From Myxococcota bacterium (GTDB lineage: Bacteria > Myxococcota_A > UBA9160 > JAFDDA01): DNA of 64,000 nucleotides. The stretch is from assembly GCA_965228475.1 (NCBI GenBank), contig OZ245817.1, positions 3,552,001 through 3,616,000 of the forward strand, written 5' to 3'. Positions 1-64,000 of the stretch are shown here, piece by piece. A program made the position numbers and the translations under genes. Positions within the stretch are counted from its first letter, which is position 1, and every line of letters starts with the position of its first letter. Below the pieces are notes generated by a model. That model did no database searches. It saw nothing but the letters and a program-made list of their open reading frames with translations, and was not told the DNA's origin.

Positions 1-1
1 G

Positions 2-304
2 GTCGCGGCGGTCGAGCTCGGGAAGTACGGCGTGCGCGTGAACGTGGTCTGCCCCGAGGCGGGCAGCCCGGACATGATCGCGCCCTACCTGCCGCCGGGT
101 ATCGACTTCGAGAAGATCGACGCGGGCGCGCACCGCATGCTCGCCTACCAGAAGGACCGCAAGAACATCGAGCGCCTGAAGGACGTCGCCCGCATGATCG
201 CGTTCCTGGCTTCGGACGAGAGCCTCTCGTGCACCGGTGCCGACTTCGCCGTCGACAGCGGCTACACGATGGGACGGGTGCTGCCGGGCGTTCCCGGTTC
301 CTGA
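2..304 (+). CDS. SDR family oxidoreductase, C-terminal part (5' truncated by window edge)
   Basis: Frame reads VAAVELGKYGVRVNVVCP...VARMIAFLASDESLSCTGADFAVDSG, a typical SDR C-terminus. Confidence 0.85.
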   Translation, partial: VAAVELGKYGVRVNVVCPEAGSPDMIAPYLPPGIDFEKIDAGAHRMLAYQKDRKNIERLKDVARMIAFLASDESLSCTGADFAVDSGYTMGRVLPGVPGS

Positions 305-1506
305 TCGGAGGCACCCGGCGTTCCAAGGCGACCCGTGCGGTCAAGGTCGTAGCGGCGTCCGCGCCACACGACGCTCCGCTGGGTGTAGACGCGCAGGAAG
401 ACGAAGGGCGCGAGCAGCAACACGACCGCCGGGGCGATCCAGTGGCGCGGGCGCAGCGGTGAGCCGCCGACCGCCGCGTGGAGGCGGACCAGGCTCTCGG
501 TCACCCCGCCCGCGGCGAGAAACCACGGCAGCGACACCCACACGAGCCCCGAAGCCGCGAGCCCGGCGCCGCCCAGCAGGCCGGCGAAGAACACTCCCGC
601 ACGCCAGGCGATCGGCATCTTGAACGACCAATCGGGGAAGCCCCGGGAGAAGGTCATCCAGCGGACGAAGTTCGCGAGGAACTCGCCCGGGGCCGCGCCG
701 AGCCAGACGATCCCCACCGGATGGGGCGTGACCCGGTTGCGGAAGCCGGCGGTCTGGAGATGCACGCCGATCTGGATGTCGTCGACGAAGTTCCCGGCGA
801 TGTCTTCGAGTTCCCCGATGGCTCGCAGCCCCTCGCGCCGCAGCACCATCACCTGACCCAGGATGAAGGGCAGTTCGCCCCCCTGCCCGGCGGCCACCTG
901 CCGCGCCGACGCGCCGTAGAGCCCGTTCAAGAGGATCGCCGAGGCGGCGTCGGCGAGGTTGCGCGGCGCGGGGGTCACGACGGCGGGGGCGGAAGCGCTG
1001 CCGTTCTTCGGATCCGAGAGGAGCGTCTCGACGGCGACGCGTAGGGCGTCCCCGTCGGCCCGCACGTCCGAGTCGACGAAGCCGATGCACTCGCCGCGCG
1101 CCCGGGCGAGGCCGTGGATCATCGCGTGGAGCTTGCCGGTGCGGCCCGCGGGCGGCGCGCCGCAGAACAGGACGCCGATCTCGTCCTCGCCGCCGCGCGC
1201 GCGGTATTCCGCGACGACGCGCTCGACGATGGGAAGGGCCGGTTCGTCGCGATCGTCGAAGACGAAGAGCGTCTCGACCTCACCGGGGTAGCCGTGGGCG
1301 AGCCCCGCGCGAAGGTTCGCTTCGACTTCCGCGTCGAGCCCTTTGATGGGGCGGATGATCGTGAGCGACGGGTAGCAATCGAGCGGGGCGGGCAGACTCT
1401 CGGGGCGCAGCGCCGCTGCGAGACGACGGTGGTGAAGGAGCGCCGCCGCCACGAGCAGCGACCCGAGCCCGAAGACGGCGCCGGAAGCGAGACCCGATTC
1501 GAACAC
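262..1506 (-). CDS. Ceramide glucosyltransferase/HpnI-like GT2 (GT21) glycosyltransferase
   Basis: N-terminal TM; IRPIKGLD, GKLHAM, FVDSD (DxD), FVDD, RW motifs; C-terminal TMs; VVWRGRRY tail; divergent from an HpnN-like MMPL gene. Confidence 0.8.
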   Translation of the reverse strand: MFESGLASGAVFGLGSLLVAAALLHHRRLAAALRPESLPAPLDCYPSLTIIRPIKGLDAEVEANLRAGLAHGYPGEVETLFVFDDRDEPALPIVERVVAEYRARGGEDEIGVLFCGAPPAGRTGKLHAMIHGLARARGECIGFVDSDVRADGDALRVAVETLLSDPKNGSASAPAVVTPAPRNLADAASAILLNGLYGASARQVAAGQGGELPFILGQVMVLRREGLRAIGELEDIAGNFVDDIQIGVHLQTAGFRNRVTPHPVGIVWLGAAPGEFLANFVRWMTFSRGFPDWSFKMPIAWRAGVFFAGLLGGAGLAASGLVWVSLPWFLAAGGVTESLVRLHAAVGGSPLRPRHWIAPAVVLLLAPFVFLRVYTQRSVVWRGRRYDLDRTGRLGTPGASDQEPGTPGSTRPIV

Positions 1507-1564
1507 GTGCCCCCCACTCGTTCGAGTCGCGGAACGTAGCAGCCCAAGCTACGGTTCGGCGGCC

Positions 1565-3760
1565 TTGAGCCAGCCCATCGAACGCGCGCTCGCTCGTTTC
1601 GCCGGCGCCGTCGTCGATGCGTCCCAGCGCCACGCGCGCGCCGTCGTCGTTGCGGGCCTGCTCCTCACCCTGGCCGCCGGGTTCGCCGCTTCGCACCTCG
1701 TCGCCGACAGCGACCCGGACCGCATGACCGCAGCGGACCTGCCGTTCCGCGTGACGAAACGACAAATCGAAACCGAATTTCCGATGCTTCGTGACAGTTT
1801 CGTCATCGTCGTCGAGGCGACGCGCGGCGAACACGCTCGGGAAGCGGCCGGCACACTCGCCCGGCGTCTGGCCGAGGATGGCGAGCGTTTCCGGGCCGTC
1901 GCCGCACCGACGTCGGACCCGTTCTTCGAACGAAACGCCTGGCTCTACCTGCCCGAAGCCGCCTTCGAGGCGGCGCTGCGCTCCCTCCGCGAAGGAGCCA
2001 GCCCCGAGCCACGCTCGCCGCCCGCCCGGCAGATCCTGCTCGCGCAACCCGCGCTCGACGAAGACGGCCTCGCACCGGCCCTCGATGCGATCGCGGCGGT
2101 CCGGACGGCCGCCGCGGCGCTCCCCGAACGCGACGGACTGCGCGTCCGGGTGACGGGCGACCTCGCCGTGCTGACGGAGGAGATGTCCGAGATCCGCGAT
2201 CAGGTGCTCGTCGCGTCCCTCGTCTCGGTGCTGCTCGTGACGGCAGTGCTGATCCTCACCCTGCGCTCGTTCCGGCTCTTCCTCGCCACGCTGCTGCTCC
2301 TCCTCGTCGGTCTCGTCTGGACCGCCGGCTTCGCCGCCCTGGCCGTAGGCCGGCTGAACGTGCTGACGACGGCCTTCGCGGTCCTCTACATCGGACTCGG
2401 CGTCGACTTCGGGATCCACTTCGCCCTGGGCTTTCGCGAGCGGCGAGAGCGAGGCGCGGCTCCGGACGTCGCGCTCCGCGAGGCCGGCCGTGACGTCGGG
2501 AGCTCCCTCGCCTTCTGCGCCCTCACGACGGCGACCGGTTTCTTCGCCTTCGTGCCGACGGACTACACCGCGGTCGCCGAGCTCGGCCTGATCTCGGGAA
2601 CGGGCATGTTCCTGAGCCTGCTCGCCACCTTGACCTGGTACCCGGCGACGCTCGCCCTCGGCCTCGGCCGCTCGACCCGGCTCGACCCGCGCACGGGGGC
2701 CCGGCGCGAGATCACGCTTCCGAGCTTTCCGCTGCGGCATCCCGGTGCCGTGATCGCGGCGGCCGTGCTCCTGTGCGGGGTCGGCGCGGGCTTCGCGCGC
2801 GACGTCCGGTTCGACGACAACCCGTTGAACGTGCGGGACCCTCGCGTCGAGTCCGTGGCGGCGCTCGAAGAGCTGCTGGCGGACCCCGCACTCTCTCCGT
2901 GGACGGCCGAGGCTCTCGCAAGCGGTCCGCGCGCCGCGCGTGAGCTCGCGCAGGCGCTCGAGGCACTCCCCGAGGTCGCGCACGCGCACACGGTGCACGA
3001 CCTCCTTCCGCCCGATCAGGAGCGCCGGCTCGCCCGGATCGCCTCGCTCCCCGAGGCCGTTCGCCAACAGCTCGCGCCGGGCCTTCCCAAAACTGCGCTC
3101 GCCTTCGAAGACCTGCCGGAGTCCCTGCGGAGCCGATATCTCTCCCGAAGTGGCATCGCCCGGGTCGAGATCTTCCCGAGCGAGGACCTGACCGCGCCGG
3201 GCGCCCTCGCCCGCTTCGCCGACGCCGTGCGCCGCGTCGCCCCCGACGCCTCGGGCGCCGCCGTCGGCACCGTCGAGTTCGCGCGCGCGATCACGCGCGC
3301 GCTGAAGCAGGCCCTCGCCACCGCTGTCGCGGTGATCCTCGTGCTGCTGCTCCTGCTCTGGCGAAGCCCGCGCGACGCCATGATCACCCTCGCCCCCCTG
3401 GCCTTCGGCACGCTCACGATCGTCGCCTTCGCCGGCGCGCTCGGCCTCCCCTTCAACTTCGCAAACGTGATCGTGTTGCCGTTGCTGCTCGGCATCGGCG
3501 TCGACAGCGGGATCCACCTCGTGCACCGCCACCGGCTCGCGCTCGGCGCCGACGCGAACCTGCTCGAGACGAGCACCGCACGCGCCGTGCTCTTCAGCGC
3601 GCTCACGACGGGCCTGTCCTTCGCCACGATCTGCTTCGCTTCGCACGGGGGAATCGCTTCGCTCGCGCTGCTGCTGACGGTCGGGATCGGGGTCATGCTC
3701 GCCGCGAACCTGCTGCTCCTGCCCGCGCTGGTGGCCCGCTTCGGAAAGCGGGAGCGCTAG
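1565..3760 (+). CDS. MMPL/RND family lipid transporter (HpnN-like)
   Basis: Two TM repeats with IGLGVDFGIHF and LGIGVDSGIHL motifs; TTG start. Confidence 0.85.
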   Translation: MSQPIERALARFAGAVVDASQRHARAVVVAGLLLTLAAGFAASHLVADSDPDRMTAADLPFRVTKRQIETEFPMLRDSFVIVVEATRGEHAREAAGTLARRLAEDGERFRAVAAPTSDPFFERNAWLYLPEAAFEAALRSLREGASPEPRSPPARQILLAQPALDEDGLAPALDAIAAVRTAAAALPERDGLRVRVTGDLAVLTEEMSEIRDQVLVASLVSVLLVTAVLILTLRSFRLFLATLLLLLVGLVWTAGFAALAVGRLNVLTTAFAVLYIGLGVDFGIHFALGFRERRERGAAPDVALREAGRDVGSSLAFCALTTATGFFAFVPTDYTAVAELGLISGTGMFLSLLATLTWYPATLALGLGRSTRLDPRTGARREITLPSFPLRHPGAVIAAAVLLCGVGAGFARDVRFDDNPLNVRDPRVESVAALEELLADPALSPWTAEALASGPRAARELAQALEALPEVAHAHTVHDLLPPDQERRLARIASLPEAVRQQLAPGLPKTALAFEDLPESLRSRYLSRSGIARVEIFPSEDLTAPGALARFADAVRRVAPDASGAAVGTVEFARAITRALKQALATAVAVILVLLLLLWRSPRDAMITLAPLAFGTLTIVAFAGALGLPFNFANVIVLPLLLGIGVDSGIHLVHRHRLALGADANLLETSTARAVLFSALTTGLSFATICFASHGGIASLALLLTVGIGVMLAANLLLLPALVARFGKRER

Positions 3761-4635
3761 CCGAGAACGTCGGCGACGCGATCCACCTCTTCGGGGTCGA
3801 GCGTGGTCGGTACGAGCACGACCTCGTCGCAGCCGAGATCCTCCATCTGCCGCAGCGCCTCTCTCAGGGACGCCGCGTCCTGACAGCGCACCGTCGGCGC
3901 GATGGCCGCAGCGGCGTCCGGGCCGAGGAAGTTCAGATAGCGCCTCACGTAGGCGTCGAGCTGGCCGCGCCCGTCCGCGCCGAGCGCGAACCAGAACCCG
4001 GTACAGAGCCGCGGTGCCGGGCGCTCCGCTTCCGCCCAGGCCATCCGCGCCAGCTCGAAGGCGCCATGGGTCTCCTCGGGCGACGGGCCGAAGCTGAAGG
4101 CCTTCAGGCCGTTCGCGTAGCGCGCGGCGCGGCGAATCGACTTCGGAAAGAGCGAGCCGGCCAGGATCTCCGGGCCGCCCGCCTGGCGAGGGAGCGGCTC
4201 GACGATCCGCAGGGCGCTCTCGACGACCTTCTCTCCGCGCCAGACGCGCCGCATCGTTTCCACGCTCCGCTCGAGCCGCGCGAAGCGCGAACCATCGAAG
4301 GGAACCTCGAGCGCCGCGTAGTCCTCCTCCCGGCCGCCGACGCCCACGCCGAACACGACGCGCCCCTCCGAGAGCACGTCGAGCGTCGCGACCTGCTTGG
4401 CGAGCTCGACCGGGGCGTGGAGCGGTACGACCGAGACGTCGAACAGGATGCGCACGCGCTCGGTGAGCGCCGCGACGGTGGAAAGCAGCACCATCCCGTC
4501 CGGGTTCGGAAAGCTCACGCGCTCCCCGCTCGCGATGCAAGAGAACGGGCCGGCTTCGACCCGCTCGGCCCAGGCGTGGACGTGCTCCCGATCGAGCCCC
4601 GGCACCATCACGGGCAGGTTCATGCCGACGTTCAT
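3757..4635 (-). CDS. LLM class flavin-dependent oxidoreductase
   Basis: LAKQVATLDVLSEGRVVFGVGVGGREEDY luciferase-like signature. Confidence 0.85.
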   Translation of the reverse strand: MNVGMNLPVMVPGLDREHVHAWAERVEAGPFSCIASGERVSFPNPDGMVLLSTVAALTERVRILFDVSVVPLHAPVELAKQVATLDVLSEGRVVFGVGVGGREEDYAALEVPFDGSRFARLERSVETMRRVWRGEKVVESALRIVEPLPRQAGGPEILAGSLFPKSIRRAARYANGLKAFSFGPSPEETHGAFELARMAWAEAERPAPRLCTGFWFALGADGRGQLDAYVRRYLNFLGPDAAAAIAPTVRCQDAASLREALRQMEDLGCDEVVLVPTTLDPEEVDRVADVLG

Positions 4636-4655
4636 GGCGGGGGGAGTCTACCCCC

Positions 4656-5396
4656 TCATCGCGTCGGCTGCGCGTCGCTGGAAGGCTCCGAGCCGGGCCG
4701 CTCGGCCTCGTAGAGGCTCACGAGCCGGGCGACCAGAACCGCGACGTAGAGGACGCCGACCACGGATTCGAGAATCTCGAGGGAGCGTGCAGGGCCGCTC
4801 TCCGGTGTGACGTCGCCGTACCCGAGCGTCGTCAGGGTCACGAAGCTCGCGTAGAGCAGGTCGGCCCAGGGCGGCGTCTTGCCCTGCCCCTCCGGGATCG
4901 CGAAAGAACCGGGCGAGACGGTCTCGAGCCAGGCGAAGCAGGCCGCAAAGGCCATGCCGAGCAGCAAGTAGACGCAGGCGGCGCCCGCCAGCGTATCGAC
5001 CCCGACGCGCCTGGCACCGAAGACCTCTCGGAAGACGAGGGCCGTGATCCACAGATGGAACGCGGCCTCGAACGCGAGGGACGCTGCCTCGAGGTTCCGC
5101 GAGGCCCGCACGACGTTCGCCGCGTCGGTTCCGGCCGCCGCGATGGCAAGCGCGCAGGCCAGACCGAAGGCGGCGCCGTTCGCGCCCGCCGCCAGAACGC
5201 CAGCGACCAGGACGAGAGCCGAGATGCCATGGAGGAGGACCGCGTCGGCGAGGTCGTGGCTGGCGTACGGATAGGCCAGCAGCAACCCGACCAGGCTCGC
5301 GAGCAGCAGGCGGAAGCGCCACCCCTCGGACGGGCTCGGGAGGGGCCCCGAGGCCGGGCGCACCCTTGCCCGGGTCGGCGGTTGGACGGCATGCAT
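4656..5396 (-). CDS. Potassium channel family protein (Ion_trans_2)
   Basis: Several TM helices and selectivity filter TLTTLGYGD; AGGAGG SD upstream. Confidence 0.85.
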   Translation of the reverse strand: MHAVQPPTRARVRPASGPLPSPSEGWRFRLLLASLVGLLLAYPYASHDLADAVLLHGISALVLVAGVLAAGANGAAFGLACALAIAAAGTDAANVVRASRNLEAASLAFEAAFHLWITALVFREVFGARRVGVDTLAGAACVYLLLGMAFAACFAWLETVSPGSFAIPEGQGKTPPWADLLYASFVTLTTLGYGDVTPESGPARSLEILESVVGVLYVAVLVARLVSLYEAERPGSEPSSDAQPTR

Positions 5397-5418
5397 CGGC
5401 GTCTCCTCCTCTCCCAGG

Positions 5419-5448
5419 AAACGCCCCTTTCGGCCCGAAACCCCGCAA
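5419..5448 (-). promoter_or_regulatory. Putative ECF sigma promoter, copy 1 (K+ channel)
   Basis: Minus strand TTGCGGGGTT TCGGGCCGAAAGGG GCGTTT, matching TTGCGGGnnTT-N13-GCGTTT; 22 nt before the ATG. Confidence 0.65.
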
Positions 5449-5512
5449 CGTTCTCGGAGTTCCGCGGGTTTCGCGTGCTCGGCTGGAGGGAACGCGGGCC
5501 CCCCCTGGTTTT

Positions 5513-5542
5513 TTGCGGGTTTTCGAAGCTCCCGCTGCGTTT
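5513..5542 (+). promoter_or_regulatory. Putative ECF sigma promoter, copy 2 (pqiA operon)
   Basis: TTGCGGGTTTT-CGAAGCTCCCGCT-GCGTTT; 17 nt before the ATG at 5560. Confidence 0.65.
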
Positions 5543-5559
5543 ATTCCCAGGAGGCCCCC

Positions 5560-6192
5560 ATGGTCCCTGGCCGAGACCCGAAATCCCTGGCTCGCGGAGC
5601 CGTCGCCTGCCACGCATGCGACTGGCTCCAGGAGCGAGTCGAGCTCTCCTCCGGCGAGCGGGCGCGCTGCGCCCGATGTGGGACCGAACTCTTCCGAAGC
5701 CACCGGGAAGGCTTCGACCGGCCGATCGCGCTGACCGTGGCGGCGGCCGTCTGCTTCGGTCTCGCCAACACCTTTCCACTCCTCGCCCTTTCCCTCGAGG
5801 GCCGCGTGCAGCACAGCACCATCCTCGACGGCGTGCTCGACCTCGCGGCGGACGGGCTCTGGATCGTCGCCGGCTTCGTCTTCCTGGTGACGATGGCGGT
5901 GCCGTTCCTGCAGATCGCCGGTCGATTCTACCTGCTCCTCCCCCTGTCGCGCGGCAGGCGAGCCCCTGGATTCCACCGAAGCCTGCGAAGCCTCTCGTGG
6001 CTCGGGCCGTGGGGGATGCTCGAGGTCTACCTGCTCGGCGTGATCGTGGCGATCGTCAAGCTCTCGGATCTGGCTCAGGTCGAGATCGGCGTCGCTTTCT
6101 ACGCCTTCCTGGCCCTGATCGTGCTCGAGATCGCCGCCGCCGCGAGCCTCGACCCTCATGCGATCTTCGAAGCCGCGGAGACCGCGCAATGA
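5560..6192 (+). CDS. pqiA: Paraquat-inducible protein A (PqiA/LetA-like), N-terminal half
   Basis: CxxC...CxxC zinc ribbon (CHAC, CARC); WGMLEVYLLGVIVAIVKL motif. Confidence 0.9.
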   Translation: MVPGRDPKSLARGAVACHACDWLQERVELSSGERARCARCGTELFRSHREGFDRPIALTVAAAVCFGLANTFPLLALSLEGRVQHSTILDGVLDLAADGLWIVAGFVFLVTMAVPFLQIAGRFYLLLPLSRGRRAPGFHRSLRSLSWLGPWGMLEVYLLGVIVAIVKLSDLAQVEIGVAFYAFLALIVLEIAAAASLDPHAIFEAAETAQ

Positions 6193-6803
6193 CGGGCACG
6201 ACGGCCAGGACGGCAGGCTTGCGCGCCTGCCTGAACTGCGAGGCGCTCTGGCCTCTCGCGGGCCCTTCGACGTGTGCGCGCTGCGGCGCCGATGTCCCGC
6301 TGCGCCTGCCCGAGAGCCTCTCGCGAACCCTCGCCCTGCTCCTCGCTGCCGCCGCACTGTATGTCCCTGCGAACTGGTTCCCGATCATGACCGTCCGCCG
6401 CCTCGGCCAGGGTGAGCCGGCCACCATCCTCGGCGGCTGTCAGCATCTGTTCGAGTCCGGCATGTACGGGCTCGCGGCCCTCATCTTCTTCGCGAGCGTG
6501 CTCGTGCCGGGCCTCAAGCTCGTGGGCCTCGCCTATCTGGTGGCGATGACCCATCGGCGCTCTCGCAAGCGGCTGCTCGAACGCACGCGTCTCTACCACG
6601 TGATCGAGATTTTCGGCCGCTGGTCGATGATCGACGTGTTCGTCATCGCGATTCTCGTGGCGCTCGTCCAGCTCGGCGCCCTCGCACGGATCGAGCCTGG
6701 GCTCGGCGCCACCTTCTTCTGTCTCGTCGTCGTCATCACCATGTTCGCCTCGGCGAGCTTCGACCCCCGAATGATGTGGGATGTCCTGGAGGATCCATCA
6801 TGA
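6189..6803 (+). CDS. pqiA: Paraquat-inducible protein A (PqiA/LetA-like), C-terminal half
   Basis: ATGA overlap at 6189; CLNC/CARC; GRWSMIDVFVIAILVALVQ and SFDPRMMWD motifs. Confidence 0.9.
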   Translation: MTGTTARTAGLRACLNCEALWPLAGPSTCARCGADVPLRLPESLSRTLALLLAAAALYVPANWFPIMTVRRLGQGEPATILGGCQHLFESGMYGLAALIFFASVLVPGLKLVGLAYLVAMTHRRSRKRLLERTRLYHVIEIFGRWSMIDVFVIAILVALVQLGALARIEPGLGATFFCLVVVITMFASASFDPRMMWDVLEDPS

Positions 6804-8596
6804 GCGATCGAACCGACCCGCAGCACGCAGCGCAGGGCCTGCCCCGCACGCGCGTGGACCGCCGCCGGAGCATTCCCCTCGTCTGGTGGATCCCCATCGT
6901 GGCCCTGCTCGTCGGCGCTGGTGTGATCTACGACAGCTACGCGAGCCGCGGACCGACGGTGACGCTCCGCTTCAGCGACGGACAGGGCCTCGAGGCGGGC
7001 AAGACCCGCATCAAGTACAAGTCCGTCGAGATCGGCCTCCTGACCTCGATCCGTCTGAGCGACGATTTGAGCGGCGTCGTGGCCGAAGCGGAGATGGATC
7101 CCGGCACGGAAGGCCATCTCACCGACGCCACGGCCTTCTGGCGGGTGACACCCCAGGTCGGGTTCTCGGGCGTGACCGGTCTCGACACCCTCGTGTCGGG
7201 AGCCTACGTCGCGGTGTACCCCGCGGCCGGGACGCCACAACGCGAGTTCGAGGTGGCCGATCACGCACCGATCGATCTGGGTCATCGTGACGCTCTGCAC
7301 CTCCGCCTGCGATCCGCGCGCGGCGCGGTCCCGATCGGTGCTCCCGTCACCTGGCGGGGCATGATCGCCGGAGAGGTCACGCGCACGACGGTGGCCGATG
7401 ACGGGGAAGGGTTCGTGATCCACGCCCTGGTGGACCGCCCCTTCGCCGACGGGGTGCGGGCGGGCACGCGGTTCTGGCGCGAGAGCGGCATCGACGTTTC
7501 GCTCGGAGCCGCGGGGCTCGAAGTCCATGCTGGCTCCGTGCGCTCCATCGTGACGGGCGGCATCGCCTTCGACGGGCCCGAGGAAGCCGAAGGCCCGGCG
7601 CTCGAGCCCGGCGCCGAGCTTCCGCTCTTCGCCAACGAGAAGGCCGCCAAGGACGCGGACGTCCGCGCGGCCGGCCTGATCGTCCGGGTGGAGGCCCGCG
7701 ACGCCACGGCCCTTTCCGACGGCGCCCCGGTGCTCTACCGCAAGTCGCGTATCGGCCGCGTGCTCGGCCACGCCCTTTCGCCCGACGCCCGCACCATCCA
7801 AGCGGAGGTGCTGATCGAGGCCCGCTTCGCGCCGCTCGTCCGGGCGAACACGCGGTTCTGGAACGCCAGCGGCGTGCGCGTCGAGATGGGCCCGACCGGG
7901 CTCGCCGTCGAGACGGGACCCCTCGCCCAGGTGGTCGGCGGAGGACTCTCCCTCGCGACGCCCGACCGGCCGGGAGCGCCCGCGGAACCGGGCCGACTGT
8001 TCGCGCTGGCCGAGGAACCGTCCGAGCGATGGCTCGCCTGGGCCCCGGAGATCTGGCTGGCCGGCGAGGACCCGAGCAAGGCCGTCGCCCACGCCCTGCC
8101 CCGGACGGCGCGGCCCGCCGGGCTCGCGATCGAACTGGTCTCGGACGAGGCCGGCTCGGTCTCGCCGGGCGCGGGCGTGTACTTCAGGCGCCTCCGTGTG
8201 GGGGAAATCGTTTCGCGCGAGCTCGCCGGCGACGCGCGAACCGTGCGCATCCACGCTCGCATCGAGCGTCGCTACGCGCACCTCGTCCGCCAGAACTCGC
8301 GATTCTGGAACGCCAGCGGAATCGGAGTCGACATGGGCCTCGGCGGACTTCGCGTCCAGACCGAATCGATGGAAGCGCTGCTCGCAGGCGGCGTGGCCTT
8401 CGCGACCCCCGACCCGGCCGGCGCCCCGGCGAAACGAGGCAGCTCGTTCGCGCTGCACGGGAAGGGTCGAGACGAATGGCGCGACTGGGCGCCGGCGCTC
8501 GGCGTCGGCGGGTCCGCTCCGGCCGCGGTCACGGCGGCCGGCACGGCCGGCACCGCCAGGGCCGGGGGCTTCTGGGGGCGGCTGCTGGGACGCTGA
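6800..8596 (+). CDS. Multi-MCE (MlaD) domain protein, PqiB/LetB-like, four MCE domains
   Basis: WWIPIVALL TM; four repeats of the GxxVxYRxxxxGxV...T(R/A)FW pattern; ATGA overlap with pqiA. Confidence 0.9.
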   Translation: MSDRTDPQHAAQGLPRTRVDRRRSIPLVWWIPIVALLVGAGVIYDSYASRGPTVTLRFSDGQGLEAGKTRIKYKSVEIGLLTSIRLSDDLSGVVAEAEMDPGTEGHLTDATAFWRVTPQVGFSGVTGLDTLVSGAYVAVYPAAGTPQREFEVADHAPIDLGHRDALHLRLRSARGAVPIGAPVTWRGMIAGEVTRTTVADDGEGFVIHALVDRPFADGVRAGTRFWRESGIDVSLGAAGLEVHAGSVRSIVTGGIAFDGPEEAEGPALEPGAELPLFANEKAAKDADVRAAGLIVRVEARDATALSDGAPVLYRKSRIGRVLGHALSPDARTIQAEVLIEARFAPLVRANTRFWNASGVRVEMGPTGLAVETGPLAQVVGGGLSLATPDRPGAPAEPGRLFALAEEPSERWLAWAPEIWLAGEDPSKAVAHALPRTARPAGLAIELVSDEAGSVSPGAGVYFRRLRVGEIVSRELAGDARTVRIHARIERRYAHLVRQNSRFWNASGIGVDMGLGGLRVQTESMEALLAGGVAFATPDPAGAPAKRGSSFALHGKGRDEWRDWAPALGVGGSAPAAVTAAGTAGTARAGGFWGRLLGR

Positions 8597-8648
8597 GCGC
8601 AGGCGCGGCTCGGGCTGGCGCCGGTCTCGAGGACCGTGAAGCGGGGCT

Positions 8649-9236
8649 CTAGCCTTCGAAGCTCGGCCCGAGCTCGCGTCGTAGCCAGGCCCGGGCGAAG
8701 GTCCAGTCGCCCTCTACCGTTCGCGCCGAGACGCCGAGAGCCGCGGCCGCCTCCGGGGTCGTCATCCCGGCGAAGTAGCGGAGTTCGACGACACGTGCCT
8801 GGCGCTCCGAGAGCGCTTCGAGCCGCTTGAGCGCTTCGTCCAGCGCGAGCAGACCCTCGAGATCCACGCCGACCTCGGGGGACGACGGCCCCTGGGTCAG
8901 CGTCACCCGGCTCCAATCCCCGCCACGCTTCTGGCGCTTCCGCGCGACGGCGTGGTTGACGAGCAGACGTCGCATGGCCTGGGCACCGATTGCCAGGAAG
9001 TGCGTCCGCCCTTGCCATTCCACGCGCCTCTGATCGACGAGCTTCTCGTACGCTTCATGGACGAGCCCCGTCGCATCCAGGGTGTGCCCCGGTCGCTCCC
9101 GATTGAGGTAGCCGCTCGCGATCCGACGCATCTCGTCGTAGACCATCGGTAGGAGTTCTTCCGCCGCGCGACGAGCCCGCTCGGGGTCGCCCTCGATCCG
9201 CGTCAGCTGCTGGGTGACGAGCGCCCGGAGATCCAT
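8649..9236 (-). CDS. ECF sigma factor, TIGR02999/ECF43-like (kinase-associated)
   Basis: LLPMVYDEMRRIA, HTLDATGLVHEAY, AMRRLLVNHA..RKRQKRGG, VVELRYFAG, RTVEGDWTFARAWL; ATG at 9236. Confidence 0.9.
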   Translation of the reverse strand: MDLRALVTQQLTRIEGDPERARRAAEELLPMVYDEMRRIASGYLNRERPGHTLDATGLVHEAYEKLVDQRRVEWQGRTHFLAIGAQAMRRLLVNHAVARKRQKRGGDWSRVTLTQGPSSPEVGVDLEGLLALDEALKRLEALSERQARVVELRYFAGMTTPEAAAALGVSARTVEGDWTFARAWLRRELGPSFEG

Positions 9237-9279
9237 GGGGAGAAAGGTAGCCGGGTTTTCGCCGGGCCTCCGAGACCCT

Positions 9280-12200
9280 TCACGGCGAGCGCTCGAGGAG
9301 CGCTCGGGCGACGCGGCCGTCGAGGGGGTCGGGTTCTTCCGGCCAGCCGTCGAGCGACCGTTCGATGAGCCGGCGGGCTTCGGCCGGGCGGCCCGCATCG
9401 ACGTGCCAGCGGGCGAGATCGATCGCGGCCCGGAGACCGAAGGCGCGCGCACCGCGTGCTTCGGCCAGGGCAAGCGCCCGTTCGAGCGCCTCGACCCCAG
9501 CCGCGTCTCCCGCGTCGAGCCGGAGCCGCGCCGCACCCTGGAGTCGCAGCAGTTCGGGCTCCCCGAGACGGCTGAGGGTACCGGAGGTGATCTCCAGCCC
9601 GGCGTCGACGGATTGCAGGGCCTCCTCGACCCGGCCGGCCTGGAGCTGGCTCTCGGCGAGGTGGCTCAACAGGAGATCCACGTAGAGGACGGCGCCCGCG
9701 GCTCGGGCCTCGGCGACGGTCCGCGCTGCCCGGTCCAGGGCCGCCGGCTGCCTCGAAAAGGCGTCCGCACAGGCGCCCTGCGCAGAAGCCACCTTCTCGA
9801 GGAACAGGATTCCATGATCGCGGCTCGAAGCTTCGGTCGGACGGGCGAGAGCCAACGCATCCTCCCTCGATCGGCGCAGAAGGTGAAGCGCAGCGATGAA
9901 GGTGCCAGCCAGGGCGCGGTTGAGCGCCTCGCTCGAACGCTCGGCCGTCGCGAGGGCGCACCTGGCGTGTCGATCCGCTTCCGCCCTTCGCCCGCTCAGC
10001 CACTCGACGAGCGCCAGGTACTCGTGCGCCACCACCTCGAGGTCTTCCGGGTAGACCTCGAGGGGCTTCACGCCGTGGGTTCGCCAGTCTTCGAGGACTC
10101 CCTCGAGGAGCGGGCGGCAGCGATCCAACTCGCCCTTCCAAAGGGCGATCTCTCCCTGCCCGGCCCGCGCGTAGAGGGCGACGCGACGGTCGCCGGCTCG
10201 CTCCGCGGCCTCGAGCAGGGCATCGGCGCGGGTCTCCGCATCGAGGGCGCCCGCCGTCCGATAGGATCCGAGCAACGCGACCAGGGTGGAGAGTCGGCTT
10301 GGCGTCTTCGGGTCCAGGCTCAGACACGCTTCGTGGGCTCGATGGAAGACCCCCCGGGCCGCCTCCGAACCCCAGCCGAGCGTCGCGGACAGCGCGTAGC
10401 CGAGCCCGGAAAGAATGATCACTTCGCGCTCGCGATCGACGACGCCCGGCGGCAGGCCGTCCACCGCCGCGAGGGCCCGCTCGAAGTGATGTCGCGCCTC
10501 GCGATACGCACAGACCTGCTGGGCCGCGGCCCCGGCCTCGACCCAGGCCTCGAGTGCCTCTTCCAGACGCCCCGCCCGCTCGGCATGATGGGCGAGCCAT
10601 TCCGGGTGCTCCGACAGCTCCGGGGCGAACCGCTCGCGCAGCAAGGCGCACACCTGCCCGTGCAGGGACCGTCGCTCCGGAGCGGGAATCGATTCGTAGG
10701 CGGCTTCCTCGATCAGCGCGTGGCGAAAGGCGTAGGCCGTACCGCCGTGCGCGTCCGCTCGACGGGTCAGAATCTCGGCTTCGACCAGGCCGGCGAGGTG
10801 GTGGTCCACCGCCGCAGGATCTCCATCCGCGAGCGCTCGCAACTGGGGCGTCGAGAAGTCGCGACCCAGGACGGAGGCGAGTTGAGCGAGCACCTTGCCC
10901 CGGCCGAGGCCGTCGAGACGCGCCATCAGGAGGTCCTGCAGGCTCGCCGGAATGCTCTCGCCCGAAGCACCCTCGAGCGATTCGAAACAGCGGATCAACT
11001 CGCCGACGAACAAGGGGTTGCCATCGGCTCTGGTGAAGACACGATCGACCGCCTCGGCCCGGACGTCGCTTCCGAGTCGCCCTTCCATCATCCGGCGCAC
11101 CTCACTCTTCCGCATGCGCCGAAGTGCGACGGGCGTGACGTGTTCGCGTCCCAACCAATCCAGCTGCATCCCGGGGCGGGCCGAGAGCACCAGCAGCAAC
11201 CGACTGGTCGGGATCTCCTGCACGAGCCCCTCGACCACTTCGAGCGAGCTCGGGTCCGCGAAATGCAGATCTTCGACGACGAGGACCGCCGGGCCCGGCG
11301 CTCCGAGCGCCAGGGCCCACCGCACCAGCAGATCCTTGGTTCGACGGCTCACCTGCTCGGGGGCGAGCGTCTCGGACGGTTCGCCACCGGGCAACGGGAT
11401 GCGGAGCAGCTGCGCGACCAGCGGAAGGGCATCCTCCGCATCGGCCAGGCCCGAGCGCGAAACCCCCGCGCGCAGGATCTCGTAGGCGTGTTTCGGGTCT
11501 CGCGCCTCCCGCAGCGAGAGCTGTTCCCGAACGAGCTCGACCAGGGAGTGCAAGGGGCTCTGCTGCGAGAAGGATCGATTGCGGCACTCCGCCACGAAGC
11601 GTGGAGCCGTGCCGAGGCGAGCGCGAAGCTCTGCGACGAGTCGGGACTTCCCCACTCCGGCCTCGCCCGTCACGAGGACGACCTGCCCGACTCCCTCGAG
11701 CACCTGCTCGAAGCGATCCTCCAGCAGGGCCAGTTCCTGGGTTCGACCGACGAGGGCGTGGCGGTGGGCGGGGGTGCCTTCGCGCGGAGAGAGAACCTCG
11801 AAGGTCGACACCTGGGCGCTGTCGGGTCGTGGGCGAACTTCGAAACCGTCGCCACACGTCGCCAGGACCGCCTCCGTGGCGACGACGCTCCCGGCCGGGG
11901 CGCTCTGAAGGAGCCGTCGCGCGATCGTGAGCGTCGGCCCGAAGGTTCGGGGGCGCCCTGGCCCCTCTTCGATCAACGCGGGTCCCGTGTGGACGGCCAC
12001 CGCGACGGCCATCGGGGCCTGCGCGTCGAAATCCTGCCCAAAGGCCTCGCGCACTTCACACGCGGCACGCAGGGCGCGCTCGGGAGCATCTTCGAGCGCG
12101 GCCGGATGGCCGAAGTAGGCGATGAAGCCCTCGGCCTGAGGCTCGGCCACGGAGCCTCCGTAGCGAGCGACGACGGCCTCGCAGCGGGCGAGGGCCCCGC

Positions 12201-13350
12201 GCACGCGCTCGTCGAGCGCCTCGAGTTCGAGGTCCGACGCCAGCGCATCGCTGTTGCGCAGCTCGACGCACCAGACGGTGAGCGGCCGTCGCGCCCGCCG
12301 ACCGAGATGCTCGCTGGTGGACGTGAGCGAACCGGGCCGCGTCTCCGTGGCCGCGTCCGCGTTTCCCTCAAGCAGCTCGGCCAGCGCGGCGGCACTCGCC
12401 GGCCGCGCCGCGGGATCCTTCGCGAGGGCCTGGAGGATCGCCGCCTCGAGGTCCCGCGGCACGCCCGGCGCGCGCCGGGAAGGCTTTTCCGGGTCGGCGA
12501 AACGCTGCAGCTCGGACAGCGCTGCGGCCGTCTGGGCACGGAACGTCGCCTCTCCGGTCAGGAGCTCATGGAGAACGAGACCCAGCGCGTAGAGGTCCGT
12601 GCGCTCGCTCACCTCCGCGTCGAAGACGAGCTGCTCGGGGGCCATGTAGGCCGGCGTGCCGACCAGCGCTCCCGACCCGCCGTGCTCACGGGTCGTCGCA
12701 ATTCCGAAATCGACGATTCGCGGCTCTCCTTCGGCGTCGAGCAGGATGTTCGCGGGCTTGAGGTCGCGGTGAAGGACCCCCCGGTCGTGGGCCGCCTGGA
12801 GGCCGGCGCACAGGCGCGCGCCGATCCGGCGAACCCGCTCGGGAGACAGCGGGCCGACCCGCTTCAGCAGATCCGAGAGATCGCCGCCGTCCACGTACTC
12901 CATGGTCAAGAACAGTTCGTCGCCGACCTGGCCGACGTCGTACACGCGGCCCACCGCCGGGTGGGTCACTTCGCGTGCGAGGCGCACCTCCTCGAGCAGC
13001 CGGTCGCGATGCTCGGGACCCGGGTCACGAACCCGCTTCAGGGCGACGGTGACGCCGAGCGCCGTGTCCTCCACGCGGAAGACCTCGCCCATGCCGCCGT
13101 GCCCGATGCGTTCGAGCACACGGTAGCGGTCGGCAAGGAGGGTCCCGGTCCCGAGAACGGCCGAGCTGGCGGCTTCGCGCAGGGGAACGTGATGGCGGAG
13201 CAACGACTCGACCTCCTCTCGGAGGGAATCGTCCCCGGGGCATTCTCGTTCGAGGAAGCCGGCGCGCGCCTCGCCCTCGAGCTTCACCGCCTCGAGGAAC
13301 AGCTCCCGGACCCGTTCGAAGCGGCTCTTTCCCGAACCCGTGTTCTCCAG
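9280..13350 (-). CDS. Ser/Thr kinase - degenerate class III cyclase - AAA/STAND ATPase - TPR fusion
   Basis: GHGGMGEV, VALK, HRDLKPAN, DFG, APE; cyclase-like segment; Walker A GEAGVGKS and Walker B VLVVEDLH; helical repeats. Start proposed at CTG 13350 after AGGAGG (ORF track start 13287). Confidence 0.9.
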   Translation of the reverse strand: MENTGSGKSRFERVRELFLEAVKLEGEARAGFLERECPGDDSLREEVESLLRHHVPLREAASSAVLGTGTLLADRYRVLERIGHGGMGEVFRVEDTALGVTVALKRVRDPGPEHRDRLLEEVRLAREVTHPAVGRVYDVGQVGDELFLTMEYVDGGDLSDLLKRVGPLSPERVRRIGARLCAGLQAAHDRGVLHRDLKPANILLDAEGEPRIVDFGIATTREHGGSGALVGTPAYMAPEQLVFDAEVSERTDLYALGLVLHELLTGEATFRAQTAAALSELQRFADPEKPSRRAPGVPRDLEAAILQALAKDPAARPASAAALAELLEGNADAATETRPGSLTSTSEHLGRRARRPLTVWCVELRNSDALASDLELEALDERVRGALARCEAVVARYGGSVAEPQAEGFIAYFGHPAALEDAPERALRAACEVREAFGQDFDAQAPMAVAVAVHTGPALIEEGPGRPRTFGPTLTIARRLLQSAPAGSVVATEAVLATCGDGFEVRPRPDSAQVSTFEVLSPREGTPAHRHALVGRTQELALLEDRFEQVLEGVGQVVLVTGEAGVGKSRLVAELRARLGTAPRFVAECRNRSFSQQSPLHSLVELVREQLSLREARDPKHAYEILRAGVSRSGLADAEDALPLVAQLLRIPLPGGEPSETLAPEQVSRRTKDLLVRWALALGAPGPAVLVVEDLHFADPSSLEVVEGLVQEIPTSRLLLVLSARPGMQLDWLGREHVTPVALRRMRKSEVRRMMEGRLGSDVRAEAVDRVFTRADGNPLFVGELIRCFESLEGASGESIPASLQDLLMARLDGLGRGKVLAQLASVLGRDFSTPQLRALADGDPAAVDHHLAGLVEAEILTRRADAHGGTAYAFRHALIEEAAYESIPAPERRSLHGQVCALLRERFAPELSEHPEWLAHHAERAGRLEEALEAWVEAGAAAQQVCAYREARHHFERALAAVDGLPPGVVDREREVIILSGLGYALSATLGWGSEAARGVFHRAHEACLSLDPKTPSRLSTLVALLGSYRTAGALDAETRADALLEAAERAGDRRVALYARAGQGEIALWKGELDRCRPLLEGVLEDWRTHGVKPLEVYPEDLEVVAHEYLALVEWLSGRRAEADRHARCALATAERSSEALNRALAGTFIAALHLLRRSREDALALARPTEASSRDHGILFLEKVASAQGACADAFSRQPAALDRAARTVAEARAAGAVLYVDLLLSHLAESQLQAGRVEEALQSVDAGLEITSGTLSRLGEPELLRLQGAARLRLDAGDAAGVEALERALALAEARGARAFGLRAAIDLARWHVDAGRPAEARRLIERSLDGWPEEPDPLDGRVARALLERSP

Positions 13351-13437
13351 GGGACCTCCTCGGTTTCCCCGCTTCAGTCTATCCGATCCCCGCGTGACGC
13401 GGACCGCATGCCGTTCGAACGGCGCTTCGAGCGAGGC

Positions 13438-16400
13438 TCAAACCCGCGCCCGTGCGGGGAACTCGACGCGGAAGAACAGGGCGTAGAGGGCGGGGACGGC
13501 GAGGAGGGTGAGCAGCGTTCCGAAGCCGATCCCGAAACTGATCACCACAGCCATCGCCGAGAAGAGCGGGTCTGCCGGAACCATGAGCGGGATCAGCCCG
13601 AGCACGGTCGTGAGCGTCGTCATCATGACCGGCTGGAAGCGGGAGACCGACGCAAAGACCACCGCATCGTATGGCGTCTCGCCCGAATCGATCTCGCTCT
13701 GGATCGTTTCCAACAGGACGATCGCATTGTTGATGATGATGCCCGCGAGGGAAAGAAAACCGAGCGTCGCCATGAAACCCAGGTAGGAGTCCGTGAGCCA
13801 GAGGCCCGCGATGGCCCCGATGAAGGTGATCGGGATCGTGATGAAGACGATCGCCGGCTTCAGGAAGGAATTGAACTGCCACACCAGGATGACGACCATG
13901 GCTGCCAGGGCGTGTGGCACGAACGCCGCGAGCGCCTGGTTCGCATCGTTCGCATCCTTGGTCTCGCCGTCCAACTGGAGTGAGTAGCCGAGCGGGAGTT
14001 CCGAGGAGAGTCGTTCCAGAGCGGGTGCAAGTTCCTCTTCGAGCTGCGCCGCCTGGAGCCAGGCGTGTTTGGCGCTGATCGTGATCGTCCGGGCGAGGTC
14101 ACGGCGTTCGATTCGCGAGAGCTGCGTGCGCGCTTCGAAATCCGCGACCTGCAGGAGCCCCACGTCCGCCCCACGTCCCTCGGAGTAGATGTTCAGACTT
14201 CGGACGCGGTCCAGGTTCCGGCGTTCGGAATCGATCGCCCGGAACACGACCGGGATGACGCGGTCCGCCTCGCGGTAGTCGGTCACGTACTCTCCGCTGA
14301 AGTAGCCGTTCAGACTCGTCGCGACCTCCCGGGAAGAGACGCCCGCACGTCGGGCCCGGGGTTGATCCACGCGGATGCGGACCTTGCTGACGCGATTCTC
14401 CCAGTCGCTGTGCACGTCGATCGTCCCGGGGATGGCACGCAGGGCCGACCGGACGTCTTCCCCGAGAGCCGCCAGGCGATCGCGGTGCTGGCCGGAGACG
14501 CGGATCTTCACGAGACCGGTCTCCGAGGTGCCGAGCCAGAACTTCTTGACGCGACTGAAGACGACCGGGTGGTGCTCGGTCATGCGACGCCGCGTGCGGT
14601 CGAGGAGCGCGTCCACGGCCTCGACCGACTTCGTGTTGACGAGCACGAAGGCGACGTTGGGAGCCGCGTCGCGCGGCGAGAGCGGCACGAAGAAACGCGG
14701 GCCCCCGTAGCCCACGTAGGCGACGTGGCTCGCGACCTCGGGGTTCGTCTCCTCGTCGCCCAGCCAGTCGAGGAGCCGACGGACCTCCGCATCCGTTGCA
14801 TGAAAGCCGTACCCGGCGGGCAGGTCCACGTAGATCATGAATTGGGATCGCGGCGAGTTCGGCATGAACTGCTGGGGCACTTCCTCGAGCAGCACGACGG
14901 AACTCGCCAGCGCAGCGCCGATGGCCGACACGAACGAGACGGGCCGCCGCAGGACTCTCTCGAGCAGCGCCCGGTAGATCTGGAACATGCGTCCCTCGTA
15001 GGCTCGAGCGATCTGCTCGGGCGTCAGGATCTCCGGCTGCATCCAGCGGACGCACAGGAGCGGGGTCACGCACACGGCCAGCAGCCAGGAACACAGCAAG
15101 GTGACGGCGATCACGATCGTCATGGAGCGCAGGTATTCGCCGGTGTCGTCCGGCGCGAGGGCGAGAGGCATGAACGCCAGGATGGTCGTGATCGACGAGG
15201 TGAGCAGGGGAATCGCGAGGCTCCGGCCCGCGGCAATCGCAGCGTCACGGCGGTCTTCGCCCTCCCGAAGCCGGCGCCCGATCTCCTCCGCCATGACGAT
15301 GCCATTGTCGACGAGCAGCCCGAGGGCGATGATGAGCGTCGCCAGGCTGACGCGCTGCAACTCGATTCCGAGCACTCGCATGATGACGATCGTGAGGAGC
15401 ATGGTCATCGGCACGACGGTCCCGACGATGAGACCCGTCCGGACGCCCAGGAACACCATCACGACGACCAACACGATGCCGAGCGTCTCGTAGACGTTCA
15501 GCGCGACGCCCTGAACGGACTCCGCGACGTAACGCGCCTGGTAGGTGGCGAACTCCATCTGGTAGCCGACCGGGAGGCCCGCTTCGATCCGTTTCACCCG
15601 CTCGCGCAGCCGCGGGCCGAATTCCAGCACGTTGCCGCCCTTCATCATGGAGACCGCCAGGACCACCGCTGGCCGTCCCCCGAAGTAGGCCTTCGTCTCG
15701 GGCGGATCCACATACGCGCGATTGACGCGAACGAGGTCTTTCAGGTAGGCGACGTCCCCCGTCGCGGGGATCCGGATCAACAGGTTCTCGATGTCCTCGA
15801 CCGTCTCGAAGCTTCCCGAGGGCTCGATTGCCACGCTCAGCAGGCCGGTGTCGACGCTCCCACCCGGAAGGATCACGTTCTGGTCCCGCAGCGTCCGCTC
15901 GAGCTCGATCGGTGAGATGCCGTAGCGAGCCAGACGGGCGTCGCTCGTTTCGAGGTAGACCTGCTCGCGTTGTGCGCCGTGGAGAACCACCTTCTTCACG
16001 CCGTCGAGCGAGTAGATCTCGTCGCGCGCGGCTCGGGCCACGTCGCGCAGCTCGTGCATCGAGAAGCCGGCGGCCGTGATGGCGACCGTGGCCACGTAGA
16101 CGTCTCCGAACTCGTCGTTCACGAAGGGGCCGGCCGTACCTTCCGGCAGATCCTCCCGGACGTCGTTCATCTTGTTGCGCAGGTCCTGCCAGATGCGGGC
16201 CATGTCGAAGAAGCGATCCGAAACGATCACGTGCACGATCGCCATGCCCGCCTTCGAGCTGGCCTGGATGTGCTCCACCTCGGGAATCAACCGGATCTTC
16301 TTCTCGAGCTTGCGGGTGATCAGGTCTTCCACCCGCTCGGGCGACATGCCGGGATAGAGCGCGGTCACCACCGCTTCCCTCACGGTGACCTCGGGATCCT

Positions 16401-16506
16401 CCTTGCTCGGAAAGTCCAGATAGAAGGCCACCCCTGCGGCCATCGACAGCGCCGTGAGCAGACCGACGAGCCGCTCGTTGTCGAGGGCGAAGCGAGTCAG
16501 ATTCAT
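13438..16506 (-). CDS. RND efflux transporter permease (AcrB/AcrD/AcrF family)
   Basis: 1022 aa; YPGMSPERVE, ALGLLVDNGIV, RFQPVMMTTLTTVLGLIPL. Confidence 0.95.
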   Translation of the reverse strand: MNLTRFALDNERLVGLLTALSMAAGVAFYLDFPSKEDPEVTVREAVVTALYPGMSPERVEDLITRKLEKKIRLIPEVEHIQASSKAGMAIVHVIVSDRFFDMARIWQDLRNKMNDVREDLPEGTAGPFVNDEFGDVYVATVAITAAGFSMHELRDVARAARDEIYSLDGVKKVVLHGAQREQVYLETSDARLARYGISPIELERTLRDQNVILPGGSVDTGLLSVAIEPSGSFETVEDIENLLIRIPATGDVAYLKDLVRVNRAYVDPPETKAYFGGRPAVVLAVSMMKGGNVLEFGPRLRERVKRIEAGLPVGYQMEFATYQARYVAESVQGVALNVYETLGIVLVVVMVFLGVRTGLIVGTVVPMTMLLTIVIMRVLGIELQRVSLATLIIALGLLVDNGIVMAEEIGRRLREGEDRRDAAIAAGRSLAIPLLTSSITTILAFMPLALAPDDTGEYLRSMTIVIAVTLLCSWLLAVCVTPLLCVRWMQPEILTPEQIARAYEGRMFQIYRALLERVLRRPVSFVSAIGAALASSVVLLEEVPQQFMPNSPRSQFMIYVDLPAGYGFHATDAEVRRLLDWLGDEETNPEVASHVAYVGYGGPRFFVPLSPRDAAPNVAFVLVNTKSVEAVDALLDRTRRRMTEHHPVVFSRVKKFWLGTSETGLVKIRVSGQHRDRLAALGEDVRSALRAIPGTIDVHSDWENRVSKVRIRVDQPRARRAGVSSREVATSLNGYFSGEYVTDYREADRVIPVVFRAIDSERRNLDRVRSLNIYSEGRGADVGLLQVADFEARTQLSRIERRDLARTITISAKHAWLQAAQLEEELAPALERLSSELPLGYSLQLDGETKDANDANQALAAFVPHALAAMVVILVWQFNSFLKPAIVFITIPITFIGAIAGLWLTDSYLGFMATLGFLSLAGIIINNAIVLLETIQSEIDSGETPYDAVVFASVSRFQPVMMTTLTTVLGLIPLMVPADPLFSAMAVVISFGIGFGTLLTLLAVPALYALFFRVEFPARARV

Positions 16507-17609
16507 CGGAGCCGGCCTCCTGCCACCTGCTCCGGTTCGGCCCCGAACAGGGTGACGGGCTGATCGTCCGAGAGGAACTCGACGCCCGCGGCGGCCACGA
16601 TCATCCCCGCCTCGAGACCCTCGGAGACCTCGACCTGGTTGTTGCGCAGGCCGGATACCACGATCTCCGTCCGCTTCACCGTCCCCGTTGCCGCGTCGTA
16701 GACGAATACCGAGTAGGCGTCGTCCGCCTCTGCACGGAGCGCCGCCAGGGGTAGATGGACTCCCGACGAAGCGGCTCGCCGCCCCACGTAGACGAACTCG
16801 GCCTCTACGGTCATGCCCGGACGCATCTTCTCGGGGCGTTCGAGGAGTCGGATCTTCATCGGGAAGGCGTCGGCGATGCCAGCCCGGGAGCCGAGCTGGG
16901 AGATCCGGCCGGGGACCCGCTCTCCGGCGAGGGTGGGAAAGACGACCGTCACCGGGTCGCCCGCGGCGACGTAGAGGGCCACGGCCTCGGGAGCTGCGAG
17001 CGCCACTTCGTAGGAACGTTCGCTATCGAGCTCGAAGAGGGGCTCGCCCGCGGGGACTTCGACGAAGGCGTCCACCTTCTTCAGGGAGATGACGCCATCG
17101 AAAGGCGCGCGAAGGACCGCGTTGTTCAAGTCGCGCCGGGCGAGGCCCAGCTCGGCGCGAGCGGCCCGCGTGAGCCCCTCCGCATTCGCATGGGCCGCTC
17201 GCACGCGGTCGTAGGCGGACTGGCTGACGGCGCCGGCGTCCAACATCCGCTGGTATCGAGCGAACTCGGCCTGCTGGCGAATTCGCTCGGCCTCGGCCTG
17301 GCTCACGCGCGCCTGGGCCCGGTGCACGGCCAACTCGAACGGCTGCACGTCGAGTTCGGCGAGCACGTCGCCCTTCGAGACGCGGTCACCCAGGGAGGCC
17401 ACGACCCGCCGGACGCGGCCCGAGACTTCGAAGGAGAGCTGGCTCTCGACGGTGGGGCGCACCGTGCCGGAGATCCTGCGCTCCTCGGCGGCTCCTTCTT
17501 CCTGCACCCGCACCCACTTGATGGCCCGCAGGGGGATCTCGGGGGGCGGCGGTTCGGCGCCGCAGCCGACGACGGCCAACAGGCTGGCGAGAGCGATTCG
17601 TGACCTCAT
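16503..17609 (-). CDS. RND periplasmic adaptor (membrane fusion) lipoprotein
   Basis: Lipobox-like VVGC; LSFEVSGRV...GDVLAELD, LRAPFDGVI, RPGMTV; ATG 17609 with GGAGG SD. Confidence 0.9.
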   Translation of the reverse strand: MRSRIALASLLAVVGCGAEPPPPEIPLRAIKWVRVQEEGAAEERRISGTVRPTVESQLSFEVSGRVRRVVASLGDRVSKGDVLAELDVQPFELAVHRAQARVSQAEAERIRQQAEFARYQRMLDAGAVSQSAYDRVRAAHANAEGLTRAARAELGLARRDLNNAVLRAPFDGVISLKKVDAFVEVPAGEPLFELDSERSYEVALAAPEAVALYVAAGDPVTVVFPTLAGERVPGRISQLGSRAGIADAFPMKIRLLERPEKMRPGMTVEAEFVYVGRRAASSGVHLPLAALRAEADDAYSVFVYDAATGTVKRTEIVVSGLRNNQVEVSEGLEAGMIVAAAGVEFLSDDQPVTLFGAEPEQVAGGRLR

Positions 17610-17629
17610 GAGAGCCTCCCTGTGGCTTG

Positions 17630-17659
17630 AAACGCCACATCGGGAGGGAAGTCCCGCAA
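17630..17659 (-). promoter_or_regulatory. Putative ECF sigma promoter, copy 3 (RND operon)
   Basis: Minus strand TTGCGGGACTT-CCCTCCCGATGTG-GCGTTT; 20 nt before the ATG at 17609. Confidence 0.65.
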
Positions 17660-17783
17660 CCCTGATCGGGGTCGCCCTCACGGAAGGCGCCCCCGGGGCG
17701 CGGCGGGGGCCCTGGGGGGCGCGGCAAGCTCGGGGACTCGCCTGCCAGGTGCGAGGGACGTCCGCCGGGAAGGCTCGACGCCG

Positions 17784-17813
17784 TTGCGGGGTTTTTCGCG
17801 AAAGGTGGCGTTT
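17784..17813 (+). promoter_or_regulatory. Putative ECF sigma promoter, copy 4 (secreted protein)
   Basis: TTGCGGGGTTT-TTCGCGAAAGGTG-GCGTTT; 28 nt before the ATG at 17842. Confidence 0.65.
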
Positions 17814-17841
17814 CCCGGTGAGTGCCCATGAAGGAGACCCC

Positions 17842-18369
17842 ATGCGATCCCGAAGCCTCTTTGCCCTCGCCTCGCTCGGCACCCTCATCGCCGCAGGCCC
17901 CGCCGCGGCTGCCGGCTACGACCACGTCCTCTCCGTGGCCGCCGACCGCTCCCCGGTGACCCTCCGGGTCGGCCCCGGGGATACGATGACCTGGCTGAGC
18001 CTCCTCAAGCAGCCGGTCTGGGTGGAGCTGCGCCGCCAAGGTCGGCGAGATGCCTGCCCCGACGGTCGACGAGACGTCCGGATGCTCCTGCTTCCGGGTT
18101 CCTCGGTGAAGAGCTGCTGGCTGCACGAGGGCGTCTACGAGTACCGGGTGCTCGCTTCCGCCCCGAGGTCCGACGGTTGGGCGCGCACGAAAGCGATCGA
18201 ACTCCTGCTCGCCGACCACCCGCTGCGTCCCTTGGACGAGCAGGCCCGCGCAGAAGAACACGAGCGGGTCCGCGCGAGGCGCGAGGCGCGCGATCGTGCC
18301 GAGAGCCGGGACGCCGTGAGCTTCCGAAGAGCGGCGGTGGTCGGGACGTCGCTCCTCGGCACGCCCTAG
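17842..18369 (+). CDS. Hypothetical secreted protein, possibly cupredoxin-like fold
   Basis: AAGGAG SD; signal peptide ending AAA; VTLRVGPGDTMTW and GVYEYRV resemble cupredoxin strands. Confidence 0.6.
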   Translation: MRSRSLFALASLGTLIAAGPAAAAGYDHVLSVAADRSPVTLRVGPGDTMTWLSLLKQPVWVELRRQGRRDACPDGRRDVRMLLLPGSSVKSCWLHEGVYEYRVLASAPRSDGWARTKAIELLLADHPLRPLDEQARAEEHERVRARREARDRAESRDAVSFRRAAVVGTSLLGTP

Positions 18370-18433
18370 GACGACGTGGCGACGGCCCGGGCGCGTGGAT
18401 GGAGGGTCCGGGCTCACGCCCGGACGTCGCAGA

Positions 18434-20032
18434 TCACGCGAGCGCGTCGGCCGCGAAGGCCTGGGCGCTCTTGTAGTCGGCCTTGCCGTTCGGCGCGCGG
18501 AACATCTTCGGCACGGCGAGCACCCGCTTCGGCACCTTGTACCCCGCGAGCTTCTCACGGACGAAGGCGCGCACGGCCTGCTCGTCGAGCGCGGGCGATT
18601 CGACGACCGCCGTCACCGCCTGCCCCCACTTCTCGTCGGGCAGGCCGAAGACGAGCGCGTCGTTCACCGAGGGGTGGAGCTTCAGGACTTCCTCGACCTC
18701 CTCCGCGTGGACCTTCTCGCCGGCCGTGTTGATGCAGGCGCTCCCGCGCCCGAGCAGGGTCAGCGTCCCGTCCGCCTCGACGGTGCACCAATCGCCGGGG
18801 ATCGAGTAGCGGACGCCGTTGATCCTCGGGAAGGTCTTCTCGGTCTTCTCCGGGTCCTTGTAGTAGCCGCTCGGGATCGGACCGCGGCGCGCGATGAAGC
18901 CGCGCTCCCCGCTGCCCGGCTCGACCTCGCGGTGATCTTCCGTGAAGACCTTGCAGTTCTCGCCGACCATGAACTTCGCCGTCTTCGTGCCGGCGGCCTT
19001 GCTCGAGACGGAGGCGCCGAAGCCGATCGCCTCCGAGGAACCGAACATGTCCGCGAGCAGCATGCCCGGATGGTGCTCGAGGAGCCCTTCCTTCACCTCG
19101 CGGCTCCACATCACGCCGGAGGAGATGATGATGCGCAGCGAGGAAAGATCGAAACGCCCGCGGTGCTCCTCGAGCGTGCGCAGCATCGGCTTCGCGAAGG
19201 CGTCGCCGACGATGATGATCGAGTTCGCGCGCTCGCGCTCGACGGTCTCGAAGAGCTCGACCGCGTCGAAGCCCGGCGCCGTCAGCGTGACGACGGAGCC
19301 GCCCCCGACGAGGTTGTTGATCGCCGTGAAGAGGCCCGTCCCGTGCATGAGCGGGCAGGCGACGATCTGGATCGAGCCCGGGCCCTGGCGGCCGACGTTC
19401 TCGACGTGGGTCTCGGGCTTCTCGGGGATCTGTCCGCCGTTCGCCGGGGAGTTCTTGCCGTAGCCGAGCGCGCCCCAGAGCGCCTGGTGCTCCCACATCA
19501 CGCCCTTGGGCATGCCGGTGGTCCCACCGGTGTAGATGAAGAGCATGTCGTCGCCGGCGCGTTCGATCTCGAGGGGCCTGCCGTCGCCCTCCTCCGCCCA
19601 GTCCTCGTAGGCGACCGCGAACGGCGCCGTCTCCCCGCCGACCTGGACCCAGGCGGCGACGCCCGGCAGGCGGTCCTTCACCGCCGCGACGCGGTCGGCG
19701 AAGTCCCCGTCGAAGAGGACGAACTTCGCGTCTGAGTTGTCGAAGATGTAGACGAGCTCGTCGTCGAGGTAGCGGAAGTTGACGTTCACGTGGACGAGGC
19801 GCGCCTTGAAGCACGCGCCGAGCGCTTCCATGTAGGCCGGGTCGTTTCGGAGGTAGAAGCCGACCTTGTCGCCGGGCTGGCCCCCGTTCGCGAGGAACGC
19901 CCGGGCCAGGTTGTTGCTCTTGCGGCCGTACTCCCCCCAGGTGACCCGGGCCTCGCCGTGCACGAGCGCCAGGGCGTCCGACGGCAGGACGCGCTCACAG
20001 CCGTCGAGCAGATCTCCGAAGTTCCAGGTCAT
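18434..20032 (-). CDS. Acyl-CoA synthetase (FadD19-like AMP-binding enzyme)
   Basis: YTGGTTGMPKGVMW, FGSSE, GD, LLGRGSACINTAGEKV, NGKADY. Confidence 0.9.
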   Translation of the reverse strand: MTWNFGDLLDGCERVLPSDALALVHGEARVTWGEYGRKSNNLARAFLANGGQPGDKVGFYLRNDPAYMEALGACFKARLVHVNVNFRYLDDELVYIFDNSDAKFVLFDGDFADRVAAVKDRLPGVAAWVQVGGETAPFAVAYEDWAEEGDGRPLEIERAGDDMLFIYTGGTTGMPKGVMWEHQALWGALGYGKNSPANGGQIPEKPETHVENVGRQGPGSIQIVACPLMHGTGLFTAINNLVGGGSVVTLTAPGFDAVELFETVERERANSIIIVGDAFAKPMLRTLEEHRGRFDLSSLRIIISSGVMWSREVKEGLLEHHPGMLLADMFGSSEAIGFGASVSSKAAGTKTAKFMVGENCKVFTEDHREVEPGSGERGFIARRGPIPSGYYKDPEKTEKTFPRINGVRYSIPGDWCTVEADGTLTLLGRGSACINTAGEKVHAEEVEEVLKLHPSVNDALVFGLPDEKWGQAVTAVVESPALDEQAVRAFVREKLAGYKVPKRVLAVPKMFRAPNGKADYKSAQAFAADALA

Positions 20033-20127
20033 CGCCACTCCGCACGGGTCCGCCCCCCAGCCAGATCCCTGGCGGAGCACGATAGCAGGAGAAGGGTGGA
20101 GCGTTCGGGCCGCTGGCCCGAGGCGGC

Positions 20128-20751
20128 CTAGTCCTCGCGGCGACGGCGTGCGGCGGCGCCCGCCACGAGGAGCGTGCCGACGCCGTAGGCGGCGAAGGAG
20201 CTCACCTCGGGGATCGCCGGGCCGCCGCTTCCCTCGAGGCCGCGGGCCTCGGCGTCCACGATCAACGCGGCGAAGTCGACGCGGAAGTCACCGCGCTGGG
20301 CGATGATCTCGTAATCGAGCTGGCCGGTGCCGTCGATCGTCGCGTAGAGCGTGGCCGAGACGTCGATGCTCTCGATGCCGAAGTCGACCTCGATCGGGCC
20401 GGCGGCGCTCACGTCGTCGAGCTGGACGAGCATGTACTCGCGGCGCCAATCGAAGTCGTCGCGCACGCCGAGCAGGACCGAAGCGCCCACGGTGCGATGC
20501 GTGCCGACCTCGAAGCCGCCCTCGTCTTCGAGCGTGGTCGGCAGGAAGTTCCCCGGGAGCCACAACAGGAAGGAGTCGTCCTCGATGCCGGCGGCGGTGA
20601 TGTCGAAGGTGCCGCTGATCGAGGAATCGCCGCGCGCGGAGAGCCGCTCGCCGCCGAGTGCGTCGATGTCGGTGAACGTCGCGGCTTGGGCGGGGCCGGC
20701 CAGGGCAACGGTCGCAACGAGAGCGAAGAGGGCAGCGAATCGCATCAGCAT
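20128..20751 (-). CDS. Secreted protein with PEP-CTERM-like sorting signal
   Basis: Signal peptide (PAQA); C-terminal IPEVSS + hydrophobic helix + RRRR. Confidence 0.75.
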   Translation of the reverse strand: MLMRFAALFALVATVALAGPAQAATFTDIDALGGERLSARGDSSISGTFDITAAGIEDDSFLLWLPGNFLPTTLEDEGGFEVGTHRTVGASVLLGVRDDFDWRREYMLVQLDDVSAAGPIEVDFGIESIDVSATLYATIDGTGQLDYEIIAQRGDFRVDFAALIVDAEARGLEGSGGPAIPEVSSFAAYGVGTLLVAGAAARRRRED

Positions 20752-20865
20752 CTCCGGTGGGCGCGGGCCCGGATCGAGTGTCCGGAATGGATATCACAAT
20801 TCGCGCGCCTGGCCCTGCAAACTTCCGAAAGAACAGAGTTTTCTCGGGCCCGGCGCCCCCGCGGG

Positions 20866-21993
20866 TCAGCTCGCCTGGCGGTCCAGAACGTCGCGCGCGA
20901 CGAGCTCTTCGAGATAGCGGGAGTCCCACCAGGTGATCTGGAGCTGCTTGGCCCGGCGGAAGTAGAGCTGGATGTCGTACTCGAGGGTGAAGCCGACCCC
21001 GCCCCAGACCTGCTGGCACATCGCCGTCACGTCCCTAAAGGTCTGACACGCAAAGAGTTTTGCCATCGGCGCCAGGCGCTCGATGGGTCGGCCCTCGGCG
21101 CGGGCCCAGGCCGCCTCGTAGACCAGGGCCTTGCCGCCGTCCACGTTCGTGGTGGCGTCGGCCAGGTAGTGCGAGATGGACTGGAAGGCCCCGAGGGGCT
21201 TGTCGAACTGGACCCGCTCCTTCGCGTACTCGACCGTCATCTCGACCGCCCGCTCGGCGCCGCCCATGGCCTGGGCCGCCAGCAGCACGATCCCGTCGAG
21301 CAGCACGGCGTGGATGCCGGCCCAGCCCGTGGCGATGCGGTCGCCCGCGCCGACCCGGACGCCCTCGAGCGCGACGTCGTACTGGGTGTCCGAGGCGAGG
21401 CTCCGCTGCTGGGTCAGGGTGACGCCGTCGGCGCGCGGATCGACGAGGAACGCGGCGATGTCCTCTTCGGCCTCCCCGGTTCGGGCGAAGACGAGCAGGC
21501 GCGCGGCGGCGCTCGCGTAGAGGACGTGGCGCTTGCGGCCGGTCAGCGTGAAGCCGTCGCCATCGGGTGCGGCTCGCAGGGCGATGCCCTCGGGCCCGAA
21601 GCCGCGCTCCGGCTCGAGCCACGCCGGCGTGAGGATGGCCTCGCCGGCGACGATCTTCGGAAGCCACTCGCTTTGCTGGGCGTCGGTCCCGGAACCGAGC
21701 AGCAGCCCCGCCGAGATCACCGAGGAGACGAAGTGCGGCGTCGGCGCGAGCGCGCGGCCGAACTCTTCGTAGACGAGGGCGGCCTCGAGCAGGGTCTGCT
21801 CGGCGCCACCGAAGCGCTCGGGAATGAGCAGGCCGTGCAGCCCGAGCTCGCCGAGCTGCTTCCACAGCGCGTCGGGGTAGCCCTTCGGGTCGTCCTCCAT
21901 CGCGCGCACGACGTCGATGGGAGAGAACTCTGCGCACACGCCGCGCACCATGTCGCGGATGCCTTGCTGCTCTTCGCTGAAATCGAGGTCCAT
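20866..21993 (-). CDS. Acyl-CoA dehydrogenase (beta-type subunit)
   Basis: MDLDFSEEQ start; YAKERVQFDKPLGAFQSISH; QVWGGVGFTLEYDIQLYFRRAK. Confidence 0.9.
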   Translation of the reverse strand: MDLDFSEEQQGIRDMVRGVCAEFSPIDVVRAMEDDPKGYPDALWKQLGELGLHGLLIPERFGGAEQTLLEAALVYEEFGRALAPTPHFVSSVISAGLLLGSGTDAQQSEWLPKIVAGEAILTPAWLEPERGFGPEGIALRAAPDGDGFTLTGRKRHVLYASAAARLLVFARTGEAEEDIAAFLVDPRADGVTLTQQRSLASDTQYDVALEGVRVGAGDRIATGWAGIHAVLLDGIVLLAAQAMGGAERAVEMTVEYAKERVQFDKPLGAFQSISHYLADATTNVDGGKALVYEAAWARAEGRPIERLAPMAKLFACQTFRDVTAMCQQVWGGVGFTLEYDIQLYFRRAKQLQITWWDSRYLEELVARDVLDRQAS

Positions 21994-22001
21994 GGGGTCT
22001 C

Positions 22002-22490
22002 CTAGAAGTCGCCGGGCTGCCAGTCGGCGCCGCGCCGCGCCCAGGGGTTGTCGTCTTCGCTCGTGGGGAGCGCGATGCGCGCCTTGCAATCGGTGACGGT
22101 GCGGTCGCCGACGGTCAGGCTCACGTCGACGTCGACCCAGCCGCAGCCGGCGTCGTCGGTGGACGTCCGCGTGACCTCCCCGCGGAAGACCATGCGGTCC
22201 TCCGGGAAGACCGAGGCCTTCATGCGGAAGCGGATCTTGCCGAGGCGGCCCTTCGGGCCGGTCCAATCGGTGAGGTACCGCTCGAACCAGGCTGCCTGGT
22301 TCGGCGTGTTCAGGAAGATGTCCTGCACGCCGTTGCGGTTCACGGCGAAGTCCTTGTCGTGGTGCATCGGGCGCCAGTCGCGCGTGGCGAGGGCGCCGAG
22401 CACGACGGTCGAGGCCGTCACGTCGTAGGCGAGCTCGGGGAGGGCCTCACCCTCCTTCACGGCTCCGAAGTCGCGGCTGTCCGCATTCAT
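22002..22490 (-). CDS. MaoC-like dehydratase (ChsH1-like)
   Basis: ATRDWRPMHHDKDFA hydratase motif. Confidence 0.8.
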   Translation of the reverse strand: MNADSRDFGAVKEGEALPELAYDVTASTVVLGALATRDWRPMHHDKDFAVNRNGVQDIFLNTPNQAAWFERYLTDWTGPKGRLGKIRFRMKASVFPEDRMVFRGEVTRTSTDDAGCGWVDVDVSLTVGDRTVTDCKARIALPTSEDDNPWARRGADWQPGDF

Positions 22491-23002
22491 CACGAATCCC
22501 TCCGGTAGCCGAAGCCCGTATACGTTTCGGTGCCGACGTGGTCGCCGTCCTGGTTCTCGTAGACGACGTCGATCACCCAGAAGCGGCCGGTGCCGAGCTT
22601 CGTGGTCTTGGGCGCGCTCACCGAGCGCAGCACCTGGTGCGTCCGCAGCCGGTCGCCGGGCCGCACGGGATCGCCGAAGGTGATGGTGTTGTCGGTCATC
22701 ACGGCCTCGGGCAGCTCGAGGGTCGCCTTCAGGTCGAAGTGGACCTGGAGCGGCTGGGCCTGCTCGCTGCGTCCGGGCGCCCAGAAGTGCGGCCGGAACC
22801 AGACGGAGATCATGCTCGGCGGAGCGATGGGCCCGCCGGTGAGATCCGCCGCCACCTTCTCGTCCCAGTAGAGCGGGTTCCCGTTCTCGACGGACGCGCA
22901 GCTCGACCACACGTACCCCATCTCGACGGGGAACTCGCCCGTCTCCTCGTAGCGCTTCTTTCCGATCCAGCCTTCGACTTCGGCCGGCAGCTCGTCCGCC
23001 AT
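22490..23002 (-). CDS. MaoC-family dehydratase N-terminal-domain protein (ChsH2-N/FAS1-like)
   Basis: ENGNPLYWDE...IAPPSM...PVRPGDRL; overlaps the downstream MaoC gene. Confidence 0.8.
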   Translation of the reverse strand: MADELPAEVEGWIGKKRYEETGEFPVEMGYVWSSCASVENGNPLYWDEKVAADLTGGPIAPPSMISVWFRPHFWAPGRSEQAQPLQVHFDLKATLELPEAVMTDNTITFGDPVRPGDRLRTHQVLRSVSAPKTTKLGTGRFWVIDVVYENQDGDHVGTETYTGFGYRRDS

Positions 23003-23010
23003 GGTTCCCT

Positions 23011-24195
23011 CTACTCCACCACGCCGTCGGCGCGGAGCTTCTCGATTTCGTCTTCGCCGAGTCCCGCCTCGCGGAGGACGGCCTCGGTGTCGGTGTGGTC
23101 GGCCGGGGCGACTTCGTGCACCGGCAGGTCGCGGCGGGCGCCGGCGAGGACCGCGCCGGTCTGGCGGAACGTGCCGTGCTCGGCGTCGTGGGCCTCGGCG
23201 AAGGCGCCGCGCGCGGCGAAGTGCGGGTCGCTCGCGAGTTCCGCGACGTCGTAGACCGGTGCGACGCAGGTATCGGCGGGGGCGAGCTCGGCGACCCAGG
23301 CGTCGCGGTCCTTGCGGGCGAAGGCGGCCTCGAAGGCTTCGCGAAGCTCGTCCTGCTTCGCATCGTCGTACTGGTGCGCCGCGAAGGCTTCGCAGTCGAG
23401 GGCGCGGCAGAGGTTCGCGTAGAAGGCGGGCTCGATCGCGCCGATCGAGAGCCACTTCCCGTCCTTCGCACGGTAGACGTCGTACCAGGCGTAGCGGCCG
23501 AGAAGCACGTTGCTCCCGGGGCCGGGCTCCGCGCCCGTCGCGAGGTGTTCGTCGACGTGGAGGCCCATGAGCTGGAGGACGCCCTCGGCGACCGAGACGT
23601 CGAGGTACGCGCCCTCCCCCGTCGCCTTGCGCGCGTGGAGCGCCGCGAGGATGGCGATCGCGGCGTGCATCCCGCCGGCGGCGCTGTCGGCGACGGTGGC
23701 ACCCGGGATCGGCGCGCCGCCGTCGGCACGCGGCGTCGAGCAGTGGAGGAAGCCGCCCACGGCGAGGTAGTTCAGGTCGTGGCCGGCCCACTGGCTGTAG
23801 GGGCCGTCCTGGCCGTAGCCACTCGTCGAGCAGTAGACGAGGCCCGGGTTCGCAGCGTGCAGGGCGTCCCAGCCGAGGCCGAGCCGCGCGGCGACCCCGG
23901 GCCGGAAGCTCTCGACGAAGACGTCGGCCTGGCGCGCCATCGCGAGCAGCGCGTCGCGCCCCGCGGCCGCCTTCAGGTCGACCTGCACGCGCCGCAGGCC
24001 GCGCCCGGCGCCGTAGCTGAAGAACGGCGGCCGGATCTGCTTGCCGGCCTTCTTCGCGACGGGGCCGACCTTCACGACGTCCGCGCCGTAGTCCGCGAGG
24101 ATGCGCGTGCAGCGCGCCGCGGGCCCGACGCTCGCGAGGTCGAGCACGCGAACGCCGTCGAGCATTCCCGCCGGGATGTGATCGTCCGAGGCCAA
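23011..24195 (-). CDS. CaiB/BaiF family III CoA-transferase
   Basis: LDGVRVLDL...LADYGADVVKV, ESFRPGV, SGYGQDGP, GHDLNY. Confidence 0.9.
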   Translation of the reverse strand: MASDDHIPAGMLDGVRVLDLASVGPAARCTRILADYGADVVKVGPVAKKAGKQIRPPFFSYGAGRGLRRVQVDLKAAAGRDALLAMARQADVFVESFRPGVAARLGLGWDALHAANPGLVYCSTSGYGQDGPYSQWAGHDLNYLAVGGFLHCSTPRADGGAPIPGATVADSAAGGMHAAIAILAALHARKATGEGAYLDVSVAEGVLQLMGLHVDEHLATGAEPGPGSNVLLGRYAWYDVYRAKDGKWLSIGAIEPAFYANLCRALDCEAFAAHQYDDAKQDELREAFEAAFARKDRDAWVAELAPADTCVAPVYDVAELASDPHFAARGAFAEAHDAEHGTFRQTGAVLAGARRDLPVHEVAPADHTDTEAVLREAGLGEDEIEKLRADGVVE

Positions 24196-24203
24196 CGCGC
24201 CGC

Positions 24204-25385
24204 CTAGAAGTTCTTCGGCAGGCCGAGCTTGCGGCGCGCGATGATGTTCTTCTGGATCTCGCTCGCGCCGCCGCCGATCGTGTCGATCACCGAGTAGCGG
24301 TAGCTCATCTCCGGGCGGCCCCGGAGCGGCGCGTCCTCGGTGTAGACGCGAAGCTGCGCGCCGGCACCGGGCAGGTCCACCATGGCGTCCGCCACGCGCT
24401 GGGAAAGCTGGGTCGCGAAGAGCTTGTACTGGCTCGCCTGGTTCGTCGGCGGCTTCTTGCCGACCTGCCCCGCCGCGTGGACGAAGACGAGGCCGAGCAC
24501 GCGGGCCACCTCGCCCTCCGTCGCGAGCCGCGCGATTCGCGAGCGCACGTGGGGGTCGTCCTTCAGCGGCACGCCGTCGCGCGTCGCCGTCTTCACGTAC
24601 TCGACGAGCTCTTCCATGCGCTGCTCGGTCGGCGAGTAGGTGAACATGGTGAAGCGCTCGAGATCGAGGGCCTCACTGATGTAGCGGAAGCCCATGCCGG
24701 GCTCCCCGACGAGGTAGTCGTCGGGCACGAACACGTCGTTGAAGAAGACCTCGTTCGTGAGCTCGTCGCCGATCGTCGGGAGGCCGCGCACCTCGAGCCC
24801 TTCGTGGTCCATCGGGATCAGGAACAGGCTGATGCCGTCGTGCTTCTTCGTCTGATCGGTGCGCGCACCGACCCAGTACCAGTCCGCGAAGTGCGCGCTC
24901 GTGGTCCAGGTCTTCTGCCCGTTCAGCCGCCAGCCGCCTTCGACCTTCTCGGCCTTGAGCTGCATGTTCGCCGCGTCCGAGCCCGCGTTCGGCTCGCTGT
25001 ACCCGACGGCGAACTCGATCTCGGCGTTGATGATCTGGGGCAGGAACTCCTGCTTCAGCTTCTCGCTGCCGTGGCGGATCAGCGTCTTCCCGATGATGCC
25101 GACGCCCTTGCCGATCTGCGGCGCGCCGCGCCGCGCGAGCGCCTCGTTCAGGATGTACTCGTAGACGCCGGGCATCTCCTTTCCGCCGTACTCCTTGGGC
25201 CAGGTCATGCCGAGCCAGCCCCGCTCCGAGAGCTTCTTCATGAAGCCGCGCCGCTCCGGCGTGTCGACGATCTGGGCCATGTTCTCGCGGCAGACGTCGG
25301 CGACGTCCGGCGTCGCGTGCTCGTCGAGAAAGGCCTCGACCTCGCGGGCGAAGGTCTGCTCGGCGGGGGAGAACTCGAAATCCAC
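24204..25385 (-). CDS. Acyl-CoA dehydrogenase (FadE26/29-like alpha-type)
   Basis: GYSEPNAGSD, GQKTWTTSAH, ALDLERF, TIGGGASEIQKNIIA. Confidence 0.9.
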   Translation of the reverse strand: MDFEFSPAEQTFAREVEAFLDEHATPDVADVCRENMAQIVDTPERRGFMKKLSERGWLGMTWPKEYGGKEMPGVYEYILNEALARRGAPQIGKGVGIIGKTLIRHGSEKLKQEFLPQIINAEIEFAVGYSEPNAGSDAANMQLKAEKVEGGWRLNGQKTWTTSAHFADWYWVGARTDQTKKHDGISLFLIPMDHEGLEVRGLPTIGDELTNEVFFNDVFVPDDYLVGEPGMGFRYISEALDLERFTMFTYSPTEQRMEELVEYVKTATRDGVPLKDDPHVRSRIARLATEGEVARVLGLVFVHAAGQVGKKPPTNQASQYKLFATQLSQRVADAMVDLPGAGAQLRVYTEDAPLRGRPEMSYRYSVIDTIGGGASEIQKNIIARRKLGLPKNF

Positions 25386-25411
25386 GGGGAACCTCCTGGG
25401 TCGGAGGTTAG

Positions 25412-25431
25412 TATACGATACGTCGCGTATA
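25412..25431. promoter_or_regulatory. Inverted repeat, putative operator
   Basis: TATACG-N8-CGTATA in an AT-rich intergenic region upstream of the 25385 ACAD operon. Confidence 0.45.
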
Positions 25432-25496
25432 GAAACTCGTTAGATCGAATTCATTATATCAATCAGCTATTTAGGGATCCGCTGAAGGCCGGGAAC

Positions 25497-26681
25497 TCAG
25501 AAGTTCTTCGGCAGCCCCAGCCCACGGCGGGCGATGATGTTCTTCTGGATCTCGCTCGCGCCGCCGCCGATCGTGTCGACCACGGTGTAGCGGTAGGAGC
25601 GTTCGAAGCGGCCGTCGAGGGGGGCGCCCTCGGCTTCGGGCTTGAGCTGGGCGGCGGGGCCGAGCACGTCGAGGGCGGCGTTCGCCACGCGCTGGCCGGT
25701 TTCGTTCATGAAGAGCTTGTACTGGGAGCTCTCGACGGTCGGGACGCCGCCCTTCAGCGCGCTCGCGATGACGCGCCGCTGGAGCATGCGCGAGACCTCG
25801 AGCTCGGTGACGGCGTGGGCGACGGCGCGGCGGGCCGAGGGATCTTCGCGCAGCGGCCGGCCGTCCTGCTCGGCCTGCGCGACGTGCTCGCAGAAGGCCT
25901 CGACCTTCTTCTCGAGCGGCCCGACGGGCATCATCGCGAAGCGCTCGAGATCGAGCGCTTCGCAGATATACGTCCAGCCCTCGTTCAGCTCGCCGACGAT
26001 GAAGTCGTCCTCGACGAAGACGTCGTTGAAGAACACGTCGTTCGTGCGCTCGTCGCCGATGGTCCAGGTGGGGTGGATCTCGAGGCCCGGGTCGTCCATG
26101 CGCACGAGGAAGAGCGTGATGCCGGCGTGCTTCGCAGCGTTCGGATCCGTCCGCGCGCCGACCCAGTACCAATCGGCGAAGTGGGCGCTCGTGGTCCAGA
26201 CCTTCTGCCCGGAGAGCACCCAACCGCCGCGGGCTTCGTCGCGCGTGGCGCGCAGCTGCATGTTCGCGGCGTCGCTGCCCGCCTGGGGCTCGCTGTAGCC
26301 GATCGCGAACTCGATCTCGCCGCGGATGATCTGCGGTAGGAAGAGCCGCTTCATCTTCTCGCTGCCGTGGCGGATGATGGTCTTCCCGACGATGCCGACG
26401 CCCTTGCCGGGCTGGGGCGCCCCGAAGCGCGAGAGCGCCTCGGTCAGCAGGAAGTCGTAGATCCCCGAAAGCTCCTTCCCGCCGTACTCCGCGGGCCAGG
26501 ACATGCCGAGCCAGCCGCGCTCGGCGATCTTGCGCATGAGCGCGCGCTTGGCCGGGGTCTCGACGGTCTGGGAGAGCTGCTCGGGGTTCGGGTCCATGGC
26601 CTCGGGGGAGGCGTGCTCGGTGAGGAACGCCTCGACCTCCCGGCGGAAGGCCTCTTCTTCGGGCGAGAAGTCGAAGTCCAT
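25497..26681 (-). CDS. Acyl-CoA dehydrogenase, close paralog of 24204..25385
   Basis: GYSEPQAGSD, ALDLERF, TIGGGASEIQKNIIARRGLGLPKNF. Confidence 0.9.
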   Translation of the reverse strand: MDFDFSPEEEAFRREVEAFLTEHASPEAMDPNPEQLSQTVETPAKRALMRKIAERGWLGMSWPAEYGGKELSGIYDFLLTEALSRFGAPQPGKGVGIVGKTIIRHGSEKMKRLFLPQIIRGEIEFAIGYSEPQAGSDAANMQLRATRDEARGGWVLSGQKVWTTSAHFADWYWVGARTDPNAAKHAGITLFLVRMDDPGLEIHPTWTIGDERTNDVFFNDVFVEDDFIVGELNEGWTYICEALDLERFAMMPVGPLEKKVEAFCEHVAQAEQDGRPLREDPSARRAVAHAVTELEVSRMLQRRVIASALKGGVPTVESSQYKLFMNETGQRVANAALDVLGPAAQLKPEAEGAPLDGRFERSYRYTVVDTIGGGASEIQKNIIARRGLGLPKNF

Positions 26682-26739
26682 GGCTCTCGATCCTATCTTG
26701 TCCGCCCGGAGGTGTCCCGCTCGCCTCCCGGAGGGACAC

Positions 26740-27987
26740 GTGCAGACGGACGAAGTACGGAACGCCGACCGCGGCCGGTGGGGGAAGCCGCTCGCCGGCG
26801 TGCGCGTGCTGGCCGTCGAGCAGATGCAGGCCCTGCCCTACGCGACGCAGCTCCTTTCCCATCTCGGAGCGGAGGTGGTGAAGGTCGAGCCGCCGGGCCG
26901 CGGGGAATCCGGGCGCGGCGCGCGGCCGACCCTCCAGGACCACGACGGCCGCACCGTCGGCGCGACCTTCCTGCGTAACAACCTCGGCAAGCGCAGCATC
27001 ACCCTCGACCTGAAGAGCGAGGACGGCCGGGCGATCTTCTGCGACCTCGTTCCGCGCTTCGACGTCGTCGCCGAGAACTTCAAGCCGGGCGCCATGGAGC
27101 GGATGGGCCTCGGCTACGAAGCGCTTGCCGCCCTCCACCCGCCCCTGCTCTACGTCTCGCTCTCGGGCTTCGGGCAGCTCGAGGACTCGCCCTACGCGAG
27201 CTGGCCGGCCTACGCGCCGATCGTCGAGGCCATGGCCGGCATCTACGAGCCGAACCGCAAGGAAGGACAGCCGCCGCCCGTCGTCGTCGCCGGCGCGCTC
27301 GGCGACAACGCGAGCGCGCTGTTCACGGTGATCGGGATCCTCGCCGCGCTCCGTCACCGCGACCGTACGGGTCAGGGCCAGCACGTCGACGTCGCCATGT
27401 ACGACGCGACGCTCGCGATGGCCGACATGGTCCCCCAGCTCTGGTCCATGGGCGCCCCGAAGGAGTGGGCCGCCGCGGGGTCGACGGCCATCGTCGCGGC
27501 CTTCCGCGCGCGCGACGGCTACTTCGTCGTGTCCGTCTTCCGGGAGCACCACTTCGAGCGCCTCGCCGCGCGCGTCGGCCACCCGGAGTGGACGAGCGAC
27601 CCGCGCTTCGCCACCCGCGAGGGCTGGGCCGAACAGACCGAACCCACGGTCCGGCCCGCCGTCGAGGCCTGGGCCCGGGACAAGACACGTCTCGAGGCCT
27701 GCCGCATCCTCGCCGAAGACGGCATTGCGGCCGGCCCGAGCCAGCTCGCCGAGGACATCCACGCGGACCCCCACGTCGCCGCGCGCAACATGCTCGTCGA
27801 AGTCCCGCGCAGCGATGCGCCGGACCCGATGCTCGTGGTCGGGAACCCGGTCAAGATGTCGCGCCTCTCGGACGGGCCGATCTCGCGCTACCCGGGCCTC
27901 GGCGAACACACGGAGGCCGTCCTCGAAGAGGAGCTCGGCCTGACGCCGGAGGCCCTCGGGAAGCTCCGGGAGCGCGGGGTGATCTAG
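26740..27987 (+). CDS. CaiB/BaiF family III CoA-transferase
   Basis: PLAGVRVL...LGAEVVKVEPP, ENFKPG, SGFGQ; GTG start at 26740. Confidence 0.9.
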   Translation: MQTDEVRNADRGRWGKPLAGVRVLAVEQMQALPYATQLLSHLGAEVVKVEPPGRGESGRGARPTLQDHDGRTVGATFLRNNLGKRSITLDLKSEDGRAIFCDLVPRFDVVAENFKPGAMERMGLGYEALAALHPPLLYVSLSGFGQLEDSPYASWPAYAPIVEAMAGIYEPNRKEGQPPPVVVAGALGDNASALFTVIGILAALRHRDRTGQGQHVDVAMYDATLAMADMVPQLWSMGAPKEWAAAGSTAIVAAFRARDGYFVVSVFREHHFERLAARVGHPEWTSDPRFATREGWAEQTEPTVRPAVEAWARDKTRLEACRILAEDGIAAGPSQLAEDIHADPHVAARNMLVEVPRSDAPDPMLVVGNPVKMSRLSDGPISRYPGLGEHTEAVLEEELGLTPEALGKLRERGVI

Positions 27988-28080
27988 GGCCGCGCTCGGG
28001 TGATCCAGAGCCGCGCCGGGGTGATCTCCGGCCGCGGGCCGAGTTATCTTGGAAGCGTCGTTCCAACGGGAGATCCGACC

Positions 28081-28602
28081 ATGGCAGGCATCGCACGGCC
28101 CGAGATGGTGATTGGCGAAGCGTTCGTCGGCGAGGGGGCCTCGGCCGCCCACGTGAACGTGGTGCTCGGCAAGCGGGAAGGCGCCGTCGGCACGGCCTGG
28201 GCCAACGCCATCGCGAGCCCCTCTGCCGGCCATGCGCCCTTCATGGCCGTGCTCCAGCCCGGCCTCCCCGTGAAGCCCCTCACCCTGTTCGTGAACAAGG
28301 CCACGATCGACGGCGAACGCCACGGCAAGCTGACCTATGGCGCGGCCCAGGCGGGCGTGGCCGGCGGCGTCGCCGACGCCGTGGCCGAAGGGACGGTCTC
28401 GCGCGACGAGGTCGACGGCCTCCTGATCATCGCCGCAATCTGGGTGAACCCGGCCGCCGAGGACGAGCAGGCCGTCTACCGCAACAACCGCGACGCCATG
28501 CGCGCGGCCCTGAACGCGGCGGTCCAGCAGATCCCGAAGGTCGACGAGATCCTCGACGCCCGCGACGTCCCGGAGAACCCCTACTTCAAGCCCTCCCGGT
28601 AG
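28081..28602 (+). CDS. fae: Formaldehyde-activating enzyme homolog
   Basis: IGEAFVGEG..AAHVNVVLG, GHAPFMAVL.P..PVKPLTLFVNK, GAAQAGVA, NPYF. Confidence 0.85.
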   Translation: MAGIARPEMVIGEAFVGEGASAAHVNVVLGKREGAVGTAWANAIASPSAGHAPFMAVLQPGLPVKPLTLFVNKATIDGERHGKLTYGAAQAGVAGGVADAVAEGTVSRDEVDGLLIIAAIWVNPAAEDEQAVYRNNRDAMRAALNAAVQQIPKVDEILDARDVPENPYFKPSR

Positions 28603-28648
28603 CGCGGGGCGCCCCCCGAGCCAGCCGACGCGAGCCAGCGCGAGGCGC

Positions 28649-30085
28649 ATGACTCCCGAGCACCAGCCCGAAGACCTCCTCACCCCGCGCCAGCTCGAAG
28701 TCCTCGAGCTCGTCTCGAAGGGGCTCACCAACCGCGAGATCGCGGACGTGCTCGGCATCGCCATGGGAACCGCGAAGGCCCACGTCGCCGCCGTGCTCGG
28801 CGCCCTCGAGGTCTCGAACCGGACCGAGGCGATCGGCCTGCTGCGCGACAGCGAGGCCGGCGGGCGCGGCGCGGAAGAGCCCCGCCACGGCTTCCTCGAG
28901 CGCCCCGCCCTCGCCGTCCTCCCCTTCGACTGCATGGGAAACGAAGACGACACGCCGATCGCAGACGGCCTCGTCGAAGACCTCACGACGGCGCTCTCGG
29001 CCTGGCGCTGGTTCCCGGTGATCTCGCGCAACTCGACCTTCACCTTCAAGGGCACCGGCGTCGACGTGCGCAAGGTGAGCCGGGAGCTCGGCGCGCGCTA
29101 CGTCCTCGAGGGCAGCCTGCGCCGCGAGGGCAACCGCCTGCGCGTGAACGTGAAGCTCCTCGACGGCCCGAGCGGGCACCACCACTGGGCCGGGCGCTAC
29201 GACCGCACCTTCGACGACCTGTTCGCCGTGCTCGACGAGATGGTCGGCGACATCGTGCGCGTGCTCGAGCCCGCGCTCTCCCAGGTCGAACGCCTGCGCG
29301 CCCTGCGCAAGCCGCCCGAGAACCTCACGGCTTGGGAGATCTTCCAGCGCGGCCTCCACGTCCTGTGGCGCCAGAAGGTCGAGGACCCGCGCGTGGCCGG
29401 CGCGCTGTTCCGGCAGGCGCTCGAGGCGGCGCCCGAGAACTCCGCCGCCTGGGCCGCGCTCGGGATGAGCCAGCTCATGTGGGCGATCTGGGGAGAAGGC
29501 GCGAACCCCTTCGAGGAGCTCGCCGCGGCCGAGAAGTCCGGCGCGCGGGGCGTCGCCTGCGATCCGATGGACGCGACGGCGCACCTGACCCTCGGCGCGG
29601 CCCTCGGCATCCAGCGTCGGCTCGAGGAAGCCGCCGTCCCGACCCAGCAGGCCGTCGACCTGAACCCGAGCTACGCCCTGGCCCGCTTCGCGCGCGGGAT
29701 CGGACACCTCCAGCCGGGCTACGAGCACGAGGGCATCGAGCAGCTCGAGATGGCGATCCGCCTCTCGCCCCTCGATCCGATGCGGCACCACTTCCACGGC
29801 GTCCTGGCGGCGGCGCACCTCTGGGTCGGCGAGCACGAGCGCGCACTCGAGCACGCGCGGACGAGCATGGCCGCGCAGCCGAGCGAGGCGCTCTCCTACG
29901 CGCCGACCCTCGCCTCCGCCCTCGGCTATCTCGGCCAGCTCGAGGAGGCACGCGCGGTGCGCGACGAGATCCTCGCGGCGGCGCCGGACTTCAGCCTCGC
30001 CGCCTCGCGCTTCCTCGCGGCGGACGGCCTGGTCGACGCGGTCGGCGAGGGGCTGCGCCGGTTCGGCTGGGAGGTACCGGGCTGA
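28649..30085 (+). CDS. LuxR-HTH / TolB-N-like / TPR transcriptional regulator
   Basis: LTPRQLEVL..GLTNREIA; PALAVLPF...VISRNSTFTFKG...ELGARYVLEGS; TPRs. Confidence 0.85.
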   Translation: MTPEHQPEDLLTPRQLEVLELVSKGLTNREIADVLGIAMGTAKAHVAAVLGALEVSNRTEAIGLLRDSEAGGRGAEEPRHGFLERPALAVLPFDCMGNEDDTPIADGLVEDLTTALSAWRWFPVISRNSTFTFKGTGVDVRKVSRELGARYVLEGSLRREGNRLRVNVKLLDGPSGHHHWAGRYDRTFDDLFAVLDEMVGDIVRVLEPALSQVERLRALRKPPENLTAWEIFQRGLHVLWRQKVEDPRVAGALFRQALEAAPENSAAWAALGMSQLMWAIWGEGANPFEELAAAEKSGARGVACDPMDATAHLTLGAALGIQRRLEEAAVPTQQAVDLNPSYALARFARGIGHLQPGYEHEGIEQLEMAIRLSPLDPMRHHFHGVLAAAHLWVGEHERALEHARTSMAAQPSEALSYAPTLASALGYLGQLEEARAVRDEILAAAPDFSLAASRFLAADGLVDAVGEGLRRFGWEVPG

Positions 30086-30867
30086 TGCGCGATCCGCGGG
30101 AGGCTTACGACCTCGCCGGAAGCACCGCGGTCGTGACGGGCGCGGCCAGCGCCATGGGCGTCGCCACGGCGCGCATGCTCGCGGCGGTGGGCGCGCGCGT
30201 CGTGCTGGGCGACCGGGACGAGGCGCGGCTCGCCGAGGCGGCGGAGGACGTGCCCGGTGCGGTCGCCCGGGCGTGCGACGTGGTCGACTCGGCTTCGGTG
30301 GAGGCGCTCTTCGACGCTGCGGGCGAGCGGGTCGACGTCGTCGTGAACGTGGCCGGCGTGATCGGCCAGGGCGAGGTCGCAGAGACGAGCGACGCGGAGC
30401 TCGCGCGCGTGCTCGACGTGAACGCCAGGGGCACCTTCCTCTGCTGCCGCGCGGCGGTGCAGCGGATGATCCCGCGCGGCGCCGGAACCCTCGTGAACGT
30501 GGCCTCGAGCGGCGCGTACGGAGCCCTGCCCGGCCTCGCGACCTACGGCATGTCGAAGGCCGCGGTCGTCTCGCTCACGCGCTCGCTCGCCGCGGAGGTC
30601 GGACGCCACGGCATCCGCGTGAACGCCGTCGCGCCGGGCTACGTCGAGGGCGGCATGAGCACGATCCGCGCCCGGCGGCCCGACGGCAGCCTCGACGAAG
30701 CGGCGATGGAAGCGATCCGCGGCCAGACCCGGCGCCGCGTCCCGCTCGGCCGGCTCTCGGAGCCCGAAGACGTGGCCCAGGCCATCCTCTACCTCGCCAC
30801 GGACGCCTCGCGCACGACGACCGGCCAGGTACTTCACCCGAACGGCGGGAGGCCGATGGTGTCCTAG
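30085..30867 (+). CDS. SDR family oxidoreductase
   Basis: VTGAASAMG, VNVAG, YGMSK, IRVNAVAPG; TGATG overlap at 30085. Confidence 0.9.
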   Translation: MRDPREAYDLAGSTAVVTGAASAMGVATARMLAAVGARVVLGDRDEARLAEAAEDVPGAVARACDVVDSASVEALFDAAGERVDVVVNVAGVIGQGEVAETSDAELARVLDVNARGTFLCCRAAVQRMIPRGAGTLVNVASSGAYGALPGLATYGMSKAAVVSLTRSLAAEVGRHGIRVNAVAPGYVEGGMSTIRARRPDGSLDEAAMEAIRGQTRRRVPLGRLSEPEDVAQAILYLATDASRTTTGQVLHPNGGRPMVS

Positions 30868-30907
30868 GGAGCCCGACGGCGCCCCGGGGAGTGTTAGGGT
30901 CTTCGCC

Positions 30908-32455
30908 ATGAGCTGGAAGCCCGAGAGCGACGAGATCGAACGGCGGCGCCAGGCCGCCCTCGAACACGGCGGTGCGGAAGCCGTCGCCAAGCAGCACGGG
31001 CGCGGCCGGCTCGCCGCGCGCGAACGCATCGCCGCCCTGCTCGACGAAGGCAGCTTCCGCGAACAGGGCCAGATCGCCGGTCAGGCCGACGAAGCGGGCC
31101 GCTTCACGCCGGCGAACGTCGTGCTCGGCAGCGGGCGCATCGGCGACCGGCCCGTCGTGGTCTGCGCCGACGACTTCACGATCCGCGGCGCCGCCTACTC
31201 GGCCGTCGGCCTGAAGAAGGGCCTCTACGCCGACGAACTCGCGATCCGCCGCCGGCTGCCGCTGGTCCGCCTGCTCGAAGGCGGGGGCGCCTCGGTGGCC
31301 GGAACGTCCGGGCAGAAGGGCCGCTCGGGCTACGACATGACGGCGCCGCCCGCCCTGAACCTGCTCGCGCTCGAAGCCATGGCGACGGTCCCGGTCGTGT
31401 GCGCCGCCCTCGGGCCGGTCGCGGGCTTCCCGGCGGCGCGGCTCGTCGCATCGCACTGTTCGATCATGACCCGCGAGACCGCGCAGATCCTGACCGGCGG
31501 CCCGGCGCTCGTCGAGCGCGCCCTCGGGGAGAACCTCAGCAAAGAAGAACTCGGCGGCGCGGCCGTCCACCTGGCGAGCGGCGTCGCCGACCGCGTGGCC
31601 GAGGACGAAGAGGACGTCTGGCGCCAGATCCAGGCGTTCCTGGGCTACCTGCCGAGCAGCGTCTTCGAAGCTCCGCCCGTCGCGGCCTGCGACGACCCGG
31701 CCGGGCGGGCCGAGGAGGAGCTCCTCTCGATCGTCCCGCGCAACCGGCGGCGCGCGTACAAGATGCGGCGGCTGCTCGAGCTCGTGGTCGACGCGGGCTC
31801 CCTCTTCGAGCTGCAGACGGGCTACGGCCGCAGCCAGATCACCGCGCTCGCGCGCCTCGACGGACACCCGGTCGGCATCCTCGCCAACGATTGCCACCGC
31901 GAGGGCGGCGCCATGACCGCCGACGGCGCCCGCAAGGTCCGCCGCTTCGCCGAGCTGTGCGACGCCTTCCACGTGCCCGTGGTCTCCTTCGTCGACGAGC
32001 CGGGCTTCATGATCGGGAGCGCGGCCGAGCAGGCCGGGACGATCCGCGCCGGCATGAACGCGATGTTTGCGGTCCTCCAGACCGAGGTGCCGTGGTTCGC
32101 CGTCGTCGTCCGCAAGTGCTTCGGCGTCGCCGCCGGCATCCACCTCGGGCCCGGCGCCACCACCGTGGCATGGCCTTCGGCGGAGAGCGGCGCCCTGCCG
32201 GTGGAGAGCGGCGTGGCCCTCGCCTACCGGCGGGAGATCGAGGCGGCCGAGGACCCGGAGGCGCGCCGCCGGGAGCTCGAGGAAGAGATCGCCGCCGCGC
32301 AGTCCGCCTTCCCGCGCGCCGAGGACTTCGGCGTGCACGACCTCATCGACCCGCGCGAAACGCGCCCCCGCCTGTGCGACTGGGTCCGCGAGGTGCAGCC
32401 GAGCCTCGCAACCCTCGCCGGCGCCGCCCCCCGCCGCTACACGCTCCGCCCCTAG
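30908..32455 (+). CDS. Acyl-CoA carboxylase carboxyltransferase (beta) subunit
   Basis: DDFTIRGA, KEELGGA, FVDEPGFMIG, LIDPRETR. Confidence 0.9.
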   Translation: MSWKPESDEIERRRQAALEHGGAEAVAKQHGRGRLAARERIAALLDEGSFREQGQIAGQADEAGRFTPANVVLGSGRIGDRPVVVCADDFTIRGAAYSAVGLKKGLYADELAIRRRLPLVRLLEGGGASVAGTSGQKGRSGYDMTAPPALNLLALEAMATVPVVCAALGPVAGFPAARLVASHCSIMTRETAQILTGGPALVERALGENLSKEELGGAAVHLASGVADRVAEDEEDVWRQIQAFLGYLPSSVFEAPPVAACDDPAGRAEEELLSIVPRNRRRAYKMRRLLELVVDAGSLFELQTGYGRSQITALARLDGHPVGILANDCHREGGAMTADGARKVRRFAELCDAFHVPVVSFVDEPGFMIGSAAEQAGTIRAGMNAMFAVLQTEVPWFAVVVRKCFGVAAGIHLGPGATTVAWPSAESGALPVESGVALAYRREIEAAEDPEARRRELEEEIAAAQSAFPRAEDFGVHDLIDPRETRPRLCDWVREVQPSLATLAGAAPRRYTLRP

Positions 32456-34431
32456 CGCGTGACGATCGGGAACTCCGGGTCGAAGTCGTCGAGCAGCGAG
32501 AAGAACCCGATCAGCGCGAGGCGGCTTCCGTCGACGTCGATGTCGCCGGCGAGAAGCCGGCTGCGGAGCGTGGTCTCGCGCGTGACGATAGCGTCCCAGG
32601 TGGCGCGGGAAAGCTTGAGCGTGGCATCCGCGTCGTCGCGCGCGGGGCGTTGCTGGTGGTGGAGGACGCCGTTCTCGAGCCACAGCACGTGGTTCTCCTC
32701 CCGGTCCGTGAACTGGAAGTTCAACACGACCTCCTCCTTCGCCGCCTCCGGCCCGTTCAAGCGCACCGCCAGGGCATCGAAGAAGAGATCGCTCGGCATC
32801 GCGGAGACGATGTCCGAGGAGCCGGTCGTCTCGAAGGGCAAGGGGGACATGCCCTCGCGCAGCTCCTTCGAACCCGTGAGGTAGAAGGCTCGCCAGGGCC
32901 CGGACTCCGCCTGATAGCCGAGCTGGTCGTAGGCCGCCGCGAGCAGCTCGCGCGCCGGCATGAACTCGGGCTCGGCGAACACCAGATGGTTCAGGACCAT
33001 GGCGACGAAGCGGTACTCGCCGGCGTCGTAGCTCTTCTGGGCCTTCTCGAGGAGCGCGTCGCGCCCGCCCATGAACTCGACGTAGCGCGGCCCGGCCTCC
33101 TCGGGCGGAAGCGGATCCAGGTTGGCCGGGTTCCCGTCGAACCAGCCGAAGTAGTGCTGGTAGACCGCCTTCGCGTTGTGCCGGACCGTCCCGTAGTAGC
33201 CGCGCACGGCGAAGGTCCGCGCGAGGCTCTCGGGCAGCTCGATCGTCTCGGCGATCTCGCGCGAAGTCAGGCCGTGATTCGCGAGCCGCAGCGTCTGGTC
33301 GTGGATGTACTTGTAGACGTCGCGCTGCTTCTTCAGGTAGTCGACGATCTCGGCGTTGCCCCAGGTCGGCCAGTGATGGCTCGCGAAGAGGATCTCCGCC
33401 TCACCCCCGAACAGGTCGAGGGTCTCCTGGATGTAGTTGCTCCAGAGAAGCGCATCGCGGACCTTCGCGCCGCGCAGCGTGTAGACGTTGTGCAGCACGT
33501 GGGAGACGTTCTCGGCGCCGCACAGGGCCTTGCGGTCCGGCAGCCAGATCATCATCTCCGCCGGCGCTTCCGCTCCCGGCGTGTTCTGGAAGACCATGCG
33601 GACGCCGTCCACCGTGATCTCGGTCGGCGTCGCATCGACCGTGCGATTGGGTGCACGCATCGTGAAGGAGCCCGGGGTCGACGCCTTGCCGAGCCCGGAA
33701 TCCACGTGCCCGCGTTCGCCGCGGTGGAGCAGGAAGCCGAACATGTAGCTGGCGCGCCGCGACATCGCGGTCCCGGCCAGGACGTTCTCCGAGACCGCTT
33801 CGACGACGAACCCCTCGGGCGCGATCACCGGGATCTCCCGGGCCCGCTCGATCGAGACCATCCCGCCGGCCCCGCCGAAGTGATCGATGTGGCTGTGCGT
33901 GTAGATCATCCCGGTGATCGGGCGCTCGCCGAGGTGCTGGGTGACGAGGCCGAGCGCCGCCTCGGCGGTCTCCTTCGTCATGCCGGGGTCGATCACGATC
34001 CAGCCGCCCGCGCCGGCGACGAAGGTCATGTTCGCGAGGTCGTAGCCGCGGACCTGGTAGATCCCCTCGGCCACTTCGAACAGGCCGTGGATCCCGTTGA
34101 GTTGGGCCTGGCGCCAGAGGCTCGGGTTCACGCTCGGCGGCGCGTCGCCCTCGATGAAGGCGAAGCGCTCGAGGTTCCAGACCTCGCGGCCCTCGGCGTC
34201 GAGGATGACGGGCTTCTCGAGCGCGCCGAGGAATCCGCGCTTCGCCGCGGCGAAGTCGGCCTCGTCCTCGAAGGGAAGTTCGTTGAGAACGGCGGCGTTG
34301 GCGCGCGCGGTCGTGGCGCTCGGTGCGACGTGCCCGCTGGTCTCGTCGCTCGCCTCCGGGAGCGGCGCGTCGTCGCCACAGGCGAACGCCAGCGCGGCCA
34401 GCAGGAGCGCCGCTGCGCGGGGAAGGGTCAT
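32452..34431 (-). CDS. Alkyl sulfatase (SdsA1/BDS1-like MBL fold with SCP2-like C-terminus), lipoprotein
   Basis: Lipobox AFAC; YQVRGYDLANM, THSHIDHFGG, SHHWPTWG. Confidence 0.9.
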   Translation of the reverse strand: MTLPRAAALLLAALAFACGDDAPLPEASDETSGHVAPSATTARANAAVLNELPFEDEADFAAAKRGFLGALEKPVILDAEGREVWNLERFAFIEGDAPPSVNPSLWRQAQLNGIHGLFEVAEGIYQVRGYDLANMTFVAGAGGWIVIDPGMTKETAEAALGLVTQHLGERPITGMIYTHSHIDHFGGAGGMVSIERAREIPVIAPEGFVVEAVSENVLAGTAMSRRASYMFGFLLHRGERGHVDSGLGKASTPGSFTMRAPNRTVDATPTEITVDGVRMVFQNTPGAEAPAEMMIWLPDRKALCGAENVSHVLHNVYTLRGAKVRDALLWSNYIQETLDLFGGEAEILFASHHWPTWGNAEIVDYLKKQRDVYKYIHDQTLRLANHGLTSREIAETIELPESLARTFAVRGYYGTVRHNAKAVYQHYFGWFDGNPANLDPLPPEEAGPRYVEFMGGRDALLEKAQKSYDAGEYRFVAMVLNHLVFAEPEFMPARELLAAAYDQLGYQAESGPWRAFYLTGSKELREGMSPLPFETTGSSDIVSAMPSDLFFDALAVRLNGPEAAKEEVVLNFQFTDREENHVLWLENGVLHHQQRPARDDADATLKLSRATWDAIVTRETTLRSRLLAGDIDVDGSRLALIGFFSLLDDFDPEFPIVTR

Positions 34432-34440
34432 CTCGTCCTC

Positions 34441-35223
34441 CTAGCGATTCCGGTACTTGGGGTCGCGGTCTTCGGCGCGGGCCGCCTTCATCTCCGCGTA
34501 GTCCTCGGAGGCAAAGACCATCGACTGCGTCACGGCCTCCTCCTCGATGGAGCGCTTCACCAGCGGATGCCCCATGCGGCCGAGCGTGCGGCGGAACATC
34601 TTCACGGTGAAGGCGGGCGCGGCCGCGATGGCGTGGGCCATCTCCATGGCGGTGGTGTCGAGCTCTGCATCGGGGACGACGCGTGAGACGATGCCGTGGC
34701 GGAGCGCCTCCTCCGCGCCGAGCGGGCGGCCGGTCAGCGCGAGGTCCGCGACGAGGCCGTGCCCCGCCATCTGGAAGAGCCGCGCCGTGCCGCCGGTGTC
34801 CGGAACCACGCCGTGCTTCACCTCGGGAAGCATCATGCGCGCGCTCTCGGCCGCGATGCGGATGTCGCAGAGCAGCGCCCGCTCGAAGGAGCCGCCGATC
34901 GTCCAGCCCTTCATGGCGACGAGGATCGGCGCCGGGCAGCTGAAGAACCGCTGGGTGCCGCGATGGCCGCGCTCGATGAAGTCGAAGTCGCTGATGTCTT
35001 CGGTACGGACGCCGAGTTCGCTGGTGTCGCGGCCCGAGGAGAAGGACTTCCCCTCTCCGCGCCAGACGACGGCGCGCACGCCGGGCGTTTCGTGGATCTC
35101 CGCGAGCACCTCCCAGAGCCGCGTATCCATCTCGTCGTTGGCCGCGTTGTGCTTGTCCGGGCGGTTGTTCGTCATGACGGCGACGGGGCCGTCGAACTCG
35201 AGCAGGATGGTGTCGCTTGCCAA
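34441..35223 (-). CDS. Enoyl-CoA hydratase/isomerase family protein
   Basis: NRPDKHNA, FSSGRD, IGGSFE, LPEVKHG. Confidence 0.9.
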   Translation of the reverse strand: MASDTILLEFDGPVAVMTNNRPDKHNAANDEMDTRLWEVLAEIHETPGVRAVVWRGEGKSFSSGRDTSELGVRTEDISDFDFIERGHRGTQRFFSCPAPILVAMKGWTIGGSFERALLCDIRIAAESARMMLPEVKHGVVPDTGGTARLFQMAGHGLVADLALTGRPLGAEEALRHGIVSRVVPDAELDTTAMEMAHAIAAAPAFTVKMFRRTLGRMGHPLVKRSIEEEAVTQSMVFASEDYAEMKAARAEDRDPKYRNR

Positions 35224-35244
35224 CGTCTCTCCCTTGAAACGGAA

Positions 35245-35273
35245 CCGGGGCGGCCCTCGCCAGGCCGCCCCGG
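35245..35273 (-). terminator. Probable intrinsic terminator after the TRL-like gene
   Basis: 11-bp stem CCGGGGCGGCC/GGCCGCCCCGG with 7-nt loop, followed on the minus strand by TTCCGTTT. Confidence 0.55.
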
Positions 35274-35281
35274 CCTTGGGT

Positions 35282-35596
35282 CTAGTCGCCCCGAACGATC
35301 GTGCAGAACGTCCCGACGATGCCGAGGAAGTTCGTCGACTGATGTTCGATGGTCTTCACGTTCGAGATGCCGCCGTTCGCCGCGGCCGCGCTGATGCTCG
35401 CGTCGCCGGTGGCGATCATGCTCAGGAACGAGCTGGCGCAGGCCTCGCCGCGCTTCGAACCGAGCGAGCCTTCGGCGTCGATCGGCCCCTTCACGTTGGT
35501 GTAGAGCGTGCCGATGGCCGGCGACGCCACGGCCATGCATCCGGCGAGCGGCAGGCTGACGGCCAGGATCAGGGCGAGCTGAGCGATCTTCTTCAT
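35282..35596 (-). CDS. TRL-like family lipoprotein
   Basis: Lipobox LAGC; GSKRGEACASSFLSMIATGDASISAAAANGGI...CTIVRG. Confidence 0.8.
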   Translation of the reverse strand: MKKIAQLALILAVSLPLAGCMAVASPAIGTLYTNVKGPIDAEGSLGSKRGEACASSFLSMIATGDASISAAAANGGISNVKTIEHQSTNFLGIVGTFCTIVRGD

Positions 35597-35677
35597 GATT
35601 CCCTCCATGTCCGGCACGATCCGTCGCACCGGGCCCAAAAGGGTAGAGAGTTGCTCAACGGCCGCATGTGAGCGGGG

Positions 35678-36499
35678 TCACCGCCCACGGAACACCGGCG
35701 CGCGCTTCTCGGCGAAGGCTGCGACGGCCTCGAGGTAGTCCTCGCTCGTCGCGCCTTCGACCATGCGTTCAGCTTCCACGTCGAGACAGCTCGCGAGACT
35801 TTCTGTCAGCGCGCGGTTCAGATTGTCCTTCATGAAGCGCAGGGCGATGGGTGGCCCGGCGGCGATCTTGCGCGCCCAGGCGAAGGCTTCCTCCGAAAGC
35901 GCCTCGTCCGGAACGACTCGGTTCACGATGCCGAGACGCTCGCACTCCGCGGCCGCGACCCGATCCGCCGTGTAGAAGAGCTCCCGCGCCCGGGCCGGCC
36001 CCGCGAGCTGGGTGAGAAACCAGGCGGCGCCATAGTCCCCCGAGAGCCCGAGCCGCACGTAGGAGGTGGTGATGAAGGCCGACTCGGCCGCGATCCGCAG
36101 GTCCGCGGCCAGCGCGATGCCGAGCCCGGCGCCGGCCGCCGCACCGGGCAACGCCACGATCGTCGGCTTCTCCATCGTGTGGAGGAGCCAGGGGATGCCG
36201 TGCTCCTCCCGCAGCTTCGCCACCCGCTCGGCCGGCGACGGCGGCTTGCCCTCACTCTTCATGCGCTTGGTGTCGCCGCCCGCGCAGAACGCGCTGCCCG
36301 CACCGGTCAGGAGGACGCAGCCGACGCCCTCGTCGGCCCGGGCCGCACCGAGCACCGCGAGCAGGGCGTCCTTCATCTCCCAGGTGAGCGCGTTCTTCGC
36401 TTCGGGGCGGTCGAGGGTCACCACGGCGACGCGCTCTTCCACGCGGGCGGTGATCTGGTCGCTGCCGGTCTCGAGCGGGCGGGCCGCGCTTGAACGCAA
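35678..36499 (-). CDS. Enoyl-CoA hydratase/isomerase family protein
   Basis: LDRPEAKNAL, FCAGGD, AAGAGLGIALAADLR; TTG start after GGAGG. Confidence 0.9.
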   Translation of the reverse strand: MRSSAARPLETGSDQITARVEERVAVVTLDRPEAKNALTWEMKDALLAVLGAARADEGVGCVLLTGAGSAFCAGGDTKRMKSEGKPPSPAERVAKLREEHGIPWLLHTMEKPTIVALPGAAAGAGLGIALAADLRIAAESAFITTSYVRLGLSGDYGAAWFLTQLAGPARARELFYTADRVAAAECERLGIVNRVVPDEALSEEAFAWARKIAAGPPIALRFMKDNLNRALTESLASCLDVEAERMVEGATSEDYLEAVAAFAEKRAPVFRGR

Positions 36500-36607
36500 G
36501 GGATCCTCCGGGGCCCGGCCCGATGCCGGGGCCCTGCGAGGGCACAGCCTATCACCCCGGGCGCCCATGCTACCGTGCGCGCGGGTTCCGATTCTCGAGG
36601 AGAAGGC

Positions 36608-37486
36608 ATGGGCTTGCCCGAACCGCCGGCGCTCGGCGCGGCCGCGCTCCCGGAGGGGACGTTCGCCGGCCGGGTCGTGCTCGTGACCGGGGGCGGAACC
36701 GGCCTCGGAAAGGCCATGGCCGTCGAATTCGCGCGCCTCGGCGCCGCCGTGGCCATCGTCTCCCGCAAGGAAGAGCACCGCAGGGCCGGCGTGGCCGCGG
36801 TCGAAGCGGTGGGCGCCCGGGCCATGGACACGGCCTGCGACATCCGGGACCCGGAGGCCATCGCCGCGAGCTTCGACGCCGTCGAAGCCGAGCTCGGCCG
36901 GCCCGACGTGCTCGTGAACAACGCCGCGGGGAACTTCCCCGTCCCCGCCGAGGACATGAGCCCGAACGCCTGGCGCGCGGTCGTCGACATCGTGCTGAAC
37001 GGGACGTTCTTCTGCTCGCGCGAGCTGGCGCGGCGGCACATCGCCGCCGGCAGTCCGGCCTCGATCGTGAACGTCGGCGCGGCCTACGCCTGGACGGGCG
37101 GCCCGGGCTTCGCCCACAGCGCGGCCGCCAAGGCCGGCGTGAAGAACCTCACCGAAACGCTCGCCGTCGAGTGGGCGCCCTACGGCATCCGCGTGAACGG
37201 CCTCGTGCCCGGCCTCTTCCCTCACGACGACGAGACCCACGCCATCCGCAGCGTGCCCGAGCGCCGCAAGAGCGACGCCCTGCGCTCGCCGGCGCACCGC
37301 GTCGGTCAGCCCCACGAGCTCGGCTGGGCGGCGACCTTCCTCGCCTCGCCCTTCGCCTCCTACGTCACCGGCCACACGCTCGTCGTCGACGGGGCGAACT
37401 GGCAGCGGCGCGCGATGCTGATGCCCGAGTTCACCCCCATCCGCGAGCAGCTCGGCAAGCCGCCCTTCACCCTGGACTCGGAGTAA
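36608..37486 (+). CDS. SDR, 2,4-dienoyl-CoA reductase-like
   Basis: TGGGTGLG, NNAAGNF, HSAAAKAG, AVEWAPYGIRVN. Confidence 0.85.
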   Translation: MGLPEPPALGAAALPEGTFAGRVVLVTGGGTGLGKAMAVEFARLGAAVAIVSRKEEHRRAGVAAVEAVGARAMDTACDIRDPEAIAASFDAVEAELGRPDVLVNNAAGNFPVPAEDMSPNAWRAVVDIVLNGTFFCSRELARRHIAAGSPASIVNVGAAYAWTGGPGFAHSAAAKAGVKNLTETLAVEWAPYGIRVNGLVPGLFPHDDETHAIRSVPERRKSDALRSPAHRVGQPHELGWAATFLASPFASYVTGHTLVVDGANWQRRAMLMPEFTPIREQLGKPPFTLDSE

Positions 37487-37490
37487 CCCG

Positions 37491-38108
37491 GTGGCCCTCG
37501 ACCTCGCCGAACTCGTCGCCCCGGGCCACACGGCCCTCGTCACCCAGGAGATCCAGCGCGGGGTCGTCGGGGATCTCTCGCAGCTCCCGGAACTCGCGGC
37601 CGCCGCGCAGCCGACCTTCCCGAACATCGCGCGGCTCGCGGAGGCGGCCCGCGCCGCGGGCGTCCCGGTCCTGCACTGCACGGCCGAGCGCCGCGCCGAC
37701 GGCCAGGGCGCCAACGCCAACGCCCGCATCTTCCAGTACATGGCGAAGGCGCCGGTCAAGCTCCTGCCGGGCTCCGAGGCCGCGGCGATCGTGCCCGAGG
37801 TCCCGGTCGCCGAGTCCGACGTCGTCGTGCCCCGGCTGCACGGCCTCTCCCCCTTCCAGGGGACCGAGCTCGACTTCCTGCTGCGCAACCTCGGCGTGCG
37901 CACGATCATCGGGACGGGCGTCTCGGTGAACGTCGCGATCACCAACCTGAGCCTCGACGGCGTCAACGCCGGCTATCAGATGGTGCTCCCGCGCGACGCC
38001 GTGGCGGGCTTCCCGGAGAGCTACGTCGAACAGGTCTTCCAGCACACCCTCGGCGCCGTCGCGACCGTGACGGACACCGAGGCGATCCTGCGAGCCTGGG
38101 AATCATGA
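37491..38108 (+). CDS. Isochorismatase/cysteine hydrolase family protein (catalytic Cys absent)
   Basis: TALVTQEIQ, ARAAGVPV, SPFQGTELDFLLRNLGV, GVSVNVAI, PRDAVAG. Confidence 0.8.
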   Translation: MALDLAELVAPGHTALVTQEIQRGVVGDLSQLPELAAAAQPTFPNIARLAEAARAAGVPVLHCTAERRADGQGANANARIFQYMAKAPVKLLPGSEAAAIVPEVPVAESDVVVPRLHGLSPFQGTELDFLLRNLGVRTIIGTGVSVNVAITNLSLDGVNAGYQMVLPRDAVAGFPESYVEQVFQHTLGAVATVTDTEAILRAWES

Positions 38109-38806
38109 GCGAGATCCCGATCGAACCGACGAACACTCCGGAGGTTCCGAAACCATCGGGCACGGTCGTGGCCGTGCGCGACGCCTCGGCCGGGCTCGAG
38201 GTGCTGCTGCTCCAGCGCGCGGTGCGCCCGGGCCAGGACGGCCAGGCGCCCTGGGTCTTCCCCGGCGGCAAGGTCGAACCCGCCGACAGCGAGCGCGGCG
38301 GCGGGCACGCGGAGCACGACGCCCGCCACGCCGCCGTCCGCGAAGCCGAGGAAGAGGCCGGCCTCGCCCTCGAGCCGAGCGGCCTCGTGACGATCTCACG
38401 CTGGATCACGCCCAAGGTGCGCGCCAAGCGCTTCGATACCTGGTTCTTCCTCGCGCGGGTCGCCGAGCACGCTCCGGTGACCGTGGACGGCCAGGAGATC
38501 GGCGACCACGCCTGGCTCCGGCCGGGAGACGCCATCGACCGCTACGAGGCGGGCCGCCTCTCGCTCGCGCCGCCCACCTTCGTGACCGTGAGCTGGCTGC
38601 TCGAGCACTCGGACACCGAGACCGCCGCGCGCCAGCTCGGCGAAGCCGACCTCATCACCTTCGAGCCGCGCATCCACGTCATCGAAGGCGGCGCCTGCAT
38701 CCTCTACCCGGGCGACGCCGGCTACGACGACGGCACCATCGAGCACGCCGGCCCGAAGCACCGCCTCTGGAGCGACGGGAAGAAGTTCCGCTACGAAAGG
38801 GCCTAG
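38105..38806 (+). CDS. NUDIX hydrolase (NUDT19-like)
   Basis: VFPGGKVE...AAVREAEEEAGL, WITP...RFDTWFF, APPT. Confidence 0.85.
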   Translation: MSEIPIEPTNTPEVPKPSGTVVAVRDASAGLEVLLLQRAVRPGQDGQAPWVFPGGKVEPADSERGGGHAEHDARHAAVREAEEEAGLALEPSGLVTISRWITPKVRAKRFDTWFFLARVAEHAPVTVDGQEIGDHAWLRPGDAIDRYEAGRLSLAPPTFVTVSWLLEHSDTETAARQLGEADLITFEPRIHVIEGGACILYPGDAGYDDGTIEHAGPKHRLWSDGKKFRYERA

Positions 38807-38809
38807 AGC

Positions 38810-39892
38810 CTACGTGAGCAGCCCCTTCTCTTCTTCGACCTGATTGGACACAAAAGCCAGGTGATGGCTGGTCCCAGCCTGTCGCCACTTGCTTCCGTTC
38901 CCTGGACCCTCTACCTCGACAGAGCAGTTGAAGAAATAGGCGTCGCCGTCGCTAAACGACCGTCCGGAGTACTCATCACGCACCACGAGCTTCCGACAGA
39001 GTTCGTGGAATTGGCCGTTTCCACGCCCTCGAGTGCCCTCTCCCTTGATTACAAGCCAGGCATGCTCGGTGGTGTACCGGATATTCGCGCTCATGTTCAT
39101 GACCGCCCGATCCACGTCAGGCGAGATCGGGTGAGCCACCCCGTAATCTGCATACCGAGGAGTTCGCACAGATCGGAGGCTACGCACGAGTGCTGTCCAC
39201 AGAGTCCACTCGAGACGCGGGATGAACTCCTCGGAGTTGCGTTCCACGTTGGTCAGGAACTCGGGGAACGACCCACCTGCGAACCAAAGCGACCGCCACC
39301 GATCCATCAACGGCAGAGACGAGAAGGTGTCAACGAGCAGTTGGAGATCGGACGCCTCATCTTCTTCTCGAAGGAACTTTAGATCGACAACCAGATCCAC
39401 CTCTTCCGGCGGAAGCTCCAAATGGTCGAGAAGAGCCTCGACACTATCTTTGACAGCGACATGCCCAAAGACATCTTCACGTTCAAGCCGAACAATCACA
39501 CCGCTCCCGGCGCGGCGGGCCTGTTGACTCGCGACACGGTTGTAGCTGTCGTCCCGGTTCAGTCCCGTCGATGGAATGACAATCGTGTCGTGATCCAGCG
39601 CCCACGAGAGAACGGTGTCGAGGGCGATAGCTCCGCTGTCAGCACCGTCGCCATCGAGGAACCCTCCGTCGACGCCACAGCCCTGAGCACTCCGTAGGGC
39701 GCCGCCGAGCCCCCTAACAAAACTCTCGACGTGGCCTTCGAGAGACTTCGCCGGGCGTTCCTCTTTGAAGTCCCAAGGAATCCGCGGAATCTCGAGGATC
39801 GGACGTTCGCCCTCTCGGAAGCCGCGGTCCCTCAGGGCCCAAAACTCTCCCTGCTTGCCCTTCAGGATCGGCATGTATGTCGGCACATTCAT
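38810..39892 (-). CDS. Beta-family protein (P4 beta-like, Beta_protein)
   Basis: YMPILKGKQGE..AL N-terminus; GGSFP, YADYGVAHP, ANIRYT, WRQAGTSHHL; lower GC. Confidence 0.75.
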   Translation of the reverse strand: MNVPTYMPILKGKQGEFWALRDRGFREGERPILEIPRIPWDFKEERPAKSLEGHVESFVRGLGGALRSAQGCGVDGGFLDGDGADSGAIALDTVLSWALDHDTIVIPSTGLNRDDSYNRVASQQARRAGSGVIVRLEREDVFGHVAVKDSVEALLDHLELPPEEVDLVVDLKFLREEDEASDLQLLVDTFSSLPLMDRWRSLWFAGGSFPEFLTNVERNSEEFIPRLEWTLWTALVRSLRSVRTPRYADYGVAHPISPDVDRAVMNMSANIRYTTEHAWLVIKGEGTRGRGNGQFHELCRKLVVRDEYSGRSFSDGDAYFFNCSVEVEGPGNGSKWRQAGTSHHLAFVSNQVEEEKGLLT

Positions 39893-41106
39893 CGCCCAAA
39901 GACCTCCGGGAAGTGGCGTCGGACCTCTCCCGACGGCACGAGCGAACCCAAGATTCTGTAGTCGTTCGCTTCAAAGCGGATTCGGCCGGCCACTACAGAG
40001 GGGTGAACCCCCAGGCTCCGAGCTAGATCGAGAACCGCAGGAACACTCCGGACCGAATAGGCGCGGCTGGCACGAAATGCTGGCGACGGAACTAGCGCCT
40101 CGCGGGCAACCAGGTCCGCCTCTTTCTCGACAGCTGACTCCTTCGTCGGAGACTCCATGTCATCGATGTATGGCGCGCCTACCTCCGGGTCAAGATGGAG
40201 AGCGATGTGGGCCAGCTCATGCAGCAAGCAGAACCAGAACGAGTCCACCCGATCATGGCGGATCGTCAAGGCGACGATCGGCTTGCCGTCCGCCGACAAC
40301 AGTGCTGCACCATCTAGGTGCGTTCCGGTGAGATGACGTTCGACAACGAGATGCACTCCCAGATCCCCAAGCGCCGCTACGGCACGGAGGGGGCCATCCT
40401 CAAAGACGCTGAGCTGGGCGATACGGCGGAAGCATGCTGAATCGATTCGGGTCCGATCGAACTCGGTTTCCAGTGGCGACTCGGCAGCGCGAATCCGGAC
40501 TCTCGTGCACCATGCGTCCAGAGCATAAAGGTTGATTGCCCTTGCGCTGCGGAGCGTCCTGGTACGCTTGAGTAGCGAGCCGTAGGCAGATCCATGCCCA
40601 AGGAGGGGCTCAGCGAACCGCTCCATCAATTCCTTGGCGTGCGATTTCATGATGCGCTTGGGTGCATCAAGCCAGCCGAGCTTGGCCATCTCCCTGAGCG
40701 GATACTTGGACCAGTCCGGCTCGGCCCCAGCCTGCACTTCGCTCGGTTCATCTCGAAGGAACACCGCCGCAGGAATCCCGAGCCCTCGGTGTAGCGCGCG
40801 CATCATCGTCAGCGTGAGCGGTCTCTTGTGATTCAGCACTTCAGAGACACGCGACCTACTGCCGATGAACGGAATCAGATCGCGCTGTTCAAGGCCCATC
40901 TGCTCCATCCGAAACTTGATCGCATCGACTGGTGTGGGCAGTTCCAGAGGGAAAGCTTTGCCCTCGTACTCTTCAACGAGCATCGAGAGCACTTCAAGCG
41001 ATTCGGAGTCCGGCGACCCAACCTCCGGACTTGTCCGCAACAAGCGATCGATCTCGGCCAGGGCGGCCGCGTGATCTGTTTCATTTCGGATCTTGGTCAG
41101 GCGCAT
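39889..41106 (-). CDS. higA: HigA-type HTH antitoxin fused to ImmA/IrrE (M78) zinc metallopeptidase
   Basis: PTPVDAIKFRMEQMGL..RDL..IGSRSRVSEVLN.KRPLTL; FWFCLLHELAH (HExxH) and EKEAD. Confidence 0.85.
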   Translation of the reverse strand: MRLTKIRNETDHAAALAEIDRLLRTSPEVGSPDSESLEVLSMLVEEYEGKAFPLELPTPVDAIKFRMEQMGLEQRDLIPFIGSRSRVSEVLNHKRPLTLTMMRALHRGLGIPAAVFLRDEPSEVQAGAEPDWSKYPLREMAKLGWLDAPKRIMKSHAKELMERFAEPLLGHGSAYGSLLKRTRTLRSARAINLYALDAWCTRVRIRAAESPLETEFDRTRIDSACFRRIAQLSVFEDGPLRAVAALGDLGVHLVVERHLTGTHLDGAALLSADGKPIVALTIRHDRVDSFWFCLLHELAHIALHLDPEVGAPYIDDMESPTKESAVEKEADLVAREALVPSPAFRASRAYSVRSVPAVLDLARSLGVHPSVVAGRIRFEANDYRILGSLVPSGEVRRHFPEVFGR

Positions 41107-41107
41107 A

Positions 41108-41392
41108 TCAGTCAAACTTCCAGCTGTCGTACTGTTCATGGGTTCCGACTCGGAGAACCAAGACAGTTCCCGGGTCGAAATGAATCCGAGTATCTAGGCG
41201 GTACTTGTTGCCACCGATGTTGAACACGTAGTGACCGCCGATGATGCTCATGTGGGGGTAGCGTGCCTTGACCGAGGCCGGACCAACCCAAGTGGCCTCT
41301 TTGACTTCAGCTACCCACGACGCGAGCGGCGAGCGAGCTCGCTCGTGCTTTCGAATGAACTTGGCCAAGAGATGTGTCCCGAGGACGCGCAC
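41108..41392 (-). CDS. higB: HigB family type II toxin (RelE-like mRNA interferase)
   Basis: W..EVKEATW..P..VKARYP, VFNIGGNKYRL, VGTHEQYD; GTG start at 41392. Confidence 0.9.
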   Translation of the reverse strand: MRVLGTHLLAKFIRKHERARSPLASWVAEVKEATWVGPASVKARYPHMSIIGGHYVFNIGGNKYRLDTRIHFDPGTVLVLRVGTHEQYDSWKFD

Positions 41393-41410
41393 CGCCAGGA
41401 TATACATTAG

Positions 41411-41449
41411 TCCCAAATTGGGATCAACTAAATCGATCCCAATCTGGAT
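41411..41449. promoter_or_regulatory. Putative HigA operator(s)
   Basis: Perfect TCCCAA-A-TTGGGA at 41411-41423 plus degenerate copy TCCCAATCTGGAT at 41437-41449, just upstream of higB. Confidence 0.6.
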
Positions 41450-41530
41450 AGCGAATAAAAGACGAAAGTCAAGAACGGCAGACCACCCGCGTTGGAGCGA
41501 CTTAGCAGGGGGATCGGTGGTCGCTTGCCC

Positions 41531-42775
41531 CTACGCCGCGCGACGCTCCGGCGTGTACTTCACCTTCATCTCGACACAGGACCGCACGAGGGCGCTCGGC
41601 CGCAGGACGGGGCCGTTCGTCGCGTAGGTCATGTCGGGGAAGCGGCGCAGCAGCTCCTCGAAGGCCACGCGCAGCTCCATGCGGGCGAGATTCGCGCCGA
41701 GGCAGAAGTGGTTGCCGAGGCCGAAGCCCACGTGCTGCGGATTGCGTTCGACGCGGAACTCGTTCGGCGCCTCGAACTGCTCGGGGTCGCGGTTGGCAGC
41801 CTTGTAGACCATCAGCACCTGCTGGCCCTTTTTAATCTGTTTGCCGCGAAGCTCCGTATCGGCCGTCGCCGTGCGCGAGAAGCTGTTCACCGGCGCGACG
41901 TAGCGCACGACCTCCTCGCAAGCGCTCGTCATGAGCGACGGGTTCTCGATCAGCTTGCGGCGCTCCTCCGGGTTCTCGATCAGGGCCTGCATGCCGCCGG
42001 CCAGGGCGTTCCGCGTCGTCTCGTTGCCGGCGACCATCAGGATCACCGAGAGCATGACGAGCTCGTTGGTGGCGTTCGCGAGATGCTCGTCGGTGTCGAG
42101 GCCCCCGACGCTCTGCTTGCCGAGATCGAAGCGCCCGAGCACGCCCTCGTCGTCGGCATTCACGAGGATGCTGATCAGGTCGTCCTTCGGTTCGGCGCGG
42201 CGGGCCTCGGCGATCTCCTTCACGAGCGTCGAGTACGCGAGGAAGGCGGCGCCGGACTTCGCCATGATCTCTGGCTTGTCCTGGTTCCCGTCGCCCGCGA
42301 TCATCGCGTCGCTCCACTGGTGGAACTCCTTCTGCTTCTCGCGGGGAATCCCGATCATCTCGGCGATCAGCAGGATCGGCAGGGGCGCGGCGACGTCGTC
42401 GACGAACTCGCACTCGCTCTGGCCGGCGATGGCGTCGAGCGTCTCCTTGGTGATGGCGCGGAACTTCTCTTCCCAGAGCTTCACCATGCGCGGCGTGAAG
42501 CCCTTGTTGATCAGGCGGCGCAGGTTCGTGTGGCGCGGCTCCGCTTCGTCGATCAGCCCGATCTTCGGCGCGTCCTTCCCGGGGCGGACGCCGAAGCCCG
42601 AGGTGAAGAGATCCTGGTTCTTCGAGACGGCGACGACGTCGGCGTACTTCGTGAGGATCCAGCACTGGGTCTTCTCGGCCCAGTAGACGGGCTCGTTCTG
42701 CTGCAGCCAGCGCAGGCGTTCGGGCATCTTTCCGTCCCAGACGAGGGAGTCCGCGTAGTCGACGTTCGGGTCCAT
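41531..42775 (-). CDS. Cytochrome P450, CYP125/CYP142-like
   Basis: AGNETTRN, EEVVR, HVGFGLGNHFCLGANLARMEL. Confidence 0.9.
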   Translation of the reverse strand: MDPNVDYADSLVWDGKMPERLRWLQQNEPVYWAEKTQCWILTKYADVVAVSKNQDLFTSGFGVRPGKDAPKIGLIDEAEPRHTNLRRLINKGFTPRMVKLWEEKFRAITKETLDAIAGQSECEFVDDVAAPLPILLIAEMIGIPREKQKEFHQWSDAMIAGDGNQDKPEIMAKSGAAFLAYSTLVKEIAEARRAEPKDDLISILVNADDEGVLGRFDLGKQSVGGLDTDEHLANATNELVMLSVILMVAGNETTRNALAGGMQALIENPEERRKLIENPSLMTSACEEVVRYVAPVNSFSRTATADTELRGKQIKKGQQVLMVYKAANRDPEQFEAPNEFRVERNPQHVGFGLGNHFCLGANLARMELRVAFEELLRRFPDMTYATNGPVLRPSALVRSCVEMKVKYTPERRAA

Positions 42776-42777
42776 CT

Positions 42778-43452
42778 TCAACCTTGGCCTTTCGACGGGG
42801 CACCGCCCGGCAAGAGCCGGCCGACGACCTCCTGGAGGAATTGGGTCTGACGAGCCAGGGCCTCGGACGAGGTGAGATCCTCGCCGGAGAGTTCCTGGTA
42901 GAACGGCGCGATCGTGAAGTAGCCGAGCACGACGTGGTACATGGCGAGCACGAGCAGCGGGACCTGTTCCTCGGGCCAGGGCGCGCTGCCCGGGTCCGCC
43001 GCCACCATCTCGGCGGCGCGGTCGAGGGCGGTGGCGATCCAATCGCGCAGGGCCGGCGTGAGGCGCGTGCCGCCGGTGAGCGTCTCGAACTGCACGAGGC
43101 GCAGGAGGTTCGGGCGCGAGCCGAGGAGCTCGATCACCTGCTCGAGAAACTCCCGGTGCCCGGCCTCGTCCGAACGCACGCCGACGAAGCCGGCGAGCAG
43201 CTCGACCACGGGCCGGATGCCGCGCTCGAGGACGGCGGCGTAGAGCTCGTCCTTGCTCTCGAAGTGGTTGTAGAGGCTCGGCGTGCGGATGCCGACGGCT
43301 TCGGCGACGTCGCGCATGGTCGTGCCGGCAAAGCCGCGCTCGGCGAAGAGCGCCTCGGCGGCGTCGAGGATGCGCTCGGCGGTGCGCTCGCCGCGGGCGG
43401 TCCGCAGGGAGGGCTTCAGCGGCGTGACGTTGCTGGCGGCGGGGTTGGGCAA
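42778..43452 (-). CDS. TetR/AcrR family transcriptional regulator
   Basis: RILDAAEALFAERGFAGTTMRDVAEAVGIRTPSLYNHFESKDEL. Confidence 0.9.
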   Translation of the reverse strand: MPNPAASNVTPLKPSLRTARGERTAERILDAAEALFAERGFAGTTMRDVAEAVGIRTPSLYNHFESKDELYAAVLERGIRPVVELLAGFVGVRSDEAGHREFLEQVIELLGSRPNLLRLVQFETLTGGTRLTPALRDWIATALDRAAEMVAADPGSAPWPEEQVPLLVLAMYHVVLGYFTIAPFYQELSGEDLTSSEALARQTQFLQEVVGRLLPGGAPSKGQG

Positions 43453-43463
43453 GGCGGCTCCGA

Positions 43464-43485
43464 GAAACTAACGAGCGCTAGTTTC
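43464..43485. promoter_or_regulatory. Putative TetR autoregulatory operator
   Basis: GAAACTAACG-AG-CGCTAGTTTC, 22-bp palindrome with one mismatch, 11 nt upstream of the tetR start; minus-strand TTGACT -35 at 43503-43508. Confidence 0.7.
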
Positions 43486-43546
43486 GACCGAACGGCGCGG
43501 GGAGTCAATCCTTTCTTTGTGCAAGTTTCGTAAAGAAGACGGATGG

Positions 43547-43975
43547 TTACAGTCGGCGCCAGCGGACCAGGGCCAGGTCGGGGGCGACCGTCTCGAAGAC
43601 CGCCTCGACCGGGGCCCCGATCTCGACCGGGCCCTCCCCCGCCCGCTCGATCCCGCCTCCGGGCGCCGCCAGGTTCCCGATCAGCCGGACCGCCGGCTCC
43701 TCGTCGAGCGCCACGGCCACCACCACGTAGGGTGCGAGCTCGGCGTATGCGGGCAGCAGCGGCGGGTGCGGCACCACGGAGGACCAGATCGTCCCGCGCC
43801 CGGAGACGGTCTTCCAACCGTGCTCGCGGTGCGGCGCGAAGGGGCTCGCCGCGCGCGGCGGAAAGAACAGCCGGCCCGTCTCCGGACAGCACGGGATGCG
43901 AAGCTCGCCCGCGAGCGCACCCTCGAAGAACGGGCGCGCGAGGTCGTCGACCGGCGGCAGCAGGAGCTCGCTCAT
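43547..43975 (-). CDS. DUF35 / OB-fold protein (ChsH2-C-like)
   Basis: PFFEGALAGELRI, FFPPR, SGRGTIWS, PYVVVAVALDE, IGAPVEAVFE. Confidence 0.85.
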   Translation of the reverse strand: MSELLLPPVDDLARPFFEGALAGELRIPCCPETGRLFFPPRAASPFAPHREHGWKTVSGRGTIWSSVVPHPPLLPAYAELAPYVVVAVALDEEPAVRLIGNLAAPGGGIERAGEGPVEIGAPVEAVFETVAPDLALVRWRRL

Positions 43976-44010
43976 GCCGACCTCGAGATGAGTTCGCTCA
44001 TGCGGACCTC
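43964..44010. repeat. Imperfect tandem duplication (21-bp unit, 26-bp period) creating a 9-aa mini-ORF at 43972..44001 (-)
   Basis: GAGCTCGCTCATGCCGACCTC vs GAGTTCGCTCATGCGGACCTC (19/21 identical). Confidence 0.75.
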
Positions 44011-45158
44011 AGGAGGAGCGCGCTCGTCGGGACGCCCTCCCCTCCCGTCACCAGACACGTCTGCGCACCCTCGACCTGGCTGCACGACTCGCCGCGCATC
44101 TGGCGCACGCCCTCGTTGATGAGGTTGAAGCCGTGGACGTAGGCCTCGGAGAGCCCGCCCCCGGAAGTGTTCACGGGCAGGCGTCCGCCGAGGGCGATGC
44201 CGCCGTCCTCGGTGAAGGCCGCCCCCTCGCCGCGGCCGCAGAAGCCATAGCCCTCGAGCGAGAGCAGGACGAGCGGGCTGAAGGCGTCGTAGAGCTGGGC
44301 CGTCGCGACCGCCTCCGGGCCGAAGTCCGACTGGCGGTAGAGCGCCTCGGCGCAGGCCCAGGCCGGGCCGCGCAGCGGGTCCTCGCACCAGTAGTTCACC
44401 ATCGTCTGGTGCTGGCGCGGGAGACCCTGGGCGAAGGCGTGGACGTAGACCGGGGGCTTGCGCAGGTCGCGCGCGCGTTCAGCCGAGACCACCACACAGG
44501 CGAGCGCTCCGTCGCTCTCGAGGCAGTTGTCGAAGAGGCCAAGCGGCTCGGAGATCCAGCGCGCCGCATGGTACTGCTCGCGCGAGAGCGTCTTTCCGTG
44601 CATCACGGCCCGCGGGTTGCGGTTGGCGTGGCCGCGCACGGCGAGCGCCACGTTCGCCAGGTGGTCCCGCGTGGCGCCGAACTCGTGCAGATAGCGCCGC
44701 GTCAGCAGCGCGATCTCGTCGACCGGACGCAGCAGGCCGTGCGGACGGGTGAACTGGGAGGCGGGCGTCGGCGGCGGGGGCCCGGCGGCCGCCCAGGGCC
44801 GCTGCCCCGAGCCCCGCTTGCGCGAACGCCAGGCAACCCCGACCCGGCACTGGCCGCTCGCGACCGCCATCGCGAGGTGCCCGACCGTCGCGGGCCCGGC
44901 GCCTCCGCCGTAGCCGACCTGGCTGAAGAACGTCACGTCCCCCACGCCGAGGGCGGCGGCGATCGCGACTTCGTCGCTGGTCTCCATCGTGTAGGAGGCG
45001 AGGCCGTCGACCTCGGCGGGCGCGATGCCGGCGTCGTCGAGGGCGGCGAGGATCGCGTCGAGCGCGAGGCGCGTCTCGGACGGTTCGAGGCGCTTCGCGA
45101 AGGGGGTCTCCCCGATCCCGGCGATGACCGCGGCGTCCTTCAGCACGGCCGCCATCAT
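43998..45158 (-). CDS. Ltp2-like lipid-transfer/thiolase-fold aldolase
   Basis: IAGIGET, YGGGAG, DNCLESDG, QLYDAFSP, NTSGGGLSEAYVHG. Confidence 0.85.
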   Translation of the reverse strand: MMAAVLKDAAVIAGIGETPFAKRLEPSETRLALDAILAALDDAGIAPAEVDGLASYTMETSDEVAIAAALGVGDVTFFSQVGYGGGAGPATVGHLAMAVASGQCRVGVAWRSRKRGSGQRPWAAAGPPPPTPASQFTRPHGLLRPVDEIALLTRRYLHEFGATRDHLANVALAVRGHANRNPRAVMHGKTLSREQYHAARWISEPLGLFDNCLESDGALACVVVSAERARDLRKPPVYVHAFAQGLPRQHQTMVNYWCEDPLRGPAWACAEALYRQSDFGPEAVATAQLYDAFSPLVLLSLEGYGFCGRGEGAAFTEDGGIALGGRLPVNTSGGGLSEAYVHGFNLINEGVRQMRGESCSQVEGAQTCLVTGGEGVPTSALLLRSA

Positions 45159-45173
45159 AGAGCCGGCCCGAAG

Positions 45174-45187
45174 TGGAACACGTTTCA
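45174..45187. promoter_or_regulatory. KstR-type operator box
   Basis: TGGAACACGTTTCA fits TnnAACnnGTTnnA; lies between divergent ltp2-like and nitronate monooxygenase-like genes. Confidence 0.6.
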
Positions 45188-45265
45188 ATTTTGGGAATTC
45201 CGTTGTAGTCTGGCGGGCATCGGCCCCGGCCCCGGAGCGGGCTCGGCAGGCCGCGGAGACGCCCC

Positions 45266-46384
45266 ATGCGCACGGAACTCTGCGAGAAGCTCGGCCTCGA
45301 ATTCCCGATCTTCGCCTTCACCCACTGCCGCGACGTGGTCGCCGCGGTCTCGAACGCCGGCGGCATCGGCGTGCTCGGCGCCGTCGGTTTCACGCCGGAG
45401 CAGCTCGCCATCGAGCTCGACTGGATCGACGACCACACGGACAAGCCCTACGGCGTCGACATCGTGATCCCGGGGAAGTACGAGGGCCAGGGCGAACAGC
45501 TCGACGCCGAAGAGCTCGAGGCGAAGCTCAGCGCGATGATTCCCGACGAGCACCGCGAGTTCGCGTCGAAACTCCTGGCCGACCACGACGTCCCCGAGCT
45601 GCCCGAAGGCGAGAAGGCGCGCGAGCTGCTCGGCTGGACCGCCGTCACCGCCGGGCCGCAGGTCGAGCTCGCCCTGAAGCACGACAAGGTCAAGCTCATC
45701 GCGAACGCCCTCGGCACGCCGCCGGCCGAGGTCGTGAAGGAGATCCAGGCCGCCGGCCGGCTGGTCGGCGCACTCTGCGGCAGCCCGAAGCACGCCATCA
45801 CCCACAAGCAGGCAGGCCTCGACTTCATCATCGCCCAGGGCACCGAAGGCGGCGGCCACACGGGCGAGATCGGCAGCATGGTGCTCTGGCCGCAGGTGAT
45901 CGAGGCGGTGAAGCCCGTGCCGGTGCTCGCCGCGGGCGGCATCGGGAACGGCCGGCAGATGGCCGCGGCCCTCGCCATGGGATGCCAGGGCGTGTGGACC
46001 GGCTCCCTCTGGCTGACGGTGGAGGAAGCCGAGGCGTCGCCGGAGCAGAAGCAGTCCTACCTCGACGCCACGAGCCACGACGCCGTCATCTCGCGCTCCT
46101 GGACCGGCAAGACCTGCCGCATGCTGCGCAACGACTGGACCGAGGCCTGGGGGCGCGAGGACACGCCCGACCCGCTCGGCATGCCGCTGCAGTTCATGGT
46201 CACCGCCGACGCCGTCTCGCGCGTCCACCGCTACCCGGGCAAGTCCCAGCAGGTCGCGTTCAACCCGGTCGGCCAGGTCGTCGGGACCATGAACGACGTC
46301 GAGCCCGTGCGCGACGTGATCCAGCGCATGGTCGAAGAGTACGTCGACGCCGTCGATCAGCTGAACGCGCTGCTCCCGGAGTAG
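45266..46384 (+). CDS. Nitronate monooxygenase/2-nitropropane dioxygenase family flavoprotein
   Basis: FAFTHCRDVVAAVSNAGGIGVLG, AQGTEGGGHTG, LAAGGIG. Confidence 0.85.
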   Translation: MRTELCEKLGLEFPIFAFTHCRDVVAAVSNAGGIGVLGAVGFTPEQLAIELDWIDDHTDKPYGVDIVIPGKYEGQGEQLDAEELEAKLSAMIPDEHREFASKLLADHDVPELPEGEKARELLGWTAVTAGPQVELALKHDKVKLIANALGTPPAEVVKEIQAAGRLVGALCGSPKHAITHKQAGLDFIIAQGTEGGGHTGEIGSMVLWPQVIEAVKPVPVLAAGGIGNGRQMAAALAMGCQGVWTGSLWLTVEEAEASPEQKQSYLDATSHDAVISRSWTGKTCRMLRNDWTEAWGREDTPDPLGMPLQFMVTADAVSRVHRYPGKSQQVAFNPVGQVVGTMNDVEPVRDVIQRMVEEYVDAVDQLNALLPE

Positions 46385-46492
46385 GGTCCACCAGACGGCA
46401 CCTCCAGGGCAGGTCCCGAGAACCGCCGACCCCCAGCGGTGTAGCTCGGGTATGGTGAACGTGCCCGGGCCACCGCGGGCTGGAGGTCCCCC

Positions 46493-47071
46493 ATGCCGTC
46501 CGATCGCTCGCCTTCCGCTGTCTCTCTGGTACTCGCCATCCTTCTCGTTCCCCTCGCCCTGCTTGCCACGGGCGCCCAGCGCGGCGCTCGCCCGGGAGCC
46601 GACGCGGCGGTCCAGGACCAGGTGCGCCACCTCGAAGCCCAGGTGCGGTCTCTCGGGAACGAGCTCGCCCAGCTGAAGAAGCTGGTGAAACAGTCGGACG
46701 TGAACGTGGCCCTCCTCCCGGACGACCAGCAGTTCGAGATCAAGGTCCGAGAAGTCATGAAGGTCGAGATCAAGAAACTCGGCATCCACGACGCCCTGTT
46801 CCAAAACCACGACGATCGGATCCGCACCAACAAGGACAAGATCGCCGCGCTGGGCGGCTCTGCATCCGCCGCGAGTGGCGACCTCGAGGCTCGGATCGAC
46901 GCCGTCGAGGCCATGGCCACGAAGACGAAGGCCGACCTGAAGAACCTGATCGACCTCCCGGGCAGCGGAGGCACGATGAAGGTCAAGATCAAGCAGCTCT
47001 TCAACGCGTACCAGAACGAGACGCTCGACTCCTACGGAGGGGGCTACTGCTTCCGGGCGCGCAGCTGCTGA
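46493..47071 (+). CDS. Hypothetical exported coiled-coil protein
   Basis: GGAGG SD; hydrophobic N-terminus; heptad-rich body; host-like codon usage. Confidence 0.65.
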   Translation: MPSDRSPSAVSLVLAILLVPLALLATGAQRGARPGADAAVQDQVRHLEAQVRSLGNELAQLKKLVKQSDVNVALLPDDQQFEIKVREVMKVEIKKLGIHDALFQNHDDRIRTNKDKIAALGGSASAASGDLEARIDAVEAMATKTKADLKNLIDLPGSGGTMKVKIKQLFNAYQNETLDSYGGGYCFRARSC

Positions 47072-47108
47072 CGGATCCCGCCCGTGCTGGGCGGGAAGGA
47101 GGAACGAC

Positions 47109-47675
47109 GTGCGAATTGAAGCCACGCTTCGGATCCTGTTGACCGCGCTGCTGATGCTCGCTCCGTTGCAGGTCACCGCCGCATCCCACTCGGAAGCGCC
47201 CCGCATCACGGCGGTGCGCTCGGAGCTCGCGACCCGCCGCGTCGAGCTTTCGGCCCGCCGCGCGGAGCTGGCGGTGCACCTCGGCCACGCGGAGGCCAGC
47301 GATGCCGAGCGCGCAGAGATCGCCGCGGCCCAGGCGGCGGCCGACGAGCTGCTTCGGATGCTTCAGCAGGGCCGGCTGGACCGGGCACGTGCCGAGACGC
47401 TTCATGCCCAGGTCGCCGCGGCCGCGTTGGCCACCGCGGCGATTCCGTACGTGGGCCCGGTGATCGCGGCAATCCAGGCGGTGGTCGCCGCGATCGTCCG
47501 GTTGATCGCGGAGCTCGAGGCCAAGGCGCTCGAGCAGAAGGCCGCCGAGAAGGAGCAGGAGGCGGAGGACAAGGAGATAGGCGCCCGCGACCGGCCCGAG
47601 GCCCGAGCCGCCGAAACGCAGGACACGGGAGGGACGCGCCCTCTACCTGCCGCGCGAAAGATCCCGAAGCCCTGA
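47109..47675 (+). CDS. Hypothetical secreted helical protein
   Basis: AGGAGG SD; signal peptide; internal hydrophobic segment AAIPYVGPVIAAIQAVVAAIV. Confidence 0.6.
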   Translation: MRIEATLRILLTALLMLAPLQVTAASHSEAPRITAVRSELATRRVELSARRAELAVHLGHAEASDAERAEIAAAQAAADELLRMLQQGRLDRARAETLHAQVAAAALATAAIPYVGPVIAAIQAVVAAIVRLIAELEAKALEQKAAEKEQEAEDKEIGARDRPEARAAETQDTGGTRPLPAARKIPKP

Positions 47676-47724
47676 CCTCATCCGCACCCTGCTCCCCGAG
47701 TGGAGCTGTCCTACGCTCCGCGGC

Positions 47725-48768
47725 GTGGGCACGCCGGGCATCCAGGAAGAGAACGTCGCGCGGTTCCTGCGGGACAACGTCCCGGGAGCGAGCGGCCCCT
47801 TCGCCTACGAGCTGATCGCGGGCGGGCGTTCGAACCTGACCTTCCGCGTGCGCGACGGCGAGCGGACGTTCATCCTGCGCCGCCCGCCGCTCGGCCACGT
47901 CCTGCCCACGGCCCACGACATGGCGCGCGAGCACCGCGTGCTCCACGCGCTGGCCGCAACCGACGTCCCGGTGCCCCGGCCCCTCGCGCTGTGCGAAGAC
48001 ACGGCGGTGAACGACGCGGTCTTCTACGTGATGGAGGACCGCCCGGGCGTGATCCTCCAGTTCGGCGACGATGGCACGTACGCCACGGCGCCCGAAGAGC
48101 GCCGCCGCATCGGCGAAGCCCTGGCGGACACCCTGGCGAAGCTTCACGCCGTCGATCCCGGCGCCGTCGGGCTCGGCGATTTCGGCCGGCCCGAGGGCTA
48201 CGTCGAGCGCCAGGTCCGACGCTGGGCCAAGCAGTGGGAGGGGAACCGCACGGCGCCCCTACCCGAGGTCGAGGAACTCCTCGCCCGCCTCGCCCGCGCC
48301 CTGCCCGCCCACTCCGACGCCACGATCGTCCACGGCGACTACCGGCTCGGCAACATGGCCCTCGACCCGGACGACCCGGGCCGCGTGGTCGCGATCTTCG
48401 ATTGGGAGATGGCGACCCTCGGCGACCCGCTCGCCGACCTCGGCTACACGCTCATCTACTGGATCGAGGAGGGCGAGCCGGACCTCGTCGCCTCGGGCGG
48501 GATCACCGCGCGCCCGGGCTTCCCGAGCCGGGACGAGATCGTGGCGCGCTACGCGCGGGCGAGCGGCCGCAACGTCGATTCGGTGGAGTTCTACCAGGTC
48601 CTCGCCTACACCAAGCTGGCGGTGATCAGCGAAGGCATCCTGAAGCGATTCCAGATGGGCAAGACGGTGGGCGACGCCTTCGCGGACCGGCGCGCGCCCG
48701 CGCTCGCGGAGCTCGCCCTCGCCATCGCGGACGGCGCCGACGACCCGCGCCTCCGGGGGGCCCGCTAG
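47725..48768 (+). CDS. Phosphotransferase (APH/ACAD10-like) family protein
   Basis: GGRSNLT, LRRPP..HVLPTAHDMAREH, HGDYRLGN, DWEMATLGDPLADLG. Confidence 0.9.
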   Translation: MGTPGIQEENVARFLRDNVPGASGPFAYELIAGGRSNLTFRVRDGERTFILRRPPLGHVLPTAHDMAREHRVLHALAATDVPVPRPLALCEDTAVNDAVFYVMEDRPGVILQFGDDGTYATAPEERRRIGEALADTLAKLHAVDPGAVGLGDFGRPEGYVERQVRRWAKQWEGNRTAPLPEVEELLARLARALPAHSDATIVHGDYRLGNMALDPDDPGRVVAIFDWEMATLGDPLADLGYTLIYWIEEGEPDLVASGGITARPGFPSRDEIVARYARASGRNVDSVEFYQVLAYTKLAVISEGILKRFQMGKTVGDAFADRRAPALAELALAIADGADDPRLRGAR

Positions 48769-49883
48769 TGCGCACCCGCCTCCTCGCCGTCACCTGCGTC
48801 GCCTTCGCAACGGCCTGCGCCTCCATGCTCGCGCCCCCGCCCGAACCCGGCCCCGTCGAAGACGCGGAGCGCGAACGCGCCCTGCGCAACGCCAGCGCCA
48901 GCCGCCCCGTCGACGCGACGAAGCTCGACCTGCGCGCCGGCCCGCCGGGTACGCGGGACGCCGACGAGCCCCTCGAGTGCACCTTCGTCGTCCCGACCAC
49001 GACGCCGGGCGGGAACACGCCGAAGTTCCTCTGCCGCGAGGAAGACGGCAACGTCGTCAAGGTGAAGTACGGCCCGGACAACATGGAGGTCCACGCCGAG
49101 ATCTTCGGGAGCCGCCTGCTCTGGGCGCTCGGCTTCTACAGCGACCGGATCGACCCGGTGCGCGTCGAGTGCCGCGGCTGCCCCGAGGACCCCTGGGACT
49201 TCCTGAAGAGCCTCGATCCCGCCAACCCGCGCCCCGCGCCCCGTGCCGACGTGGTGCGAACCTTCGAGCCGGCCATCCTCGAGAGCTACTACGGCCGGCG
49301 CATCCAGGGCCATTCCGGCCAAGGCGTCCCCTGGCCGTGGCTGCTCGCGACGCGTTCCCCCGACCCGGCGCGCGCCGAAGCCCAGCGGATCGAGCGCGAA
49401 GCGCTGACGCTCCTCGCCGCGTTCCTCGGCCACGGCGACAGCAAGGAGCAGAATCAGACGCTCGCGTGCGCGCCCGGCGGCGGACCGATCCACGCCTGCC
49501 AGGAGCCCGTCGTCTACATCGGCGACCTCGGCGCGATCCTCGGGCGCGGCTTCTTCGTGATCACCTCGAAGGTCGACATCGAGGATTGGACCCGCAACCC
49601 GGTCTGGCGCGACGCGAACGCCTGCGTCGCGCGCTTCGATGCGCACCCCGTCGGGACGCTGCGCGACACGCCGGTCTCCGAGCCGGCGCGGGCGCTCCTG
49701 GCCGAGCGACTCGGCGCGCTCACGCGGAAGCAGATCCGCACGCTCTTCGACGTCGCAGGGCTCGACGGGGTGGGCGGCGAGGTCGAGGACCCGGACGGTA
49801 CGGCGCGGCCGCCGCGCACCACCGACTGGATGCGGGCCTTCGAGGCGCGGCGGCGCCAGATCACCGAGCACCGCTGCCCCTAG
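48768..49883 (+). CDS. Lipoprotein with atypical (HipA/PI3K-like) kinase motifs
   Basis: GTG overlapping the upstream TAG; lipobox ATAC; GGNTPKF, VKVKY, EVHAE, HGDSKEQN, DLG. Confidence 0.65.
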   Translation: MRTRLLAVTCVAFATACASMLAPPPEPGPVEDAERERALRNASASRPVDATKLDLRAGPPGTRDADEPLECTFVVPTTTPGGNTPKFLCREEDGNVVKVKYGPDNMEVHAEIFGSRLLWALGFYSDRIDPVRVECRGCPEDPWDFLKSLDPANPRPAPRADVVRTFEPAILESYYGRRIQGHSGQGVPWPWLLATRSPDPARAEAQRIEREALTLLAAFLGHGDSKEQNQTLACAPGGGPIHACQEPVVYIGDLGAILGRGFFVITSKVDIEDWTRNPVWRDANACVARFDAHPVGTLRDTPVSEPARALLAERLGALTRKQIRTLFDVAGLDGVGGEVEDPDGTARPPRTTDWMRAFEARRRQITEHRCP

Positions 49884-49911
49884 GCGTGAGAGAGGGCCCC
49901 GGGGCCGTTTC

Positions 49912-49943
49912 TTGACCGCGCGTTCAGGCATCCCTTATAAGGG
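49912..49943 (+). promoter_or_regulatory. Sigma70-like promoter overlapped by a palindrome
   Basis: TTGACC-N18-TATAAG; CCCTTATAAGGG palindrome at 49932-49943; ATG 6 nt after the -10, no SD. Confidence 0.5.
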
Positions 49944-49947
49944 TTGA

Positions 49948-52761
49948 ATGCGCAGATCACTCCGCTCGATCGTCGTGATTTCCCTCCCGCTCCTGCTCCT
50001 GGCCTGCCAGGAAGAGATCCCGATCGGCCACCCGGGCTTCGCGAGCCCCCACGCGAGCCCGCTCGCGCTCTCGCCGACGCAGCCCGAGCTGTACGTGGCG
50101 AACACGGCCGCGGACACGCTCGAGGTGATCGACACGACGAAGCAGAAGGTGATGCAGCGCATCTCCGTCGGCATCGACCCGGTGAGCGTCGCCGTTCGGC
50201 CGGACGGTCTCGAGGTCTGGGTCGCAAATCACGTCTCGGACAGCGTGAGCATCATCGACGTCGCCCCGGGCAGCCCGACGCGCTACCGCGTGGTCGGCAC
50301 GGTGCAGGCCTTCGATGCGGAAGGCCAGGTCACCACCTTCGACGAGCCCGTCGGCATCGCCTTCGCGAACGATGCCAAGGCCTACGTCGCACTCTCCTCG
50401 CGCAACGCGGTGGCGATCGTCGACGTCGCCACCCGCAGCGTGACGGGCGAGATCTTCATCCCCTCCCAGGAGCCGCGCGCCCTGGCCGTGCGCGGCGGCC
50501 GGCTCTTCGTGCTGCCCTTCGAATCGGGCAACCGCACGGAGCTCTCGGGCTGCCTGATCCCCGCCTTCGAGCCCGGCTGCACCTTCTCGATCGCCGAGCT
50601 CCAGAGCAACAGCATCGACATCATCCTCACGCGCAACCTGGTGGCGGACATCATCCGCAACCCCGCGACGCCGGACCGCGACCTCCTCGTGTTCGACACG
50701 GCGGACGAATCGCCCGTCGCCGAGGTCTCCGCGTTCGGGACGCTGCTCTACGGCCTGGCCGTGGACTCCCAGGGCGACGTGCTCGTGGCGCTCACCGAGG
50801 CGCGCAACGATGCCAACGGTCTCTCGGGAACGGCCGGCCATGGCCTGGCCGAGATCGAGAACCGCATGTTCCTGAACCAGGTGGCGCGCGTGAACTGCTC
50901 GGCCGGCTGCGACGCCGCCACGCTCTTCGACCTGGAGCCCCTGCCGCCCTCGCAGCCGGCACCCGGGATGGCCCTCTCCACCCCCTTCGGCATCCAGGTG
51001 AGCGACGACGACGCCACGGTGGTCGCCGTGGCCGCAGGCTCGAGCAAGCTCTTCACGATGGACGCGGCCACGGGCCAGGTGCTCGGCCGCGCGGACGTCG
51101 GCGCCATCCCGCGCGGGCTCGTCCTCGCCTCCGACGGCGGCGGCCAGCCGGCCGAGGCCTGGGTCTTCAACGCCGTGGACGCGAGCGTCTCGCGCGTGGA
51201 CGTCTCGGACCCGACGGCCCCGATCGAGACCAAGCGCATCGCCCTCGACGACCCGACGCACCCGGACGTGAAGGCCGGGCGCATCGCCTTCAACGACGCG
51301 AACGGCTCCACCACGGGGACGTTCTCCTGCGCGAGCTGCCACCCGGACGGGAACACCGACCAGCTCCTCTGGAACCTCGGCGCCGTCTGCCTCACGCCCG
51401 GCTGCAACCAGGCCCAGCCCCGCACCACCATGCCGATCCGCGGCCTGCGCGACACCCTGCCGCTCCACTGGGACGGCGTGGTCGGCGACCCCTTCGGCGG
51501 CATCAACGCCGAGGTCGCGGACTCGGGCGTCGACGTCCCGCCCGACTGCACCGACGAGCACTCCTGCTTCCGCGCCCTCGTCGACGGTGCGATGTCCGGC
51601 ACGATGTGCGACCAGGGGGCCTGCCCGGACAACGGCGAAGGCCTGGCCGGGGCCTTCAGCATCGCCGAGCGCGACGCCATGGCGGTCTTCCTGCGCAGCG
51701 TGCCCTACCCGCCCGCGCGCGAGCGGCGTCTCGACGACACGCTCTCGCCCCAGGCCTTCGAAGGCTTCCAGCAGTTCCTGAAGGGCGTCGACGAAGACTT
51801 CCCGGTGGGCTGCAGCCGCACCCAGGGCGCCTGCCATGCGCTCCCGTTCTGGGCGGGCACGAACACGCCGCAGCAGGGCATGGACGCACCGACCTTCCGC
51901 GGCATTCCGGACCGCCACCTGCTGCTCCCGAACGGCCGCTCCGGCATGTGGGGACTCATCTCGCTCACGCCCCTCAACGCGGTGCAGTGGGATCCGCTCG
52001 ACGGCCCGGACGAGCTCTACTCCTGGGGCATGACCTTCGGAACCGAGGACATCCCGCTCGTCAACCGCAACTCGCTCGGCGACGGCCCGTTCAAGCTCTT
52101 CCAGCTCTTCCTCGAGGGCTCCATGGGCTTCGCCGGAAGCTTCGGCCGCCAGGTCACGCTCGATGCGAACACCGCGGGCGACCCCCAGACCACGGCGCTG
52201 CTCGCAGCCCTCGAGCGCGCCGACGACGACGGCGTGGTCCTGCTCGGCGGCAAGGGCACGAAGTTCGGCACGGGGGGCGCCATCGACCTCTCGCTGATCT
52301 ACGACGAAGGGCTCTACGCCCGCGAAGGCGACGACGGCAGCAAGAGCGGGCCCTTCACGCGGCAGGAGCTGCTCGACCAGGCCGCGGCCGGCGAGATCAC
52401 CGTCACCTTCACCGGCCGCATCGGCGCGAACTCCGACGTCGACCACCCGCAGCCTGCCATCTGGCTGCCTTCGCGCTTCCCGCAGTTCGGCGGCCAGAGC
52501 CCGCCGGCGCTTCCGGTGCTGACCACGGTCGCGAGCTTCACTGTGTTCGGCCGGCACGTCGTTCCGGGCGCCGGGCTGCTCGTCGACGGCCAGGCGGTCG
52601 ACGGAACGGTCCAGTGCGAGCTCGGCGGAACGCTCCCGGCCTGCACGGACGAGGTGCTACGGATCGATCTCGCGGCGCTCCCGCCCCTCGGCGACCACAC
52701 CTTCCAGGTGACCACGCCCGGCGGGCTGCTCAGCAACGAGATGCTGATCGAGGTGCACTAG
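49948..52761 (+). CDS. YVTN/YncE beta-propeller - cytochrome c (peroxidase/MauG-like) lipoprotein
   Basis: Lipobox LLAC; LYVANT..D...VID repeats; CASCH heme motif; second CSRTQGACH. Confidence 0.75.
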   Translation: MRRSLRSIVVISLPLLLLACQEEIPIGHPGFASPHASPLALSPTQPELYVANTAADTLEVIDTTKQKVMQRISVGIDPVSVAVRPDGLEVWVANHVSDSVSIIDVAPGSPTRYRVVGTVQAFDAEGQVTTFDEPVGIAFANDAKAYVALSSRNAVAIVDVATRSVTGEIFIPSQEPRALAVRGGRLFVLPFESGNRTELSGCLIPAFEPGCTFSIAELQSNSIDIILTRNLVADIIRNPATPDRDLLVFDTADESPVAEVSAFGTLLYGLAVDSQGDVLVALTEARNDANGLSGTAGHGLAEIENRMFLNQVARVNCSAGCDAATLFDLEPLPPSQPAPGMALSTPFGIQVSDDDATVVAVAAGSSKLFTMDAATGQVLGRADVGAIPRGLVLASDGGGQPAEAWVFNAVDASVSRVDVSDPTAPIETKRIALDDPTHPDVKAGRIAFNDANGSTTGTFSCASCHPDGNTDQLLWNLGAVCLTPGCNQAQPRTTMPIRGLRDTLPLHWDGVVGDPFGGINAEVADSGVDVPPDCTDEHSCFRALVDGAMSGTMCDQGACPDNGEGLAGAFSIAERDAMAVFLRSVPYPPARERRLDDTLSPQAFEGFQQFLKGVDEDFPVGCSRTQGACHALPFWAGTNTPQQGMDAPTFRGIPDRHLLLPNGRSGMWGLISLTPLNAVQWDPLDGPDELYSWGMTFGTEDIPLVNRNSLGDGPFKLFQLFLEGSMGFAGSFGRQVTLDANTAGDPQTTALLAALERADDDGVVLLGGKGTKFGTGGAIDLSLIYDEGLYAREGDDGSKSGPFTRQELLDQAAAGEITVTFTGRIGANSDVDHPQPAIWLPSRFPQFGGQSPPALPVLTTVASFTVFGRHVVPGAGLLVDGQAVDGTVQCELGGTLPACTDEVLRIDLAALPPLGDHTFQVTTPGGLLSNEMLIEVH

Positions 52762-52791
52762 CTCCGGGCTTCGAGCTCCGGGAAGCGGCGG

Positions 52792-55700
52792 CTAGCTCGC
52801 GCGGTAGGCGGCGAGCAGCTCCGTCTCGCGCTCCCGCGCCTCCGCGAGCTGCGCCTCCTTCACGAGGCCGAACCCGCGCACGCGCTCGGGCAGGTTCGCG
52901 AGCTCCACGGCGACGGCGTGGTTCTCCTGCGAGAGCGTCGCCAGGATCTCCTCGATGCGCTCCTCGTACTCCCCGATGAGCTGCTGCTCGAGCACGCGGT
53001 GCTCGTTGCGGAAGGGATCGAGCCGCGTGCCGCGCAGGAACTTGAAACGCGCCATCACGCCGAGCACGGGCAGGAAGTAGCGGGCCGGGATGTTCCACTT
53101 GGGCATGCGGCCCGTTTCCGGATCCGCGCGCGAGAGGAAGCGCTCGATCAATGGCAGGTGCTGCGGGTTGAAGTGGAGCGTGACCTCCGGATCGCCTTCG
53201 AACTCGCGCCGGATCTGCTCGGCGAAGCGGCCGTCGCTGTAGAGCCGTGCGACTTCGTACTCGTCCTTGTAAGCGAGCACCTTCGCGTAGGCGTGGGCCA
53301 CCGCGCGCGCGAGGGCATCGTTCCCGGGCGCCACCGCCTGCTCGCGCGTGGCGACGCGGTCGACGAGGTTGCGGTACCGCTTCGCCAGGCGCGCGTTCTG
53401 GTAGGCGGTGAGGTGCTCGGTGCGGTGGGCGAGGAGCGCTTCGAGCGTTTCGGGGAGTCCGCCGGACTCGCCGCGCAGACCCGGCCGGGCCGCCGCCTCG
53501 ACCTGCTCGCGGTCGTGGGCGGCGAGGCGCCCCCAGGAGAAGGCGCGCAGGTTCATCTCCACCGCGCGGCCGTTCAGCTCGATGGCGCGCTCGATCGCCG
53601 GCAGCGAGACCGGGAGCCGGCCGAGCTGGAAGGCATGGCCCAGCAGGAAGAGGTTCGTCGCGATCGCGTCGCCCATGAGCGCCGTCGCGAGCGGCGACGC
53701 CGGGAGGAAGTGGCAGCCCTCGCCCCCGGCGGCGGCCTCGATGGCCTGCTCCATGGCGCGGGAAGAGAGGTCGAGGTCCGGGTTGCTCGCGAAGTCCGAG
53801 GTCGGGGCGACGTGGGTGTTCACGACGGCCGTCGTTCGGCCCTTCCCCATGCGCGAGAGGCCGTCGATGCCGGTCGTCACCACGATGTCCGAGCCGATCA
53901 CGAGATCCGCGGCGCCGGCGGGGATGCGCGTCGCATGGAGGTCTTCGGCGCGCTCGGCCACGCGCACGTGGCTCGAGACCGGGCCGTTCTTCTGGGCGAG
54001 GCCCGTGACGTCGAGTTCGCTCACGCCGAGCCCCTCGAGGTGCGCCGCCATCGCGACGATCGCGCCGACGGTGACCACGCCCCCGCCGCCGATTCCGGTG
54101 ACCAGCACGTTGAAGGGGCGATCGAGCGGCGGCCGCTCGGGCAGCGGCAGCGAAGCGAAGCGATCCCCCGCATCCACCGCCTCGCGGGCGGCCTTGCGGA
54201 GCGTGCCCCCGGAGACGCTCACGAAGCTCGGGCAGTAGCCCTTCACGCAGGAGTAGTCCTTGTTGCAGGACGACTGGTGGATGCGGCGCTTGCGGCCGAG
54301 GGGCGTCTCGACCGGCTCGATCGAGATGCAGTTGCTCTGCACGCTGCAGTCCCCGCAGCCCTCGCAGACCTCTTCGTTGATGACGATGCGGCGGTCCGGG
54401 TCCGGGAAGGCCTGGCGCTTGCGCAGGCGGCGCGCCTCGGCCGCACAGGTCTGGTCGTAGACGATCGCGGTCACGCCCGGGACGTCGCGCAGGGTGCGCT
54501 GGACGCCGTCGAGGGCATCGCGATGGTGGATGGCGACGTCCTTCGGGATCGCACCGGCCGGGTACTTCTCGGGCTCGTTGGTCACGACCTCGACGCGCGC
54601 GACGCCCTCCGCCCGGAGCTGGGCCACGATCTGCGGCACCGTGACCTCGCCCTCGAGCGCCTCGCCTTCGATGGGCTGGCCGCCCGTCATGGCGACGGCG
54701 CCGTTCGCGAGCACCTTGTAGGTCACGTTCACGCCGGCCGTCACGGCGGCCCGGATCGCGAGCAGGCCCGAGTGGAAGTACGTCCCGTCGCCGATGTTCT
54801 GGAAGACGTGCTTCGTCTCCGTGAAGGGTGCGAGGCCGATCCAGTTCGCGCCCTCCCCGCCCATCTGGGTGACGGCCAGGGTGTTTCGGCCGGGCAGCCA
54901 GACGGCCATGCCGTGGCAGCCGATGCCGCCGAGGGCGAGGCTTTCGTCGGGCACGACGGTCGACGTGTTGTGCGGGCAACCCGAGCAGAACGCCGGCAGG
55001 CGCATGAGACCGCTCGCCGCGGGCGGCGCGACGGGTTCGGGCGCGGGAGTGAAGCGCTGCGCCGCTTCGGGTGCTCGGCGCCCGAGCCAACGCCGCAGGA
55101 TCTCGGCGACGGGTGCCGGCGCGAGCTCGCCTTCGGCCGGCACGAGCGGCGCGCCGTCTTCGTCGACTTTCCCGAGCAGGCGCGGGCGTTCGCTGCGGTT
55201 GTAGAGGAGCCGCGCGATCTGGTCTTCCAGGATCGGCCGCTTCTCCTCGACGACGAGCAGGTCTTCGAGCCCCTCGGCGAAGCGGCCGATGCCTTCGGGC
55301 TCGAGGGGCCAGGGCAAGGCGACCTTGAACACCTCGAGGCCGAGCGCCCGCGCGCGTTCCTCGTCGATGCCGAGGTCGTCGAGGGCCTGGCGCACGTCGA
55401 GGTAGGCCTTTCCCGTGGTGACGATGCCGAACCGCCGCGCCCCGCCGGCGCCGAAGACCGTGCGGTCGAGACCGTTCGCGCGGACGTAGGCATGGATGGC
55501 CGGGAAGCGCTGCTGGTAGAGCCGCTGCTCGACGGGCAGCGGGTAGTTCGCCCAGGCGATGTGCAGACCTTCGGGCCGCGCGTCCTCCTCGGGAAGGACG
55601 ATCTCCACGCGCGCTGGTCCGACCTCGACCGAGGCGGCGCTGTCGACCGTGTCCGTCAGGCACTTGAAGCCGACCCAGGTGCCGGCGTAGCGCGAGAGCG

Positions 55701-56304
55701 CGAAGCCGTGCAGGCCGAGGTCGAGATACTCCTGCACGCTCGCCGGGTTCAGGAACGGCATCCCGCAGTGGATGAGCGCGTGCTCGCTCTGGTGCGCGAT
55801 CGAGGACGACTTCGCTCCCGGGTCGTCGCCGGTGAGCGCGAGCACCCCGCCCTTCGGCGCCGTGCCCGCGTAGTTCGCGTGCTTCAGGGCGTCGAGGGAG
55901 CGATCGACGCCCGGGCCCTTCCCGTACCAGATGCCGAAGACACCGTCGCGCTTCGGCCCGGGCATCAGGCCGGCCTGCTGGGAGCCCCAGACGGCGGTGG
56001 CGGCGAGGTCTTCGTTCACGCCCGGCGAGAAGCGCACGTCGGCGGCTTCGAGTTCCGCGCGGGCCTGCCACAGGGCGGTGTCGTAGGTGCCGAGCGGCGA
56101 GCCGCGGTAGCCGGAGATGAAGCCCGCGGTGTCGAGCCCGGCGGCGAGGTCGCGCTGCTTCTGCAAGAGCGGCAGGCGCACGAGGGCCTGCACGCCGGTC
56201 AGGTAGACCCGGCCGGCCTCCCGCGCGTAGCGGTCGGAGAGCTCGTAGCTGTGGTCGATTTCGGTCGGGGCGGCGGCCACGGGGTCCCATTCTAGAGATC
56301 GCAC
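52792..56304 (-). CDS. Indolepyruvate ferredoxin oxidoreductase family (fused alpha/beta)
   Basis: GFISGYRGSPLG, WYGKGPGVDR, FCSGCPHN, CEGCGDC, LAYKDEYEVARL; start may be GTG 56280. Confidence 0.95.
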   Translation of the reverse strand: MRSLEWDPVAAAPTEIDHSYELSDRYAREAGRVYLTGVQALVRLPLLQKQRDLAAGLDTAGFISGYRGSPLGTYDTALWQARAELEAADVRFSPGVNEDLAATAVWGSQQAGLMPGPKRDGVFGIWYGKGPGVDRSLDALKHANYAGTAPKGGVLALTGDDPGAKSSSIAHQSEHALIHCGMPFLNPASVQEYLDLGLHGFALSRYAGTWVGFKCLTDTVDSAASVEVGPARVEIVLPEEDARPEGLHIAWANYPLPVEQRLYQQRFPAIHAYVRANGLDRTVFGAGGARRFGIVTTGKAYLDVRQALDDLGIDEERARALGLEVFKVALPWPLEPEGIGRFAEGLEDLLVVEEKRPILEDQIARLLYNRSERPRLLGKVDEDGAPLVPAEGELAPAPVAEILRRWLGRRAPEAAQRFTPAPEPVAPPAASGLMRLPAFCSGCPHNTSTVVPDESLALGGIGCHGMAVWLPGRNTLAVTQMGGEGANWIGLAPFTETKHVFQNIGDGTYFHSGLLAIRAAVTAGVNVTYKVLANGAVAMTGGQPIEGEALEGEVTVPQIVAQLRAEGVARVEVVTNEPEKYPAGAIPKDVAIHHRDALDGVQRTLRDVPGVTAIVYDQTCAAEARRLRKRQAFPDPDRRIVINEEVCEGCGDCSVQSNCISIEPVETPLGRKRRIHQSSCNKDYSCVKGYCPSFVSVSGGTLRKAAREAVDAGDRFASLPLPERPPLDRPFNVLVTGIGGGGVVTVGAIVAMAAHLEGLGVSELDVTGLAQKNGPVSSHVRVAERAEDLHATRIPAGAADLVIGSDIVVTTGIDGLSRMGKGRTTAVVNTHVAPTSDFASNPDLDLSSRAMEQAIEAAAGGEGCHFLPASPLATALMGDAIATNLFLLGHAFQLGRLPVSLPAIERAIELNGRAVEMNLRAFSWGRLAAHDREQVEAAARPGLRGESGGLPETLEALLAHRTEHLTAYQNARLAKRYRNLVDRVATREQAVAPGNDALARAVAHAYAKVLAYKDEYEVARLYSDGRFAEQIRREFEGDPEVTLHFNPQHLPLIERFLSRADPETGRMPKWNIPARYFLPVLGVMARFKFLRGTRLDPFRNEHRVLEQQLIGEYEERIEEILATLSQENHAVAVELANLPERVRGFGLVKEAQLAEARERETELLAAYRAS

Positions 56305-56326
56305 GCAACCCGCGTGCGGACGGAAT

Positions 56327-56340
56327 TGTAACGTGTTTCA
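56327..56340. promoter_or_regulatory. KstR-type operator box
   Basis: TGTAACGTGTTTCA fits TnnAACnnGTTnnA; lies in a divergent intergenic region. Confidence 0.6.
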
Positions 56341-56389
56341 CTCTGGCCGCGGGCGGGCAAACCCGCGGCACGAGAGAAGGAGAGGCGGG

Positions 56390-57223
56390 TTGAAGCTCGG
56401 CGTCACCATCCATGCGACGGACCTCGCCATGAGCCCGACGGAGCTCGGCCCCGAGGCCGAGGCGCGCGGATTCCACTCCCTCTTCATTCCCGAGCACACC
56501 CACATTCCGACCAGCCGGCGCACGCCGCCACCCACCGGCGACGCCGAGCTCGCCCAGGAATACCTCCGCAGCCTCGACCCCTACGTCGGCCTCGCGGCCG
56601 CGGCCGCACGGACCGAGCGCATCCGGCTCGGGACGGGCATCGCCCTCGTCGCCCAGCACGACCCGATCGCCCTGGCCAAGGAGATCGCGACGCTCGACTT
56701 CCTCTCGGGCGGGCGCTTCGTCCTCGGCATCGGCTACGGCTGGAACCACGAGGAGATGGAGAACCACGGCATCGACGTGAAGCGCCGCCGCGCCCACGTG
56801 CGCGAGACGATGCTCGCGATGGAGGCGCTGTGGGCGAACGAGGTGGCCGAGTTCCACGGCGAGTTCGTCGATTTCGAACCGAGCTGGCAGTGGCCGAAGC
56901 CCGTGCAGCAGCCGCGGCCGCCGGTGCTGCTCGGCGGCGGGCCCGGGCCGACGCTCTTCGAACACATCGCCGAGTACGGCGACGGCTGGCTCCCGATCGG
57001 CGGCGGCGGGCTGCGCGATGCGCTCCCGAAGCTCCACGCCGCCATGGAGGCGCGGGGGCGCGACCCGAAACAGCTCGAGATCGTCCCGATGGGCGTCTTC
57101 CCGACCGAGGAAAAGCTCGACCACTACCGCGAGGCCGGCGTCACCGAGTGCGTCCTCCGCCTCCCCTCGGCCCCGCGCGACGAAGTCCTGCCCGTCCTCG
57201 ACGAGTACGCCCGCTACCTCTGA
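56390..57223 (+). CDS. LLM class (putatively F420-dependent) oxidoreductase
   Basis: PEHTHIP, LAKEIATLDFLSGGRF, PKPVQQP; TTG start after AAGGAG. Confidence 0.9.
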   Translation: MKLGVTIHATDLAMSPTELGPEAEARGFHSLFIPEHTHIPTSRRTPPPTGDAELAQEYLRSLDPYVGLAAAAARTERIRLGTGIALVAQHDPIALAKEIATLDFLSGGRFVLGIGYGWNHEEMENHGIDVKRRRAHVRETMLAMEALWANEVAEFHGEFVDFEPSWQWPKPVQQPRPPVLLGGGPGPTLFEHIAEYGDGWLPIGGGGLRDALPKLHAAMEARGRDPKQLEIVPMGVFPTEEKLDHYREAGVTECVLRLPSAPRDEVLPVLDEYARYL

Positions 57224-57239
57224 GGACGAACGGCGCGGA

Positions 57240-58142
57240 TCAGGGGAGGAGGGCTCGGACGCGGTCGCAGAACTCCTGGCGGCTGCGGGCGGCGAGGGTC
57301 ACCGTGAGCCAGGTGACGCCGATCTCCTCGAGTTCGGCGATGCGGCTGCGGAAGCGCGCGGGCTCGAGGTCGGCCTGGTCGTTCATGTTCAGGCCGAAGG
57401 GGACGAAGCACACGTCGAGCGGGCGCTCGCGGCCGACGGCCCGGGCGTGCTCGTGCGCGTAGGCGAGGCGCTCGCGCAGGTCGTCCAGGTTCGCGATGGC
57501 GGCGGTACGGATGAAGCCCGCCATCTTCTTCGGCGTCGGCACCGGCAGCCAGCCATCGCCGAGCTCGACGGCGCGGCGGATGGCCGCCTTGCTGTTGCCA
57601 CCGACCCAGATCGGCGGGTGCGGCTTCTGCACGGGCCGCGGGCGCAGCGTGTGGCCCGCTGCCCGGTAGCCCGTGCCCTCGAAGTGCACGCCGTCCTCGG
57701 TCCAGGCCGCGCGGATCGCGCGCAGGGCTTCGTCGCAGTAGGCGTTGCGCCCTTCGAAGTCCGCGCCGAGCGCCTCGAACTCGTCACGCAGGTAGCCCGC
57801 CGCGACGCCGACGATTACGCGACCGCCCGAGAGCGCATCCAGCGTCGCGAGGGCGCTCGCCGCATGGAACGGGTTCCGATACGGCAGGACGAGGATGTGG
57901 GTCTGGAGCCGGAGCGTCGTCGTCGCCGCGGCCGCGAAGGAGAGCGCCACGAACGGATCGAGGGCGTGGTGCCCGCCGGCCTCCTGCACGAAGCGGTCGC
58001 TCGGGAAGGGATGGTCCGTGACGAAGCAGGCGTCGAAGCCCGCCTCCTCCACCGTCCGGGCCATCTCCGCGATGGCTTCGGCCGAGACGAAGTCTTCGCC
58101 GGATTCCACTTGATCCGTCGGCAGTTGAACCGAGAAACGCAT
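57240..58142 (-). CDS. LLM class (putatively F420-dependent) oxidoreductase
   Basis: TDHPFP, LDPFVAL, LPYRNPF, PRPVQKPHPPIWVGGNS. Confidence 0.9.
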   Translation of the reverse strand: MRFSVQLPTDQVESGEDFVSAEAIAEMARTVEEAGFDACFVTDHPFPSDRFVQEAGGHHALDPFVALSFAAAATTTLRLQTHILVLPYRNPFHAASALATLDALSGGRVIVGVAAGYLRDEFEALGADFEGRNAYCDEALRAIRAAWTEDGVHFEGTGYRAAGHTLRPRPVQKPHPPIWVGGNSKAAIRRAVELGDGWLPVPTPKKMAGFIRTAAIANLDDLRERLAYAHEHARAVGRERPLDVCFVPFGLNMNDQADLEPARFRSRIAELEEIGVTWLTVTLAARSRQEFCDRVRALLP

Positions 58143-58237
58143 GGGGCGCGATCATACACTTCGCTTCGCCCGAAGCGTGCCTTGTCTCCCCCCGATGCCC
58201 CACCTATGCTCCGCGCCGCGGGTTTGAAGGACGTTCG

Positions 58238-59449
58238 ATGGATCTCCGGTACTCGGAAGCCGACGAGAAGTTCCGCGCGGAGCTTCGCGCCTGGCTCGCG
58301 GAGACCGTGCCTGCGCACGGAACCCCGCCCCCCTACAGCGATTGGGACGCGCGCCGCGCCTATGACACGGGCTGGCAGCGCAAGCTCTTCGATGCGGGCT
58401 ACGCCGGGATCAACTGGCCCAAGGCCTACGGCGGCCGCGACGCCTCCCTGACCGAGCAGCTCGTCTACTACGAAGAGATCGCCCGGGCGAAGGCGCCCTA
58501 CATCGGCGTGAACTTCGTCGGCATGCTCCACGGCGGCCCGACGGTGATCGCCGAGGGCAGCGACGCCCAGAAGGCCACCCACATCCCGCGCATCCTGAAG
58601 GGCGAGGAGGTCTGGTGCCAGGGCTTCTCGGAGCCCGTCGCCGGCTCGGACCTGGCGGCGCTCCAGTGCCGCGCGGACCGCGACGGCGACCACTACGTCG
58701 TGACCGGCCACAAGATCTGGACGTCCTTCGCCCAGTGCGCCGACTACTGCGAACTGCTCGTCCGCACGGATCAGGAGGCTTCGAAGCACGGCGGCATCAG
58801 CTGGCTGATCATGCCCATGGACCTCGACGGCATCGACATCCGGCCGCTCCCGACCCTCATGGGCGAGGGCGAATTCAGCGAGGTCTTCCTCGAGGGCGTG
58901 CGCATCCCCGTCGAGAACCGCGTCGGCGCCGAGAACGACGGCTGGCGCGTCACGAACGTGACCCTGCGCTTCGAGCGCGGCACCGCCTTCGCGAGCGAGA
59001 TGTACCACCTCCAGGAGATCCTCGCGGGCATGGTCGAGCTGGCGAAGCGCGTGACGCGCCACGACGCCGCGGCCTGGGAAGACCGGGCGCTGCGCCGCGA
59101 CGTCGGCCACCTCGCGGCCCAGCTCGACGCACTCTGGGCGATGGTGAAGCTCTCGGTCTCGGAGACGGCCCAGACCGGCGTCCCCGGCCTCGGCGCCTCG
59201 GCCATCAAGCTCTTCTACAGCACCGTCTACCAGGAGGTCGGCGAGCTCGGCATGCGGCTGCTCGGCCGCGCCGCCCTCTCGCGTGAAGACGTCGCGGGCC
59301 TGCCGAGCCAGCAGGTCATCCACCGGGCCATGCAGTCGCTTTCGCTGACGATCGCGGCGGGCACCTCGCAGATCCAGCGCAACATCATCGGCGAACGCAT
59401 CCTCGGCCTGCCGAAGGATCCGAAGCCCGTCGCCGCGGGGAGCCGCTAG
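58238..59449 (+). CDS. Acyl-CoA dehydrogenase (alpha-type)
   Basis: WCQGFSEPVAGSDLA, TLRFERG, TIAAGTSQIQRNIIGERILGLPK. Confidence 0.9.
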   Translation: MDLRYSEADEKFRAELRAWLAETVPAHGTPPPYSDWDARRAYDTGWQRKLFDAGYAGINWPKAYGGRDASLTEQLVYYEEIARAKAPYIGVNFVGMLHGGPTVIAEGSDAQKATHIPRILKGEEVWCQGFSEPVAGSDLAALQCRADRDGDHYVVTGHKIWTSFAQCADYCELLVRTDQEASKHGGISWLIMPMDLDGIDIRPLPTLMGEGEFSEVFLEGVRIPVENRVGAENDGWRVTNVTLRFERGTAFASEMYHLQEILAGMVELAKRVTRHDAAAWEDRALRRDVGHLAAQLDALWAMVKLSVSETAQTGVPGLGASAIKLFYSTVYQEVGELGMRLLGRAALSREDVAGLPSQQVIHRAMQSLSLTIAAGTSQIQRNIIGERILGLPKDPKPVAAGSR

Positions 59450-59451
59450 CC

Positions 59452-60435
59452 ATGGACTTCCGCCTCACCGAAGACCAGGAAGCCCTGCGCGACGGCGTCC
59501 GCTCCTTCTGCGACGGCCGCGTGTCCGTCGAGGCCCTCCGCGAGCTCGAAGCCTCACCGGCCCTGGATCGGAAGCTCTGGAGCGAGCTGGCCGAGATGGG
59601 CGTGTTCGGCCTGCGGCGCCCCGAGAGCGAGGGCGGCGTCGGGCTCGGCATGGCCGACGCCGTCGTCGTCTTCAGCGAGCTCGGCCGCCGCCTCGTGCCG
59701 GGTCCTCTGGTGTGGAGCCACCTCGCGGCTGGACTCATCGACGGCGCGGGCAGCGGCGACGCCGTCGTCGGCGGCGTGGACCTGATGGGCGCGCTCGGCG
59801 AGCCCTACGTGATCGAGCACCTCGAGAGCCTCGACGCGCTCCTCGTGCTTCGCCCGAGCGGCGCGTACCACGTCGATCCGAAGTCCCTCGACGCCACCGC
59901 GGTGGCGACGCCCCTCGATCCGCTCACGCCGGTCCACCACGTGGAGAACCTGCCGGCCGGCGAACGCGTCGCCGGCCCCGAGGACACCCGGCAGCTCCAC
60001 CTCGAAGGCACCGCCCTCGCCGCGGCCCTCCTGCTCGGGATCGCCGAATCGACCCAGGAGCTCGCCACCGAGTACGCCAAGGGCCGCGAGCAGTTCGGCC
60101 GGCCCATCGCCGGCTTCCAATCGATCAAGCACATGCTGGCCGACATGTTCGTGCGCCAGGAGGTCGCGCGCGCCGCGGTCTACGCCGCGGGTGCGACCCT
60201 CGACGACCCGGGCGTCGGCGACGTCGCGCGCGCCGCCTCGTCCGCCAAGGTCACGGCGGGCGACGGCGCCATGCGCAACGCGCGCACCTGCATCCAGGTC
60301 CACGGCGGCATGGGGTACACGTGGGAGGTTCCGGCCCACTACTACCTGAAGCGCGCCTGGGTCCTCGAGAACGTGTTCGGCACGGTCGGGGAGCACGAGG
60401 AGCGCATCGCCGAGATCCTGGCCGGCGGGATCTAG
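59452..60435 (+). CDS. Acyl-CoA dehydrogenase (short beta-type subunit)
   Basis: YAKGREQFGRPIAGFQSIKH, QVHGGMGYTWE. Confidence 0.9.
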   Translation: MDFRLTEDQEALRDGVRSFCDGRVSVEALRELEASPALDRKLWSELAEMGVFGLRRPESEGGVGLGMADAVVVFSELGRRLVPGPLVWSHLAAGLIDGAGSGDAVVGGVDLMGALGEPYVIEHLESLDALLVLRPSGAYHVDPKSLDATAVATPLDPLTPVHHVENLPAGERVAGPEDTRQLHLEGTALAAALLLGIAESTQELATEYAKGREQFGRPIAGFQSIKHMLADMFVRQEVARAAVYAAGATLDDPGVGDVARAASSAKVTAGDGAMRNARTCIQVHGGMGYTWEVPAHYYLKRAWVLENVFGTVGEHEERIAEILAGGI

Positions 60436-60468
60436 GAGCCGCGAACCCTCCAGCTCGGGCCCATCGCC

Positions 60469-61350
60469 ATGCCCTGGTTCAGCTATCACAGCGCGCACTC
60501 CGGCGAGTTCTGCCGACACGCCAAGGGGACCCTCGAAGAAGTGGTCCACGCCGCGATCGACCGCGGCTTCAGCCACTACGGTCTGTCCGAGCACTGCCCG
60601 CGCTACCGCCGCGAGGACCTGTTCGGAGACGAGAACGACCTCGCCCCGGAAGACCTCGTCCTCACCTTCGCCGCGTACGGGAAGGAGGCGCACCGCCTGC
60701 GCGCGACCTACGCCGATCGCATCGAGCTCATCGTCGGCTTCGAGACCGAACGCCTGCCGCCGGATTCCTGGGAGGCGAGGATGAGATCGCTGCGCGAAGA
60801 GGGCGGCTTCGAGTACGTGATCGGCAGCGTCCACGACGTCGATGGGGTCTGCATCGACGAGTCTCCCGAGAAGACGGACGAGATGGCCGAGCGCTGCGGC
60901 GGCCGCGAAGCGCTCCAGATCCGCTACTTCGAGGCGCTCACCGAGCTGGTCGCGACGCTCCGGCCGGAGGTCGTCGGCCACGTCGACCTCATCCGCAAGT
61001 TCGACGGGGACGACGCGCACTTCGGCCCACGCGTCTGGCCCTCGATCGAAGCGGCTCTCGAGGCCGTGCGGGAAGCCGGGTCGGTGCTCGACGTCAACTC
61101 GGGCGCCTACCGGCGGGGGCTCAGTCCGATCTATCCGCTGCCCGAGATCCTCGAACGCGCCCGTGCGATGGGGATCGGCGTGACGCTCGGCGACGACGGC
61201 CACGGCCCGCACGACGTCGGCGTCGGGCTCGACGCGAGCCTCGAAGCGATCGCCGCGGCCGGCTACCGCGAGGTCCACTACCTCGCGCGCGTCGACGGGG
61301 GCGTCTCCCTGCTGGCGGCACCGATCGACGAGGTCGGGCCGGGGCGGTAG
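60469..61350 (+). CDS. Histidinol-phosphatase, PHP family (HisJ-like)
   Basis: SYHSAHSGEFCRHA, GLSEH, GSVH, GHVD, DDGH metal ligands. Confidence 0.8.
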   Translation: MPWFSYHSAHSGEFCRHAKGTLEEVVHAAIDRGFSHYGLSEHCPRYRREDLFGDENDLAPEDLVLTFAAYGKEAHRLRATYADRIELIVGFETERLPPDSWEARMRSLREEGGFEYVIGSVHDVDGVCIDESPEKTDEMAERCGGREALQIRYFEALTELVATLRPEVVGHVDLIRKFDGDDAHFGPRVWPSIEAALEAVREAGSVLDVNSGAYRRGLSPIYPLPEILERARAMGIGVTLGDDGHGPHDVGVGLDASLEAIAAAGYREVHYLARVDGGVSLLAAPIDEVGPGR

Positions 61351-61380
61351 GCGGGGCGGCCCCGCCAGGAGCCCGGCTCG

Positions 61381-61401
61381 AATCTGATGGCCCGTCAGAT
61401 T
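61381..61401. promoter_or_regulatory. 21-bp inverted repeat, putative operator
   Basis: AATCTGATGG-C-CCGTCAGATT (one mismatch) upstream of the SDR operon. Confidence 0.5.
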
Positions 61402-61509
61402 TCATAACCCTCTGCCAGAGTGAAGTTTTTCGGTTTCGCGGCCGCTTGCATCCCGTCCGCCATTTGCGATACGCTACGTCTCGAAATTCAACCGAGAGGC
61501 GGATCGACC

Positions 61510-62400
61510 ATGGGAATTCTCGACGGCAAGGCCGCGGTGGTGACGGGCGGCGGGCGCGGGATCGGACGCGGACACTGCCTCCATCTGGCGGCCCAGGGTG
61601 CCTCGGTGATCGTGAACGACATCGACGCCGACGAAGCCGGCAAGGTCGTGCAGGAGATCTCCGAGGCCGGCGGCAAGGCCCAGCCGAACACCGACGACAT
61701 CGGCTCGCGCGAGGGCGCCAAGGCGCTGATCCAGCAGTGTGTCGACGCCTTCGGCGGTATCCACGCCATCGTGAACAACGCCGGGAACGTGAAGGACCGC
61801 ACGTTCCTGAAGATGACCGACGACGAGTTCGACTCCGTCCTGCGCGTGCACGTGAAGGGAACCTTCATGTGCAGCCAGGAAGCGGCCCTGCGCATGAAGG
61901 AGCAGGGCACCGGCGGCGCCATCGTGAACACGGTCTCCGCCGCGCACTTCGGCAACTTCGGCCAGACGAACTACGCGGGCAGCAAGGGCGCCATCGCGAG
62001 CATGACCTACACCTGGGCGCTCGAGCTCGCGCGCGCCGGGATCCGCGTGAACGCGATCAGCCCGGCCGGCACCACGCGCATGTCCGCCACCGCGAAGATC
62101 GGCGGGAAGATCGTCGACCTGCCCTTCATCGACCCGACGTTGAACGGCCCCTTCGTCGCGTTCCTCTGCAGCGACGAGGCGAACTACGTCACCGGCCAGA
62201 TCTTCGGCAGCGGCGCCGAGCGCATCACGATGGTGAACCAGCCGCGCTACGGCACGTCGATGCTCCGGCCGGGTGGCTGGCAGGTGGAGGACATCCTCGA
62301 GCACTTCGAGAAGAACCTCGGCAAGCAGCTCGAGGACTTCGGCCTGATGAAGACGCCCTACCCGTTCTACGACGGCGTCCCGCCGAAGCCCAAGGCCTAG
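61510..62400 (+). CDS. SDR family oxidoreductase (3-hydroxyacyl-CoA dehydrogenase-like)
   Basis: TGGGRGIG, NNAG, GNFGQTNYAGSK. Confidence 0.9.
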   Translation: MGILDGKAAVVTGGGRGIGRGHCLHLAAQGASVIVNDIDADEAGKVVQEISEAGGKAQPNTDDIGSREGAKALIQQCVDAFGGIHAIVNNAGNVKDRTFLKMTDDEFDSVLRVHVKGTFMCSQEAALRMKEQGTGGAIVNTVSAAHFGNFGQTNYAGSKGAIASMTYTWALELARAGIRVNAISPAGTTRMSATAKIGGKIVDLPFIDPTLNGPFVAFLCSDEANYVTGQIFGSGAERITMVNQPRYGTSMLRPGGWQVEDILEHFEKNLGKQLEDFGLMKTPYPFYDGVPPKPKA

Positions 62401-62402
62401 CC

Positions 62403-63818
62403 GTGGCCGGGATCGCCTCCTACGGCGCCTACGTCCCGCCGACGCGCCTGCCCCTCTCCGCCCTCGGCGGCCGGCCGGCCAAGGAAGGCGGCCCGGAGAA
62501 GGCCGTCGCCTGGAACGACGAAGACGCGGTCACGATGGCGGTGAGCGCGGCGGTGAACTGCCTGCGCGGCTTCGACCGCACGCGCGTCGACGGCGTCGTC
62601 TTCGCGTCCACGAGCTACGCCTTCCAGGAGAAGCAGGGCGCGGCACTCCTCGCCAAGGCCCTCGACCTGCCGCGCGACGTTCGCACCTCGGATCAGAGCG
62701 GATCGCTCCGGGCCGGCACCGCGGCCCTGCGCGCCGCCATCGACTCCGTTCGCGCGGGCTCGACGCGCAACGTGCTCGTGGTCGCGAGCGACTGCCGCAT
62801 GGCGGCGCCCGGCTCTCCCCTCGAAGCGAACCTCGGCGACGGCGCCGTCGCGTTCCTCGTCTCGGACGAGAACGTGGTGCTCGAGTTCGACGGCGCTCAC
62901 GCCGTCGCCGACGAGATCGTCGATCTCTGGCGCACGCGGCAGGACACCTTCGTCCACAGCTGGGAGGACCGCTTCGTCGTCCAGGAGGGCTACGTCCCGA
63001 ACACGACCGACGTCGTTGCGGGGCTGTCGGAGAAGCTCGGGGCGAAGGCCGCGGACTTCGCCCGCGTCTGCCTCTACGCCCCGGACGCGCGCAGCCACGG
63101 CACCGTGGCTCGGAAGCTCGGCCTCTCGGGCGACCAGACCCAGGCTCCGTTCTTCGGCCGCCTCGGCAACGCCGGCTGCGCCTTCACGCTCCTCCAGCTC
63201 GCCGCCGCCCTGGAAGCGCTCTCCCCGGGCGAGCGCGTGCTCGCCGTGAGCTACGGCGACGGCGCCGAAGCCCTCGCCTTCACGGCCAGCGAGCACGCCG
63301 AGAAGCTCGGCCCTCGACGCGGCGTCTCCTGGCACCTCGAGCGCCGGCGCCCCGTCGCCAGCTACGACAAGTACGTGAAGGCGCGCAACCTGAACGCCAC
63401 CGAGTGGGTGGACGCCTCCGGCCCGGGCCTCTCGGCGACCGTCCACCACCGCGAGCGCGACGAAGACCTCGCCCTGCTCGGCCAGCAGTGCAACGCCTGC
63501 GGTGCGCACCAGTTCCCGAACCAGCGCGTGTGCGAGAGCTGCTTCGCGAAGGACGACTTCACGCCGGCGCGCTTCTCGGACCGCATCGGCCGCGTCGTCA
63601 CCTACACCTTCGACTTCTTCTTTCCGACGCCGGATCCGCCCACCGTCGTCACCATCACCGAGGTCGACGGCGCGCGGATCCATCTCCAGCTGGTCGACGT
63701 CGACCCGAAGGCCGTCGCCACGGGGATGCCCGTCGAGTTCCAGCTTCGCCGCATTCACATGGCTGGCGGCCGCCCGAACTACTACTGGAAGGCGTGCCCG
63801 GCCGAGGAGCCCCAATGA
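62403..63818 (+). CDS. HMG-CoA synthase-like domain fused to DUF35 Zn-ribbon/OB-fold
   Basis: GIASYGAYVP, EDAVTMAV, GDGAVA, GNAG, SYGDG; C-terminal CNAC...CESC; GTG start at 62403. Confidence 0.85.
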   Translation: MAGIASYGAYVPPTRLPLSALGGRPAKEGGPEKAVAWNDEDAVTMAVSAAVNCLRGFDRTRVDGVVFASTSYAFQEKQGAALLAKALDLPRDVRTSDQSGSLRAGTAALRAAIDSVRAGSTRNVLVVASDCRMAAPGSPLEANLGDGAVAFLVSDENVVLEFDGAHAVADEIVDLWRTRQDTFVHSWEDRFVVQEGYVPNTTDVVAGLSEKLGAKAADFARVCLYAPDARSHGTVARKLGLSGDQTQAPFFGRLGNAGCAFTLLQLAAALEALSPGERVLAVSYGDGAEALAFTASEHAEKLGPRRGVSWHLERRRPVASYDKYVKARNLNATEWVDASGPGLSATVHHRERDEDLALLGQQCNACGAHQFPNQRVCESCFAKDDFTPARFSDRIGRVVTYTFDFFFPTPDPPTVVTITEVDGARIHLQLVDVDPKAVATGMPVEFQLRRIHMAGGRPNYYWKACPAEEPQ

Positions 63819-64000
63819 GCGAAGGCATCCGCGACAAGGTCGCCATCGTCGGCGTCGGCTGTTGCCCGTTCGGCGAGAACTGGGACCAGTCGCCCTCGGA
63901 CATGATCGTCGACGCGGCCTACCAGGCCTACGCCGATGCGGGGATCGAAGACCCGCAGGAGCGCATCGAAGCGGTCTTCACGGGCTCGATCTACTCGCAG
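63815..64000 (+). CDS. Thiolase family protein (3' truncated)
   Basis: ATGA overlap; MSEGIRDKVAIVGVGCCPFGENWD...AYADAGI. Confidence 0.8.
   Translation, partial: MSEGIRDKVAIVGVGCCPFGENWDQSPSDMIVDAAYQAYADAGIEDPQERIEAVFTGSIYSQ

Follow-up and report, generated by a model that had tools for sequence, protein, structure and literature searches.

ECF sigma factors of the ECF43 group carry a Sigma70_ECF domain, a serine or threonine in region 2.2 and a neighbouring kinase (PMC7826278). In the accessible sections of that classification, the group is confined to Proteobacteria, and its kinase lies at position +1 with a single transmembrane helix (87.8%) plus an extracytoplasmic TPR; the accessible supplement predicts a promoter with GTC at -35 and CAG at -10. 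The studied members named in the available parts of the reviews are few and all proteobacterial. Judging from the available text, PknS of Xanthomonas citri, adjacent to the sigma factor EcfK, is a transmembrane receptor that controls a T6SS (PMC13147305), and EcfP/PknT of Vibrio parahaemolyticus leads to polymyxin resistance (PMC8999054, PMC8103513).

Here, we describe a block with an ECF43-type sigma-kinase pair from a Myxococcota bacterium with a genome of 5,006,157 bp (~5.0 Mb). Positions refer to the window, i.e. the whole stretch of 64,000 nucleotides that was analysed; L015 denotes a syntenic Myxococcota locus.

4656..5396, minus strand: K+ channel gene (Ion_trans_2, TLGYGD filter); profile match, orthologue present in L015
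5419..5448, minus strand: promoter-like site 1 (-35 TTGCGGG, T-tract, -10 GCGTTT); 31.6 bits, joint first genome-wide, predicted start 5412 (A)
5513..5542, plus strand: promoter-like site 2; 26.4 bits, predicted start 5549 (A)
5560..6192, plus strand: PqiA/LetA half 1; profile match
6189..6803, plus strand: PqiA/LetA half 2; profile match
6800..8596, plus strand: four-MCE protein, PqiB/LetB-like; Pfam MlaD in four stretches, best PDB match LetB/YebT (E 2.7e-108)
8649..9236, minus strand: ECF43-type sigma, 195 aa; TIGR02999 193 bits (cut-off 126)
9244..9249, minus strand: TACCTT, candidate housekeeping -10 of a putative leaderless transcript, 7 nt upstream of the sigma ATG, which lacks an SD; kept in L015
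9280..13350, minus strand: soluble Hanks kinase with N-terminal extension, kinase, degenerate cyclase-like domain, AAA_16 NTPase, HTH and TPR; probable CTG start
13438..16506, minus strand: RND (AcrB-type) permease, ACR_tran; profile match
16503..17609, minus strand: RND periplasmic adaptor, RND_mfp; profile match
17630..17659, minus strand: promoter-like site 3, the weakest; 20.0 bits on the external matrix, predicted start 17623 (A)
17784..17813, plus strand: promoter-like site 4; 31.6 bits, predicted start 17820 (G)
17842..18369, plus strand: orphan protein with a signal-peptide-like start; low-confidence beta-sandwich and long helix

The profiles agree with the gene identities proposed in an earlier sequence-only reading of this DNA (channel, two PqiA proteins, four MlaD stretches, ECF sigma, Pkinase, ACR_tran and RND_mfp). 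As in the E. coli MCE lipid transporters LetAB and PqiAB, a PqiA-family membrane part is combined with a multi-MCE periplasmic protein. Here, however, PqiA is split into two genes and there are four MCE domains, whereas PqiB has three and LetB seven; no PqiC gene as in E. coli PqiAB was seen within the block.

The sigma factor matches PF07638 (Sigma70_ECF) with 180 bits (E 4.7e-53) and is the only one in the genome above the cut-off of TIGR02999, a family that we take to be ECF43 on the basis of shared features. Nine other ECF-like genes gave weak scores, and the runner-up reached 44.6 bits. Its start is likely ATG 9236. In region 2.2, as mapped by motif, DATG with Thr56 replaces DAED (QTTA in the group consensus), and column 56 holds Thr or Ser in all 59 aligned sigmas (T 57, S 2). 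The linker carries Thr112, and the recognition helix reads RTVEGDW. The gene of the adjacent Hanks kinase ends 43 nt before that of the sigma factor, consistent with an ECF43 neighbourhood, and no anti-sigma-like gene was seen in the block. A search of solved structures gave no close relative of this sigma family, the best match reaching E 1.4e-4.

Thus, with the ECF43 group as given in the accessible sections of PMC7826278, this locus has in common the Sigma70_ECF domain, the region 2.2 S/T and the neighbouring kinase. It differs in that it stems from Myxococcota, that its kinase is soluble and lies at position -1, and that its presumed promoter reads TTGCGGG / GCGTT; the latter is unlike the published GTC / CAG, a group-level prediction rather than a diagnostic trait, and this counts against the promoter assignment made below. 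Comparison with the available text on EcfK (PMC13147305) shows a threonine at the T51-equivalent position (here Thr56) in both Sigma70_ECF proteins, one acidic residue in both region 2.2 motifs (DATG here, QATE in EcfK) and, by spacing, Thr112 near the position of T106. In EcfP, DAED is likewise replaced by a Thr-bearing motif and the output is also envelope-related, but its STTA lacks the acidic residue (PMC8999054, PMC8103513, as far as accessible).

The kinase likely starts at CTG 13350, behind an SD. Its catalytic motifs (K, HRD, DFG, APE) and the Walker A and B motifs of the NTPase are intact. A hydropathy scan revealed no clear membrane helix: the highest 19-residue value is 1.77 and falls within the AAA domain, compared with 2.3-2.8 for the membrane proteins of the window. 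By the same scan, the kinase does not match the canonical PknS/PknT-type layout of one TM helix and an extracytoplasmic TPR, a departure from typical ECF43 kinases that the sequence-only reading had overlooked. In both this locus and that of PknS, an adjacent Hanks kinase has an N-terminal extension, helical by prediction in PknS, but the kinase described here carries cyclase-like, AAA and TPR parts and lies upstream of the sigma gene; it presumably acts on MCE, RND and channel genes instead of a T6SS (PMC13147305, available text). The N-terminal extension is common to 79 of the 111 sigma-locus kinases, while the five other kinases of this genome align from residue 56-72 only and not over the extension. 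The order of kinase, cyclase-like, AAA and TPR parts is that of the TOMM kinase/cyclase fusion family (TIGR03903) and of STAND-type NTPases, and this domain order suggests a STAND-like protein. It differs from TIGR03903 members in scoring below the family cut-off (470.5 versus 705.75 bits, residues 80-1291), in its pairing with a sigma factor and in the loss of the cyclase aspartates: the positions that we presume to be metal-binding are not conserved in the alignment, and PF00211 gave no match at E 0.01. A model of the kinase-sigma complex scored 0.59 versus 0.01 for the best control (contact agreement between runs at least 46%, partner pLDDT at least 79), which is weak support; the mark is reached by 116 of 157 solved pairs and 2 of 215 mismatched pairs, but at 0.60 or below by just 18 of the 157 and both passing mismatches.

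The motif TTGCGGGnnTT-N13-GCGTTT occurs in four copies without mismatches at the coordinates and strands that had been reported, and allowing two mismatches adds no further copy in the window. Over the whole genome, these are the only exact copies, all within the block, and spacers of 8-12 or 14-19 gave no match. Shuffled sequences (n=100) contained 0.04 copies on average and never reached four. Taken singly, the two halves are found 32 and 945 times in the genome, so that only ~0.003 joint matches are expected. The distance from TTGCGGG to GCGTTT is a fixed 17 bp in all four oriented copies, and each transcription unit flanking the sigma region is preceded by one of them. The gaps to the start codons are 22, 17, 20 and 28 nt, with SD-like GGAG/GAGG at each start, as the sequence-only reading had noted. 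The sites are bipartite and oriented, with a fixed spacer immediately upstream of genes and CGT in the -10, a classical ECF trait in the accessible part of PMC8103513. Positions outside the search pattern are also kept across 75 sites (C24 in 69, G22 in 58, purine37 in 59). Look-alikes of the motif were spotted by eye only.

A matrix trained on 13 sites, all from other genomes, ranked the four window sites 1, 2, 3 and 5 genome-wide. Site 3 fell below the best wrong-spacer control (20.8 bits), which weakens the case for this copy. It is also outscored by a fifth candidate (G000:965524, 24.0 bits), ~2.6 Mb away and before a SIMPL gene; the regulon, described earlier as self-contained, is therefore perhaps not closed. 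A second pqiA-pqiA-mce operon of the genome (G000:553486) had no upstream motif among the matrix matches.

Conservation in other bacteria supports an assignment to this sigma type. L015 (sigma identity 72%) holds two copies at the same spacing, one of which also precedes pqiA1. A motif-first metagenome scan returned 80 loci on 79 contigs; 17 of the loci (16 of the contigs) also hold a TIGR02999-type sigma, where ~1.0 would be expected. These matches come from about three lineages and are thus not independent. Among 13 readable recognition helices in motif-first contigs, 12 read RTVE[GSAN][DE]W. Conversely, starting from the sigma factors, the motif was found at 9 of 20 loci with an E[GSA] helix versus none of the 60 remaining loci. 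Motif-bearing sigmas form three separate groups inside one larger clade, and sigmas with variant sequence have variant motifs at unchanged spacing, such as TGGCGGG / ACGTA for the RTAERDW sigma of G139; no variant motif was found upstream of the L159 RND adaptor. We considered the recognition helix as a sufficient predictor and rejected it, because L016-L018 and L078 carry RTVEGDWTF yet lack the motif locally, with loose matches genome-wide only at control level. This argues against the assignment, as does the absence of the exact motif from all 60 relatives. A looser pattern matched in 18 of 225 genomes of the class, mostly once each, and only the matches at known sigma loci were traced.

Since the copies are unique in the genome, the genome holds a lone sigma of this type, L015 keeps the motif and motif-first contigs are enriched for it, the motif is likely the promoter of one ECF43 subclade, which bears out the cognate-promoter proposal of the sequence-only reading. 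Equally strongly, we favor, from sequence-level comparison, that these -35/-10 elements are recognised by the only ECF43-type sigma of the genome, for which we predict activation by the adjacent soluble kinase through phosphorylation of Thr56.

An extension of this model, which would add to it without excluding it, is that read-through from the RND promoter into kinase and sigma provides meaningful positive feedback. RND, kinase and sigma genes are co-oriented with gaps of 87 and 43 nt, and no terminator-like site was found in either, so that read-through is physically possible in the window; in the homologous contig L250, a co-oriented motif precedes the sigma gene by 2.1 kb. However, this arrangement is not conserved: the layout of L015 differs, with no motif directed into kinase-sigma, and 13 of 16 motif-first contigs have the motif facing away from the sigma gene. 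Moreover, candidate -10 elements precede both the kinase and the sigma gene. The latter, TACCTT, stands 6-7 nt before the SD-less ATG in both orthologues and looks like a separate housekeeping start of a leaderless transcript. We therefore regard the feedback suggested previously as doubtful.

Far less probable is that a different ECF sigma reads the promoter, leaving the ECF43 pair as a passenger. The nine weakly scoring ECF-like genes would supply candidates, and CGT(T) -10 boxes occur in many ECF groups. Cross-reading by paralogues is conceivable, since two distal motif sites in Acidobacteriota have other TIGR02999 paralogues at a distance of 5-8 kb and the sigma of the motif-first contig L268 falls outside the clade. 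Yet none of the other nine sigma genes lies near the top five matrix sites of the genome, the enrichment in other lineages is for a single sigma subclade, and relatives without this sigma also lack the exact motif.

Even less likely, the motif might be the operator of a DNA-binding regulator. Some spacers contain short palindromes, and the kinase has a weak HTH_20 match under the cut-off, but the motif itself forms no palindrome, keeps a strict orientation and combines a 17-bp free gap with a purine where the start is predicted. The block contains no regulator gene, and a consensus scan of it gave no sigma-70 promoters. Separately, a shared RNA element was rejected (no Rfam match, folds without common structure). 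Chance matches, a repetitive element or an error of assembly are largely refuted: the pattern was derived from the same four copies, but the external matrix finds all of them, their spacers are unrelated and the DNA agrees letter for letter with contigs of two public runs (X1 over the whole stretch, X2 from 4308), possibly the window's own source.

With the promoter assigned to the ECF43-type sigma, a signaling route can be proposed. Kinase and sigma would be produced from housekeeping-type starts of their own. A cytoplasmic ligand would bind the TPR part of the kinase, which may then oligomerise via its AAA domain; phospho-Thr56, perhaps with Thr112, would allow the sigma factor to bind core polymerase, and the holoenzyme would begin transcription ~7 nt after GCGTTT. 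Predicted outputs are the MCE lipid tunnel, the RND pump, the K+ channel, the exported protein and possibly the distal SIMPL gene, with envelope maintenance as the presumed net effect in this lineage. The envelope/lipid stress role proposed from sequence fits here but does not extend to other lineages, where the motif stands before genes for TLC/Omp85 fusions, cytochrome c, OsmC and beta-barrel proteins. As different gene sets stand under the same promoter by lineage, it behaves as a portable switch.

The STAND-like, soluble nature of the kinase implies that the pathway could be driven by a signal within the cytoplasm. More speculatively, and with rather low odds, an NLR-like (STAND) receptor-kinase inside the cell would sense a cytoplasmic danger ligand and, via the phospho-sigma, remodel the envelope by means of MCE tunnel, efflux pump and K+ channel; TTGCGGG-N17-GCGTT would be a portable promoter that a single sigma subclade shares in Myxococcota and Acidobacteriota alike. 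Phage or predator products or a mislocalised lipid come to mind as ligands. If so, an 'extracytoplasmic function' sigma would have been rewired to an innate-immune-style cytoplasmic sensor.

ECF43-type sigmas are plentiful in uncultured phyla, with 8-16 matches in each of four Acidobacteriota genomes, and this regulator family is poorly mapped. A sharp consensus combined with a recognisable sigma subclade makes ECF43 regulons readable from genomes and yields a testable target list. Our literature search, with most subscription journals outside its scope, brought up no publication on this promoter or on such a sigma-kinase pairing, and the examined text of PMC13147305 gives no EcfK promoter motif.

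The exported orphan had no homologue among 2301 candidates, its Atlas leads were all below 0.9 and no relatedness to the exported target of L015 was detectable; its structure model has a pLDDT of 63.5, with a best fold Z of 7.5. With the queries used, the block was not found in a same-genus genome (89% complete). No clean insertion site emerged; the flanks lie there on separate contigs with different neighbours. GC content across the block is flat except for a dip at the RND gene.

The sequence-only reading had placed four copies of TTGCGGGnnTT-N13-GCGTTT in the window, and all four are present as claimed, a number never reached in 100 shuffles. A pattern search of the whole 5,006,157-bp genome returned the exact motif four times, every time within the block. 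Spacers of 8-12 and 14-19 yielded zero exact matches genome-wide, and ~0.003 joint matches are expected from the frequencies of the motif halves. The motif-to-start-codon gaps are 22, 17, 20 and 28 nt, every start having an SD upstream, and position 37 of the motif reads A, A, A and G. The window DNA is confirmed by contigs of two runs, though these may be its source. The features are:

5419..5448 (-), site 1
5513..5542 (+), site 2
17630..17659 (-), site 3
17784..17813 (+), site 4
8649..9236 (-), ECF43-type sigma gene
9280..13350 (-), kinase gene
G000:C1:965524-965553 (+), locus L323 elsewhere in the genome, fifth candidate site, TCGCGGGGTTC-N13-GCGTTA, matrix rank 4, 24.0 bits

The ranks derive from a matrix built on 13 sites, none from the window, which was then used to rank genome sites. 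The window sites take ranks 1, 2, 3 and 5 genome-wide (31.6, 31.6, 26.4 and 20.0 bits). As wrong-spacer controls top out at 20.8 bits, site 3 alone (20.0 bits) is not above control. The fifth candidate is intergenic, ~90 nt upstream of a SIMPL/DUF541 exported-protein gene at G000:965641. A second pqiA-pqiA-mce operon (G000:C1:553486-556489, 38-64% identity) and a nearby RND gene (G000:C1:541096-544164) carry no motif.

We consider the motif to be, very probably, the promoter of the ECF43-type window sigma; its positions, uniqueness, co-occurrence with the sigma and the residues were observed directly. A metagenome motif scan gave at least 118 stretches. Among the 80 listed ones examined, a family sigma is present in 17 (16 of 79 contigs), a kinase in 20 and at least one of the two in 27; the sigma density seen in the richest genomes would predict ~1.0 sigma, a contrast that relatedness inflates. 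The recognition helix (RTVEGDW in the window) reads RTVE[GSAN][DE]W in 12 of the 13 readable sigmas from these stretches, and motif positions outside the search pattern are conserved across 75 sites. In a 150-sequence tree the motif-bearing sigmas form three groups within one clade (support 0.93), interspersed with members lacking the motif; that of locus L268 falls outside. When the pattern was broadened and 17 loci picked by hand were added, GC-rich loci had an SD-preceded start within 60 nt of 55 of their 95 sites, versus 0 of 19 sites in lower-GC loci. In L210 the match falls within a CRISPR-array-like repeated element and is likely due to chance.

Starting from the sigma, the best 80 of 364 confirmed loci were fetched, and 10 bear the motif; a single Acidobacteriota clade accounts for nine of these, one assembly contributing two. 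Under a slightly stricter pattern, the motif occurs in 9 of the 20 loci with an E[GSA] helix versus 0 of the 60 others. Four Acidobacteriota genomes have 8-16 sigma-family matches apiece; in each, two motif copies lie by the motif-linked paralogue, with 2-4 further loose matches versus 0-3 control matches. Two findings count against the link: the motif is absent from the loci of four sigmas with a helix identical to the window's, and two distal Acidobacteriota sites lie near other paralogues. Same-order sigmas with helix RTAERDW have a variant, TGGCGGG/ACGTAG, at unchanged spacing; other same-order variants, also at unchanged spacing, have GCGGTA or GCGTCT -10 boxes. The probable window promoter is unlike the GTC/CAG predicted for ECF43 in PMC7826278.

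The window sigma shows the testable ECF43 sigma traits. It alone of ten TIGR02999 matches in the genome exceeds the cut-off, with 194.6 bits against 44.6 for the runner-up, and its DATG places Thr56 where ECF43 members have their phosphorylated Thr (PMC13147305). This column is T in 57 and S in 2 of 59 sigmas. The sigma is patchy, with a homologue at E 1e-30 in 33 of 225 class genomes and none found in the same-genus genome. TACCTT lies 6-7 nt upstream of its SD-less ATG, both here and in L015, the syntenic Myxococcota locus. The stretch TAGCCGGGTTTT at window 9248-9259 (+) looks like a degraded -35 half directed away from the sigma, with no -10 after it; at the equivalent position, an intact divergent site is present in many homologous loci. 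In G027, a same-order ECF43-type sigma adjoins a gene resembling a T6SS VgrG (L158:11514-13460), an echo of the EcfK context.

A CTG at 13350 (-), behind GAGGAGG, is the likely kinase start. The public call (1335 aa, GTG 13287) removes a conserved N-terminal extension. Of 111 kinases from sigma loci, 79 align over this extension, whereas the alignments of the genome's five other kinases begin only at residue 56-72. Kinase and Walker motifs are intact, accompanied by a degenerate cyclase-like domain, AAA_16 and TPR parts. A hydropathy scan found no clear membrane helix, unlike canonical ECF43 kinases, membrane receptors with one TM helix in 87.8% and extracytoplasmic TPRs (PMC7826278). The same soluble layout adjoins ECF43-type sigmas in L015, L160 and L161. 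The signal would likely be cytoplasmic and sensed through the TPR/AAA part.

By analogy with EcfK/PknS and EcfP/PknT, the kinase would phosphorylate Thr56, phosphorylation providing the charge required for core polymerase binding in ECF43 (PMC13147305, PMC8999054). A kinase-sigma complex model lends weak support to action on Thr56, scoring 0.59 versus 0.01 for the best control (contact agreement at least 46%, partner pLDDT at least 79); 116 of 157 solved pairs reach the mark, as do 2 of 215 mismatched ones, while 18 of the 157 and both mismatches reach it at 0.60 or below. Asp54 may allow basal activity, by comparison with EcfK, which retains function as T51A (PMC13147305).

Besides the sigma and the kinase, the block encodes a K+ channel, PqiA in two halves, a four-MCE protein (closest match LetB), the permease and adaptor of an RND pump, and an exported orphan protein. 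In L015 (sigma 72% identical), kinase-sigma converge with co-oriented outer-membrane factor, adaptor, RND, channel, pqiA, pqiA and mce, a run whose beginning the contig stops short of. One motif copy precedes pqiA1, within the 3' end of the channel gene, and another a divergent exported-protein gene. Among the targets in other lineages are TLC transporter/Omp85 fusions, cytochrome c, OsmC, beta-barrel and PEGA proteins; 8 of 20 targets scanned have no family. Exported and membrane proteins dominate, but the lipid stress of the proposed envelope/lipid-stress role is lineage-specific, with different targets elsewhere. The proposed feedback by read-through from the RND promoter is physically possible in the window, as a search of the path from RND to kinase-sigma found no terminator, but the required layout is not conserved: 13 of 16 contigs have motif and sigma divergent, one has them convergent and two have them co-oriented.

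Motif-driven TLC (ATP/ADP transporter-like MFS) proteins occur in Acidobacteriota-type loci (L214:1790-4264, L279:3789-6272, L029); that of L214 is fused to an Omp85 domain, an unusual combination of inner- and outer-membrane domains. At L161:10414 and L160:8003 a variant site drives a short gene that diverges from the sigma and resembles a fragment of a histidine kinase. By eye, bipartite look-alikes with different letters lie upstream of kinase genes just 3' of the sigma stop in five loci (L043, L067, L074, L045, L063), which suggests a family-wide promoter architecture. Left of the block, a glycosyltransferase family 21 gene and an MMPL-family transporter (window 262-3760), possibly lipid-related, have no motif. 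An exported protein at 20128-20751 (-), without Pfam match, ends in a sorting-like C-terminal tail that we take to be PEP-CTERM-like.

Follow-up and report, generated by a model that had tools for sequence, protein, structure and literature searches.

The locus studied here poses the question of whether a sigma factor of the ECF43 type, a kind known from the pairs EcfP/PknT and EcfK/PknS, which are described with membrane receptor kinases, could be controlled by a kinase that stays in the cytoplasm. It lies in a window of 64,000 nucleotides, the whole stretch of DNA that was analyzed, from a Myxococcota bacterium. The features on which the argument draws are collected in Table 1.

Table 1. Features of the sigma factor locus, with positions in the window and the basis of each assignment
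Feature	Position	Strand	Description and basis
ECF43/TIGR02999 sigma gene	ATG 9236 to stop 8649	(-)	195 aa; TIGR02999 and PF07638 matches
Candidate phospho-acceptor T56	codon 9069-9071	(-)	Region 2.2 motif DATG of the sigma factor
Soluble STAND Ser/Thr kinase gene	9280..13350; stop codon 9280-9282	(-)	1,356 codons if CTG 13350 is the start; open frame, Pfam/NCBIfam domains
N-terminal extension	13192..13323	(-)	Residues 10-53, three helices; hallmark of ECF43-partner kinases, candidate sigma-docking domain
Hanks-type kinase domain	12382..13125	(-)	Residues 76-323; Pfam Pkinase E 2.4e-49; catalytic motifs intact
Degenerate class III cyclase-like domain	11836..12294	(-)	Residues 353-505; PDB 2w01 (E 3.8e-5), 3r5g
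AAA_16 STAND nucleotide-binding oligomerization domain	11188..11754	(-)	Residues 533-721; Pfam E 4.4e-21, weak NACHT 0.0033
Walker A, GEAGVGKS	11644-11667	(-)	Residues 562-569, intact
Walker B, VLVVEDLHFAD	11254-11286	(-)	Residues 689-699, intact
C-terminal helical/TPR-like region, presumed sensor	9283..10653	(-)	Residues about 900-1356; weak TPR matches, homology
ECF43-type motif copy 1, AAACGCCAC-N14-CCCGCAA	17784..17813	(-)	Faces hlyD-acrB-kinase-sigma string, about 170 nt before hlyD ATG 17609; 19.4 bits
Motif copy 2	17630..17659	(+)	Faces small secreted-protein gene starting at 17842; 19.0 bits
Motif copy 3	5419..5448	(+)	Faces pqiA (ATG 5560); 18.5 bits
Motif copy 4	5513..5542	(-)	Faces ion-channel-like gene (ATG 5396); 21.7 bits
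HlyD-family lipoprotein gene	17609-16503	(-)	Pfam; lipobox start MRSRIALASLLAVVGC; predicted target
AcrB-family RND pump gene	16506-13438	(-)	Pfam; overlaps hlyD in ATGA; predicted target
Two PqiA halves	5560-6192, about 6210-6803	(+)	Pfam; predicted target operon, convergent on sigma
PqiB-like protein, three MlaD domains	6776-8596	(+)	Pfam; predicted target, same operon as PqiA halves
Ion_trans_2 channel-like membrane protein	4656..5396	(-)	Pfam, ORF; predicted target
175-aa protein, signal-peptide-like N terminus	17842..18369	(+)	Predicted target

The sigma factor and its candidate phospho-acceptor

The sigma factor scored 195.0 bits against TIGR02999, above the curated cut-off of 126.15 (NCBIfam), and matched PF07638 with an E value of 1.3e-53 (Pfam). 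The source genome holds a single TIGR02999 sigma gene. According to PMC13147305 and the supplement of PMC7826278, the ECF43 consensus has lost the acidic DAED residues in region 2.2 and conserves a threonine as the phospho-acceptor. In the present protein the motif reads DATG, within residues 51 to 63 (HTLDATGLVHEAY), so that the first Asp (D54) is kept. When the 80 closest sigma relatives were aligned, 73 of the 74 with a detectable motif had Thr at the T56 position, and the first-pass annotation was right to single out a retained threonine in region 2.2. It had further stated that EcfP and EcfK are activated through a Thr in this region. Phosphorylation at the equivalent position does activate both in the published descriptions (PMC8999054, PMC13147305), but the work on EcfK shows that the region 2.2 Thr is not the sole functional phosphosite; the T51A variant of the X. 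citri protein still works, and a site in the linker plays a part as well (PMC13147305). Asp at the first motif position is found in 1 of the 74 relatives and Glu in 4; given this retained Asp, the DATG sigma factor may therefore have some activity independent of a kinase. None of the neighbor genes scanned was an anti-sigma gene adjoining the sigma gene. The gene for a Hanks-type kinase ends 43 nt upstream of it, at position -1, versus position +1 in the supplement of PMC7826278.

Reading frame and domains of the kinase

The kinase frame is open on the minus strand from 13437 to the stop codon at 9280, a total of 1,386 codons from stop to stop, and its GC3 pattern is that of a coding sequence. 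No ATG, GTG, or TTG precedes the N-terminal extension within this frame. The first canonical start is GTG 13287, the one used in the database copy (P0002), and it removes helix 1 of the extension. The gene end drawn at 13350 in the first reading is backed by a CTG that sits 4 nt after GGAGG; what speaks against it is the lack of a common start codon upstream of the extension, where the ortholog in a related genome, G517, has a GTG four codons ahead.

Downstream of the extension, the domain order read from the letters was largely borne out. The catalytic motifs of the kinase domain are all present (Gly loop 83-90, K105, HRD 194-201, DFG 214-216, and APE 237-239), and its best solved relative is PknB (E 4.4e-48); the source genome encodes six Hanks kinases. 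A domain search matched Pkinase, AAA_16, and TPR_12 (Pfam) and aligned TIGR03903 (NCBIfam), a family of kinase/cyclase/ATPase/TPR fusions, over residues 101 to 1312. The predicted P-loop ATPase is the AAA_16 domain of Table 1. The TPR-like repeats were recovered as weak matches in the tail (TPR_12 at residues 1274-1335, E 4.4e-5; TPR_2 at 934-961, 0.0052), through the TIGR03903 alignment, and by homology of the tail to the TPR parts of related proteins. Hydropathy (Kyte-Doolittle, 19-residue window) showed no transmembrane segment in the kinase, as had been expected; the sole peak above 1.6 covers residues 674 to 692 and corresponds to the hydrophobic strand running up to Walker B rather than to a membrane helix. 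The cyclase-like label needs more care. The match to class III cyclase structures is weak (2w01, E 3.8e-5), both metal-binding Asp residues are changed to Glu and the catalytic Asn to Thr, with the Arg kept, and Pfam Guanylate_cyc (PF00211) gave no match in the kinase protein at an E value of 0.01 or below; PF00211 does match the relatives L223 and L225. Judged by these residues, the domain is probably non-catalytic, and it probably serves as a spacer or a dimerization module.

The changes in the cyclase-like domain, the missing ATG, GTG, or TTG where the G517 ortholog has a GTG, and the retained D54 of the sigma factor could all be taken as signs of a kinase gene in decay, its start codon lost and its cyclase degenerate, beside an orphan sigma factor that is silent or weakly constitutive via Asp54. 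Against this reading stand 1,386 open codons of coding-frame composition, a full set of kinase and ATPase motifs, a GGAGG 4 nt before CTG 13350, and a sequence that is unchanged in independent runs (word share 1.00; two runs, two studies). We regard decay as very unlikely.

TIGR03903 is the top NCBIfam match and runs nearly end to end, with the same kinase-cyclase-AAA_16-TPR domain order, and many homologs carry the name TOMM kinase/cyclase fusion; on this basis the protein might instead be assigned to a thiazole/oxazole-modified peptide pathway. The score, however, is 470.5 bits against a cut-off of 705.75, YcaO was not found in the genome (96% complete), and no TOMM gene was seen among the neighbors scanned. 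The kinase domain also lies outside the TOMM-type clades. In a quick IQ-TREE tree, built without bootstrap, it falls inside a set of 49 rows with an SH-aLRT value of 99, of which 42 are ECF43-adjacent and 0 are TOMM-type. The N-terminal extension and the sigma partner further set the protein apart from TIGR03903 members, and a TOMM identity is close to refuted. The STAND module has a different affinity: it sits on a long branch in a supported set of 65 rows, 54 of which are cyclase-STAND proteins that lack a kinase. Going by these sequence groupings, the kinase is a chimera of an ECF43-adjacent type of kinase domain and a STAND module mostly akin to kinase-less cyclase-STAND proteins.

The N-terminal extension as a possible link to the sigma factor

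The extension (RFERVRELFLEA...CPGDDSLREEVESLLRHH) comprises helices at residues 10-21, 26-36, and 41-53, with a pLDDT of 91 to 96 over the block in an AF2 model, and no Pfam family matched it. The first-pass annotation had called it typical of kinases next to TIGR02999 sigma factors. Alignment agreed, and an HMM of the extension matched 71 of the 79 kinases that adjoin related sigma factors. Among 2,805 ORFs the HMM gave 75 matches, 72 of them kinase ORFs. The source genome holds one copy of the extension.

Modeling of the sigma factor together with the kinase N terminus, which the same annotation had suggested, gave weak support. Residues 1 to 340 of the kinase scored 0.49 with the sigma factor, versus 0.00 for the best of three controls, and the prediction returned no interface. 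Of 157 solved complexes, 116 attain the score mark applied here, as do 2 of 215 mismatched pairs; among the complexes that attain it, only 18 score 0.60 or less, a range into which both of the passing mismatched pairs fall. The kinase/sigma runs had at least 34% of contacts in common and a partner pLDDT of at least 52. The model thus weakly favors docking of the sigma factor by the three-helix extension.

Distribution of the architecture

Transmembrane segments were found in 64 of the 79 kinases adjoining the 80 closest sigma relatives, and a STAND module of the present kind was found in none of the 79. One transmembrane helix is given for 87.8% of ECF43 kinases in the supplement of PMC7826278. 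The architecture was rightly called unusual at the outset, but it is not unique and is conserved in the order. An order-wide search gave a match in 9 of 193 genomes, the source genome included, and 7 of the other 8 were examined. In three of them (G517, G454, and G456), a protein with the N-terminal extension, kinase, cyclase-like domain, AAA_16, and TPR region adjoins an ECF43 sigma gene; the adjacency covers both gene orders. The G517 locus is syntenic, with a DATG sigma factor of 72% identity, the kinase-then-sigma order, and a convergent pqiAB. A further genome (G453) has the same type of kinase, cut at a contig start. The relatives of the kinase in four other genomes are about 1,350 aa long and 32 to 39% identical to it. 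By exhaustive protein search, the architecture occurs in 22 of the best 150 representatives, our own included, that is, in 21 other clusters.

Other samples were less informative. The full-length kinase found no match spanning both the extension and the STAND part in a phylum sample of 401 genomes, a sample that, as the order-wide search revealed, had missed genomes carrying the architecture. A full ortholog of the kinase was absent from five genomes with related sigma factors (L048, L050, L094, L022, and L021). The metagenome scan gave ordinary kinases only among the 80 loci listed, which is no measure of how frequent the architecture is.

Related forms extend the theme. NB-ARC or nSTAND1 replaces AAA_16 in relatives, and in some an NTPase, or an NTPase plus kinase, is fused with the sigma factor in one polypeptide. 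No paper in the literature searched pairs an ECF43 sigma factor with a STAND kinase; Iyer et al. 2020 (Nat Microbiol) reportedly surveyed ECF43 kinases and may list cytoplasmic or STAND forms. In cyanobacteria, fusions of sigma region 4, NB-ARC, and TPR are known (PMC11119718), and TRADD-N/STAND conflict systems include ECF-like HTH domains (PMC8195603). The present pairing is a variation on a known signaling pair, rare overall but conserved within its lineage.

Kinase and sigma factor might still be neighbors rather than partners, with the kinase acting on other substrates, as PknK of Mycobacterium tuberculosis does on transcription regulators, and the sigma factor controlled in some other way. 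PknK lends this reading a precedent. Its paper describes a soluble kinase with several substrates and cites STAND literature (PMC9045387). The weak complex prediction points the same way, as does a genome (G027) in which 8.5 kb separate a kinase plus AAA_16 protein from the sigma gene. Against it stand the ECF43-specific extension and kinase-domain clade, the one-to-one occurrence of sigma factor and extension in the genome, the adjacency in three other genomes in both gene orders, and the lack of an adjoining anti-sigma gene, and we consider it distinctly unlikely. Because the sigma factor and the extension are each single-copy in the genome, and because of the 43-nt adjacency, the extension HMM, the kinase-domain clade, and conservation, we judge it reasonably probable that the two proteins form a cognate ECF43-type pair in which a cytoplasmic, STAND-gated kinase replaces the usual membrane receptor kinase.

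Promoter motifs and predicted targets

The 80 loci of the relatives contain 57 occurrences of ACGCG-N17-CCGCA, and the relatives' motif is present in 12 of 79 sigma-upstream regions, versus 1 control region. When two mismatches were allowed, their consensus ACGCGWC-N14-TCCGCA was found 5 times in the window against 12.6 expected, and its use was confined to that of a lead to the window's own variant. A position weight matrix built on the relatives only, from which the bit scores in Table 1 derive, ranks four intergenic sites of the window first (18.5 to 21.7 bits), with the next best at 9.7. The pattern derived from them, AAACGC..C-N14-CCCGCAA, occurs 4 times in the window against 0 expected. 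Across the genome, exact copies are confined to two of the four window sites; allowing two mismatches gives 6 matches, of which the window sites are four.

The copies lie 100 to 180 nt from their genes in a face-to-face arrangement. Their resemblance to the relatives' motif suggests that they are promoters read by the sigma factor. A similar motif stands 60 to 90 nt upstream of the kinase start in G517. Around the pair itself we found no sigma-70-type promoter, and terminator-like sites numbered 3, against 5.3 expected. The acrB gene is directly upstream of the kinase gene, with a gap of 87 nt. PqiAB is encoded near related sigma genes in 2 of the 80 loci (L049 and L052), and no motif faces pqiAB in either. 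The 175-aa protein gave no Pfam match.

This layout bears on the role of the STAND module, which might be a constitutive oligomerization scaffold or an autoinhibitory tail rather than a ligand sensor, with control mainly transcriptional: whatever initiates transcription of the pump operon would raise kinase and sigma factor as well, via the positive-feedback promoter. The pair does come last in the hlyD-acrB string, which an ECF43-type motif precedes, catalytic residues are missing from the cyclase-like domain, and Pfam matched no ligand-binding family in the tail. The Walker A and B motifs, however, are intact, and the module has been kept in the four other genomes at 32 to 39% identity, which argues for a selected function; in the account of PMC4381067, moreover, the STAND proteins characterized so far are inducer-gated switches. 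We hold a scaffold or tail role to be unlikely.

Comparison with known systems

PknT, the kinase of EcfP, is membrane-bound. The targets of EcfP/PknT are envelope-related, as is predicted for the present pair; the kinase gene here lies upstream of the sigma gene, unlike in that system, and the region 2.2 motif is DATG, with one acidic residue, rather than the STTA of EcfP. As described for Vibrio parahaemolyticus, EcfP likewise is a TIGR02999-type sigma factor that lacks the acidic DAED, has a phospho-acceptor Thr at the third motif position, and has an adjacent Hanks kinase and no anti-sigma factor (PMC8999054). In EcfK/PknS of Xanthomonas citri, the adjacent kinase phosphorylates the sigma factor directly, which is predicted here too. 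A conserved N-terminal segment, about 83 aa long, precedes the kinase domain of PknS as well, and TPR repeats form its sensor, the role presumed here for the TPR-like tail (PMC13147305). The published ECF43 pairs are described with transmembrane kinases, as is stated for PknS (PMC13147305), whereas the kinase studied here is soluble and bears a STAND module. PknS, as described there, has a transmembrane helix and periplasmic TPRs and neither a P-loop ATPase nor a cyclase-like domain, the reverse of the present kinase, and the target of EcfK is a type VI secretion system, unlike those predicted here (PMC13147305).

The C-terminal portion of PknK from M. tuberculosis is a STAND region of the MalT type. 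Like the present kinase, PknK is a soluble member of the Hanks family, and its substrates include transcription proteins (PMC9045387). By description, it is not known to have an ECF43 sigma partner, such an extension, or a cyclase-like domain. STAND regulators of the MalT/AfsR type, as presented in PMC4381067, follow the same inducer-gated logic of a NOD and a repeat sensor; they act through a DNA-binding domain in the same protein, whereas the output here would be a kinase acting on a separate sigma factor.

Proposed mechanism and significance

By analogy with STAND biology, the AAA_16 domain would be closed at rest and the kinase monomeric and inactive. A cytoplasmic cue acting on the TPR-like region would then lead to nucleotide-dependent oligomerization, in which the kinase domains meet and their activation loops are trans-autophosphorylated. 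The three-helix extension may dock the sigma factor, as the complex model weakly suggests, and the kinase would phosphorylate T56, as is known for EcfP, and possibly linker sites. Phosphorylation would add the negative charge that, as is known for EcfP, ECF43 sigma factors need to engage core RNA polymerase. The resulting holoenzyme would read the four AAACGC..C-N14-CCCGCAA sites. Its predicted outputs are the RND pump operon running into the kinase and sigma genes, a positive feedback, together with pqiAB, the channel gene, and the secreted protein. A wider reading, to which we give somewhat less than an even chance, joins NLR-like STAND switches and sigma factor phosphorylation in one pathway: a STAND-kinase oligomer formed on a cytoplasmic ligand would recruit an intrinsically inactive ECF sigma factor via the three-helix domain and phosphorylate it, driving efflux and envelope lipid transport, and the link between switch and sigma factor would be modular.

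Ser/Thr phosphorylation has been demonstrated as a means of controlling sigma factors in only a few pairs. Two soluble proteins would suffice to reconstitute the complete pathway in vitro, and a soluble STAND kinase allows a direct test of what the conserved N-terminal extension does. The predicted local regulon (the RND pump, PqiAB, and the kinase and sigma genes) offers ready reporters. It appears that the ECF43 output module was joined to NLR-like sensors of the cytoplasm on several occasions, and if the proposed mechanism is true, an "extracytoplasmic function" sigma factor would here report an intracellular cue.

The sigma factor gene and its kinase neighbor

Four minus-strand genes lie in close succession in the window (70% G+C), encoding an HlyD-family lipoprotein, an AcrB-family RND pump, a kinase and a sigma factor. 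The sigma factor scored 195.0 bits against TIGR02999 (cut-off, 126.15) and matched PF07638 (E 1.3e-53), and a genome-wide search found it to be the single TIGR02999-type sigma of the 5.0-Mb genome.

Features of the kinase-sigma locus (window positions, or residues counted from CTG 13350 for the kinase protein)
Feature	Position	Strand	Remark
HlyD-family lipoprotein gene	ATG 17609, stop 16503	-	first of four
AcrB-family RND pump gene	16506-13438	-	overlaps hlyD in ATGA
Kinase gene	13350-9280	-	third of four; likely CTG start
Pkinase domain	residues 76-323		Pfam
Cyclase-like domain	residues 353-505		weak structural matches
AAA_16 domain	residues 533-721		Pfam
TPR matches	within last 450 residues		Pfam, weak
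Sigma factor gene, 195 aa	9236-8649	-	43 nt downstream of kinase gene
Codon of sigma T56	9069-9071	-	in motif DATG
Motif site	17813-17784	-	toward hlyD-acrB-kinase-sigma
Motif site	17630-17659	+	toward 175-aa protein, signal-peptide-like start, no family
Motif site	5419-5448	+	toward pqiA-pqiA'-pqiB
Motif site	5542-5513	-	toward Ion_trans_2 channel gene

In the kinase frame of positions 13287-13437 (-), no ATG, GTG or TTG stands ahead of the conserved first helix of the extension, the three-helix N-terminal segment of ECF43-partner kinases. The first canonical start, GTG 13287, is used by the database copy and would drop that helix. CTG 13350 is positioned 4 nt after GGAGG, and the ortholog in G517, a genome of the same order, has a GTG four codons ahead of the same helix. 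On these grounds CTG 13350, also the end coordinate in the first-pass annotation, is the likely, though unproven, start of the kinase gene.

Counted from this codon, the kinase is 1356 aa long, and TIGR03903, a model of kinase/cyclase/ATPase/TPR fusions, aligns to it end to end at a sub-threshold score. As first claimed, the kinase keeps its catalytic motifs; the Walker motifs are likewise complete, and both sets, with an intact 1386-codon frame, argue against a decaying gene. The sole hydrophobicity peak above the usual threshold of 1.6 is the strand preceding Walker B; the protein is thus soluble by this criterion, in line with the proposed lack of a transmembrane (TM) helix. The proposed body of cyclase-like domain, P-loop ATPase and TPR-like repeats fared unevenly: AAA_16 is clear and the TPR matches are weak, while the cyclase-like domain was detectable only via weak similarity to class III cyclases of known structure, with both metal-binding Asp residues replaced by Glu and the catalytic Asn by Thr. 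Among the five closest proteins (this kinase, P0001, and its closest database homologs, P0003 to P0006; alignment columns 380-450), P0003 alone keeps the first metal-binding Asp. Judged from these residues, the cyclase-like domain of this clade seems to be losing catalysis; those of G454 and G456, also of this order, still match PF00211. The STAND part may be either a ligand sensor or a mere scaffold.

Evidence for a kinase-sigma partnership

We sampled the 80 closest sigma relatives from species-representative genomes (49 to 63% identity). A kinase ORF was present at 79 of the 80 loci, with the kinase domain downstream of the sigma on the same strand in 74, on the opposite strand in 4 (L046, L092, L094 and L095) and ahead of the sigma within one open frame in 1 (L050). 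A hidden Markov model of the extension, built from 30 sequences, matched 71 of these 79 kinases, and 72 of its 75 matches among 2805 ORFs were kinase ORFs; the extension has no Pfam family. The window kinase does carry the typical extension ascribed to it, as the single copy in a genome with six Hanks kinases. When residues 1-340 were modelled with AF2 (mean pLDDT 88.5), the extension came out as helices 10-21, 26-36 and 41-53.

When 144 kinase domains were placed in a tree (quick search, no bootstrap), the window domain fell in a set with SH-aLRT support of 99, together with 42 ECF43-adjacent kinases, the four closest database homologs, the L048 kinase and P0097, and with no TOMM-type kinase. 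Its median identity was 46% to ECF43-adjacent versus 38% to TOMM-type kinases. Three results speak against membership of the kinase in a TOMM system: the sub-cut-off score, its place in the kinase tree, and a genome in which no YcaO was found. When 141 cyclase-NOD modules, NOD being the AAA_16 STAND ATPase part, were compared in a second tree, the window module fell in a support-96 set of 65 rows (54 kinase-less, 6 kinase-fused and 4 close homologs), a placement that is less secure because its own branch is long (0.87). Taken with the extension, the two trees suggest, as the best reading, a protein in which the head of an ECF43-partner kinase is joined to a body of cyclase-STAND type.

Kinase residues 1-900, searched exhaustively with HMMER in a set of 1.84 billion representatives, had 231,540 matches at E <= 1e-30; among the best 150 of these, 22, the window's own included, had extension, kinase and AAA_16 in line. 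Residues 1-340 matched 9 of 193 same-order genomes at E <= 1e-60. One of the nine is the genome of the window itself, and we examined seven of the other eight, leaving out G449 (short contig). In G517, G454 and G456, a protein of about 1350 aa with extension, kinase, cyclase-like, AAA_16 and TPR parts and no TM-like segments adjoins an ECF43 sigma; this kinase protein recurs in G453, cut at the contig start. In G027 (L224, C1:72489-76199), a kinase directly fused to AAA_16 without the cyclase-like part, and in which BLAST found no extension, is separated by 8.5 kb from the ECF43 sigma of that genome (63410-63958), on the same strand. G472 and G421 have membrane-type kinases. The G517 locus is a syntenic ortholog: its sigma, 72% identical, keeps DATG and follows the kinase, and pqiA (62% identical) and pqiB (46%) converge on it. 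In G454 and G456 the order is sigma then kinase, and adjacency that survives this change is good evidence for a functional pair. That the window genes are only chance neighbors is unlikely, since the kinase has the extension and the expected clade, sigma and extension each occur once in the genome, and the two genes stay adjacent in other genomes.

The four residues before LVHEAY were located by pattern in 74 of the 80 sigma relatives. At the third position, 73 of these have Thr and 1 has Ser, and the commonest form is QPTA (n = 50). The Thr reported in region 2.2 of the window sigma is indeed kept, as T56 of DATG, and aligns with T51 of EcfK from Xanthomonas citri and with the second Thr of STTA in EcfP from Vibrio parahaemolyticus, the residue phosphorylated according to PMC8999054. 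Two cautions apply to the role of T56. The window sigma retains an Asp at the first motif position, seen in 1 of the 74 relatives, and PMC13147305 describes a functional T51A variant of EcfK and a linker site, T106, that matters too.

Complex prediction with kinase residues 1-340 (30-row alignment) and the sigma (81 rows), the check proposed at the outset, scored 0.49 versus 0.00 for the best of three controls, which is weak support and gives no interface. Of 157 solved complexes, 116 came up to the mark used, as did 2 of 215 mismatched pairs; scores at 0.60 or under included only 18 of the 157, plus both mismatches that passed. Runs shared at least 34% of contacts, with partner pLDDT of at least 52. 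The prediction fits the pairing and adds little.

STAND kinases among ECF43 systems

Most of the 79 neighboring kinases have a TM-like segment, directly after the kinase domain (50), ahead of it (13) or further on (1); 3 are ended by the contig end and 12 are without one. This agrees with the supplement of PMC7826278, in which 87.8% of ECF43 kinases have one TM helix and the kinase gene is at +1. BLAST (1e-4) matched the window cyclase, NOD or TPR parts in none of the 79. The architecture is therefore unusual, as proposed, but not unique, being shared by G517, G454 and G456. A soluble STAND kinase is a rare partner across ECF43 systems, yet the commonest type among the seven loci examined in this order. 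In our literature search, no paper paired an ECF43 sigma with a STAND kinase.

Pfam places other STAND forms among the 12 TM-less kinases. That of L048 (9522-12968, +), adjoining an ECF43 sigma, has the extension and a kinase 55% identical to the window's, with NB-ARC and TPR replacing cyclase-AAA_16; it looks like an independent STAND fusion onto the same kinase head. In L050 (6703-9528, +), from a MAG labelled Thermoanaerobaculia, one 942-codon open frame comprises nSTAND1 (139-367) and a Hanks kinase (500-748) that leads directly into region 2 of an ECF43 sigma (765-931). This sigma has the motif QPTA and shares 63% identity with the window sigma. Such a frame would fuse a kinase and its presumed substrate in one polypeptide; as a single instance, it may be an assembly error. 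L094 encodes an nSTAND1-kinase without a TM-like segment and L095 a similar TM-less kinase in which Pfam reports the kinase domain alone, each 2.3 kb from the sigma on the other strand. In L046 (7789-9576), L095 (7594-9573) and L094 (7717-9564), all (+), the ECF43 sigma domain is the C-terminal end of a 596- to 660-codon frame that begins with a P-loop ATPase region, matching AAA_22 in L046 and L095.

Promoter motifs and predicted targets

The pattern ACGCG-N17-CCGC occurred in 12 of 79 sigma-upstream regions of relatives versus 1 of the control regions, and 57 exact ACGCG-N17-CCGCA sites at relatives' loci gave the consensus ACGCG[A/T]C-N14-TCCGCA. Relatives with the label Phycisphaerae or Tepidisphaeraceae (L027, L030, L032, L033, L036, L040, L041, L042 and L080) have CTTGT-N18-GATAAT about 60 to 100 nt ahead of the sigma match, and L023 has it too; it looks like a housekeeping-type promoter, unlike the ECF43-type motif.

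A weight matrix derived solely from the relatives' loci (69 sites, with one round of relaxation) scored its top four window sites at 21.7, 19.4, 19.0 and 18.5 bits, and the next best at 9.7. Their common pattern, AAACGC..C-N14-CCCGCAA, occurs four times in the window versus none in 100 shuffles. Genome-wide, a stricter pattern was exact at two of the four sites only; with up to two mismatches it gave six matches, four of them the window sites, and a reversed control pattern gave four. The sites sit in two divergent intergenic regions (5419-5542 and 17630-17813), one on each side of the kinase-sigma pair, and in both the two promoter-like motifs point at each other. Each motif adjoins the other gene's start, so the predicted leaders would be 100 to 180 nt long, with antisense overlaps of roughly 50 and 110 nt.

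No motif is present in the 87 nt between the pump and kinase genes of the window, so the simplest reading puts kinase and sigma at the end of the pump operon, an arrangement from which positive feedback would follow. A related motif (14.2 bits) lies 60 to 90 nt upstream of the kinase start in G517, and L094 has three strong sites, one (24.0 bits) upstream of its nSTAND1-kinase gene. Overall, the pairing first described is confirmed, and its interpretation, in which a cytoplasmic signal sensed by the STAND and TPR parts switches on the sigma directly, is partly supported. A pair of ECF43 sigma and STAND kinase now has a predicted regulon that is open to testing.
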